From Macrostomum lignano (lineage: Eukaryota), in assembly GCA_002269645.1 (NCBI GenBank), contig NIVC01003641.1:22170-86169 (forward strand): a stretch of DNA of 64,000 nt, given 5' to 3'. Shown here piece by piece: positions 1-64,000 of this stretch (its first letter is position 1; the number at the start of each line of letters is the position of its first letter). A model generated the notes under the pieces. The model saw only the letters and a program-made list of their open reading frames with translations, had not been told where the DNA came from and searched no databases. Position numbers and translations under genes: made by a program.

Positions 1-5567
<5,567 letters not shown>

Positions 5568-5619
5568 GACTGCGGTGCGTTGCAGGCTTGCTGATGGCTT
5601 CCTTGTGTTTCTGATCTAG

Positions 5620-6200
5620 ATTCAGGTATCTTTATCCTGATGCAGGTATCTTTAAATCTAGCTTTGGGTATCTTTAAATCTAGCTTTGGGTATCTTTAAA
5701 TCCAGATGCAGGTATCTTTAAATCCAGATTCAGGTATCTTTAAATCCAGATGCAGGTATCTTTAAATCCAGATGCAGGTATCTTTAAATCTAGCTTTGGG
5801 TATCTTTAAATCTAGCTTTGGGTATCTTTAAATCCAGATGCAGGTATCTTTAAATCCAGATTCAGGTATCTTTAAATCCAGATGCAGGTATCTTCAAATC
5901 CAGATGCAGGTATCTTTAAATCCAGATGCAGGTATCTTTAAATCTAGCTTTGGGTATCTTTAAATCTAGCTTTGGGTATCTTTAAATCCAGATTCAGGTA
6001 TCTTTAAATCCAGATGCAGGTATCTTCAAATCCAGATGCAGGTATCTTTAAATCCAGATGCAGGTATCTTTAAATCCAGATGCAGGTATCTTTAAATCTA
6101 GCTTTGGGTATCTTTAAATCCAGATGCAGGTATCTTTAAATCCATATGCAGGTAAGTTTAAGTCCCAATGCAGGTATGCTTAAGTCCAGATGTGGGGATC
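5620..6200. repeat. 22-bp minisatellite (caggtatctttaaatccagatg)
   Basis: About 26 units in two variant types. Probably lies in a 5'-UTR intron of the C1orf87-like gene (acceptor ccgcag|tcATG just upstream of 5567). Confidence 0.93.
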
Positions 6201-6300
6201 TTTAAATACAGATTCAATCCTCCTATTTCACCCTAGGAACATTATCACTGGCCGATGCCCATTATTTTATTGACTCTTTATAATCCCCATCGAAACAATG

Positions 6301-6314
6301 GTTTCCATGGCAAC
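6301..6314. promoter_or_regulatory. RFX X-box
   Basis: gtttccatggcaac is a full match to GTTNCCATGGNAAC, about 730 bp upstream of the C1orf87-like ATG. A CCAAT box lies near 6431. Confidence 0.7.
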
Positions 6315-8227
6315 AATGGCAGGGCAATTAATTTTCCGGTCCAGTTCTAGTCCACAATAAGCATAATGCAATTATCCCATCTATAGGGTTGAGCAAGGGC
6401 TGATTGTTAATCTGAATTAATGGTCAACTCGATTGGCTCTTCAGAGAGGCGGGCCATGCAAGCGTGAGCGCTGCCCAACTCTCAACTCGATGACCTTGAC
6501 CTTATCAATAATTTGGGGCACAGATGCTACAGAGAGATAGGAATTATAGCTGGGCCCTGCAGCGCTATTGTCAGCTTGCCACCGGCAATTAACTAATTTT
6601 TTTCCAATTGGCGAGTTTGACAGTAGGAAGCAGCTCAAGCCAATAAAAAATACTCAGTGCACTCTTATCTATTCTATTTTTTGTTGTTATTTTCAAAATT
6701 AGACGCGCTACTTTGAGTAGCTAATTCCAGCAGGACAAAATTTTTATCATAATTTATTTATCTGATGCAGCCGAATCAGGGAATATACCAATATTGGTAT
6801 ATTCGGCCCATCCATATTAGTGTTATAGTTAGCGGGCGTGAAACCGCGTTTCACAGGCCGCTGAGACTGTCTATGGTAAAATCCCATTTACTCCAATGCA
6901 TTCAGTCGGTTTCACGGCCCGCTGAAAATGTCTATGGCAAAGTCAGAAGAAAGCGGGGTCAAGGGGGCGCTGAGCCCCCCTGCGGGGGAGAGCCCCCACA
7001 TTAGCACACCAGCACACAAGACAAAGAAAGAAATAATGAAATCCAAAAATTGTCTATGGCCAAAACTCCTTATTTTGCGAAATGAAAAAATAGTAACTGA
7101 TACTAAGAATTATTAAGCAGCTTTACTTTTAAAATATACAAGTTGTAGAAACATTAACTAGATACTTAAATGCATACGAGTTTTTTTACTTATTGAAGTT
7201 GGCCATAGATTATTGCAGCGGGCGGAATGCCGTGCGTTTCTCCCCGTTTCAACACGCCTAGGCTAACTGTAATGGGTAGGGATACGAACGAATTTGCACA
7301 GAAAGTAACGGTCTATGGAAATTGTTTCCATAACCTTTCTTTGACAAGTATAGCTTTACCCTAGTCGTGGACTTAAGCAGTTTAGCAAAGTCTACTGAGG
7401 GAGCCTTGGCCATAGACTATAACTTTGGACATTCAAAACGGGAATCGGACTGAGATGACTGATGCGATTGAACAGAGGGTCATCCATCGCAGGAGCTGCA
7501 AGAATTTAGACACAATCCGTGATATAAAAAATACATTAAATTGGGCGAATTCACGTTTTGAATATGGCATTTTGCCATTTTGATTGTCCATTCCACATTC
7601 TATGCTTGTGTATTCCCAAGCAGTCCGAGTCTGCGGCCTGGCTTGGATGTCTGTGGCGTCCCGTTTTGATTGTCCAAATTCCCATTTAGATTGTCAAAAG
7701 CGGTACTAGGGATAGGGATAAAATAGTACAGAAAATCTTACCGGTACAGATTTTTAATTGTCTTGCGCAGCCCGTAAACAGCTAAAGGTGGATTCTCTTG
7801 GAAGGAGAAAGGTATGGGCCAACTCTTTGACTCCTGTCCCACGGTTGAGTTTCACTTTTTTATACAGCCTCAATTTGGGGGAATTTTCAATCCTGAGCCA
7901 GTTGCTAAGGAAGCGACTATTGCTTAATCGCTATATGAATTATAGAAAGCATCATAAATTACAGCAGGTACGGCTTCCTGAAGCAGGAAAGCGCTTTCAA
8001 TTCTGAAATTCTGCTTCAGATTCAGCAGTGATCAGAACTATTGCGCGCTAGTGGACCCTGCACTGGCTGCCCTGGGGACCTGGGCTCAAAGGCTCTGCCA
8101 ATCAGAAATTCAATCGTTTTAAAAAATTTGAAAATAGAAAATAAAATTATAATATGCATAGCAAAATTCCAAAAATTTAAAATAAATTAAATTCGAAAAA
8201 TGCCTAATTGAGCATAAGAACTGAAAA

Positions 8228-9170
8228 TGGGTGTCAGCTGAGCGCCAAACTGGGTGTCAGATGAGCGCCAAACTGGGTGTTAGATGGGCGCCAAACTGAG
8301 TGTCAGATGAGCGCCAAACTGGGTGTCAGATGAGCGCCAAACTGGGTGTTAGATGGGCGCCAAACTGAGTGTCAGATGAGCGCCAAACTGGGTGTCAGAT
8401 GAGCGCCAAACTGGGTGTCAGCTGAGCGCCAAACTGAGTGTCAGATGAGCGCCAAGTAAGGTGTCAGATGAGCGCCAAACTGAGTGTCAGCTGAGCGCCA
8501 AACTGGGTGTCAGCTGAGCGCCAAACTGGGTGTCAGCTGAGCGCCAAACTGGGTGTCAGCTGAGCGCCAAACTGAGTGTCAGCTGAGCGCCAAACTGGGT
8601 GTCAGCTGAGCGCCAAACTGGGTGTCAGCTGAGCGTCAAACTGGGTGTCAGCTGAGCGCCAAACTGGGTGTCAGCTGAGCGCCAAACTGGGTGTCAGATG
8701 ACCGCCAAACTGGGTGTCAGCTGAGCGCCAAACTGGGTGTCAGCTGAGCGCCAAACTGGGTGTCAGATGACCGCCAAACTGGGTGTCAGCTGAGCGCCAA
8801 ACTGGGTGTCAGCTGAGCGCCAAACTGAGTGTCAGCTGAGCGCCAAACTGGGTGTCAGCTGAGCGCCAAACTGAGTGTCAGCTGAGCGCCAAACTGGGTG
8901 TCAGCTGAGCGCCAAACTGAGTGTCAGCTGAGCGCCAAACTGGGTGTCAGCTGAGCGCCAAACTGGGTGTCAGCTGAGCGCCAAACTGGGTGTCAGCTGA
9001 GCGCCAAACTGGGTGTCAGCTGAGCGCCAAAACTGGGTGTCAGCTGAGCGCCAAACTGGGTGTCAGCTGAGCGCCAAACTGGGTGTCAGATGACCGCCAA
9101 ACTGGGTGTCAGCTGAGCGCCAAACTGGGTGTCAGCTGAGCGCCAAACTGGGTGTCAGCTTAGCGCCAAG
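8228..9170. repeat. 23-bp minisatellite (ctgggtgtcagctgagcgccaaa)
   Basis: About 41 units, most containing the palindrome tcagctga. Confidence 0.97.
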
Positions 9171-9689
9171 CTTGATGTCAGAGGCCCAAATTTCAAAAGC
9201 ATGTCAAAAGCAGAACAGCAGCCTCGCACATTCAATTGACAATGATTAATTTCAGCTATTATTCAAAGCAAAATATTTCCAAAATTGTGCCTTCTGGCGA
9301 ATGATTTATTGCGTGAGTTCAAAACCGTCTTTCGAAAGATGAAATCGGACAGAAAAAAAGGACGGCTACCGTCGAGTTTGCATAAAAATACAATAAACAC
9401 ACTATTAGCCTACTATGAGTATTACATTACATCTGAAAACAATTAAAATTTGCAGGCACTTAAGCACAGATTGCGGAATGTCTGATCTGGGATTAGCAAT
9501 GCAATCAACTCATGTAGCATAACGAGTATTAGGTCGATTAAAAAATTATTTTATAGGAAACAGTCAATGTGACGCCAGTTGCATGTCTGCCTGACTAGAG
9601 AAAAACAATCAATGCAATGCTTTACAACAATGCCCCATGTGCTCAAGAAGTCTAAAGACAGGTCCGGGGTTCGAGTCGCCAGTGAGCGA

Positions 9690-10600
9690 AGAAACAGAGG
9701 GGGGAGAAACAGAGGGGGAGAAACAGAGGGGGAGAAACAGAGGGGAGAGAAACAGAGGGGAGAGAAACAGAGGGGAGAGAAACAGAGGGGAGAGAAACAG
9801 AGGGGGAGAAACAGAGGGGGAGAAACAGAGGGGAGAGAAACAGAGGGGGAGAAACAGAGGGGAGAGAAACAGAGGGGAGAGAAACAGAGGGGAGAGAAAC
9901 AGAGGGTAGAGAAACAGAGGGGAGAGAAACAGAGGGGGAGAAACAGAGGGGAGAGAAACAGAGGGGAGAGAAACAGAGGGGAGAGAAACAGAGGGTAGAG
10001 AAACAGAGGGGAGAGAAACAGAGGGGGAGAAACAGAGGGGGAGAAACAGATGGGAGAAACAGAGGGGGGAAAACAGAGGGGGGAGAAACAGAGGGGGAGA
10101 AACAGAGGGGAGAAACAGAGGGGGAGAAACAGAGGGGGAGAAACAGAGGGGGGGGGAGAAACAGAGGGGGAGAAACAGAGGGGGAGAAACAGAGGGGGGA
10201 GAAACAGAGGGGGAGAAACAGAGGGGGGAGAAACAGAGGGGGAGAAACAGAGGGGGAGAAACAGAGGGGGAGAAACAGAGGGGGAGAAACAGAGGGGGGG
10301 AGAAACAGAGGGGAGAAACAGAGGGGGAGAAACAGAGGGGGGGGAGAAACAGAGGGGGAGAAACAGAGGGGGAGAAACAGAGGGGGGAGAAACAGAGGGG
10401 GAGAAACAGAGGGGGAGAAACAGAGGGGGAGAAACAGAGGGGGGGGAGAAACAGAGGGGAGAGAAACAGAGGGGGGAGAAACAGAGGGGGAGAAACAGAG
10501 GGGGAGAAACAGAGGGGGAGAAACAGAGGGGGGGGGAGAAACAGAGGGGGAGAAACAGAGGGGGAGAAACAGAGGGGGGAGAAACAGAGGGGAGAGAAAC
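9690..10600. repeat. Purine-rich 14-18 bp repeat (gagaaacagaGn)
   Basis: About 60 units with variable G-run length. The overlapping ORFs are artefacts. Confidence 0.95.
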
Positions 10601-10952
10601 AGAAAAAGCGGAGAGAGCTTTGAACAACAAATCGATCAAAACGTGGTAAAGTTTTTAATAAAAATAAGTTTTCAAACAAAGGCAACAGAAACAAAGCAGT
10701 TAAGAATAGCGAAAGTGTGTGATTTTAAATCTGGAAAGACAATCGAACCTGCCACTCCACAATCACTCTGTTGTGAATTTGAAGCGATCATTTACAAAAT
10801 CTGTGCTATGTGATGCAGCATGTTGGAATGCAAAGTGCTTGTTAAAGTTAAAAATATACTTAAATTAAAAAACAACAAACTCTTAATGGTTGTTTAATGT
10901 AGATTTTTTTGAAATAGATTTGCAACAAAATATTATAGACTAAACAAACAAA

Positions 10953-13900
10953 CCAGGTGCATCTAATCAACCAGGAAGGCAACCCAGGTGCATCTAATCA
11001 ACCAGGAAGGCAACCCAGGTGCATCTAATCAACCAGGAAGGCAACCCAGGTGCATCTAATCAACCAGGAAGGCAACCCAGGTGCATCTAATCAACCAGGA
11101 AGGCAACCCAGGTGCATCTAATCAACCAGGAAGGCAACCCAGGTGCATCTAATCAACCAGGAAGGCAGCCCAGGTGCATCTAATTAACCAGGAAGGCAAC
11201 CCAGGTGCATCTAATCAACCAGGAAGGCAACCCAGGTGCATCTAATCAACCAGGAAGGCAACCCAGGTGCATCTAATCAACCAGGAAGGCAGCCCAGGTG
11301 CATCTAATCAACCAGGAAGGCAACCCAGGTGCATCTAATCAACCAGGAAGGCAACCCAGGTGCATCTAATCAACCAGGAAGGCAACCCAGGTGCATCTAA
11401 TCAACCAGGAAGGCAGCCCAGGTGCATCTAATTAACCAGGAAGGCAACCCAGGTGCATCTAATTAACCAGGAAGGCAACCCAGGTGCATCTAATTAACCA
11501 GGAAGGCAGCCCAGGTGCATCTAATTAACCAGGAAGGCAACCCAGGTGCATCTAATTAACCAGGAAGGCAACCCAGGTGCATCTAATCAACCAGGAAGGC
11601 AACCCAGGTGCATCTAATTAACCAGGAAGGCAGCCCAGGTGCATCTAATCAACCAGGAAGGCAACCCAGGTGCATCTAATTAACCAGGAAGGCAGCCCAG
11701 GTGCATCTAATCAACCAGGAAGGCAACCCAGGTGCATCTAATTAACCAGGAAGGCAGCCCAGGTGCATCTAATCAACCAGGAAGGCAACCCAGGTGCATC
11801 TAATTAACCAGGAAGGCAACCCAGGTGCATCTAATTAACCAGGAAGGCAACCCAGGTGCATCTAATCAACCAGGAAGGCAACCCAGGTGCATCTAATTAA
11901 CCAGGAAGGCAGCCCAGGTGCATCTAATCAACCAGGAAGGCAACCCAGGTGCATCTAATCAACCAGGAAGGCAGCCCAGGTGCATCTAATCAACCAGGAA
12001 GGCAACCCAGGTGCATCTAATCAACCAGGAAGGCAACCCAGGTGCATCTAATCAACCAGGAAGGCAGCCCAGGTGCATCTAATTAACCAGGAAGGCAACC
12101 CAGGTGCATCTAATCAACCAGGAAGGCAACCCAGGTGCATCTAATCAACCAGGAAGGCAACCCAGGTGCATCTAATCAACCAGGAAGGCAACCCAGGTGC
12201 ATCTAATCAACCAGGAAGGCAGCCCAGGTGCATCTAATCAACCAGGAAGGCAACCCAGGTGCATCTAATCAACCAGGAAGGCAACCCAGGTGCATCTAAT
12301 CAACCAGGAAGGCAACCCAGGTGCATCTAATCAACCAGGAAGGCAGCCCAGGTGCATCTAATTAACCAGGAAGGCAGCCCAGGTGCATCTAATTAACCAG
12401 GAAGGCAACCCAGGTGCATCTAATTAACCAGGAAGGCAACCCAGGTGCATCTAATCAACCAGGAAGGCAACCCAGGTGCATCTAATCAACCAGGAAGGCA
12501 GCCCAGGTGCATCTAATCAACCAGGAAGGCAACCCAGGTGCATCTAATTAACCAGGAAGGCAGCCCAGGTGCATCTAATCAACCAGGAAGGCAACCCAGG
12601 TGCATCTAATTAACCAGGAAGGCAGCCCAGGTGCATCTAATCAACCAGGAAGGCAACCCAGGTGCATCTAATTAACCAGGAAGGCAACCCAGGTGCATCT
12701 AATCAACCAGGAAGGCAACCCAGGTGCATCTAATCAACCAGGAAGGCAACCCAGGTGCATCTAATCAACCAGGAAGGCAACCCAGGTGCATCTAATCAAC
12801 CAGGAAGGCAACCCAGGTGCATCTAATCAACCAGGAAGGCAACCCAGGTGCATCTAATCAACCAGGAAGGCAACCCAGGTGCATCTAATCAACCAGGAAG
12901 GCAACCCAGGTGCATCTAATCAACCAGGAAGGCAACCCAGGTGCATCTAATCAACCAGGAAGGCAACCCAGGTGCATCTAATCAACCAGGAAGGCAACCC
13001 AGGTGCATCTAATCAACCAGGAAGGCAACCCAGGTGCATCTAATCAACCAGGAAGGCAACCCAGGTGCATCTAATCAACCAGGAAGGCAACCCAGGTGCA
13101 TCTAATCAACCAGGAAGGCAACCCAGGTGCATCTAATCAACCAGGAAGGCAACCCAGGTGCATCTAATCAACCAGGAAGGCAGCCCAGGTGCATCTAATT
13201 AACCAGGAAGGCAACCCAGGTGCATCTAATTAACCAGGAAGGCAGCCCAGGTGCATCTAATTAACCAGGAAGGCAACCCAGGTGCATCTAATCAACCAGG
13301 AAGGCAACCCAGGTGCATCTAATCAACCAGGAAGGCAACCCAGGTGCATCTAATCAACCAGGAAGGCAACCCAGGTGCATCTAATCAACCAGGAAGGCAA
13401 CCCAGGTGCATCTAATCAACCAGGAAGGCAGCCCAGGTGCATCTAATTAACCAGGAAGGCAACCCAGGTGCATCTAATTAACCAGGAAGGCAGCCCAGGT
13501 GCATCTAATTAACCAGGAAGGCAACCCAGGTGCATCTAATTAACCAGGAAGGCAGCCCAGGTGCATCTAATTAACCAGGAAGGCAGCCCAGGTGCATCTA
13601 ATCAACCAGGAAGGCAACCCAGGTGCATCTAATTAACCAGGAAGGCAGCCCAGGTGCATCTAATTAACCAGGAAGGCAGCCCAGGTGCATCTAATTAACC
13701 AGGAAGGCAACCCAGGTGCATCTAATTAACCAGGAAGGCAGCCCAGGTGCATCTAATTAACCAGGAAGGCAACCCAGGTGCATCTAATTAACCAGGAAGG
13801 CAGCCCAGGTGCATCTAATTAACCAGGAAGGCAACCCAGGTGCATCTAATTAACCAGGAAGGCAACCCAGGTGCATCTAATTAACCAGGAAGGCAACCCA

Positions 13901-15003
13901 GGTGCATCTAATCAACCAGGAAGGCAACCCAGGTGCATCTAATCAACCAGGAAGGCAACCCAGGTGCATCTAATCAACCAGGAAGGCAACCCAGGTGCAT
14001 CTAATCAACCAGGAAGGCAGCCCAGGTGCATCTAATTAACCAGGAAGGCAACCCAGGTGCATCTAATTAACCAGGAAGGCAACCCAGGTGCATCTAATCA
14101 ACCAGGAAGGCAACCCAGGTGCATCTAATTAACCAGGAAGGCAACCCAGGTGCATCTAATTAACCAGGAAGGCAACCCAGGTGCATCTAATTAACCAGGA
14201 AGGCAACCCAGGTGCATCTAATTAACCAGGAAGGCAACCCAGGTGCATCTAATCAACCAGTAAGGCAACCCAGGTGCATCTAATTAACCAGGAAGGCAGC
14301 CCAGGTGCATCTAATTAACCAGGAAGGCAACCCAGGTGCATCTAATCAACCAGTAAGGCAACCCAGGTGCATCTAATCAACCAGTAAGGCAACCCAGGTG
14401 CATCTAATCAACCAGGAAGGCAACCCAGGTGCATCTAATCAACCAGTAAGGCAACCCAGGTGCATCTAATCAACCAGTAAGGCAACCCAGGTGCATCTAA
14501 TCAACCAGGAAGGCAACCCAGGTGCATCTAATCAACCAGGAAGGCAACCCAGGTGCATCTAATCAACCAGGAAGGCAACCCAGGTGCATCTAATTAACCA
14601 GGAAGGCAGCCCAGGTGCATCTAATTAACCAGGAAGGCAGCCCAGGTGCATCTAATTAACCAGGAAGGCAGCCCAGGTGCATCTAATTAACCAGGAAGGC
14701 AGCCCAGGTGCATCTAATTAACCAGGAAGGCAGCCCAGGTGCATCTAATCAACCAGGAAGGCAGCCCAGGTGCATCTAATCAACCAGTAAGGCAACCCAG
14801 GTGTGTCTAATCAACCAGGAAGGCAACCCAGGTGCATCTAATTAACCAGGAAGGCAGCCCATGTGCATCTAATCAACCAGGAAGGCAGCCCAGGTGCACC
14901 AGGAAGGCAACCCAGGTGCATCGGGAAGGCAACCCAGGTGCATCGGGAAGGCAACCCAGGTGCATCGGGAAGGCAACCCAGGTGCATCGGGAAGGCAACC
15001 CAG
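10953..15003. repeat. 31-bp satellite array, about 130 copies (ccaggtgcatctaat[c/t]aaccaggaaggca[a/g]c)
   Basis: Highly homogeneous. The last units (~14900-15003) shorten to a 22-bp form. Confidence 0.98.
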
Positions 15004-15004
15004 G

Positions 15005-18000
15005 TCAGTCAGTTACCGGCGGCGGCGCGCTGGACTGTCTCACAATGACCTGAACCACAAAGCCGCGGGTATTGTGCAGTCCCGAACTCGAATCCGGTCG
15101 GCCAGCAGGTTGCCGTAGCAGAACCAGCGTTGCCCGTCGGCCGAGCAGCCGGTGCGCCGCTCCAGCAGCCGCTTGGCCCGTTGAATCGTATCGTCTGGCT
15201 GAACCGGCAGGCTGAGCTCGCGACCGTCGGACAGGCGCAGGTTCAGCAATACCTGCTGCTGCCTCGGCGTGGAGTCGGATGTGGCCGAGTCACCGTCGGC
15301 ATCCGGACAGCTGGCGTCTGGCGAGTGAGGAGTTGTCGAAAAGCTTTTGAAGGGTGAAATTCCGACATTGGAAACAGATTTTAGCATTGAGGAAGTCGAT
15401 TCCAGTGTTGGAGAAGTGTTCTGGTATTGGGAGAGTCGGTTCCGGTGTTGGGGAAGTTGGTTCCGGTGTTGGGGAAGTCGGTTCCGGTGTTGGTGAAGTC
15501 GGTTCCGGTATTGGGGAAGTCGGTTCCGGTGTTGGGGAAGTCGGTTCCGGTATTGAAGGAGTCGGTTCCGGGGTTGGGGAAGTCGGTTCCGGTATTGAGG
15601 ATGTCGGTTCCGGTGTTGAGGAAGTTGGTTCCGGTATTGAAGGAGTCGATTCCGGTGTTAGGGAAGTCGGTTCCGGTATTGAAGGAGTCGGTTCCGGTAT
15701 TAGGGAAGTCGGATCCGGTGTTGAGGATGTCGGTTCCGGTGTTGGGGAAGTTGGTTCCGGTATTGAAGGAGTCGGTTCCGGTGTTGGGGAAGTCGACCGG
15801 TTCCGGTGTTGGGGAAGTTGGTTCCGGTATTGAAGGAGTCGGTTCCGGTGTTGGAGGAGTCGACCGGTTCCGGTGTTGGGGAAGTCCGTTCCGGTATTGA
15901 AGGAGTTGGTTCCGGTGTTGGAGGAGTCGGTTCCGGTGTTGGTGAAGTCGGTTCCGGTGTTGTGGAAGTCGGTTTTGGTGTTGGGGAAGTCGGTTCCGGT
16001 ATTGGGGAAGTCGGTTTCGATGTTGGGGGAGTCGGTTCCGGTGTTGGGGAAGTCGGTTCCGGTGTTGGGGGAGTCGCCTTCGGAGTTGGAGACCCAGTTA
16101 AAAAATTCGATTGACAAGTTTCTTAGAAACAGAAACCCGGAACTACTACTCGTAAAAAAGCGAAACAAAACGAGCTCGGCTACCCGCTGATCCGTCGAGA
16201 GCGGCGGCCCCCGCAGCTGCCGGGCTGCTGATGAGGTTGACTGGAGCTGCCAGCACGTACAGCGGCAGCTGGTAGCGGCTGCCCAGCTCGTCATAGCAGT
16301 CAGTGAGGAGTCCGTGCGGCAGCGTGACACCCGCGCCGCTGACGATCGCCTGAGCCAGTTCGTGATCACCGGACTCCAGGGCGGCGGCGGCCGCCTTCAG
16401 CGCGTCCCAGATCTCCTTGCGGCCTTCGAATGCCGGCGCGGTGTCCCAGAATTCGTCTCGCTTCGAGCGCAGCTGACTGTCGGTGAGCGGCTGCTCAGAG
16501 TTCCAGCGAATTCGCTCACGGCGAAGGGGGAAGTTTTTAGCAACCAGAGGCTGCTGCGGCTGCTGATGACGAGAATTTGCAGACCGCTGGCGAAGGACTG
16601 ACATGAGGATTAGAATGGCTGCGAATCAGTTTGAACCTAGCTGACAAAAATAGCTAGTCAGGCATTTTAATAATCAATTTAAGTTATTTTACAAACAGCT
16701 TAAAAGTTAAACTGCAGATATTTAAAGCAAAAAATATTAAAAATCTCTTTTTAAAAAACATTTCTTCTCATTCTTTGATGATTATATCTTTTTTGCATCC
16801 ATTTCATCCTAGAGTTGCTACAAAAGATAAATGCAAATAGAGGCTTATGCCTTATTGTGTTCTTCAGTAAAAAGATAAAAGATATATATAAAAATTCACA
16901 AAATTTTACAATAAAATTTTGGAAAATCACAAATTTATGTGAAAGATTTTCATGGAATTTAATTTAATTTTTAAGAAATGGGTTGTATCCTTTTTCTCTC
17001 AGAAGCTATTAATTATTATAGACTCATTTTTGTTCAAAGTTCAGTATACATCTCTACATATAAAAATCAAAACTCTGTCTGTCTGTCTGTCTGTCTGTCT
17101 GTGGACAAATTACTTCGCTATGGACTCCCAAACCGCTCAACCAAATTACACCAAACTTTACACCCACCCTAAACTTACTACGGAGAATGTCTTAGGCTAC
17201 CTTAAAATTTCCTAAATTTGAGTCTTCCTACCTAAAAGTACAAAAAACTGCTCAAAATGCGCGATTTTTTCACTTAATCCTCCATAGCGCCGCTCCACTT
17301 CTACCGATCCTCTTCAAATTTGACACAATCAATTTTCAACTATTTTGACACAATCGTGTAAAATTTCGAGTCTCAAAGTTAATCCTGAACGGCGCTGTGC
17401 ACTTTTAAAGTTTGGCTGTTTTTTTCAGCGAGACAGCCACCCCAACCTCCGCCCGCCTGCCTTTCTTTCTTTCTTGGATGAGGAAGATGGCAATCGATAA
17501 GACTAGCATAGTTGTCTGTGGTACAAAAAGCGATACGATGCAATCCTGATTCCTGAATTAGTCACACAAAATAGAATTTGTAACACTAAGTCCTATTTAA
17601 AGGCACTTTAAAATTCTAATGCCCCCAAAGAAAAGCGCATTGGGTCGTTTCACTGCTGCAGCTAGACGATGGAGATCTACAAGGCAAAGCAATGCGGCTG
17701 AAGCAGGAACATCACATAGCACAGAGGAAGCAGACAACACAGGTAGCTCTGCCCAGGCCAGATCGAGTGCAAGTGCCTTAGGAGAACAAGCCAGAAAAGA
17801 AGCCTTCGACCACCGACAAGATCATCGACATCAGCAGCCGGCGCCAGCACTTCCGATGGAACTGGAAGTACACATGTTCCTCTCAGGGCTGCAAATTGGG
17901 AAGAAAGACGACGTGAACAAAAAAGACAGCAAACAGCCGAGGCACGACGCAATGAAACGACTGTTCAGGCTCAGCAACGACAGGAACGGGACAGAGATCA

Positions 18001-18924
18001 GACCGCAGAGGCACGACGCAATGAAACGACTGTCCAGACTCAGCAACGACAGGAACGGGACAGAGATCAGACCGCAGAGGCACGACGCAATGAAACGACT
18101 GTCCAGACTCAGCAACGACAGGAACGGGACAGAGATCAGACTGCAGAGGCACGACGCAATGAAACGACTGTCCAGACTCAGCAACGACAGGAACGGGACA
18201 GAGATCAGACCGCAGAGGCACGACGCAATGAAACGACTGTTCAGACTCAGCAACGACAGGAACGGGACAGAGATCAGACCGCAGAGGCACGACGCAATGA
18301 AACGACTGTCCAGACTCAGCAACGACAGGAACGGGACAGAGATCAGACCGCAGAGGCACGACGCAATGAAACGACTGTTCAGACTCAGCAACGACAGGAG
18401 CGGGACAGAGATCAGACCGCAGAGGCACGACGCAATGAAACGACTGTCCAGACTCAGCAACGACAGGAGCGGGACAGAGATCAGACCGCAGAGGCACGAC
18501 CGCAGAGGAGAGATGAGATTGTAGAGATGAGACAAATGAAAGGAGAGATGAGAGAGTAAAGATGAGAGATGAAAAAGGTGAGAGGAGAGTGCAGAGAGAC
18601 GAGAGAAGATAATAGAGGAGAGAGAGTATAGAAGAGGGAAGAGAAAAGAAAAGAGGAGTAAGGAAAGAGAGGAGTCAGAAGAGGTGAAAGAGAAGAGTAC
18701 AGAGGAGCTAAGTGAGAGAACGTATTAGAGAGTAAAGATGACAGATGAGAGAGCAGAGATGAGGGTGAACAGACGAGAGATGGGAGAGTAGAGAGAACAG
18801 AGGAGAGATAAGAGAGAAGAGATTACAGAGACTAGAGGAGAGAGGAGAGACAGGGAGACAGAAGAGGAAATAGGAGAATGAAGAAGGGAGAGAGTAGAGA
18901 GGAGAAGAGAGATGGGAGAGGAGA

Positions 18925-19001
<77 letters not shown>

Positions 19002-19474
19002 GAGACAGAGAGAGAGAGAAAGCGCAGAGCAGAGAGAAACGAGAAGAGATAAGAGAGAAAAGATAAAAGAAGAGAAAGGAGAGATAAAAACGCAGACAAG
19101 AGAGAAGAGAGATGAGGGAAGAGACGAGCGACGAGGGGAGAGAGAAGAGATAAAACAAGAAAAGAAATGAGAGGAAAGAGAGAGAGGAAAGAGGTGAGAG
19201 AAGAGACGAGAGAAGAGGGGAGAGAGGAGAGAGAAGAGAAGAGAGAAAACGAAAAAGTAGAGAGGAGAGAGGAGAGGAGAGAGAAAAGAAAAGGGAAGAG
19301 ATGAGATAAGAGATATGAAAGAGAAGAGAGATGAGGGAAGATACGAAAGAAGATAGGAGAGAGGAGAGGAGAGAGGAGAGACAAAGGTAGAGAAGTGAGT
19401 GAGGAGAGAGGAGAGGAAAGAGGAGAATGGAGAGGGAGAGAGTAGAGAGAGGAGGAGAGATAAGAGAGAAAAAC

Positions 19475-19545
<71 letters not shown>

Positions 19546-19566
19546 AGAGATAAGAGAGAGAGACAG

Positions 19567-19598
<32 letters not shown>

Positions 19599-20794
19599 GA
19601 GAAGGGAGAGCAGAGAGAAATGAGAAGAGATAAGAGAGAAAAGATAAAAGAAGAGAAAGGAAAGATGAGAGAGCAAAGACGAGACAGAAAAGAGGTGAGG
19701 GAAGAGACGAGAGAAGAGGGGAGAGATGAGAGATTAGAGGAGAGAGTTAAGAGAAGAGAGAAAAGAATAGAAAGGAGAAGGAAGATCAGAGAGAAGAGGG
19801 GGTGAGAGGAGAGAGGAGAGGGGAGAGAGGAGAGAGGAGAGAGAAAACGAAAAAGTAGAGAGGAGAGAGGAGAGGGGAGAGAAAGAAGAGACAAGAGATG
19901 AGATAAGAGAGATGAAAGAGAAGAGAGATGAGGGAAGATACGAGAGAAGAGGGGAGAGGGGAGAGAGGAGAGAGGAGAGACGAGGGACGAGAGAGATGAG
20001 AGGAAACAAAGAGACGATTGAAATTTTAAAGGATCCAAGGGACGTAGGGAGAGTCAGGGAGAGACCAGAGTTTAGCAATATATGTTTTAGAGTCAGACAG
20101 ACATTGCCTGACATTCTGCTCAGTACCCCAGCCAACAATGTCTCAAACCCTAATTTTACACGAATGTGCTCCATTTTATGTCTACCTCTATCCTACTAAC
20201 TATTAAGTTTTTGTTTGTGTATGGCCTTAGATTTCAGAATACATGCAAAAGTAGTTCCGGGTATTGGAATTCCCCGGGTTCAAAATCCGCGGGTTTCAAC
20301 AGCTTGTTTAATATATATTATTGAGGTGAAACTTTTGATTTTTCATCCTTAAGTTTTTGGGTCGATACTTATATAAAGAAGAAAGTTCTTTCGTTATGAA
20401 AAATAGCATACTATATGCTATGTAGCTCATACTTAGAGCTGGTAACATTAAATAGTCAATTTAATTGCTTTATTGACAAGCATCCGTAACTATAGTTTGT
20501 TAAGTAATCAAGGCGAAATTATAAAATGTTAAATAGGCTTGTAGAACAATTTCTATATCAGCTTTTAATTTTCATCATAAAGTTTTTTCTTTGCCATTCT
20601 CTAAATATTTTATGATATACTCGTAATTTCAAATAGGAGCTAAAAACAATAAAATCCGATTTTTATCACTAGAATTGTAGAAAAAGTCCAAGCCCAATAG
20701 TGGAGCGAAAATTACCTTGTGCTCTTGTGGAGCGTAAGGATCGTTGTGATAAATCAACGTCCTCCTCGGCATTTCCTCGAAGACAATTTCCCAT
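15005..20794 (-). CDS. UBTD: Ubiquitin domain-containing protein (UBTD1/UBTD2 family), 3 exons
   Basis: Exon 1 is 20794-20716 ([26 protein letters not shown], donor AG|GTAATT, phase 1). Exon 2 is 16597-16184 ([28 protein letters not shown]...[22 protein letters not shown]). Exon 3 is 15317-15005 (ubiquitin-like, LRLSDGRE...[10 protein letters not shown]). Phases are consistent. One base must be restored near 15068 to read [11 protein letters not shown]. Confidence 0.9.
15400..16110. repeat. 21-bp minisatellite (gtcggttccggtgttggggaa) in UBTD intron 2
   Basis: About 33 units. The PTPEPTS-type ORFs are artefacts of a unit length divisible by 3. Confidence 0.93.
17930..18500 (+). repeat. 69-bp coding tandem repeat in the Helitron ORF
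   Basis: About 8 near-identical units. Confidence 0.92.
18510..20010. repeat. 1.5-kb polypurine (GA-rich) low-complexity tract
   Basis: Almost only A and G on the plus strand, with two (GA)n cores and internally duplicated blocks. Confidence 0.95.
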
Positions 20795-21853
20795 GACAGG
20801 GTCATATGTGACGAATGGTCATACAATAGTTTCCATAACTTTGAGTAAAAATTAGGAAATAATTTATTTATTTTTGATTGGCATCACATTCTTCAATATC
20901 AACATTGCCATATACTATTGTAACAGCTTCGTATTTAAAAAATTCCGATGACGATGACAAAATCGGTAAAAATGAACGAACTCCGGGGTGCACGATCCGA
21001 TATAATTATACAAAAAAGGATTTTTCTTTTGAAGTTAAAAAACGCACCGAATCAATTAAGATTCAATGTTCTGATTAAAGAATAAATAAAATTAGATATT
21101 TGAGCTAATTTGTACAAAGGCTATTTTAACATCTCTTTATTAAACTGCTTAATATACGCTCTGGTAAAACTTTGTTTAAATTTGTTTCCGCGACAACTAA
21201 TAGCATCGCAAAAATCTCAAGATATCGAACGAATGCACATGGCGCGTAATAAAGCTTTTGATCTCAACACGTCTTGTTGATTGTTCTTTTGACAATGCTG
21301 AATTTTGCAGGTTAGCATTGGACACACCCTCGCTTTAATTAATTATTTTTAGTTGACAATCTGGTTAAAATAATATATTTAATAGGGTCGTTTATTAACT
21401 ATTAAAGTCATTCAACTATTGATATTTAACTTGTAGATTGTGGCGGCCAGACTGGTGCACGGTCGAGAGCGGGGCCCGCCTGTGCACAGGCCCCTGCACG
21501 CCTGGCTGCTGGGGAGTTTTGCCCAGCCAGTTCGCTCTGATTCACACCTCTCTATTCTCTCAAGTATACACAAGATCTTTTGCTTGCTTGCTGCTTTTCA
21601 AGCTTCACTCGCAAGCCGCTTCAAGATGGTATTTTAAATCATTTTTGCAATGCTGACGACACAATGCGAGATAAATACATGTACATGTATTATATGCAAA
21701 CGAGCTGTACATATCCTTTTACCTAATGTACTAATGATTCCTCTTGATACAGGCACTGCTTGTGAGTTGGTAAATATTAAATATATGTTGATAGTACAAA
21801 AAACACAACAGACTTTTAATTCTCTTCTCCATAACAGGCAACTTAGGCAAGAG

Positions 21854-22345
21854 TTAAACGGCCCTGGCAATTAAATACAGCAACAACAACGAGCCAGGCA
21901 GTAACACGTTATGCCTCAGTTGCAGTCGCCCCGCCGCATTGCAATAGTCTCCTTTGCAGTAGCACATCTCTGTAGTGCTTCCAGCGCCGTACAGCATGTG
22001 ACACCCGACGCCCATTGCTTTGGGAATCTCGGCGCAGTCGCGAGTGACCACAGTTGAAATGAGAGTCTCCGGAGCCCGCATGCCGACGCCCTCTCGGTCG
22101 ATGTGATACCGGTAGGAGCGGGTGACAATCTTCACGCAGCCGTCATAGTCGGCACCACCGCAGTCGGCCTGGTTGCTATCCGTGATACGAGCTTCTATTC
22201 CGCAGTAGCGCTTCAGAATCTCCGACTTGCTAGTGGTATCCAGGTTGCGCAAGTTCAACTCGAAATAGTTGTCGCAGGCTAAGCACTTTGACGCGCCGTT
22301 GCACCTGCCGCAGAGCTGCAGAAACAGCAGCAGCAGCAGCGGCAT
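21854..22345 (-). CDS. Ly6/uPAR three-finger, GPI-type protein (quiver/sleepless-like)
   Basis: Signal peptide MPLLLLLFLQLCGRCNG, 10 Cys from KCLAC to CYCKGDYCN, and a hydrophobic C-terminal tail. Acceptor tttgccag at 22374-22375 implies a 5'-UTR exon further upstream. Confidence 0.85.
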   Translation of the reverse strand: MPLLLLLFLQLCGRCNGASKCLACDNYFELNLRNLDTTSKSEILKRYCGIEARITDSNQADCGGADYDGCVKIVTRSYRYHIDREGVGMRAPETLISTVVTRDCAEIPKAMGVGCHMLYGAGSTTEMCYCKGDYCNAAGRLQLRHNVLLPGSLLLLYLIARAV

Positions 22346-22964
22346 CGGAGCTTTCGACAGCTTAAATTTCGGTCTGGCAAAGGCGGGCATAGCATGAAGA
22401 AACACGAATTCAACTATATTCAGATAGCTTGCCTTAGTTCCAGGTTTGCGCGGTGAAATTTGCAAAAAAATATTCAAAAGAGCAGGAAGTTCTTTATAAA
22501 CAGCTGAATTTACGAGAGGCATTTCTGGATGGGCGAGATCGCTCTCTACTTTTATAGTTGCTACCAATAAAAAACTGCGTCTTTCTCGGTTCGATCGCCC
22601 CTGCACTGCCATCCGGTCGTTATTCGACCACAAGCGCCGAGTGTTTAAGATCGCGTGTAGCTTCTTGTTCATACAGATGATCATGCACTCAACTGCATAC
22701 CTGGTTTGAGCTGTACTGGGCTACAGGTAAAGTTTGCTACATAAATGATACGCGGGGAAACTACATAAGCAGTGTAATTATGCAATAATTAGCTTAAAAG
22801 CCACCTGGGTGCTGTGCCATGCAGTTGTGCTGGCGAATTTACGCCTTTTACAACCAAAATTTTACCAAATTTCATCTTTTAATTTTTTCTTTAATTTTTC
22901 CTATATTACATTGCTTCTGATAAGTAAAGAGGTCTACATTCGTTCGTTTAGTTACTTCCGCAAT

Positions 22965-23425
22965 GAACCAGTGAGCCAGTGAACAGTGAACTAGTGAGTC
23001 AGTGAGCGAGTCAACCAGTGAACTAGTGAACCAGTGAACCAATGAACCAGTGAGCCAGTGAATGGCGAACTAGTGAGCCAGTGAGCCAGTGAACCAGTGA
23101 ATGAGTGAGCCAGTGAATCAGTGAACCAATGAACCAGTGAACCAATAATGAACCAGTGAACCAGTGAACCAGTGAACCAATGAACCAGTGAACCAGTGAA
23201 CCAATAATGAACCAGTGAACCAGTGAATGAGTGAGCCAATGAATCAGTGAACCAGTGAACCAGTGAACCAATGAACCAGTGAACCAATAATGAACCAGTG
23301 AACCAGTTAACCAGTGAACCAATGAACCAGTGAACCAGTGAACCAGTGAACCAATAATGAACCAGTGAACCAATAGTGAAACAGTGAACCAGTGAGCCAA
23401 TAATGAACCAGTGAACCAGTGAACC
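22965..23425. repeat. 8-bp GAACCAGT array (left copy)
   Basis: Degenerate tandem octamers. Confidence 0.93.
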
Positions 23426-24699
23426 AATTGATGGGTTTCGACCTTCGGGCTCCTTGTTAGGGAAGCCTTCGGGCCTCAGGCTCAGAAATAAATCAATTAG
23501 AGACCTGGCCCCCCACTCCTGTCAGATGGTCAGCCCCATGGTAGCTTGATCGTGTGGCGAGCAGTCTAGGTCCTATAGCTAAGAGAGGGACAGCGAGAGA
23601 CGAGCAGGGAGAATTTTGAAAGTAGAAATTAGCTAATCCGCGGATCAACTAACTTGCTGCCACCAGCCCGTGCGCCCTGGCTCACCACACCGGGACTCTC
23701 GAAATCGGGCTTCCGACTAGAAGGGGCTTTGCACTTACCTGCCAACTAGTGTCTTTTTGCTGTCAATCTCGAAGTCATAGCCGATGATAAGGGACACTGC
23801 TGGGACTAGATCGCGTTGGCCATGCAGGTACAGAGGGGACTTGTGCAGGGGATTCTTGCGGTGGCGAGTCTATGGGGTAGCTGCATGTACTATTACATTG
23901 CTAAATACGAAGATATGTACTTTTGGCCTTCAACGCGCCAACTAGCCTCTCATAGCGCTGATGATAGGCTAACTCGAACTTCAGAGACCGCATGATTCAT
24001 TTACCCGAGCCGCTTGGCTACCCTAGAGTGCACAAAGTACATCTCTGGCGCCGATTCTGCACTTTTGGCAGTTTTGCTCACTGATTTGTTAGATTGGTCG
24101 ACTGAGAACTGCCTTGCCATTGGTCCACTGTGACCGGCGCCTACTAGCTTAGCTACTCATCTGAGCCATCGGCGAACAAAGAAATAAAGCCGACAAAGAT
24201 AACTGTTAGATTTAACCTTCTCCTTAGTTCACTTCACACTTCAGATTGAATTGGAGTCTTAGACTACTAGCAGTATTATTGAATGATTCCTGCCTCAGCA
24301 ACAGCACTACTGAACAAAATGAGCAAAAGTGTGCGCCTAATTCAGCTACTGCAACAGGGGACAGAAAAGGGATCACCCAATCAAGCAAGTCTAGGTAGCC
24401 TCTCACCCAACCAATCAGAAACTCAACAGCCGGAGACCAGGTATTCCACAGTGACCGAATCGGCTCGATGCTCTGCAGCTGTAGACTCGGGATGATGCTG
24501 TCACAATCTTCGCTGTTAGCTAGCAGGTGATGCTCTTAACTGGATGTTCGCTGCTGTCGACCGGGGGACTCGTCCTTGATGATGATGGGGGAAGTTGCAA
24601 TCCGGGGATCAAGAAACGACGGTCGTGCTCCGGGAACCAGAAGTTGCGCGCTGGGCCCGAGCCAAAGTAAGAAGAAGTTGCGTCCGAGCGGGCCAAAAA

Positions 24700-24840
24700 C
24701 TCCGGTTTAAATAGCCGCCAACTGGACCGCAGTTTGTTATAACGGAACACGTCGATTCTGATTGGCTGAGCCGTTTTGTTAAAATGAGCGCCGAATTTTC
24801 TGATTGGCTAAGCTCGTTGCTACCCAGAATCACGTGACCG
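24700..24840 (-). promoter_or_regulatory. Candidate Pol II promoter, possibly of the Ly6 gene
   Basis: Two agccaatcag CCAAT boxes (near 24760 and 24800), CACGTG near 24831, and TATA-like ctatttaaa near 24710, all ordered for minus-strand transcription. Confidence 0.4.
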
Positions 24841-25434
24841 AGAGACCCTATCAGTTCCCACAGGGTCGTAAAAAGATGACAGGTGCGGCAATAAATCACT
24901 CAAAATCGCAACAAAATGATTTATGACTTTTCGCGTAGGATTGACAGAAATTAATGAAAAAATATACATTAGAAAGCTCTTATTAAATAGAAAGCGAAGA
25001 TAATGAAGAGAAATCGCTAATCGCCAATCCCAAGGTACTTTTAGGGGTAAAACGCATAGCTGTCAAAGCTGTCACACGCTTGAGTGAATCCGAACAATAG
25101 GCTCTGACCTCATAAATCTTGATGGCCTGTCAAAATGATGAGAAAAAAGCTACCGCCCGCATCCTCTCAGACCATCTGGCGCCCGCTTCAACACTGAGTG
25201 AGGCGCAGGTGGCTGTCAGATCAGCTTCGAAAGCGATGATTTATGACCCAAAAAGCTGCGCCTATGTTATTATGACTACTAGTATGGCCAGACATTATAT
25301 CTAGTATAGATTCTATGAAAATTCGCAGAAAAAGGATAAAAATGCCCACTGCCCACTGTTAGTAGGCAAGTAAGTTTAGAGCCCATGTGCTAGCGCGGGA
25401 TTTGGGAAAAAGTGCGTCCTCATCACAATAATGA

Positions 25435-25735
25435 ATCAGTAAACCAGTGAATTAGTCAACCAGTGAACCAGTGAACCAGTGAACCAACAATGAACCAGTG
25501 AACCAGTGAACCAGTGAACCAGTGAACCAGTGAACCAGTGAACCAGTGAACCAGTGAACCAGTGAACCAGTGAACCAGTGAACCAGTGAACCAGTGAACC
25601 AGTGAACCAGTGAACCAGTGAACCAGTGAACCAGTGAACCAGTGAACCAACAATGAACCAGTGAACCAGTGAACCAGTGAACCAGTGAACCAGTGAACCA
25701 GTGAACCAGTGAATCAATACTGAACCAGTGAACCA
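25435..25735. repeat. 8-bp GAACCAGT array (right copy)
   Basis: Nearly pure octamers, same strand as the left copy. Confidence 0.95.
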
Positions 25736-26283
25736 ATTCCAGAAACTACTCTAAATTCATGTTTATGATGCATGCATTATGTACTTTATAAGCTTCTAAC
25801 TTGCTTACTTTTTGGCATGAACTCTATCACAAGAACCAAGATCTACAACAATTTTCATTCCTTTGTACATAAGACGTGTGCATTGATGGTTCATGAGTGA
25901 ATTTATAAGACTAGCTGTGATTTCCTAAACCACCAAATTTCAGGTATTAAGTTTATTATATGGGTCCCTTCATTGCAATTTGCTATTTGATTTGAATATC
26001 GCACTTGAACTGAGTTACTTGCACTTAAGTTTGCTATTTTGCTACTTGACCGAAAAAACCTATATTGTATAGTTAAGCATGACGTGTACATTATTTTAAT
26101 TTAGGCATGAAAATAGAAGCGCAATGTTATATAAGCTTGGGTGTGAGTTAGTGGTGGTCGGGGAGGTGGGTAGCCACAGACGTTGACCAGCCAATCAGAT
26201 CAAAGCGCTCAAGTTTGCCAAGCCAATTCTATTTGTAAGCCAAGCCGCGCACTGCTCACGCACCCAAGCCGATCATCGCCGAT

Positions 26284-27575
26284 ATGCAAAGCTGGCTCTG
26301 CCCGTCCGACCGGCAGCTCCGCTTGCGCGCCTGCATCGCTCGCGGCTGGTCGACGCCGCGCTCCGCCGTCGCCGCCCTGACGCCGGCCGAGTGCGCCGCA
26401 ATTGGCGACGTCCTCCGGCGCGACCGAGCGCTCCGGCTGCTCGACTGGGGCCGCGTCGGTCGCGTCGCTGATCAGGTTGAACGGCTGCGACTTGCCCAGT
26501 GCGGCGACGGTCTGGCCAGCTGCCGCCTGTGCGGCCTTCGACTTCGGCACCGGTGGTGGCGGCCTTCCGGCAGGTGCTCGGACTGCGGATACAAGTACTG
26601 CGACGCCTGCGCTCGACCTCTGCCGGAGGCTGGGTGAGCTTCATCCGTTTAGTTAAGCAATTTTTTAAGTAAAATTCTTCACGGAGGAATTGCTTTGAGG
26701 TCAAGGCTTGTAGGGGGAATTGTTGAAATGCTGTGGCTCATGGGGATTGCTCCATGGGATCTGATAGCTTAGGCTAGATTTCTGTCTTTAAGGGCGGATG
26801 CTGTTTACCTTAAAAATAATTTCCCTTAATAGGATACTAACAATAGTGACTGTACAATGTCAAAACCTACATGTATAAGTAGTTGCAGATTCCTTTCTTT
26901 GTCCCCCCTCAACGGGGGCGCTGATTGCTAGTCTAATATACTAAAAATGAAACTGACTAACAGTAGAAGTATTTGAAAGTTATAAAAAAATAATAATTTA
27001 CTTTTTTCGACTACGCTACTTACAGTAGAGTGTAAAATCAATTAAAAAATAAAATAATACGCTCATATGTAAAACTGTAAACTGTCAGACAGTCGCAGGA
27101 CAAAACGTGGCCAAAGCAACCCGGCCAGACAGCCTGGATGTGCAAACTGTGCCGAGAGAGTCGCCTGCTGGCGGCCAAGAGCGGAGCCTGGTTTCACCAG
27201 CTTGCCTACGATCCGCGGCTGACCGCATCGGAAGACGCCTGTCGGCCGCCAACTCCGGAGAAGCCGGCGTCTCTCTCAACCAATCAGGAGTCGCCTAGCA
27301 GCCCAGACGAGAAGATGACGTCACTGCAGCGCAGCCAATCGCAGCAGCCAATCGATCAATCTGGCAACGCTACGCTCCGCGGTAGGAAATGCCAGAGTCA
27401 CTTGGATCTGCAGTCGCATTTTGGTCGCGTTGAAAGCATCCAACACAACGGTCGCAGAGCTGGCAAGCTGAATCGGCCGCGCAACCTGGCCATCATCAGG
27501 CGAAGAAAGTCCGCGTCCTGCTCTCAGATTGGCCAGGTGCAGTGCGAGTATTTTCCCACTGAACTGCAGGACTAG
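26284..27575 (+). CDS. Noc2/rabphilin-type Rab effector (Rab-binding Zn/FYVE_2 domain), 2 exons
   Basis: Exon 26284-26633 reads WLCPSDRQLRLRA..GWS..LTPAECAAIGDVLRR..CRLC..CSDC..YCDAC, donor GG|GTGAG. Exon 27089-27575 reads WMCKLCRE..KSGAWF. Phase 2 matches. The motifs match RPH3AL/RPH3A N-termini. Confidence 0.85.
26891..26960 (+). mobile_element. Helitron 3' end fused to a Helitron 5' end
   Basis: Hairpin ccccc-tcaac-ggggg, then ctgattgCTAG (26928-26931), immediately followed by TCTAATATACTAAAAATG (26932 onward). Confidence 0.6.
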
Positions 27576-29144
27576 CGTTATTAATGCTGCTGAGTTTTAT
27601 TAACGGTTAACTAGCAGTTACTATAACAACTGGATAGTTGCTTTGTAGCTGTATATAAGCTTGGTATGTGTTGCTCTACTTAATTTGGTTCAGTAGCAAG
27701 AAAGAATTCGTGAGCTATTTTTTAGAAAAGAATGATAGTTTTGGGGTCCTGACTTGCAGGCGTACACAAAACCACAGGCTTATTGGTGCAAACCTCAATT
27801 AATGTACCTTAGCCAGCCCCACTGTGACTGTACATCGTGACAGTTTTAGGCTCGAACACCGGGGAAGGCAATAAAATTTGGGGGGTAGAGATTTTGTGCC
27901 GAAAGACGCGGTGGGGGGGTTAAGCTCGGGGGCATGAGGAGCGACTTAGAGTCTTGGCCTTTAATTAAAATGCTTCGATATTTGACTTTCTACTGACAGT
28001 AGATTATACGCAAATTCGATAGCCGCTGGGTTTTTGTTATTATAGTATCTTCTATGTTCAATAACTATATTTTATTTATAGCGCTGCTCGAAACCAATTA
28101 AAAAAATAAGAATAAACACAATCTTACCAACATGTTTTTCGTTTGATTCTGTGAGCAAAAAAACATTTGTGCAATTCTACATTTTCACGATATACATTGT
28201 ATTTCATGGTTGTTAATCATTATTTTTCTGACACCTCGACCGGCCTTCGTTAGAAAAAAATAATTTTTATAGCTCTTTAGTAAGACTCGAATAAGCACAG
28301 CGCATGGCAACACACCGGACAATAGAATTAATTGAGTTGGTCAGTCAAAGAATACATGTCAGCGGGGATCAGCTGGGATTTGGGCGGGCAAAGATGGACA
28401 CGACAGCAGCTGCAGTAGGACTGCTAGGCACAGCAACTAAAAGCAAGGAGCGAGGGCTAAAGCACAACATGTGACCACTGCAGGACATTGAGTCTCTCCG
28501 GACGAAAGTCTTCAAATTTATGAAAATAAAATATTTGCAGTCCTAATTTCGTTTAACAAAAAAGCATTGGGAATTTTTCATCTGGTGTGTTGTACACATG
28601 CTTGACGATTAAAAAGTCGGGGCTGCTGTACACTCAGTCCATATTGGTGTTTAAAGAACAGAAAATTTCGCACCCCAACAGAGAATTAACTTTGAAGTGC
28701 GGAAGCGCCTGCTCGTATTTTGCTACTTCGGCAGGGACAACACAACATGCACAAATCGTCTTGGACTGCAACTCTAAAATACAGAAAATAACACAGACAG
28801 TTAAACAAAAACAAATCAAATTAGTTTGCTTGAGACCAAAACAGAAAAGAGTAGAATCTTGTTAAAATTTTTAAAGGCTGCCAAGAAAGTTCTCCCTAAA
28901 TTAAAATCAACGCATTTTTGCAATAATTAATAAGCAAAACAAAACTGAATCGGGTTTGCACGCACAAAGTAAGTCGCAGATTCGATCATTTGTGAGTACA
29001 GTGAGTTTACTATAACAACACAACTGACACGCGTATGACCTTTTTAAGTACTGTATGACCTTTTGTACAGATCCCTCTACGTAGTGGTCTACCTTTCTTA
29101 ATCAGTAGCCTCCATCGTTTGTTCATTAGCCAAACTGATATCTG

Positions 29145-29855
29145 CCTCTATCACACAGTGCAGTCTGCCTCTATCACACAGTGCAGTCTGCCTCTATCAC
29201 ACAGTGCAGTCTGCCTCTATCACACAGTGCAGTCTGCCTCTATCACACAGTGCAGTCTGCCTCTATCACACAGTGCAGTCTGCCTCTATCACACAGTGCA
29301 GTCTGCCTCTATCACACAGTGCAGTCTGCCTTTATCACACAGTGCAGTCTGCCTCTATCACACAGTGCAGTCTGCCTCTATCACACAGTGCAGTCTGCCT
29401 CTATCACACAGTGCAGTCTGCCTCTATCACACAGTGCAGTCTGCCTCTATCACACAGTGCAGTCTGCCTCCATCACACAGTGCAGTCTGCCTCTATCACA
29501 CAGTGCAGTCTGCCTCTATCACACAGTGCAGTCTGCCTCTATCACACAGTGCAGTCTGCCTCTATCACACAGTGCAGTCTGCCTCTATCACACAGTGCAG
29601 TCTGCCTCTATCACACAGTGCAGTCTGCCTCTATCACACAGTGCAGTCTGCCTCTATCACACAGTGCAGTCTGCCTCTATCACACAGTGCAGTCTGCCTC
29701 TATCACACAGTGCAGTCTGCCTCTATCACACAGTGCAGTCTGCCTCTATCACACAGTGCAGTCTGCCTCTATCACACAGTGCAGTCTGCCTCTATTACAC
29801 ACAGTGCAATCTGCCTCTATCACACACAGTGCAATCTGCCTCTATCACAGTGCAA
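29145..29855. repeat. 23-bp minisatellite (ctgcctctatcacacagtgcagt)
   Basis: About 30 near-perfect units beginning about 35 bp past the PTP stop. Confidence 0.97.
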
Positions 29856-29891
29856 TCTGCCATTCAGACTGCAGTCTCCGCGGGCCCGCCC

Positions 29892-32800
29892 TCACCGGTC
29901 GGCAGTGGCCAGCCGAGTCAGGGCAAAGTGGCGCAACGCGGTGTGCAGAAACTCGTACTGCTCGTGCGACTGCACCATCCCGCCGCGGTCCAGTCGCAGG
30001 CGGCAGAGCGTTGCCAAGCAGTCGCAGGCGCCTGTGTCCAGCAGCTGGCGGATGCAGATGCACAGGGCGCAGAAGGCGCCGGTACGGCCCAGGCCGGCGC
30101 TGCAGTGAACCACCAGCAGGCCGGGCAACGACACGGACCGCTCTGCCAGGGGCAGCAGGGAGACAGCCGAATCGGGCGATGTGTGATCGGGCCAGCTGCG
30201 GAACCACAGGTGCTCAACCAGCAGGGGCTCACCGCTGCTCGGCTGCTCAGAGTGCTGTGGGCGGAACCGTCAGTATTGTCGGTTAAAATAGGGTATACAA
30301 ATGCTTGTCAACTACTGATAGTAACTGTAAATGCAGATTATCTAGATAGCGGATAAGTTTCACCCATCACAATCCAGCTAGCAGAGAGTACTCCCTATCG
30401 CTTCGTCTCACATCAAGTCGCAAGAGTCGCCGTTGAAATCCCTGCTCGCCGTTGTCCAATTCAAGCAGCTCGGCGCTCACCCGGCCGTGCCTCATCCGGT
30501 CGCCAACGTGCAGTGGAAAGTACAGCTCGCACTTTGGCCTGTCCCGCTCTACCAGGTCTGTGAGCATGACGATAGCGCTGGGCCGCTGCTCCCAGATCAT
30601 CTGCCAGAAGTCGGCTAGGGTCTCGGCCAGTGGGCCCTGCAGTTGGCGGTAAATTAATCATGCAGTCTCCCTCACCATCCATCATGCAGTCTCCCTCACC
30701 ATCCATCATGCAGTCTCCCTCACCATCCATCATGCAGTCTCCCTCACCATCCATCATGCAGTCTCCCTCACCATCCATCATGCAGTCTCCCTCACCATCC
30801 ATCATGCAGTCTCCCTCACAATCCATCATGCAGTCTCCCTCACCATCCATCATGCAGTCTCCCTCACCATCCATCATGCAGTCTCCCTCACCATCCATCA
30901 TGCAGTCTCCCTCACCATCCATGATGCAGTCTCCCTCACAATCCATCATGCAGTCTCCCTCACCATCCATCATGCAGTCTCCCTCATCTTACATCATGTA
31001 GCCTATCTCACCTTTCGTCATGTAGCCTACATTAACTTCCATCATGTAACCTACCTCACCTTCCTTCATGTAGCCTACCTCCCCTTCCTTCATGTAGCCT
31101 ACCTCCCCTTTCGTCATGTAGCCTACATTAACTTCCATCATGTAACCTACCTCACCTTCCTTCATGTAGCCTACCTCCCCTTCCTTCATGTAGCCTACCT
31201 CCCCTTCCTTCATGTAGCCTACCTCCCCTTCCTTCATGTAGCCTACCTCCCCTTCCGTCATGTAGCCTACCTCCCCTTCCTTCATGTAGCCTACCTCCCC
31301 TTCCGTCATGTAGCCTACCTCCCCTTCCTTCATGTAGCCTACCTCACCTTCCATCATGTAGCCTACCTCCCCTTCCTTCATGTAGCCTACCTCACCTTCC
31401 ATCATGTAGCCTACCTCCCCTTCCTTCATGTAGCCTAACTCCCCTTCCTTCATGTAGCCTACCTCCCCTTCCTTCATGTAGCCTAACTCCCCTTCCTTCA
31501 TGTAGCCTACCTCCCCTTCCATCATGTAGCCTACCTCCCCTTCCTTCATGTAGCCTACCTCCCCTTCCTTCATGTAGCCTACCTCCCCTTCCGTCATGTA
31601 GCCTACCTCACCTTCCATCATGTAGCCTACCTCCCCTTCCGTCATGTAGCCTACCTCCCCTTCCGTCATGTAGCCTACCTCCCCTTCCATCATGTAGCCT
31701 ACCTCACCTTCCATCATGTAGCCTACCTCACCTTCCATCATGTAGCCTACCTCAACTTCCATCATGTAGCCAGCCTACCTCCCCTTCCATCATGTATAGC
31801 CTACCACACCTGGTAAGTAGCTTACAACCCAGTAATTGAACTATTGCCTCAAAATCCCCCTATTATACCAAGCCGAAGCAAAGGTGATTAAGATAATCCG
31901 GAGGCAAGTCAATTACCCAAGCAATCAGCCTTACCTGAGTGGCGATAAAGCGCCGCTCAGCCAGACCGGCTCCGCGCACGAAATTCGCATTGATGTAGCC
32001 GCCATCGTCTAGCGCCACTCTGGTGGCCGCATTCGGCACGATGCTGGCGTAGCGATTCTTCGCTACCGCGCCCGCCTCCGGCAGCTCCTCGCGTCCGGCG
32101 TGGTGCATCGGCACCGACCAGAATTCGCGGAATAGTCGAGCCTGAGGACTGCCGACAGGGTCCAGCAGATCTGAGGTTCGCAGTGGCTGACTAAGCGATC
32201 TGTAGTGTGAGGGTTGGTCGTGTTACTGGCTTGCGACTGTGTCTGTGATCTGAATCCGTGCTTGTTGACTGTGTCTGTGGTCTGAATCCGTGCTTGTTGA
32301 CTGTATCTGTGGTCTGAATCCGTGATTGTTGACTGTGTCTGTGGTCTGAATCCGTGCTTGTTGACTGTGTCTGTGGTCTGAATCCGTGCTTGTTGACTGT
32401 GTCTGTGGTCTGAATCCGTGATTGTTGACTGTGTCTGTGGTCTGAATCCGTGCTTGTTGACTGTGTCTGTGGTCTGAATCCGTGATTGTTGACTGTGTCT
32501 GTGGTCTGAATCCGTGATTGTTGACTGTGTCTGTGGTCTGAATCCGTGCTTGTTGACTGTGTCTGTGGTCTGAATCCGTGCTTGTTGACTGTGTCTGTGG
32601 TCTGAATCCGTGCTTGTTGACTGTGTCTGTGGTCTGTCTCCGAGCTTGTCCCTTATGACTGTGTGTATGTAAGTTTACACGCTCGTATGGTTTTCCTATC
32701 CCGTTAGCAAGCAATGAAACTTTAAAGCCAGATCGCAAGCTGAGCCTGAAATGAAAGCCGACTCACTCTAGCAGACTTCGCTCTTTGTCCTGATCCGGCG

Positions 32801-35074
32801 TGTTGGCCTCCTGGCGGAGGGCTTCGCAACTGGGGCTGAGCGAGATGGTCAGACTGGCTGATGAGCCCCGACGGGAGCCCAGCAAGCCGAGGCCGGCCTG
32901 GCGACGACCGTTGCTGCCCTGCCGACTTGCTGGTCGGTGTTGCTGTGCCAATGGTTTCTGCTGCAGCTGCTGCGGCTGCTGCTGCCTGAGCTGAGGCGAC
33001 TGGCACAGCGGCGACGAGGCCGCTGAGTAAGACGAAATCGACGCCGACGAGGAGGCCGCTGCCGAGTTCGGCTGCACCCGCCGCTGAACGAAGCTGGGCG
33101 TCGCCAATGGCGGAAAGCTGGCGCTGAGACCGCCGACTGCGCTGACTGCGCCGACATTGGCGTCGCTGCCAGCGCTGGCATCGGTGCCGCTGCACTCGGG
33201 CTTGTCTCCACGCAGTCGGCGATGGCAGCACCACTGGGGGCGGGACAGACGGGGCGGCGATTTGTTGTCAGAGGGCGGCTGCATAAGCAACTCGGGGAAT
33301 TTTATCAGGCAGGCGAAGTGGCGGGCAACCTGAGACTTATATAGAGGAAACCTGAGCAGCCAATCGAGATGGATTAGGGTAAGATGTGAAAACATGGTGG
33401 CCAGCTTTGCTAATCCCTGCAGATTGATAGTTGGAATCGAATATCTACATGTCATTTACTGTGTTTGTCTCCTAGACTCTGCATCCGCTAGTTCGTAAAC
33501 ACTGGATCAGAGTTCTTCATCTGCAGAGCGACAAAATCTGTATTAGACAAAGAATTGACTGCTTGGATAGACTCACACTCATTAACCGTCAGTTACCAGT
33601 TTCAGCGGCGTATTGCGGACCTTTTACGATTGACCCAAATGTTGCCATGGTCAGTGCTGACTCACTCAGCTCATTTAGTGCCCAGTTTCAGAATTTATGA
33701 CTAAATATCCTGTCCTGCTCTCTTCTGGCCTTGCAGTACAACTAAACTGAGCGAAAGCAGCCAGTGGAACTAACTAATGCACGATTGCAGTGGTGTGCAG
33801 GACCCCAAATGCAATTCAACACGATCCGTTGGCATAGAAAGAAAGCATGCAGCAGACAAAAAGCGACTGAAACTTGAGCCGAGCTGGTTGGTTGTGACAA
33901 CACCGGACTCGGGGAACCGTTAGCGGAGGTCTGAATGAATCACTATGGGTGATGAGCGAGCACCTTTGCGGCTGCATTTTTTCGGCTGGGCTTCCTGTAC
34001 CTAATCATACTACCTAACATAAGTAGTAATAGTAGTTTTTGTATCGTGTTTTTCTTTGCACTGAACTGCAAAACTAAAAATGTTTGAATTTTCACGAGCA
34101 ACTAGAGTATTGTAAAAATTCACACAGACGCAGCGAACCTACACAAAGGGTTCTTTTTCAGGTTATAAACGATGCTCCTTGCTGTAGTATTACCCTCTAT
34201 GACCCTGGGACTATGAACCCCATGAGTATGGAACTATGACTCCACATGATTGTGGGACTATGACTCTCCATTATTGTGGGACTATGACTTTCTATTACTG
34301 TGAGGACTATGACCCCCAATGACTGTGGGACTATGACTCTATGATTTTGGGACTATGACACCCAATGACTGTGGGACTATGACCTCCAATGACTGTGGGA
34401 CTATGACTCCCCAATGACTGTGGGACTATGACCCCCAGTGACTGTGGGACTATGACCTCCAATGACTGTGGGACTATGACCTCCAATGACTGTGGGACTA
34501 TGACCACCAATGGCTGTGGGACTATGACTCTATGATTTTGGGACTATGACACCCAATGACTGTGGGACAATGACCACCAATGACTGAGGGACTATGACCC
34601 CCCAATGACTGTGGGACTATGACCTCCAATGACTGTGGGACTATGACCACCAATGGCTGTGGGACTATGACTCTATGATTTTGGGACTATGACACCCAAT
34701 GACTGTGGGACAATGACCACCAATGACTGAGGGACTATGACCCCCCAATGACTGTGGGACTATGACCCCCCAATGACTGTGGGACTATGACCCCCAATAA
34801 CTGTGGGACTATGACTCCCCAATGACTGTGGGACTATGACTCCCCAATGACTGTGGGACTATGACCACCAATGACTGTGGGACTATGCGACCCTCAGCAC
34901 CTAGGAACAGTGACCTTGCAAGCGCAATGACAAAGAACTCACAATCAGCAGCAGAACCAGCAGCAGAAGCAGGACGGCGCCAAGGCCAGCAACCAGCGGG
35001 ATCAGCCAGCCCGGTGCCACGGGGACGTCGGTGACATCGCCGGAGTTGGCGGCAGGAGACTCCGGCACACGCAT
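29892..35074 (-). CDS. KIM-family protein tyrosine phosphatase with transmembrane segment (PTPRR/PTPN5/PTP-ER-like)
   Basis: Exons 35074(?)-34943 (WLIPLVAGLGAVLLLLLVLLLI|GTGAGT), 33329-32767 (KIM-like GLLGSRRGSSASLTISL), 32199-31935 (KNRY, YINAN, FIATQ), 30636-30412 (GPL..DFWQMIWEQ), 30254-29892 (WPDH, HCSAGLGRTG, MVQSHEQYEF). All phases match. The start codon is uncertain. Confidence 0.88.
30659..30985. repeat. 24-bp array A (catgcagtctccctcaccatccat)
   Basis: About 13 units in the PTP intron 30637-31934. Confidence 0.95.
30995..31795. repeat. 24-bp array B (catgtagcctacctccccttcctt)
   Basis: About 33 units, abutting array A. Confidence 0.95.
32230..32635. repeat. 32-bp minisatellite (gttgactgtgtctgtggtctgaatccgtgctt)
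   Basis: About 12 units in the PTP intron 32200-32766. Confidence 0.95.
34205..34887. repeat. 24-bp minisatellite (gactgtgggactatgacccccaat)
   Basis: About 28 units in the PTP intron 33330-34942. Confidence 0.93.
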
Positions 35075-37214
35075 CGGCCGGCCTCGCTGTTGCCTCCTCT
35101 GGCCAACAACTTCAACTCAGCGTCCGAGCAGCGTCCGACTGTCCTGAGGGTTGAGCCGCCTCTGCGAGTTGATGGATAGCAACAGGCAGGTGTTTTCACA
35201 TTTCACACACACAATATCAATGCGCTGCAGGCTTGGAATGCGCCAGCGGAAATGCAACTGGGGGGGGGGACTCCGTGCGGTAAAAACTTTTCAATGCTTG
35301 AGCGAGTCTGTCTCCCCTGCTCCAACTCACTCTCAGAGCTGTTTCTGTTCCTTGTTTCTCTAAGCTATCCAAAAAAGGACTTTCCGCTCCACGCTGTTCC
35401 CTTCCCCCCCCCCTTGCTCCGCTCTTCCTCACCTCAACACGCCGTGGAGCTCCATTGAGCTCCTCTCGCCTGCCTTGCCCAAGCCTAGATTAGCAGCGTA
35501 CGGAGGGAAAGGAAGGGTAAGGGGGGGGGGGCAAGGACGCGCATGGGGACGGAGAAGGAGAACTGATCGCTCTCACCCACTCATCAGCCCCGGACAAAGA
35601 GATTGTAGGGTGGAGTTTTTTTGTGAATGAAAATTTAACCAACCGACCTGCTCCCCGGCCTTGCTCTCCAGTTTTTCTGGTACTCTCTACCCTTCACCCC
35701 CCCCCCCCCCGGTTCATTCAGTCCCGTCCCACGCACCCAGCCTAACCCGCCTCCCCGTAAGGCGAGAGAGCGAGGGAGCGAAAGCGATAGGTTCCGCGCA
35801 CTTTGAGCAGGCCAGACGCGTACACACTGACGGAGCCCGCAAACCGCGTCCACCCTCATTCCCCCATAGCTGCCGAGCTGCCCAGCGCCTCTCGTTCCCA
35901 GCAGTTTCTCATTGATGAGGGCCGAAAGCTGCGTAGGCGGGGGGGCTCTCCAATGGCCTCAACTCACGGGGGAGGCGTGGGAGGGCACCGGACGCGCCAG
36001 GATGAAGCAAATGAAAACAGACTCCCACGCCGGCAGAGTCACATGTGGGACCGATCTGATTCCGCGCGAACTCTAACCGACAAGCAGGGAAGGAAGGGGA
36101 GCTCACGGCACAGCCCAAACAACAATACTGAATAGAAGTTCCGATGAGTATTTAATACTCTCTGCTAGCATAATAGCACAATGTTTACAGGCGACTCTTG
36201 TTACCGTCCTGCCCTCTTTTGAGATGGTTAACTCACGTGGTGCACTTTATTTTATGCGTCAACATATTGACTCTACACTCGCGCGTACATGTATGTACTA
36301 TATTGTTAGAGGGCCTGAAATTATTTACACAGCTCCGTGGACTTATAAAATTGCCAATTCAATCCAAGCTGTACAATATTGGCCAAATCAATGCTTGAGA
36401 AGGGGGGAGTGGCCCACTCAGCTTCCCCATGCATCGGGTGTTTCTACGGGGGGAGCCCAGCAGATCATCTTGGACGGGTGTGGCGGCCTCAGAGCCCAAC
36501 TAGAAGCCTCTCGTCCTTGGATGAAGGGAGTGGCTGCCCGGTGTTAGGCTTTGCAATCTCCGTGCGTTTGCAGTCTCCGGTCGGGGCTGCTAAAAGTCCA
36601 TTGTGGGCTCTGCAGAGACAGCTTAAACTCGTAATATCTGAGTAGTCAAATAGCCGCCCACGCCTGTCTGTTGCATTATTAATTGCTAATTGAAATATGT
36701 CATCTCTCATCCATAATTTCATATTGTCATGACTGATGTCTGAGTCAGTCAGTCTTATATGTACATGTAATTCCCACGCCACCCGCCAATTAAACCTGGG
36801 TATTGAGCCCGCTAAATTTGAGCTGCAGTAAACTCCATTACTAATGCACTCTGGGATTGATACCTGCTTTATGCTCATAGAAATGCAGAAAGCATAAATT
36901 TATTAGTACAATTCTGCTATACTGTGCACTAGAAACTGTTGGGGCGGTTTTATATCTCATCATCTAATCCCTGAAATAGAAAATTACGGCCTAAAATTAG
37001 TCAAAATTGCTTTTCAAACGCGCATATTCTGTTCAAGCAACTTTCAGACAGGAAATCACTATCTGGCCTGATTTCTTCAAATCCTCAGAAATCATAATTG
37101 AGTCGGACTAAAAGCTCGAGGGTACCTGTTATCAACTTAAGCCACTCACTCACTGACTGAGACTGAGAATTACATTATATTCCATTCTAGAGACATTTCC
37201 CATATTATTCTCAC

Positions 37215-37885
37215 TGCTGTAGCACCAGGGGCTTTAGCACCAGGGCTTTAGCATCAGGGCTTTAGCACCAGGGGCTTTAGCACCAGGAGCGCCAGCACCA
37301 GGGGCTTTAGCACCAGGAACGCCAGCACAAGGAGCACCAGCACCAGGGGCTTTAGCACCAGGACTTTAGCACTAGGGGCTTTAGCACCAGGGGCTTTAGC
37401 AACAGGGGCGCGCCAGCACCAGGGGCTTTAGCACCAGGAGCGCCAGCACCAGGGGCTTTAGCACCAGGAACGCCAGCACCAGGGCTTAGCACCAGGGCTT
37501 TAGCACCAGGGGCTTTAGCACAAGGAGCGCCAGCACCAGGGGCTTTAGCACCAGGAACGCCAGCACCAGGAGCACCAGCACCAGGGGCTTTAGCAAGAGC
37601 ACCAGCACCAGGGGCTTTAGCACCAGGAGCACCAGCACCAGGGGCTTTAGCACCAGGACTTTAGCGCTAGGGGCTTTAGCACCAGGACTTTAGCACCAGG
37701 GGCTTTAGCAACAGGGGCGCGCCAGCACCAGGGGCTTTAGCACCAGGAGCGCCAGCACCAGGGGCTTTAGCACCAGGAACGCCAGCACCAGGAGCACCAG
37801 CACCAGGGGCTTTAGCACCAGGACTTTAGCACCAGGGGCTTTAGCAACAGGGGCGCGCCAGCACCAGGGGCTTTAGCACCAGGGG
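37215..37885. repeat. ~15-bp composite minisatellite (agcaccaggggcttt and variants)
   Basis: Interleaved variants ggggcttt, gagcgcc, aacgcc. Confidence 0.92.
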
Positions 37886-38670
37886 CGCGCCAGCACAAAA
37901 TTGAGCAAATCAGGCACTCACCCAGCAGTCTTCAACACGCAGCGAAACGAGATGTCGTAGAATATATATTTACGAGTATATTTAATAGTCGATAATTCCC
38001 AAAGCTAGCTTGCTCAAATCTGAAGAAGTCATTACTGTAGAGAAAAATATCAGAAAAAACTAACATGTAGCAACGGCTGAAACAGCCACGAGGAGAGTGT
38101 CAGCTCAGTGCCAATAAACGGGGGACCAGCTATGAAGATAAGCCGAAACAGCTTATTTCCGAAGATAAGTAGTGCTCGCCACCAAAATGCAATTCGTGCT
38201 AATCTATAAGAACTGCAGTTGGCAAAGGGTTTGGCCAGTCACATTTCGATTAGGGCAAGCTTTGGCCAATGGGATTGATTTAACAGAAATTGCTGTAAAA
38301 AGCGTTATAAACTCGGTGGCGTGAGAAAAACAGTGCAGAGTGCAGCCTGTAGGCCGCGCGGAAGCTGACCAGCCTAAACTGTGCTAGCAATTATTCGACT
38401 TTACATTTGGTTAACTGTTCTGTTCTGGAAGTGAACCTGATGAACTTTGGACTATGCTCCTCCCACGCGCTAGCGAAATGATAAAAAATATGTACTTCCT
38501 TCGACCCCCCAGTACAATGGATTTTACGCAAGCATATCACGACGCTTTTTCATTTAACAGACAAACTTTAAGCATACTACTAGTAGTAGCTGAATAGTAG
38601 TACAATTAGAAGATTTGCGTTAACAATCCACAAGGCAATTAAGTAAAAGCAGAAACTTCACTAACTAGAC

Positions 38671-38895
38671 CAGGGGTCGGAAAACTCCACAATAGCAATC
38701 CGGCCCGCTTGTGTCTTCTCAGCTCTCTTCTTTCATCTCTCATCTTATCTATCCTCTTCTACGCTTCGTATTCTCTCATCTCCTCTTTCCTGTTCTTTCT
38801 CCTCTCTTCCCTCTGCTTTCCTCTCTCACCTGGCCCGCAGGCATGAGCTGGATTATTTCTCTGGCCCTCAAGGTAAAAAGGTTTGCCGACCCCAG
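38671..38895. mobile_element. hAT-type MITE
   Basis: Termini CAGGGGTCGGAAAAC and GTTTGCCGACCCCAG, internal cggcccgc motifs, degenerate 8-bp flanks aactagac / atttaaac. Confidence 0.55.
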
Positions 38896-39109
38896 ATTTA
38901 AACAATCAGTTTGGCATTAACTACAGAACTAGTAAGCTGTAGCAAGACAGCTGCCTGGATATTGGGGTTAGGATTAGGGTTGATGTGCAGGCAGTTATCG
39001 TGGAGGCAGTAGTAGTGCAGGCAGTTGTCTTGCAGGTAGTTGTGCGCAGGTAATTGTCGTAGAACGCACTATAGCAATCATTAAAAACAACAAGATGTCA
39101 AGAAAAACT

Positions 39110-39925
39110 AGGGCAGCGTCACAGGGCGGCTTGGGGCCTGGGCGCGAACGAAGGTCACGCCGCCGACCAAATCCGGGTCGCCAGCGCCTGCCTGGACGCA
39201 GTTGACGAAGCGCTGCGAGTGCATGCTTGTCACCGCCGTAGCTGGCTGCCTGAAGCGCCAGCAGCAGCAGCACATCTCCTGCACCATCTGTGGACAGTGC
39301 GACTCGGCGCAGTTGATGTGGCTTTCTAACTGGAGTCTCCGACGGTGCAACAGGTCACTTGGACGGGACCAGGACAGTGTGGCGATACAGCGTGCCGCGT
39401 TGGTGACTCACTCTTCGCCGATCTCACTCGTGGCGCAGCAGTTCAGCATGCGCCGCATCAACTTGCTGTTCGAGCGAGTTCTGCCAGCGTTCAGGTCTCG
39501 GCGTTGTAAATCAGGACGGTCTCGACCACCGTCTGGAGTAACGCCAGCATCTGGCGGTCAGATACGGCCTTGGACTGCAGGACAGCCAGCCCTTACAGAA
39601 CGAATACCGTGGACGTCGGAAACCAAACCGTCGAGGTAGACGAACTGCAACTTCATGTCGTCCGGCAAAATGGTCTTCTGAGTGTTGACCACCAGGCTGA
39701 CACTCGCTGCAACAGCAACCAGACTGTACAGCTTCACTAGGACGGTTGAGGACAACAGGGCGCAATCGTCGACGTAGCCAAACACGCTGAGCCGCCTCCT
39801 CTCCAGATAGCGTCGACCCACGCGTCGTGGCAGCAGAAAGCCGTTGTCGTTGGTAAGAAGAGCAGTCCCCAGCCCCTAGCCAAGCGGCACAACAAACAGG
39901 AACGGCGCTGGCCCATCTACCTGAA
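39110..39925 (-). mobile_element. Degenerate RTE-type LINE, 3' part of the RT ORF
   Basis: Pieces read APFLFVV, FGYVDDCALL, VVNTQKT, LHRRRLQLESHINCAESHCPQ, FVRAQA across frameshifts. Confidence 0.7.
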
Positions 39926-40059
39926 GCCCGCAGAGAATAAAGTTCCCTAATTGTGTGAAACTGTGTAGAATTAGTCCATTAGTACACGTACACGCGTTTA
40001 TTGTTAGGTCTTCAAACACGCTCGTACCACAGAATATCCTGTTTCAAATAAATATGGCA

Positions 40060-41015
40060 TGGATATAACGCGGTCCGGATCACGTGACCTACAAGAGTTA
40101 CATGCAATCAGAGTCGCCACCGAAGCTGGAATGCTGCGCACGCACTGCTCGCCGTCAGCGCCTTCGCCATGGAGCTATTCTCGTACAATCAACGAGGCTG
40201 GGGGAAGGAGATTACCCTCCACTCAGACAGCCAAGCGACGATCCACGCCCTTAAGCGCATCACCACCTGCTCACGTACAGTTCTCGACTGCATCGCGTAG
40301 CGTAACCGCTTAGGCGCCTCCAACTAGGTGTCTCTAAGATGGATCCCCGGGCAGTTGGGCCACCCCGGCAACGAGTCAGCCGATGGCCTGGCCAAGGCTG
40401 GCTCGATCGGGTCTTTTAATGATTCCTTTGCCTATGTCCCCCACCCCCACCAGCCGTTGTCACGACTCGTATTAACCAGTGGGTGGCATCTAAGCACAGA
40501 AAGGTGGGATAACGCCCCCGACTGCCGGCAATCGCGCGCGACTGTCGCCTGTTCCTCACCCGACCTCCGCAGGGCCCTGCTTAGACTCAACTGCAGGGAC
40601 ATCAGGGCGGTAACCATGGCCCTCTCAAGCAATGGCTGTTTTGCAAAGCAGGGAAAAACCCAGGGAAAAATCCGCATTAATGAATGCCTCCTCTGCCTCT
40701 CCGGTGTTCAGAATGCGGAGCACTTTGTAAATGCTCCGCCTTTACTCAGGACAGGTCCAAACCCGGACCGTTTTGTCAGTTTCAGGCTCGAGAATTTCTG
40801 CCAGCTCGTCCGCTACCTTAGGGCAACCGGGCGAGCGACCATCCACCTCCTGGACACCGGCACCACCGGCGGACACCGGCACCACCGGATCTCCCTGCGC
40901 GACACCGCAGCACTAGCTGCCCGTAGTTGCCATGGGTTAGCGGAATGGGCGTCAACGCCTCTCCGCTGCACCCGGATGCCCGGAGCCCCCTGCCCTGCAG
41001 CTAAGTCAGGTCTAA
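40060..41015 (+). mobile_element. 5'-truncated RNase H-bearing LINE (same family as 56611-64000)
   Basis: ELHAIRVATE, LRWIPGQLGHPGNESADGLAK, CLLC..NAEHF, and a 3' end ctgcagctaagtcag matching the end of the other copy. Confidence 0.8.
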
Positions 41016-41937
41016 GAGGTTGCAGCTGGGTTGCTCTGACACAGGGCCTGGATCTCAAAGCGCATGTCAGTTATATGAAGACCTAGCAGCTTTCTTGCAA
41101 ATGGACTTTTAATCAATTTATCCAAGAGAATAAAATGAAGGCTGTTAACCCGTGAATTATATGCGCGTTTAGTTTTTACATGCTAAAATGTGGGCAACTA
41201 TTGGAGTGTTTACAGGTGTGCATGTCTTCTGAAGAGGGCAAGATGTCTATTTGGGGTAACATCCGTAACTACTAAAGAGGCCAAGGTATCTACTGAAGAG
41301 GTGACTTCACCTCGTTAGGTTAGGTGATGTGCGTCTTAGTTTGACCATAGACAACACTAATAAATGCTTATTTCGCGTGCGTCCTGCAATAAAGCACGAA
41401 AACAAGAAACTAAAAGCTATTTGTCTCGTCAAGCAACTATGGCTGAAGCGTCTCGTCAAACGCTTTTTAATTGAAAACATCTTGCTGTCGACGCCTTAAA
41501 CGGTGTGAATATGGGAGTTGTAATTTTTGTCTGAGCTTACCTTTTCGAACCATCATGATGACCAGGCGTTTGTCTGAATTCATTCACTGGCTGGAGAACG
41601 ACCGACGCAATGAAGACCCGTCGGAACTGCCGAAAATGGATGTCTCTGATGTGGATTTGAGTTCGACAATGGATAGCGTTGAGTTACAGTCATTGCCGAT
41701 ATCAACGGTTGAGCAGATAAATCGGTGTATTCGCTATCGAATCTCGTGTGTATCCGAGGATCTTTGGGAACTGCCTTTTTGAGAACTGTATATTTCACTT
41801 TGGGTGAGACATTGATTATCGCATCATCAAATTTCAACTACAAACTGATGAAGTGCACTGTGACATAATTTATCATGAACTCCTTTCGTGTAAATTGTTC
41901 TTTAGTTGTATTCATTTTTGCCCTTTTGTTCATTTAC

Positions 41938-43010
41938 TATACCTTTTCAACTTCGTATTCGTCAAAAGTGAGTTCAAATTCGTCAGCGTATGCAAAACTA
42001 TATGGCTAATCTATAAGAGAATTAGTGTCTATGGTAAATTTTTAGAGAAAGTGACTTCGAATTCGTCAAAGTAAGTGAAATTCGTCAGTGCAAATACAGC
42101 CTGATCAGAAAAAGTGTTTGCTTTGTCCATGGTAAGAAAAGAAGGTGTCTATGGTAAATTTAAGTAAGAAAGTGAGTGAATTTCGTCTGTGGAAAAGTAG
42201 CCCAATTTCTTGAAATCTTCATTTCATGCTTTGATTGTTGTCAGAGATGCCCTACATGAGAATTTCGTCTGTGGATCGCTCTAGACTCGTGCGATGTTTT
42301 CAACAAGGACGAGACTAGAGACAACTCGCAATTGAACTGGATATGAAGAGGACAACTGCCAGTGACATCATCAAGAGATATGTTGATGAGGGTAGGATTG
42401 ATCTTAACGCGAGTGGAGGTGCAGTGAGACTAAAGTTTTCTGAGGAGATGCTCGGGGCGTTGACCAGGTATGTGGAAGAGAAGCCGACTGTGACCCTCAA
42501 AGAAATGCAGCAAAAGCTTGTTGCAGATTTTCCTGCTGCTCCTGCTGTGACAACTCAGGCAATCAGTCGTCGGCTTGACGGGACTTTGTGCGTTACATTG
42601 ACTGTTTGTTGTCATGTAGGGCATCTCTGACAACAATCAAAGCATGAAATGAAGGTTTCAAGAAATTGGGCTACTTTCCACAGACGAAATTCACTCACTT
42701 TCTTACTTAAATTTACCATAGACACCTTCTTTTCTTACCATGGACAAAGCAAACACTTTTTCTGATTAGGCTGTATTTGCACTGACGAATTTTACTTACT
42801 TAGACGAATTGAGGAATGCCCCTTCTGCCTCTCCGGTGTTCAGAATGCGGAGCACTTTGTAAATGCTCCGCCTTTACTCAGGACAGGTCCAAACCCGGAC
42901 CGTTCCGACAGTTTCAGGCTCGAGAATTTCTGCCAGCTCGTCCGCTACCTTAGGGCAAAGGATGACGAATTTGAACTCACTTTTGAATAATCCGAAGTTT
43001 AATAGGTATA
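41938..43010. mobile_element. Foldback-like element with long inverted arms around a Tc1/IS630-type transposase fragment
   Basis: 42061-42259 is the reverse complement of 42612-42810, and 41938-41985 of 42963-43010. Internal aattcgtca subrepeats. The spacer ORF 42343-42610 (EEKPTVTLKEMQQKL..TTQAISRRLDG) resembles an IS630/Tc1 HTH. Confidence 0.7.
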
Positions 43011-43189
43011 CTTGCAGTTCTGTATCTATTCACAAATATACTCTGCGATTAATGTTTCGAATCCAGATGTCTATGGTAATATTCGATAACTGTGGAACAA
43101 TGACCTGAAGGTGTTTCCACTGTGCGGATGTAAGCATGCACAATGCTAATTCAGATTGCGTTTTGACTTTTGAGTATGCAGGCGCAGAA

Positions 43190-43535
43190 TTATACGGGAG
43201 CACGAGAATTTACCGCGAGAGTTTTCCCCGCTGAGATTTTCCACAGGGTTTTTTCAATCGAAATTTTAAGTCAAATCCAGTCTATAGACAATGCTGGACT
43301 ATATTAGAACTAGCCTAGACTACGAGAGTAGACTAGACTAGGCTAGACTAGACATAAACTAGACTAGATTAAAAACTAGACTAAGTTAGAACTAGACTAG
43401 ACTAGATTTAAAATCTGATTGGATTTTAAAATCCGATCCGATTGACTGTAGGAAAACCTGCCTGCGGGAAAAGCTCGCGCGGGCAAACCTCGGCGGGAAA
43501 ACTTCCTGCAGGAACTTCTCATAGACCCGAATTAA
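43190..43535. mobile_element. Degenerate MITE with central (actag)n
   Basis: Imperfect inverted ends (gagagttttccccgctgag vs ctcggcgggaaaacttc) around a near-palindromic agactagact core. Confidence 0.4.
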
Positions 43536-44034
43536 CAATAAAACTTAAAATAGATACAATTTTTCTTCTTCTATACCTGAAATTCAACTAAACCGTGATG
43601 TGCCACGCCTGTAAAAGTGCAAATATGTTTTAAAAGGTGTTAGCTTTTGTAAAACCAACTTTAATCCCAGACCCAAGTGTGAAAAAAAACACCGAAAGCA
43701 CAAAAATCAGCAGCAAAAGCGGCTAACTTCAAAAGAAAAATTAAAGGAAGTTTATAGGCGGGAGTCCACTTGGGAATATCATGTAAAGAGGGCGTCGCGG
43801 ACTAGGTAGGTATAGTTGAAGAAAAACTACAATATCTGAGATTTTCCTGACAAAAAATTTGCCCGAAAATTTTCCCCGAGACTCTTCTGCTGCAACTTCT
43901 GGAAAGACGATGTTTGGGTTGTACCAGGATTAGGATAGAACATAGAAGATAGGAGCGTTCGATGCTTGCTGGAAAAGATACTGGTACTGGCAAAAGTATG
44001 GAGAGTACTCATACGAAAATTATGTACTCAATGT

Positions 44035-44240
44035 CGCCAGCAACCCAAGCTTTTGCTGGGCGCCACAATCCCAAAACTTTTGCTGGGCGCCACAACCCCC
44101 AAACTTTTGCTGGGCGCCACAACCCCAAACTTTTGCTGGGCGCCACAACCCCCTAAGTTTTTGCTGAGTGCCAAAACCGTCAAGATTTTGCTGAGCGCAA
44201 ACAACCCCCAAGCTTTTGCTGGGCGCCACAACCCCAAAGC
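44035..44240. repeat. ~26-bp minisatellite (cccaaacttttgctgggcgccacaa)
   Basis: About 7 units. Confidence 0.85.
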
Positions 44241-44642
44241 TTTAGTTGGCCATTTTGTTCTTCAGTATGAGCTTCTATTCCTCTGGGCTGGTCAGTGATC
44301 TCTCAAGGAATGCCACTTTTTTTAAACGGAAAGTGAAATTATGATCATTGAGTTAAGAAGTAGTCACATTTGAATTGCACAATAATAACAATCAACTGCC
44401 AGTGCGTTGCTGATGTTAGCGTTGTTCACAGGCGCTAGCCAAAGGATAAAGGATCTAGAGTTGAAAACCTACAGCAGTTCGTACACACACTCTAGTCTCT
44501 ATATCCCTATGCATATGCATTTCATGACTGGCCATAGGATTCTATTAGGAAACTGCAGATGCGCTTAAGAAGGAAGTTTTTTAACCTGACGCTGTTACTG
44601 CTGCTGCTTCTGCATCATCGTACCGGTCAGGTGATTGACAGG

Positions 44643-44676
<34 letters not shown>

Positions 44677-47600
44677 GGGGCAACGGTCGAGCCCCTGGGA
44701 GCAGGAGAGGAAAATACCAAGACGGGGATTGGAATTGACACGAGAGCAGCAGGGGGTCAGCCTCCGCTAAGGCTGAAATGCGAAGGTAGTTGCCCATAAG
44801 AGAGAGAGGGAGATACTGTTATATTGAGGTGGCGGGCAGCCTTACTTTGCGTTAAATTCATTGTTCCGTTCGTGACTGCGTACAGGTAAAACAGATGATT
44901 ACTTGCCGAAATCCAAGCTCCAATACAAAGCCAGCAAATGGATATCTTGCATGCAACTGCAACCTGGATCTGATTGTTTTCCATCAAAGTTTTTATCTAA
45001 CAAACAAATATGCTCCACTAAAACTCATGACAATTGTTATGAAAGGATAATAAAGTATTGTATGCAACGTTAAAACATGAATAGCAACAATAGGTGAAGG
45101 TATTAATGTAGCAAGCAATGAGGAAACGAGCACGCACGTAAATATTGTAAAGCAGAAGACGGGGCGGGGCAGCCAGTCCACATGGACTATATGTTGTTGC
45201 ACAATCGACGCCAGGGAAAGCTAGTGAGTTGTCCAGCTGCTACGCCATAGATGTAATTCTCAGTTGAACAACACACTACCTCACCACTAGCCAATGATCG
45301 ATTCAATAATATAACTTAGCGTTGGCGTACAGGGAATTTCAAGGGAAAGTAGGGCTGAGTAAATCAAAATTAGGCCTACGAGAGGCTGGGCAGCATGTGA
45401 GCTTAAGAATAATAACCTAACTAAAATTATCGCGCTTTAAAACGCAACCTTTTTCTTTAATGAGCGAGACCTGTTCAGCCAGTAAAAAAGGCAAAGGCAA
45501 TCAAATTTGAAGAGAGGAACCGGCACCGGGGTCGGCGCGGGAGGAATCAGGCAAAATCAGAGAGGAGGACTCGCAGGTCCGGAGTTTGTTTAGCTTAAAA
45601 CTAGCTCGCAGTGAATGACGGGCCTCCTGCCACCGCTTTTCCGCTCTCTCGCTCTCCACTAGCAAATCCTTAATTCCAACAGCGCTGACGGCCCCAAAGT
45701 TAGGGGCTTTATAAAGTCCCCTAGCGGCCTGCTCGGGGCTGAAGGGACTTGCCATTGGGCTGGGAAAGGAAAAGGGGAAATGTGGCAGACAGGGACAGGA
45801 AGAGTTAGAGGGGAGGAAAGAGATCTGGGGGGAAGGAGAGGAGGTTGAATGGACGCCGCGAAGCAAATGGCTGCTTGGAGGCTAAAGCAGTACATTTATA
45901 GATAGAACCACAGAGCAGCTACCCCAAGCCTAATAGGCATGGCATTGGCTAAGAGCGGATCAAAATTCATTTCAACCCTCAACCCTTTCAGTGCTTCCCA
46001 TTGCCAGCAATTTATGCACGGCAGCGCGACTTGCCGGTTCTCTAGTCTTAATATATTCTAGGGAATCTAGCAGTGGCTGCATTGTGTGTGTGGAGTGAGG
46101 TTTACTGGCGGCGACTGTCAGCGCGAATAACACGGGGACAGAAAGACAGAACATTGGGATTGGGAAGAGAGTTCAAGAAACGACGAAGTGGCAAGGGAAA
46201 TTTCGGAAAACGGGACAAGGGGACAGATTTTGAAGGGAGGGTTTACCCCCGCCCCCGCTACACTGACGTCAGATTCTATTAATAAACCTAGAAGATGAAA
46301 CACGGAAAATATCAACCGTAATAAGCCGAAACGAGCTGGCAAAAAACTCACTTGAAAAAATACCTTGCGAATTCACTTCACCTGTCGGGGCTGTTCTTTG
46401 AAAAAATGTTGCCGCGCATTTACAATCAGGACCTAATAAAATGTCTGAAGGCTGAGGGAATCTGAAGGCTGAGGGAAAGGACACGTTGGATTTATTTGAG
46501 CGTCCTCCTGTTTCTCTTTCTATCTCTCGTCTGTGTGTTGTCCCCAATTGGTAAAAAAGCAGCCGCGTCCGGGGCACTCGTTTTATATTCTCAGACAAGC
46601 GCGGAGGGTGGGGCTACACCCCCACCCAGAGCTGACGCATACGGTACGGCCTTAACGGGGACCCAGACAGACAGACAGCCCTCACCACTCCAGCACCCTT
46701 TCTTCGCTTGCCTTCACAGCTTAGCGAAAAGCCGGGCCAGAGGGGTGAGGACTGAGGAGGGCGGCTGGGGGGCCCAGAACCCTAGGCGTATGCAAAAGAA
46801 GCGACGCCAGCCGGCAGGTAGAAAGCAAGAAGCCGAGAACGCCGGGGCCCTCGGGGCAGACTGAACCAGTGCGAAACGTCCAATTTTTCTTATAAACCGT
46901 CCAGGCCAGCGCCAATAACAAATACAATGCACAAGCTATATCTGTCACAGTCCACAGACAAGACCCCCGGTTAAACATTTTAAGCAGACTAAATTAACAA
47001 ACCGACAGACAGACAGAGGGACCCTACAGAGGGCCGAGACTAGTCCACAAAACAAAGTCCGTACGAGAGGGCCCACAAATCCAATCCAGACCCACGGCCC
47101 CTGGATCGTATTGCACATACTTTAGTATTATAGCATATACAACTTAGTCTAGTCGTGTCTTCTGCTTCTCCAAGGCCAAGACTATAAGGTATTATTAGCA
47201 GTGATTAACTACTTCTAGCTTTCCTCCAACAGCAGCGGGCTGTGTTGTGGTAGATGGCAAGTGCTAAAATTAGACAGTACTGGATGACGCAGGCTTTTTT
47301 ACTTTGAGAAAACACAAAAATGAAACTGAGGGTACATAAGTATCGGCATCAGGAAAAAATGACAATGGTTTAGGGACCTTTATCTGATTAATAGTCTATA
47401 TTATTATATACTACCCCCAGCCTCGACAGGGTACAGGACGTTCTACTGCTGCTCAGTGCTCACTAACCTAGGGTCCATATAGTTTAGCCTGCTAAGCGAC
47501 GCCGTTGGCTAGAAGGCTTGCTTGCGCTGCGGTGCGCCATCTGACGCACCCTGACCTCATGGCGTGGCTTTACTTATCTGGGTTGCTTATTTTGTTGCTG

Positions 47601-50373
47601 TTATATTATAGTCTAGACTAGACTGCTATAACAACTTTTTCGATAAAAGAACACTCATTGCTGCTGTGACTCACCCAGACGGACAAAGGGAGGGGCCAAG
47701 AGGCTTGCATTGCATTTGCTAATGTGCAGTGCAGACCAAGCTAGACAGTCTGCCTGTGCCCTTAGCGGTCGTTTGACGACCCAAACAGTGCAGGGGCAGC
47801 ACCCATGCACACGTTAGAATAGGAATGTCTAGGCCAGGTACGTAAAAAGGACAGTTTGCAAACACTTACTCATTTTAGACGACTTAGATTTTGTACATTA
47901 AAATACAAGGCGTCGAACCAGGAAAGTTTTTAGAGCAAACAGTTTATCAATTTTATCACGTTCTTATCTTGTGCTAAGAAGTTTATACAAAAAATTGACA
48001 TTCAAAGTCTAAATATCTATCCATATACTAAAAAGTCTAAAAATGACAAGGGTCTGCAATGCCAAAATTGCTGACAAAAAAGTGACTGCCAGCCAATTAA
48101 TCAGCAGTACAGGTACAGTTATGTACACAATGTATATACCGGTACTTATGACAGAACAGTAAACGATTTTCTGCCACTGCAAAAAACAACACAGAAGTCT
48201 AAGTCAACTGGTTGGATATGACCTAGTTCACAGGATACAAAGACTATAAAAGACCAAAACAAAAGAATTGCTTTGTCAAAATTTAGGTTCGAAAGTTCAA
48301 TTCATATGCTAATAAGTAGTATGGTTTGATGGCTCAGTTCATGAATATATAGAATCTAGATGAAATATTTTCCATTTGGTTTACAATAATGTTTACTGCC
48401 AGCAATCAACTGGTCTCTTTATAGAATCCTAGAGCCATGAATCTAGAAACTATACACTGACTTGTTTAATTGTAAACTAGGATAGCTTTATTAAATCCAT
48501 TTGAATTTTTATAATTGTTTCAACAATGTAATATATACTGATACCTATAGTAATATTTTCAAATTCCTACCAAATTTAACTAATTGCAAAGAAGCCTAGT
48601 TGACTGCAAGCCTTTAACCACTTCTGTACCTCAAGCCTCTGCACTCATTCTAAGAAAACCCATTGACTGCAGTAGCCAGACATCTGCGTCTGCCCACAAG
48701 CAGTCACAGCACTCACTCTTAGAAAACCCTAATAGCTGCAAAGTATTATCCATAGATTCAACCTAATGAGCTTGTGTATAAAAAAGTGTTGTTTATTTGA
48801 TGGCTGCTCTGTAGCCACAGTGGGTTTTCTCAGAGTAAGTGGCAAGGTGCCACTTGTGCTGGCCACAGACAGCTATTGTGGGCATTCAGCAGATGGCAGT
48901 TGGCTGCAGAGTAGCCAGCAGGTTTGAAGGTGTTAATAAGTGTATATTAGTAGAAAGTTAGCACAGAAATGCTCAGCAAGCTTGATTACAAGAAATTGTT
49001 CATCTGATATAGCAACCTATTTATTTTTGTCACTTGTTACTTATCTGTTACCCTGGTACCTGCTATTTCACTTTTAAAGGTTTTAAAGACTCGTTGATTA
49101 AAGAAGCTTTGTCACTAAGATAAGATATATTGATATCTAAGACCTAGAATTACTACAAAAGTGAATCCAAAATAGTTACTAAGTTATGACCTTTATTACT
49201 ATGCTTTGCAGATTGGTTAATAGAATTTCAAATATTAGATTTATCAGATTTTTATAATCTTGACTATTGCCAATTTTCCCTTTGAGATGCAAAATCTCTC
49301 TTGAGGTTAGTATTCTGCTATTTTAGTTCTTAGTAATGATGACTTTTTGGATGCTGTCTTTTTAGAAACCTTAGCCTTTAGGGTATTTTATTTCCAAGCT
49401 TTTTTATACTAATTCTAGGGTGAAAGGCAATTCTTGGAATTTTAGTTGGCTATATATTTCTATTAAGGTGCTTTTTAGGGTCTAAGAGTCTATCTAGCAA
49501 TGAAAGTCAAATATGATCATTTTTGGATTTTGGGAAAAAGATTAAGATGATTAATATATATTATACAAGCATATATACCTTTTAATTATAGATGTTATTT
49601 TTGTGTATAGATATATGCATGCAACATGATCTATGGCACCCTTGAACTGGCATATTGGCATATAAAAAACATATTTGTATATATGCCATGATTAATTTTT
49701 TTTGTATGTAAACCCTTGGCTTTTAGTTTATTAAGCCATTAGGCATTCTTTATCCCTTGGTCTCTTAGCCATATATGCCAGGATAGCCATATATGGCATA
49801 TATGGCATATATAGCCATATAGCCATATATATATCTATATACTAAAAATGGTCTGTCGGTATATGTGTGTGTGTGTGATCGATTTTAGCAAAAACGGCTT
49901 AACCGATTTTCTTCGAACTTGCACTGTTCAATCAGAAATTTTTCCGTGACGGTACATGCATCTTGGCTAAGAAATTGCTCAATATTAAAGGGATTAAATA
50001 TTCGAAAAACATGCTTTTTTGCAAAGGTCAAGCAGCTCTTTCGACTTGAAATGCATTGTAAGAATGCTAGCAGAAAAACTGACTGGTTGAATTCTGATTC
50101 TGAAATAGATTGCATCACAATACACTTTATTTATCGTCTGTGTACTGGCTGAATTTGACACACAATTGAATTGCGTCACAGCTTTGAGTGTGAAAGCATA
50201 GCGCAGTACTGAATTTATATTACGTAACCATATTGTTAACTTTCATAGACACTGGTACTGACTTGCCTAAGAAATTGATTATGTCATAACTGCTTCGTGT
50301 GACTTTTTACTCTACCTGACTTGGTGTGAGTGTTGAATTATATAAGTGGTACAAATTCACTGATAACTTCGAT

Positions 50374-50435
50374 GAGAGCTAGCCTAGAGCTGAACAGACC
50401 AGACTGCTAATGCAGCGACCTGGGTTCAAATCTAA
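50374..50435 (+). pseudogene. tRNA-like remnant inside the Helitron
   Basis: A-box-like tagcctagag, loop gactgctaat (as in tRNA-Ser GCU), B-box ggttcaaatc. The acceptor stem is not intact. Confidence 0.45.
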
Positions 50436-50524
50436 GTAGTTTAAAAGTAGTAGTGTAAATTTTTTTATTAAAAGGTTTTATTAATTAAAGGTTATTAATT
50501 AATTAATTAATTAAAATTAAACAC

Positions 50525-51635
50525 TTAGATTACTGCACTCGATAAGCCAAGGATTATTGCTATTAATAAACCAAAGACTACTGCACTCGATAAACCAAGG
50601 ACTATTGCTCTTGGCAAACCAAGGATTACTGCACTCAAGAAGCCAAGGATTATTGCTATTAATAAACCAAGGATTACTGCACTCGATAAACCAAGGACTA
50701 TTGCTCTTGGCAAACCAAGGATTACTGCACTCAAGAAGCCAAGGATTATTGCACTTGGAAAACCAAGGATTACTGCACTCGATAAACCAAGTACTATTGC
50801 ACTTGATAAACCAAGGATTATTGCACTTGATAGGCCAAGGATTACTGCACTTGATAAACCAAGGATTATTGCACTTGATAGGCCAAAGATTACTGCGCTT
50901 GATAAACCAAGGATTATTGGGCTTGATAAACCAAGGATTATTGCACTTGATAAGCCAAGGATTACTGCGCTTGATAAACCAAGGATTATTGCACTTGATA
51001 AACCAAGGATTATTGCTCTTGATAAACCAAGGATTATAGCACTTGATAAACCAAGGATTATTGCACTTGATAAGCCAAGGATTATTGCACTTGATAAACC
51101 AAGGACTATTTCACTTGATAAACCAAGGATTATTGCACTTGATAAACCAAGGATTATTTCACTTGATAAACCAAGGATTATTGCACTTGATAAGCCAAGG
51201 ATTATTGCACTCGATAAGCCAAGGATTATTGCTCTTAATAAACCAAGGATTACTGCACTTGGAAAACTAAGGATTACTGCACTCGATAAACCAAGGACTA
51301 TTGCACTTGATAAACCAAGGATTATTGCACTTGATAGGCCAAGGATTACTGCACTTGATAAACCAAGGATTATTGCACTTGATAGGCCAAGGATTATTGC
51401 ACTTGATAAGCCAAGGATTATTGCAGTTGATAAGCCAAGGATTATTGCACTTGATAAACCAAGGATTATTGCACTTGATAAACCAAGGATTATTGCACTT
51501 GATAAACCAAGGATTATTGCACTTGATAAACAAATATTGCACTTGATAAGCCAAGGATTACTGCGCTAGATAAACCAAGGATTATTGCACTTGATAAACC
51601 AAGGATTATTGCACTTGATAAACCAAGGATTATTG
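50525..51635. repeat. 24-bp minisatellite (gataaaccaaggattattgcactt)
   Basis: About 46 units inside the Helitron. Confidence 0.96.
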
Positions 51636-51769
51636 CATTAGCTGAGAAGCTGATTACTGCGCTGTCTAAAAAAGAGATTATTGCGCTCGCTGAGACGTGG
51701 ATTGTTGCACAACCTGAGAAAGCGATTATTGCATTAGCGGAAGTAACATTTGCACTAGCTACTTGCTGT

Positions 51770-52090
51770 CTCGTGGATGCTTGCTCTCGAGGGGGGATAC
51801 TTGCTATTTGGGAGAGGGGGTACTGGCTACATACATGGGATTCTTTCTATCCAGGGATGCTTGCTATCTGGGTGGATGCTTCTATAATATCTGGGGGGTG
51901 CTTGCTATCTGCAGGATGCTTCTATAATATCTGGGGGGTGCTTGCTATCTGCAGAATGCTTGCTATCTGGGTGGATGCTTGCTATCTGGGTGGATGCTTC
52001 TATAATATCTGGGGGGTGCTTGCTAATCTGCAGATGCTTGCTATCTGTGGTGATTCTTACTATGAGCATTAGAGGATGCTTGCTATCTGC
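51770..52090. repeat. ~19-bp degenerate repeat (tgcttgctatctgggtgga)
   Basis: Second array inside the same Helitron. Confidence 0.8.
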
Positions 52091-52559
52091 GATTGTTCAC
52101 TTTTGGAGGGGGTTGCTTGCTGTCTTGGGTATATTTTCTATTTAGGGAAACGATATTTTGTTGACTGTTTGTTAATTTTAGAGAAAAAGTGATTTTTTAA
52201 TTTTGCAAACATCTTAGTCCGTGACAATTTTACACGAATAAGGTGATTTTTAAAATGTGAAGAAGGAATTAGTGTTTAAGAAAATGTGTTTTTTTATTGT
52301 TTTCCATGAACTATTTTTGCTCCTTTCTTATTGGGCGCCCCGAAGGGGGGCCGCACTAGATTGCTAGTTATTATACTGTTATTATACTATTACTATTTAC
52401 ACTATTATATCATTATGCAAATGCTTTATAAAACTCATAACTTGAAGACTAGGGATTAAATTTCCAATCCTATTGGAACAATGTCTTTAAACAAGACATT
52501 TGACTGTATATTGTTTTAGTTTACTTAGCTATAATTTATTTAGACATCTATAAGAGATG

Positions 52560-53350
52560 CCTTCTTTGCCTATAAAGATGTCTATAAAAAAAGAGGCCTG
52601 CACATCTGCCAACAAAGCCTCTTTATAGAGCAACTCTAGAAGCATATATAGCTATAGCTGGCCTCTGTACATGTGTCTTCAAATAACAGCACTAGCCTTT
52701 GACCTTGTTGTTTGTCCATATGCTCTGCTTATTATGGATGCTAACATCTTTAATATTCCAAATCAGGGGGTCCAACCAAGTGGCTTTGATATATTTATAT
52801 ATGTGGTCCACCCATTGGTCCTACATTTGCTGCACCAAGTAGCCAAATGCTGTGTGAATGACTAGGCAAAAAAGGCAGCAAATTAACATTAGCTGCTTTA
52901 GAAAGTCTTTCACTGCCTAGTTGGTTGCAAACTATTAAACTATTTTAATCACTGTGTATTTGTATATGTATTGTCATATGAAAAATATAGCATTTATATA
53001 CCCTATTGCAGTCAATGACTATTATCTTGGATAATATTTAGAATAGATTGGCCTTCAGTAATATAGGTGTAGTTTGGTATGCTAGTGCAGTTTGGCATAG
53101 GAAAGAGGGTGTTTAATAAAATTTAGACCTTGGCTGCAATATGGTCTATATGTATACTTGCTTTTATATAGAATACATTGGGCTTTTTATATGTAGTATG
53201 CATATGCACCTTAAATTTACAGCCAGTTATAGTGACCAATGGCTAGATCTTGCAAACCATCTGTTATACAGCTGCTTCAAAGTCTAAGACAAGACTCCTA
53301 TAGCAACTAAGGTCTAAACCATGCCAGACACCTCTTTTGCCTTTTTTCTA
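52560..53350 (-). pseudogene. Hypermutated MULE (Mutator-like) transposase relic
   Basis: Minus-strand translation gives VLDFEAAV*QMVCKI*PLVTITGCKF (~53290-53215), LLPFLP (~52882-52864), and YIKATWLDPLIW...WTNNKVKG* (~52795-52692). These match the MULE motifs DFE.A..W..V...FP...I.GC.FH, ALPFLP, Y...TW and RTNN.VEGWH. Confidence 0.6.
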
Positions 53351-55001
53351 TACTAAATAACACTAGACTATGCCTATAGCTATACTACCAAGAGAATTTG
53401 CACTAAACACTGTCTACAATAATAGCAATGGCCATTGGCTGCAATAGGGTAGACTCTATGGTCCTAGCTATATTGCAAAGATATGCATATTACTTGTGTA
53501 TAAATGTACTACCTGAAGATATGTAACACTTTTGGCATGTTTTTACACAAATATAGGTATGGGAAGAGAATGATTATTCAATAGCCAAGATAATAGCGGC
53601 AATGATTTCTTTAGCCAAGAGTTTTAAAAAACAACAGTAGTCATAGATAAAGCAATTGAAACTGCAAAAAATGGAGTAAATTAGCATTCATATCTGTACT
53701 CCTACTTTCAAAATTCAGAAGTATTCAGAAAGTTGTAGCCATACTATTTATAAGTATACATACACACATACATACATGATATTACAAATGCAACTTTAAT
53801 AAACAATAAGACTGAAAACTATATAATCTTAATTAGTAGCAATAGCGAAGTTAGAATATAACTCTAAGATAAGTAAAAGATAAGAAGATAAGTAAAGATA
53901 AGTCTACATAAATATTAGCATAAGGAAAAATTAATTTGATTCAAGTTCTGAGCTACAATCTACTAGATTGGGCAATGACATATAAGACTATGCCCAAGTA
54001 TTTTTTGCCTAAAGTTCTAGAATTTCTAAGAAATACACTATCTAATCATAACAAATATTTTCTGTTTCTAGCCTAAAAGTGAACTATATATACTTTTTTG
54101 AGTTTTTTGTATTTTACAAGTTTTTATTATATATCCACATCCATACTATGCTGGACAAATAACTTCACTTTTATTTATCCAGTACCAGACAAATAATAAT
54201 TATGTTATTCATCCAATAACGAATAAATAGTCATTGCCTTTTATAAATGAAATTGCCTTAGACCTAATGTCTATTAAATTCAGATAAAAAATAATTACCA
54301 AGATTATTACCTAATATTGCCAAGAATGCTAGGCATATTATATGCCATATATACTATATATAGGCCCTATAAGGAAAATTCTTGCATCTTTTGACTATTA
54401 TTTATTATAAATGGCTCTTGTTTTGGCTATTATTTAAAAAAATAAATTATTATTTGAAAATATAAAACTTTTTGTACTGAGTCTAAGAATTGACAAAGGT
54501 TTCAATTTTAATTCTAAACTTTATTCATTATGTGAAGTGTAGAGTTCAATGCAAATATTGAAGGGCCTAGTCATTAGATAATTAATACTCAATGATATAA
54601 ACTGTATCTAGATACTCAACTTTATACATCTATATAGTACTAGTAGAAAGTACATAATATATTTTGATGCTAGATTTTGATAGCATTTAGGCTCACGAGA
54701 AATAAAAAAATAAAACTTTGTGAAAATTAGATATAACAATCACTTCTGGGATGTATGTACTCTGCTTGTTATGCAATCTTAGCTATAGTCTACTGTCTAT
54801 AGTATATATATTTAGTATATTTAAATTATCAGAAAAAGTAGACCATGTTTAAAAATGTTTTATGCACTTATATTGCTAAAATCTGCTCACAATCTAAACC
54901 TCTACCTCCATTGACATCCTTAATGTAGGCACATAGGAAATATGAATATAGCTTTACAGACAGACGGAGGGAGGCAGCTTGCACAGGCCTGGAGGATATT
55001 A

Positions 55002-55266
55002 GCCCTTTTCATATTACCGATTCTAGAACCAGAATCGGTTCGGAATTCCAAGAAAAACAGCAGTATTACTATTTAATTCTGTTGAATATTTGATTGCCTT
55101 AACATTAACAACCTCACTTAGCACAATTTTCCACTTTCTTCGTGGCGATGTCATTCAATAATATAAACTTTATAGCACGTATCTCCCTCTACTTATGGAG
55201 ACAAAAAGTTATACTTCACAAATTGGTTCTGGTTCTGGAACCAGAGCAAGCAATATGAAAAGGCCC
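55002..55266. mobile_element. MITE, PIF/Harbinger-like termini
   Basis: gcccttttcatatt ... aatatgaaaaggcc inverted termini, with inverted gaaccagaa/ttctggttc subterminal motifs. Confidence 0.45.
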
Positions 55267-56229
55267 CATAACGTGTGGACAGAAATTAATTTTGGTTAAC
55301 CCATGCGTGCCGATTGTAATAGCTCGTATTTACGTATAGATTAATACATATAACATTAATTGTTAAAAAAAATACATATAAGCCTTTTTTAAACAGTTTC
55401 TTGTCATACTAGATATAAAGCCACATTCATTTTGTTTAAACTGACAATTTTTAGCCCGCTTGGCAAGCCGTTTTTATTTTAAACTGACATCCGTCTCTGT
55501 ACTGAGCAGTCTGTAGAGCAGTCTGGTCTGGTGAGCAAACTGGTGAGCAGTCTGTAGACAAAAAACTAGTACTTGGTATTTCACACCTGACACCTCAATA
55601 AAACTTCTAGCAAAGTGATCGAGTGGATGGACATAAGGCGATTTAGACCAAAAGACAAATCAGGGAACCAGTTAATTCGGCGACAGCTGGTTGACTCGGC
55701 GACAGGCAATTCGGCGACAGTCAGTTCGGTGACATATGAGGGGGGAGGGTTTGAAACAGGGCGGTAATTTGTCATCCATTGCATTGAGTTTGCATGTTTA
55801 CTCCGATTTCAAAATAAGCCAAAGTGGTAAGCCTCACAGTCACCACACATATACATATATGCTTTTTCACGGTACTAGTCTCACCTGCTTAATGTTGAGA
55901 CAATAAGAACAATTGTTAAAGCGACTAAACATGAAAAATCTCGGTTGAATCGTATTTTATACTGAGTCTTTTATACACTGCACTTTTTGCTGCGAAAGTG
56001 TAGGATATATGCTGTATGCATTGTTTGTACATGCACAATGAACAAAAGAAACTCTAATTATGCAAGCTGAACTTCTAGAAATTTTCTTCGCAGCCAAACC
56101 CTCTGACACCATGATAAGAACAGTGAAGGAGTGTTCCATTCAAATGGTCATTCACAATGCGGCTAAAAAGTTGTAATATGCTACTTAAGGTTTTTTGTTA
56201 GCTCGCGCCAGTTATATCAATATAGCGCC

Positions 56230-56335
56230 TGTGGCGCCAAAATGAGTGCCTGTGGCGCTAGAATGAGTGCATGCGGCGCTAAAAGGAATTCCTGCGGCGC
56301 CAAAATGAGTGCCTGCGGCGCCAAAATGAGTGCCA
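56230..56335. repeat. ~22-bp short array (tgcggcgccaaaatgagtgcc)
   Basis: About 5 units. Confidence 0.75.
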
Positions 56336-57505
56336 CAATTTAGTCATGTAGATGTACCATGTCGAATTCTTGGCTTAATTTGTCCCCCCCCCACCATAAA
56401 ATCCATGGCGACGTCCCTGAGCATGTACATTATCTCATTTGGATTCAATCGATTGAGTTTTTTGTCTATTGTGTTGTGATGCATATTAACTCAATGCGCC
56501 GCAGAATGGTAGAGTAGAAATTGAAGTTGCATTCAGTTAATTTTTCAATGCTCGATTTTAATTGTGACAATATGGACCACTGCATTTGTGTGCAAGAAGA
56601 TAGTCACCAATGACTTGACTTACTTGACTTAGCTGCAGGGGGCGTCCGACGGATGCAGCGAGGAGGCGGAGGGGACCACCCATTCCGCTAGCCCCTGGCG
56701 ACCAGGCCAATGACTTCCGTTGAAGTGATTTCGCTCAGGGGGACCCGTCGGTCTCGCCTGCAGCGCGGTCCTCCTCACCGACGGTGGAGAAGAAATCAGC
56801 TCGTCCCGTGTCCCTGAGGTACCGGGCGAGCAGCGGGATGCTCTCGGGCCTGCAAACGTCGGAGAGAACCGGGTTTGGCCCGAGGTGAGTGAACCTGGCC
56901 TTGTTGTGAAGACAGGGCAGTGGCAGATAAAGTGCTCGGCATTTTCACTGCCTGAGCGGCAGAAGGGGCACCGCTCCTCGGGTACTTGGCCCTGAAGGAA
57001 CCGGTGGCGAGAGAAGCAGCCATACCCGGAGAGGGCCATGCTAACTGCTCTGAGGTGTCTGCGGTTGAGCCTGAGGAGGGCTCTACGCAGGAGAGGGTAG
57101 GGGCAGGGGACGGCCGCACGGGATTGCCTACAATTCCGGGTGTCGTGCCACCTGCGGAGATGCTCGGAGTCAGTCCAGCGCTTAACGCGGGAGTTGATCA
57201 CCGAGGCGGGGATGGGGGCTCCCGGGCCTGGCCCTAACAGCGCGCCGGCGGAGCCAGCCTTGGCCAGCAGGTCAGCGCGCTCGTTGCCGAGGAAACCGCG
57301 TGGCCCGGGATCCATCTGAGCTCCACCTGGTTGCCTAGCGCAAGCCCGTTGAGCTGGGTGTTGCAGTCCAGGACGGACCTGGAGCTGGTGTTGCTGCGGC
57401 AGAGGGCCCGAAGGGCTGCTTGGCTGTCAGAGTGAAAAATAAATTTCCGACCGCTAAGCTGCCTTCGGCGCAGCTCTGCCGCGCAGGAGCTGATGGCAAG
57501 CACCT

Positions 57506-57541
57506 TGTTGGGGTTGTACTTTGGTTTTTCATGTTGTTTCA

Positions 57542-57588
<47 letters not shown>

Positions 57589-57818
57589 CCGTGACTGATC
57601 ATTCTTGCGCGCTATCGTTTTACCCCTACCTGTGTACATTTGTGCTTGCCAGTGTGCATGGTTTTAACCCCCAGCCAATCGGATGGCGTTTGTCTACTAA
57701 TGTACGTGGATTCGTGTTATGTAGTCAAATAAATACTTTCGTCACTTCGGTAGAGATCTTTCAATGGTATTCTCCTTCGCTTGCAAACATGACTTGACTC
57801 AGTTTTCCTAGACTAACA
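57506..57818 (+). repeat. 5' LTR (313 bp)
   Basis: TGTTGG...CTAACA termini, internal (CT)n, CCAAT and AATAAA. Followed 3 nt later by the PBS. Confidence 0.85.
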
Positions 57819-57821
57819 TTT

Positions 57822-57839
57822 TGGCGTCGCAAGCAGGAT
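57822..57839 (+). promoter_or_regulatory. Primer-binding site, probably tRNA-Ser
   Basis: TGGCGTCGCAAGCAGGAT. Its complement ends AUCCUGC..ACG-CCA, like the tRNA-Ser T-stem and acceptor. Confidence 0.65.
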
Positions 57840-57840
57840 A

Positions 57841-60800
57841 ATGAGCACCAAATTGAAAGAGACGCTGCCGTTGAGCAACATAGATGAGCTTCGCGCCTGG
57901 GTTGAAGTATTTGACGCCCAGGCCAGATCCAAAGGAGTCGAAGATACCGACGAGAGACGAGCGTTGACCGACGCTTTCATGGGCTGCCTCGGGGTCGCTG
58001 AGCTCATAAAAGTCAAGCAGCTGGTTGCTCCAAAAACCCCGTCTGAGATGAAATGGTCTGAAATCAAGCAATGCCTACTGACGTTTGTGGAGCCCAAGAA
58101 GAAACTGCAGATCGCTAAGAGGACAGCCTTCATGTCTATGCGCCAGGCCGAAGGCGAAACCGTCACCAGCTATGCCGCTCGTCTCAGGGAGCAAGCCGTC
58201 GTATGCGAGTTCGAGAGCCTGAAAAAGGAAGGAGCGGACCCCGCCGAAGCGCTCATCAAGATGCGGCTCATTGCCGGTCTGGCCAACTGACATCACGTTC
58301 AGGAACAAGGTGCTCGAACGTGAAGTGACTCAAGAACTGACGGTCGATCAGGTCACAGAATATGTTCAGCAGCTGCTGATGGTCAGCAACTTTTCAGCTG
58401 GGTCCCTGGCTGCTGCTCACTCGACTCTCGTGGATTCGGTGGTGCACCAGGCTAGGTCGCTGTCAACCGCGGGTCTGACTACGGCTAATGAAGCTCACTG
58501 CCATCCGGATAGCTCCGGCTCTGCCAACGTTAATTCGGTTATGAGGCAGAAGCAGAACTTCGGACACCAGCGCTGTCAGCGTTGCGGGTTGAGATCGCAC
58601 CAGAAGCCCGCTGACTGCCGAGCCCTGAGAGCCACCTGCAATCAATGTGGAAAGCCTGGCCACTTTGCCCGTGTGTGCCGCGGTGCCAGGACCCACTTCG
58701 CTGCCCCAGCTGAAGCAGTCCGCACTCAGCTGAGTCCAGAAGACTCCTATTGTGATGAGCCCGTATTCTACTGTGGAGAAGGAAAGCCTGCCGAGTTCTG
58801 CACTGTGAAAATCAATCACAGAGAAGTGCTGATGGAGAAGGACAGCGGTGCCTCCTGCTCGTTAATCTCACGAAGGATCTGGAATGAGCTCGGAAGGCCC
58901 CCGCTGAAGTCGGCGAAGTCGCGCATGCTGGCGTATGACGGACACGTTATGAGACAGATGGGCGTTCTGGAATGCCTGGTGGAGACCACTGGCAACAACG
59001 GCCGCTTCAAGGCGGCAGAGCTGCCCGTCATCGATTGCCAACAGGAGTTTAGGCTGCTCGGCCGGAATCTGCTGGTCCTCGCACCGGTGCACCATGCCAG
59101 TTCTGATGAGTCAGCCGCCAGCAACAGGTATGAGAGCTTGTTGGGAATATCTGGTGCTACGGGAGAGATCCGTCTTTGTGCTGGAGCTAAGCCAATTTTC
59201 CAGGCAGCCAGAGAACTGCCCTTAGCGCTGAAGCACTTGGTTAAGAAGGAGCTGGACTTGATGGAAAGTGCTGGAATCGTTGAGAAGGTGATGTCGTCGG
59301 AAAGGGGCAGTCCAATTGTGGTGACGGTGAAGTCAGATCGGGCATCCGTGAGAATTTGTGGAGATTATTCGGCTGTTAATCGGTTGGTTCAAGACCAGAC
59401 CGAACCTCACTCCCTCGATTGAGACAGCCTTTTCGAAAATGGCCAACAAGAAGCTGTTCTGTCGGTTAGACCTATCGGATGCGTACTATCAGGTTCCCCT
59501 GGATGAGGAATCGAAAGCGGTGACCACCATAAACACTCCGTTTGGTTGCTACAGGTTTAACCGGTTGCCGTATGGCATTAAGGTGTCGCCATCTGTTTTT
59601 CAACGTGTGATGGAAAAGCTCCTGGGAGACCATCCATGTGTCATAGTATATCAGGACGATGTGCTGATCGGTGCTGCGAGCCGGGCAGAGTTGCAGAAAA
59701 TTAGGGAGCAGGTGCTCAACAAGTTAAAGGCCGCAAATGTCAAGATCAACGAAGCGAAGTGCGTGATGGAGGCCAACAGCCTGAAGTTTCTTGGTCACAT
59801 TATTGATGATGAAGGAATAAAACCCGATCCGGGCATGGTGAAACGTGTGATGGATGTCAAGGTGCCGAAGACCAAGAAAAATTTGGAGAGATTTCTAGGA
59901 CTGGCTCAATTTTATGGACGGCTGGTTCCAAACTTTTCTGAGAAATGTCGGCCTCTTCAGGAGCTTCGCCGCGGTGACCGGGTCTTTGAATGGAACGCGG
60001 TGGCTGAGGCGGCATTTTCGGAGGTCAAAAGGAGTCTGGCCTCAAACCCGTGCATCAAGCCGTTGGATGTTTCCGCGCCTGTCTGTCTTCGAGTTGATGC
60101 GAGCGAGAGTCCTTGGGCGCGGTGCTGGTCCAGTCTGGACATCCCGTCATGTTCATGTCCAGGGCGCTCACACAGGCAGAAACCAACTACTCAAACATCG
60201 AGAGAGAAGCGCTGGCTATTGTTTGGACGGTTGAACGAGCTCGGAAAATGTTGCTATGGAAGAAATTCATTCTGCAGACCGATCACGAGCCTTTGAAGTT
60301 TATTCTGAATCCTTGCAATGAATCTTCCAAAGACTGTTTCTGCCAGACTAACCCGGTGGGCTCTGCGGCTATCGGCTTATGATTACGAGATTGAATATGT
60401 GCCGGGAAAGAAGATGCAGGATGCTGACGCTCTATCAAGGCTGAGCTTTGAAAACCTCGATCCTGAGACGGAGTCGGTTCACCAGACTGAGTTGATCACT
60501 GACGGAGGCTTGGTTACCGTGGAGGAGCTGAGAGAAAGTACTTCCCGGTGTTCACTGCTTTAAAGACTCCAGCAGAGAATCAGGACAGGCCGGTGGGGTC
60601 AGGTCTCTCAGCTGGAGCGGCCGTACAAAGCGTGTCGGGAAGCGTTGTCTGTGGAAAACGGGCTGGTCATCCACGGTACCAGGGTGGTGCCTCCGATCAT
60701 TCTCCGGCGGCGCATTTTGGAGACCGCGCATGATGAGGTGCACCCGAGCGCGGAAAATACGAAGGCCCATGTGTCTAAGGAGTTCTGGTGGCCTGGACTG

Positions 60801-61750
60801 GTTCGCGATGTCCGTCAGTTTGTTGAGCGGTGTCAGCTGTGCGCTGAAAGACGGCCGGTGGTTCAGCGGAAAATTGACATCTGGCCATCCGAGAGCGAGC
60901 CGTGGTCCTGGGTCCACATGGACCACTGTGAGGTGCCAGGAGTGGGCTTGCTACTGTTGCTGTCTGATGCATACTCGGGTTGGCCAGAAGCTGTCCAGGT
61001 CCCAGACAGGTCTGCGGGCAGTGTGCTGAGAGTGCTGAGAGCGGTGTTCGCCAGAAATGGAGTGCTTCGGACGCTAGTGTCGGATAATGCGCCTGAGTTC
61101 AGGTCGGAAAGAGTCTCGCAGTGGCTGAACAGTGTCGGCTACCAGGAGATGCACACCCCACCGTACCATCCGGCATCGAACGGGCAGGCTGAGCGGTTGG
61201 TGAGGAGTCTCAAAGGCGGGCTGAAGACGTGGACGAAAGTGTCCCATTTGACCAGTTCCTGCAGAATTTGCTTCTAACCATTCGCACCAGCAGGCCTAGC
61301 GGGAATCGTTCCAGTTCGCCGGACATTCTCATGTGGGGACGCCGGCTGCGCCATCCGCTGACGATTACCGAGCAGGTGGGTGATTCCATCTGGCTGAGGG
61401 CTCGGCCTGGCACGGCTCCGGTTCCGGCCAAGTTCATCGTGCAGCACGGCCGGAACACAGCTCTGGTGACCTCAGCTGACCTACCAGATGGTGGACTGCG
61501 GATGGCGCACGCAAACCAATGGAGCTGCCGCCTGGAGGCGGAGGCCGATCGGCGGCTGACCGAGGCGGCTGGATCCGAGGATCAGGCTGGGCTATCGATT
61601 CATCTGGGTGCCAAGGCTGGCTCTGACTCGGAGCTGCGTGAACCTGAGGTGACTGACTGTGACTCCCGGCTGAGTTCTGGAGATGAGACTTTCCAGCCCC
61701 ACAGCTCGTATGATTTGCGGCCTCGTAAACCTGTTTGTTATAAGGTCTAA
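57841..61750 (+). pseudogene. Frameshifted gag-pol
   Basis: Gag with two Cys/His knuckles (CQRC, CNQCGKPGHFARVC), protease (KDSGAS), RT (LDLSDAYYQ, YQDD), RNase H (DAS, YSNIEREAL), integrase (HDEVH..CQLC, MDH, VSDNAPEF, SNGQAER). About 7 frame changes. Confidence 0.9.
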
Positions 61751-64000
61751 GGATTGGTTTTGGTTTTTTTTGTATTTTGTTTTTCTACTTTTGGGGGAGC
61801 ACACCTCGCTCTGAAAAACACTTGAGTTGAGCCCAGTGTGCTGGGAGTAGCTCCACACCACTTCTCCCTTGAAGAAGACGCAAGCTCCGAAGCCTGAAAG
61901 ACAATGCCTCATAGAGCCGTCAGTGTAACAGTGGAATTCAGAATCGCTCCAGCTGTCACTCGCCTCGTGTCGAGGCTGAATAGTGACCTTATACCTTTGG
62001 CTTAGGAGAAGGGTGGCTGGGATCGAGTCCGTGAGGATGTTGAGCCCGCCACACTCCTCGAGAGCCTTGAGGCAGAGGTCAGAGTGCGGGAAAAGCGACT
62101 GCTTCTTAAAGGCCCGCACTTTCTTGAAGGCCACCCCAGCATCTAGAAGACGCCGGGTGCTCTTCGCCACCTCCTTTGATATAAATATCCAGAGGAGGGG
62201 CACAGAGGAAGGCATTCTTGCCTTCAAAAGGAGTAGAGGGTGGAGCGCCCAGAGTCATGCGGCAAGTTCTGCCCTGGATTTTGTAAAAGAGCGTCGAGGT
62301 TGCTTTTGACGCTCAGGCCGCTGGCCCACACGAGGCTGGCGTAACTGACCGAGGGCGGATGATGGCAGTGTAAATCCACCACAGCTTCCTGGGGGTGAGC
62401 CCCCAGGTGGTGCCTACGGCGCGCCTGATCTGAGCCAGGACAGCCAGGGCTTTTTTAGCTTTAGTTTGATGTGCGGAGTCCAGTTAAGCCTGTGGTCCAG
62501 AGTGAGGCCCAGGCAGCGGACCTGCTTCTCCATGGAAATATCCTTTCCATAGAGGGTGAGGCGCCTAATGGTACAGAGCAGTTTGTTGGTAAACATGACC
62601 GCTGTGGTTTTCGACTCTGAGAGTCTAAGGCCACATTGGTTTGCCCAACGCTCCGCTCGTCCCAGAAAGCCCTGCAGAAGATCTCTGATGGTATCAACCG
62701 AGGGGCCCGCACATATCGCGGTCACATCGTCGCCATAGCCCACCTTGAGAATGGGGTCGTGGAGATCACTGCAAAGCAGCTCATCCATGACCATGTTCCA
62801 GAGAACGGGGGTGAGAACTCCGCCCTGGGGGCCCCCTTTCTGGACAGGCGCCGAAAGAGAGCTGCCGTTCAGGTGGGCCACAACAGTGCGGTTCCGGATC
62901 ATGAACATGATCCACCGGACAAGGCGAGGGTGCGTGGCCCTGGATTCCAGGGCTCTGCAAAAGGCCTCGAAGATGACGTTGTCGAAGGCCCCCTCAATGT
63001 CCAGGAAAAGCGAGAGGGCAAAACCGCTGCCAAGAACGGCCCTCTCCAGGAAGTCAACAATGACATGGAGGGCACTCTCGGTAGACCTGCCCGCGCGGAA
63101 AGCGTGCTGGTTCTGCGAGAGTGGGAAGCGCTTCAGCTCGACCGAAAGTAGGCGCCAAAGCACCAGTCTCTCGAGGAGCTTAAGGCAGAAGGAGGTGAGG
63201 CTGATAGGCCTGAAGGCCTTCACCGATTGGTAGTCGCTCTTTCCAGGCTTGGGGATAAAGACCACCCAAGGCCTCTCTCCACGCAACTGGTACATAGCCC
63301 AGCTCCACACAAGCTCGGAGGAGACGACAGAGGAGGTCCAGGAAGCGGTGGTATTTTACCGCCTCGTGCAAGAACGCTGGGTAGATGCTATCGGGCCTTG
63401 AACGGGTTAAAGGACCTTGCCGCTCTAATAATGCGGTCTTTGGTGATCATAGACTTTGCTAGGTCTTGCCCTCCCATGGTTTGGTCAGGCGGGCCCTGCT
63501 TTCGCCTGAGAGCAGGGGGCCCTGCTTTCGCCTTGGCCCTGCTGAGTCGGAGATTTAGGGAAGAAACTGTTGAGTATTAGCTCTAGAGTCTCTTCAGATC
63601 TCTCTGTGACCGAGCCATCAGGTCTCTTCACAACAGAGAGTTTAGAAAAACGGTCATTGGTGAGTGCCTTAACCACGCGGGCTACGGGGCGGGAGCCCTC
63701 CAGCCCTTCGCAATAGGCCTCTCTATCAGATGGGTCTTTGGTTTTGAGCGCTCGCCTTTGGAGGGTCCTGGTTCGGCGCCGAAGGGACCCGAGCTCTGGG
63801 TTCCACCAGGGAGCAGATTTCTTGCCTTTGTAGGCTTCTAGAGGGCATGCTGCTTCAAAGTCAGTGGTGATCGCCCCGCCCAGGGAGGAGGCAAGATCAT
63901 CCACCACCTGGCAGTCAGATAGGTCACTGGGGGGGGGTCAAGATCCCGAAGGCCTCGGCTCAGCTTCGAGCAAAGGCGGCCCAATCGGAATTTCTGACGT

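Follow-up and report, generated by a model that had tools for sequence, protein, structure and literature searches.

In vertebrates and some invertebrates, methylated transposons decay with age as their CpG sites turn into TpG or CpA. In holometabolous insects gene-body methylation is 5′-biased and lies a short way downstream of the start site in active genes, according to the sections of PMC4419788 drawn on here. In Nematostella the germline re-establishes it, most rapidly at the 5′ ends that carry the H3K79me2/3 peak, and it suppresses spurious initiation from transposons within transcription units (PMC13345969, in excerpt). RIP in fungi is set off by duplication (repeats >400 bp) regardless of location or transcription, prefers (A/T)pCp(A/T) and needs RID or DIM-2, as the passages used of PMC7074731 and PMC9246332 describe it. 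For the group to which Macrostomum lignano belongs, reviews give a low 5mC level. Our literature search found no published description of zones like those reported here; the genome paper of 2015, which contains bisulfite data, or a supplement to it may bear on that claim.

The window is the whole stretch of M. lignano DNA that was analysed, 64,000 nucleotides in length. Its domain from 48170 to 54960, with the inserted Helitron left out, holds 7 CpG where 103.6 are expected (o/e 0.07); with the window's own o/e of 0.66 as base, 68.4 would be expected (Poisson p 3e-21). The features of the window are as follows.

29895..35074, minus strand: receptor-type tyrosine phosphatase gene, ATG at 35074; nearest host coding gene on the left
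46200..48169, unstranded: left flank, single-copy host DNA with ordinary CpG
48170..49833, unstranded: left part of the CpG void, 33% GC, 3 CpG, o/e 0.066
48177..48191, minus strand: splice-acceptor-like motif at the left void edge, U-tract plus YTNCAG
48613..48940, unstranded: family A relic, a TTAA-bounded dispersed repeat with 72-bp subrepeats
49834..52367, plus strand: Helitron-type, non-autonomous, very young insertion with TC start, GC-rich hairpin, CTAG end and A|T target
50528-51637: internal 24-bp array of the Helitron
52368..54960, unstranded: right part of the CpG void, 30% GC, 4 CpG, o/e 0.069
52594..53297, minus strand: family C relic, putative fragments of Mutator-like (MULE) transposase
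53957..54254, unstranded: family B relic, a short dispersed repeat with inverted copies inside
54953..54959, plus strand: splice-acceptor-like motif at the right void edge, YTNCAG, 6 bp ahead of the first CpG
55004..64000, unstranded: right flank, a short repeat, then a LINE with nested Gypsy; CpG o/e 0.59-1.0
55004-55270: high-copy short repeat in the right flank
Within the right flank, minus strand: LINE containing a Gypsy element at 57817-61750

The exact counts agree with the original prediction of a multi-kilobase void: three CpG in the left part (at 48290, 48687 and 49092), none in 52368-53596 and four in the right part as a whole. The GC-richer stretch 48580-48930, said to be nearly devoid of CG, has 46% GC and yet a single CpG. 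The limits are sharp, as claimed: on the left CpGs stand at 48140 and 48164, and on the right they resume at 54965. Outside the void the o/e is 0.66-0.77, and the flanks do have the ordinary CpG ascribed to them, but the left flank (46200-48170) is neither LTR nor LINE; its only matches are the sister copy described below and one 80-bp repeat. TpA, reported as conspicuous, is raised only mildly, with an o/e of 1.00 and 1.13 in the two void parts against 0.71-0.85 in three AT-rich control stretches, and the left flank is similar to the void at 1.02. AT-richness alone is ruled out as the cause: among 168 windows with <35% GC, 39 have an o/e below 0.15 and 68 an o/e of at least 0.75.

A sister copy on another contig (C37:338212-342468) is 99.8% identical and carries the two void parts contiguously, with an empty A|T site in place of the Helitron; a search for a third copy of the domain found only this one, although the NHL/B-box gene described below is present in three copies. 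As the Helitron is a very recent insertion, missing from the sister copy, the void was a single 4.2 kb block before the element arrived, and the erosion is therefore older than the insertion, as had been proposed. The predicted Helitron borders were likewise correct. The description of its CpG content as ordinary fits the 5′ part (o/e 0.81) but not the whole element (0.45), which is in any case too young to show exemption. Its 3′ part has no private CpG change at 30 sites, on which ground the Helitron was rejected as a test of ongoing erosion, and its 5′ part differs from the closest relative by one CpG and one CpA transition. Copies of the family are 95-99% identical, and in 20 copies from 3420 search candidates 0-4 of 34-36 CpG sites are changed.

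The void is a mosaic of at least three unrelated repeat relics and sequence without repeat match, which rules out one decayed element as its identity; the idea that 'this element' was targeted is not supported either, the same families retaining CpG elsewhere. Family A keeps one of 12 ancestral CpG columns in the window and 4-9 of 11-12 in 11 other copies. The family B relic keeps none of 10 ancestral CpG and shows CpA>TpA at 8 of 28 sites, T>C at 0 of 150 and one transversion in 216; most of 16 other copies of this family are eroded. The family C relic, which may tentatively be called a MULE from a Pfam match below the cut-off (E 0.003) and a CxFH motif seen by eye, retains none of the 26 CpG of an intact copy (L064), with CpA>TpA at 20 of 63 sites. 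Retention among MULE-derived copies ranges from 15/15 and 69/71 down to 5/22 at ~1% T>C; between L064 and copy L063, 35 of 51 CpG are lost at a T>C of 4/634, and older copies retain 0/40 and 0/26. This graded loss, from 0 to 100%, argues for a slow process and not a single-passage burst.

CpG erosion depends on where a transposon copy sits. In pairs of like age (transversions 1.2-1.5%) with the reference copy in normal DNA, at least 30% of CpG was lost in 19 of 26 void-flanked copies (median loss 0.61; many of these pairs come from two families chosen for likeness to the window's domain), in 3 of 11 with intermediate flanks and in 1 of 61 with normal flanks (median loss 0.08; Fisher p 2e-12, void versus normal). 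In young copies (~1% T>C) that landed in voids, 40-80% of the CpG has already gone, and same-family copies in other places retain all. Between sister copies, 23 of 88 sites in CpG-poor surroundings carry a CpG transition, versus 106 of 4776 in normal context; this comparison was set aside as proof, since new CpGs born from TpG could supply about half. Within the window's domain the sister copies differ by only six substitutions.

The pooled fates of 339 CpG sites were 83 TG, 83 CA, 12 TA and 150 kept. With shared changes removed, C>T loss rates in 36 void pairs were 0.30 for CG, 0.043 for CA, 0.043 for CT and 0.018 for CC, with T>C at 0.008-0.014; in 85 normal pairs they were 0.035, 0.015, 0.015 and 0.020. 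The spectrum is CpG >> CpA ~ CpT > CpC on both strands. It is not context-free, and the directional, context-dependent C-to-T process of the original prediction is present, far stronger here than in the LINE and Gypsy DNA nearby. The CpG rate in voids is 27 times the pairwise transversion rate, or 54 times per lineage, and non-CpG C>T is raised 3-fold. Plain deamination in mammals gives a CpG rate of about 30-fold; the values here are at or above that level, which counts against the explanation favoured below. Basidiomycete TpCpG hypermutation strongly prefers T 5′ of CpG, a preference that is absent here (TCG 68/173, ACG 42/124, CCG 23/72, GCG 30/96). A DNMT3B-like CAG preference (33/360) was also ruled out, as it fell to 15/238 without the family B references and CTG and CTA were equally high.

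The directional C-to-T change on both strands, falling GC, raised TpA and ruined transposon relics resemble RIP of Neurospora and other ascomycetes, as far as the cited accounts describe it. The RIP-like reading does not hold, however. Position decides here and high-copy repeats are spared, as the young Helitron family shows, whereas in those accounts duplication is the trigger. The chief target is CpG, and not (A/T)pCp(A/T), and in the pooled data CpT shows the same rise as CpA; the proposed CpA-to-TpA change is a real second tier in the window's domain, seen in the MULE and family B relics. The ratio (CpA+TpG)/(ApC+GpT), which CpA-directed RIP would lower, is 1.36 in the void against 1.10-1.17 in controls, the opposite of the RIP expectation. 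The enzymes differ as well, being DNMT1 and DNMT3, with no RID/Masc1 or DIM-2 type among 12 PF00145 (DNA_methylase) matches.

These 12 matches form three groups of loci, in an exon-wise search that could miss a divergent gene, and the genome has DNMT1, DNMT2 and DNMT3 in three copies each. Representatives of two groups match DNMT1 and DNMT3 structures and the third reads as DNMT2 by eye; the exons seen have apparently intact reading frames. The PWWP domain of DNMT3 looks degenerate: it is missed by Pfam and aligns weakly, and its SWWP motif reads as S-YP. No CXXC match was found in DNMT1. TET, TDG and UNG genes are present, so that lost G:T repair does not account for the rate.

Voids make up ~6% of sampled non-tandem DNA, in zones of 1-4 kb, and most lie directly 5′ of host coding exons (12 of 14). 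In 960 kb, which with scattered loci is the basis of the gene link, 10 of 14 merged voids have a host exon within 4 kb solely in the 5′ arrangement, compared with 18 of 77 AT-rich CpG-normal controls (p 0.0008); two have both arrangements and two, including the window's domain, have none. Coding clusters have a void upstream in 13 of 78 cases, downstream in 2 of 76 and inside in 0 of 64. The gene starts were taken from our own coding model, trained on CpG-rich exons; as it misses CpG-poor first exons, and some first coding exons are CpG-poor, 'upstream' here partly means 'first exons'. The voids follow the 5′ side of host genes and not repeat copy number. Void neighbours belong mostly to housekeeping families by Pfam (EF-Tu, Ras-family GTPase, Elongin A, EB1, 5′-nucleotidase, NIF phosphatase, an NHL/B-box gene, DNMT1, TDG, malate dehydrogenase, PRKCSH and Arf GTPase), and receptor or channel genes are without voids. 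UNG has no void in 8 kb, nor, but for one short patch, was one found in the 1.5 kb upstream of 30 Ras-family loci (~11 genes, mostly a tandem expansion); seven void-bearing 10-kb stretches (L267-L271, L275, L276) contained no host coding ORF. Coding CpG o/e is 0.99 for DNMT1, 0.90 for UNG and 0.81 for TDG. Inspection of the far edges of voids by eye showed no shared promoter motif.

The NHL/B-box gene lies 16.5 kb from the window's void and has a void of its own, the single one examined for trans-splicing, which ends at an SL trans-splice site (L046:1754). In contigs of runs X5 and X2, from two studies, the 3′ part of the published spliced leader (PMC8629364, also the source of the splice-acceptor motif used here) is joined at this position, and run X6 has an allele with an acceptor AG. 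With the leader at an unpaired acceptor on the zone's 3′ edge, this void is the outron of a trans-spliced gene, and transcription therefore starts upstream, inside or beyond the void. Low-depth contigs also span it, although the RNA nature of the runs was guessed, none of those listed as carrying the sequence being registered as RNA, and the coverage may be DNA. The coding starts nearest the window's own void are 13 kb (the phosphatase gene, directed away from it) and 16.5 kb distant; LINE and Gypsy DNA without CpG erosion lies between. The phosphatase gene is a candidate owner of this void.

Like vertebrate transposons, elements inserted in the zones lose CpG to TpG/CpA; unlike in vertebrates, the decay is limited to a small share of the DNA, in sharp zones near gene starts, and the layout is the inverse of that of vertebrate CpG islands. 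With the insect pattern, as covered in the source above, the zones share a place at the 5′ end of genes and CpG depletion as footprint, and perhaps a link to conserved genes. They differ from it in that the footprint lies mostly ahead of coding exons, in AT-rich, transposon-littered DNA and at one gene in an outron; in addition, coding exons have an o/e of ~1, depletion in the void is near-total and non-CpG C>T is raised. With Nematostella they would share germline methylation at 5′ ends and its action against transposons in transcription units. They differ from its whole-gene-body methylation, as presented in the excerpt used, in having no void inside coding clusters and a DNMT3 with an apparently degenerate PWWP. 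Of the marks of invertebrate gene-body methylation, DNMT1 and DNMT3 and symmetric CpG transitions are present; depletion over coding exons and introns is not, apart from some first exons. The zones are best read as a possible variation on 5′-biased invertebrate gene methylation.

On the sequence evidence, the void is probably a position-defined zone of near-total CpG to TpG/CpA change, caused by deamination of 5mC in germline or stem cells and belonging to a class 5′ of conserved genes, where it would mark outron or promoter-proximal DNA. DNMT3 would lay 5mC in such zones, with some non-CG spill, and DNMT1 would maintain it; the zones would be methylated at present. A degenerate DNMT3 PWWP, which would no longer track H3K36me3 along gene bodies, may be the reason why the mark stays within the first few kb of a transcription unit. 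The mark would silence transposons that insert there, and the CpG decay would be a side effect. The window's void could be the 5′ zone belonging to a first exon that is unannotated or non-coding, or else a fragment from the 5′ zone of the NHL/B-box or phosphatase gene, orphaned when later insertions severed it.

Maize mCHH islands mark a border between active promoters and transposon DNA, and the zones might likewise be methylated upstream of the start site, outside the transcript, and erode by deamination. The 4.2 kb void has no CpG-rich, promoter-like gap and no strand skew indicating a direction of transcription, and several voids lie between divergent genes; the trans-splice site at the end of the NHL/B-box void and the CpG-poor first coding exons nonetheless make this reading unlikely. 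In a further reading, which is rather improbable, old DNA-transposon relics would be the targets of methylation, guided for instance by small RNAs and spreading into adjacent DNA, and the gene link would arise only from insertion near open promoters. Relics do occur in the window's domain and several other voids, erosion affects most further copies of family B, the downstream flank is CpG-poor in about 7 of 27 Helitron copies and no gene lies within 4 kb of the domain; but among equal-age copies of one family the flanks decide whether CpG is kept or lost, and repeat-free sequence and first exons are eroded while LINE, Gypsy and Helitron DNA is not.

An active, enzyme-driven C-to-T mutator analogous to RIP, whether a methyltransferase or a TET/TDG cycle, would act far faster than spontaneous deamination. 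The changes in the family B relic and between L064 and L063, set against so few T>C or transversions, suggest such speed, and repair genes and TET are present; we consider it improbable all the same, given the graded loss without bursts, the independence from repeats, a pooled rate within about two-fold of the mammalian ratio, methyltransferase matches that read as DNMT1, DNMT2 and DNMT3 only and, in a weak test of one family, no APOBEC_N match. A view of the voids as fossils from a time when the genome was more methylated, with later insertions keeping their CpG, agrees with the uneroded Helitron and with void edges that often coincide with younger insertions. It is very hard to reconcile with the losses already suffered by young copies in voids, the seemingly intact methyltransferases and the CpG kept by old single-copy DNA and coding exons elsewhere, and we give it little credence. 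A bolder proposal, and a long shot, is an animal analogue of RIP aimed by transcription: a re-wired DNMT3 with dead PWWP and a CXXC-less DNMT1, perhaps with TET/TDG cycling, would impose active C-to-T mutation on the outrons of housekeeping and stem-cell genes. Transposons between promoter and trans-splice site would be destroyed within ~1% neutral divergence, and trans-splicing would discard the damaged DNA from the message.

If the favoured reading of deaminated 5mC in 5′ zones is true, the pattern of methylation would be one that has yet to be mapped in free-living flatworms. Its place would be predicted from sequence alone, in short zones 5′ of conserved genes and not in coding exons or repeat families, and the low global 5mC level would be explained by targets that are mostly mutated away. 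It would offer a natural test of the role of the DNMT3 PWWP domain in animals, and may help to locate the promoters of trans-spliced genes in a stem-cell model that is open to transgenesis.

The domain at 48170-54960 is almost devoid of CpG, and the counts that had been made by eye are exact: 3 CpG in 48170-49833, none in 52368-53596 and 4 in 52368-54960. These 7 CpG stand against 103.6 expected, or 68.4 at the window's own observed/expected ratio (o/e; p 3e-21). The CpG o/e is 0.066-0.069 in the void and 0.66-0.77 in the remaining window. The accompanying claim of conspicuous TpA holds in a milder form; TpA is raised (o/e 1.00 and 1.13, compared with 0.71-0.85 in three AT-rich controls), but the left flank reaches 1.02. 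A sister copy of the locus on contig C37 is 99.8% identical across the domain to the window copy (G000:C3641:22170-86169) and lacks the Helitron, leaving a clean A|T empty site; the void is therefore a single block of about 4.2 kb.

The void has a mosaic make-up: three unrelated repeat relics, the remainder matching no repeat among the sequences compared.

Repeat relics in the CpG-empty domain (window coordinates)
48613-48940: relic of family A
52594-53297: relic of family C, a probable Mutator-like transposase
53957-54254: relic of family B

Compared with a CpG-intact copy (L064), the family C relic has lost 26 of 26 CpG, with further C>T changes at 20/63 CpA, 9/53 CpT and 6/41 CpC, T>C at 12/179 and 30 transversions in 388 sites. 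Measured against the family majority, 1 of 12 ancestral CpG columns is kept in family A and 0 of 10 in family B; the latter relic shows CpA>TpA at 8/28, T>C at 0/150 and one transversion in 216 sites. The process is thus directional and context-dependent, as the original prediction supposed, with CpA as a genuine second tier of C>T in this domain. The left flank is single-copy DNA, while on the right a short high-copy repeat is followed by a LINE carrying a nested Gypsy element. Neither is eroded between the domain and the NHL/B-box gene, so the proposal that neighbouring elements were spared also stands. The Gypsy (57817-61750; protease, RT and integrase, frames broken) lies on the opposite strand inside the RNase H-bearing LINE (56629-64000). 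Elsewhere in the window, 10949-14898 is a 31-bp satellite of 127 copies, far shorter in the sister copy, whose o/e of 0 is due simply to a repeat unit with no CpG.

The fate of related copies depends on where they lie. For family C copies at about 1% T>C and 1-2% transversions, CpG retention is 69/71, 15/15, 18/26, 9/12, 10/17, 22/41, 13/31, 16/51, 9/30, 10/34 and 5/22, and most of the strongly eroded ones adjoin CpG-empty DNA. A wider, all-against-all BLAST comparison of 1.34 Mb of masked, de-duplicated loci gave 2906 usable alignments, 754 with at most 3% transversions and at least 8 reference CpG, 138 of them non-redundant; the 98 pairs retained have a reference with normal flanks. Median CpG loss is 0.61 in void-flanked copies and 0.08 in both normal-flanked and intermediate-flank copies, with losses of at least 0.3 in 19/26, 1/61 and 3/11, respectively. 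Most void-flanked pairs belong to families B and C, which were chosen through likeness to the window's domain; those from about five other families go in the same direction with more scatter. CpG loss follows flank position and not repeat family, which argues against the targeting of one element. The pooled CpG fates are symmetric (150 kept, 83 TG, 83 CA and 12 TA; n=339), and the rate per C, 0.41, is 27-fold the pairwise transversion rate (54-fold for a single lineage); in mammals this ratio is about 30. Once shared changes are discounted, C>T outside CpG is raised about three-fold at CpA and CpT with no rise at CpC, a pattern that persists without family B references (39/900, 46/799 and 10/461).

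In 960 kb of contigs C37, C1 and C10 (1291 windows of non-tandem DNA), CpG o/e is bimodal; the main mode is near 0.85, and a small one falls below 0.1. Voids make up 37.7 of 646 kb, about 6%, and eight are at least 2 kb long; the window's domain scores highest, although the C37 sample was centred on it.

Gene calls came from a codon model that had been trained on this genome's exons and misses CpG-poor first exons; names came from Pfam. A void lies within 4 kb upstream of 13/78 coding clusters, downstream of 2/76 and inside 0/64 (upstream against downstream, p 0.005), one of the 13 being the Gypsy adjoining the window's domain. Of 14 merged voids, ten have a host exon solely in the 5' arrangement, two in both arrangements and two have none, compared with 18 5'-only, 20 both, 12 none and 27 3'-only among 77 AT-rich, CpG-normal controls (p 0.0008). 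DNMT1 and TDG have a void directly upstream and keep exon CpG o/e at 0.99 and 0.81; malate dehydrogenase, PRKCSH and an Arf GTPase, at loci fetched for other purposes, also have voids. No such void was seen upstream of 30 Ras-family loci or UNG, and no host ORF was found in seven void-bearing 10-kb stretches. Intronless Rac/Rho-like GTPase genes are tandemly expanded at L280-L306 (C540, C686, C1849, C3617, C3792). In another void, a short tandem array just before position 2237 of L206 (C37:511800-512200) has TACAG units gene-distally and TACGG units gene-proximally, as if CpG decay had been caught along the array.

The window's domain is one of the two among 14 voids without a host exon inside 4 kb. 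It sits 5' of both neighbours, a phosphatase (ATG 35074, minus strand) and the NHL/B-box gene, which we take to be brat-like. Acceptor-like motifs occur at its edges (48177 minus, 54959 plus), a post hoc observation of a common motif. As the LINE and Gypsy between the domain and the NHL/B-box gene are uneroded, the zone is either local or was severed before their arrival. One long ORF at 21854-22720 (minus) encodes DUF5746 and Quiver/Ly6 domains; the sister contig has a further copy, inverted, some 40 kb off, near C37 413106-413588.

The start of the NHL/B-box gene on C37 lies 16.5 kb away from the domain, and the gene has its own void (321751-323300); its first intron is spliced out in contigs from four sequencing runs. 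Runs X5 and X2, which belong to two studies, each have a transcript contig that terminates at L046:1754 with the 3' portion of the published spliced leader, and an allele in X6 has an acceptor AG there. The leader junction is strong evidence of trans-splicing. Depth drops at this point from 32-43 to 4-12; contigs of low depth continue through the void, although such cover is weak evidence because the runs, taken to be RNA, may be DNA. At L046:1751-1754 (G000:C37:321751-321754) the assembly reads CATG, the leader's final four letters, where X6 contigs have the acceptor AG; this is an allele or a leader-contaminated assembly correction. In DNMT1, Elongin A and EF-Tu, by eye, the first CpGs start right after an acceptor-like AG. 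The leader sequence and the YTNCAG acceptor motif are from the available text of PMC8629364, which gives trans-spliced genes as 30%, mostly conserved and neoblast genes.

Three groups of DNA methyltransferases, with three copies each, are present; group representatives match DNMT1 and DNMT3 structures, and the third group, judged by eye, looks like DNMT2. A Macrostomum lignano protein matches the DNMT1 exon at 99% identity (next match 64%). No CXXC was matched in DNMT1 (P0001, P0002; G000:C112, L258-L261), whereas the leech control has one, as do most animal DNMT1 proteins among the matches listed. DNMT3 (P0125; G000:C305, L262-L263) has intact ADD and catalytic domains, but its PWWP has no Pfam match even at E 5, whereas other places in the genome give 59 PWWP matches. 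Residues 136-214 align to the DNMT3A/B PWWP in degenerate form; SWWP reads S-YP, and the F and first W of GFSWWP, residues of the methyl-lysine cage, are replaced or missing. TDG, UNG and TET are present; TDG (L170-L176) forms at least three paralog groups and TET two, with up to three copies of each.

The original prediction saw in the void a RIP-like hypermutation. Its observation is confirmed and its interpretation supported in part. Three features of RIP as described in the available portions of PMC7074731 and PMC9246332 were compared, its trigger, context and enzyme, and none of them was found here. The CpA+TpG index is 1.36 in the void and 1.10-1.17 in controls, which is expected from CpG decay and is the opposite of CpA-directed RIP. 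APOBEC_N has no match in the genome. Symmetric CpG transitions are a sign of 5mC. From these sequence comparisons, the void is probably a zone of methylation decay associated with the 5' ends of conserved transcription units. The zones behave like insect 5'-biased gene methylation, as far as the available part of PMC4419788 describes it, but the exon depletion usual in invertebrate gene methylation is missing from void-linked genes.

A targeting logic can be inferred. A DNMT3 no longer tracking H3K36me3 would leave coding gene bodies unmethylated, and a 5'-biased cue such as H3K79me2/3 could direct the mark to the transcription unit's first kilobases; the CpA/CpT excess may be non-CG spill by DNMT3. 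In Nematostella, H3K79me2/3 has been linked to germline remethylation (PMC13345969, in the part available). In trans-spliced genes those first kilobases would be the outron, where the mark might silence transposons otherwise able to start spurious transcripts; since the outron is discarded, CpG decay could run to completion. The available parts of reviews give 5mC as low in Macrostomum lignano, its pattern unknown, and those of PMC5730564 and PMC12801592 make no statement on CpG. No description of such zones was found in the literature searched; the bisulfite data of the 2015 genome paper may bear on them. This reading of the voids implies a methylome not yet described, and it can be put to a direct test.

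The Helitron family is young (identity 95-99% in 40 scored of 3420 candidates). About 7 of 27 copies (L116-L165) have a CpG-poor downstream flank, a proportion above the 6% genome share of voids, and the family may favour CpG-poor zones or survive better in them; head-to-tail tandems occur on C244 and C3342. G000:C2900:67280-68147 matches window 41500-42366 at 100%, ending within a MITE, and is possibly a third copy of the locus, differing in structure towards the void.
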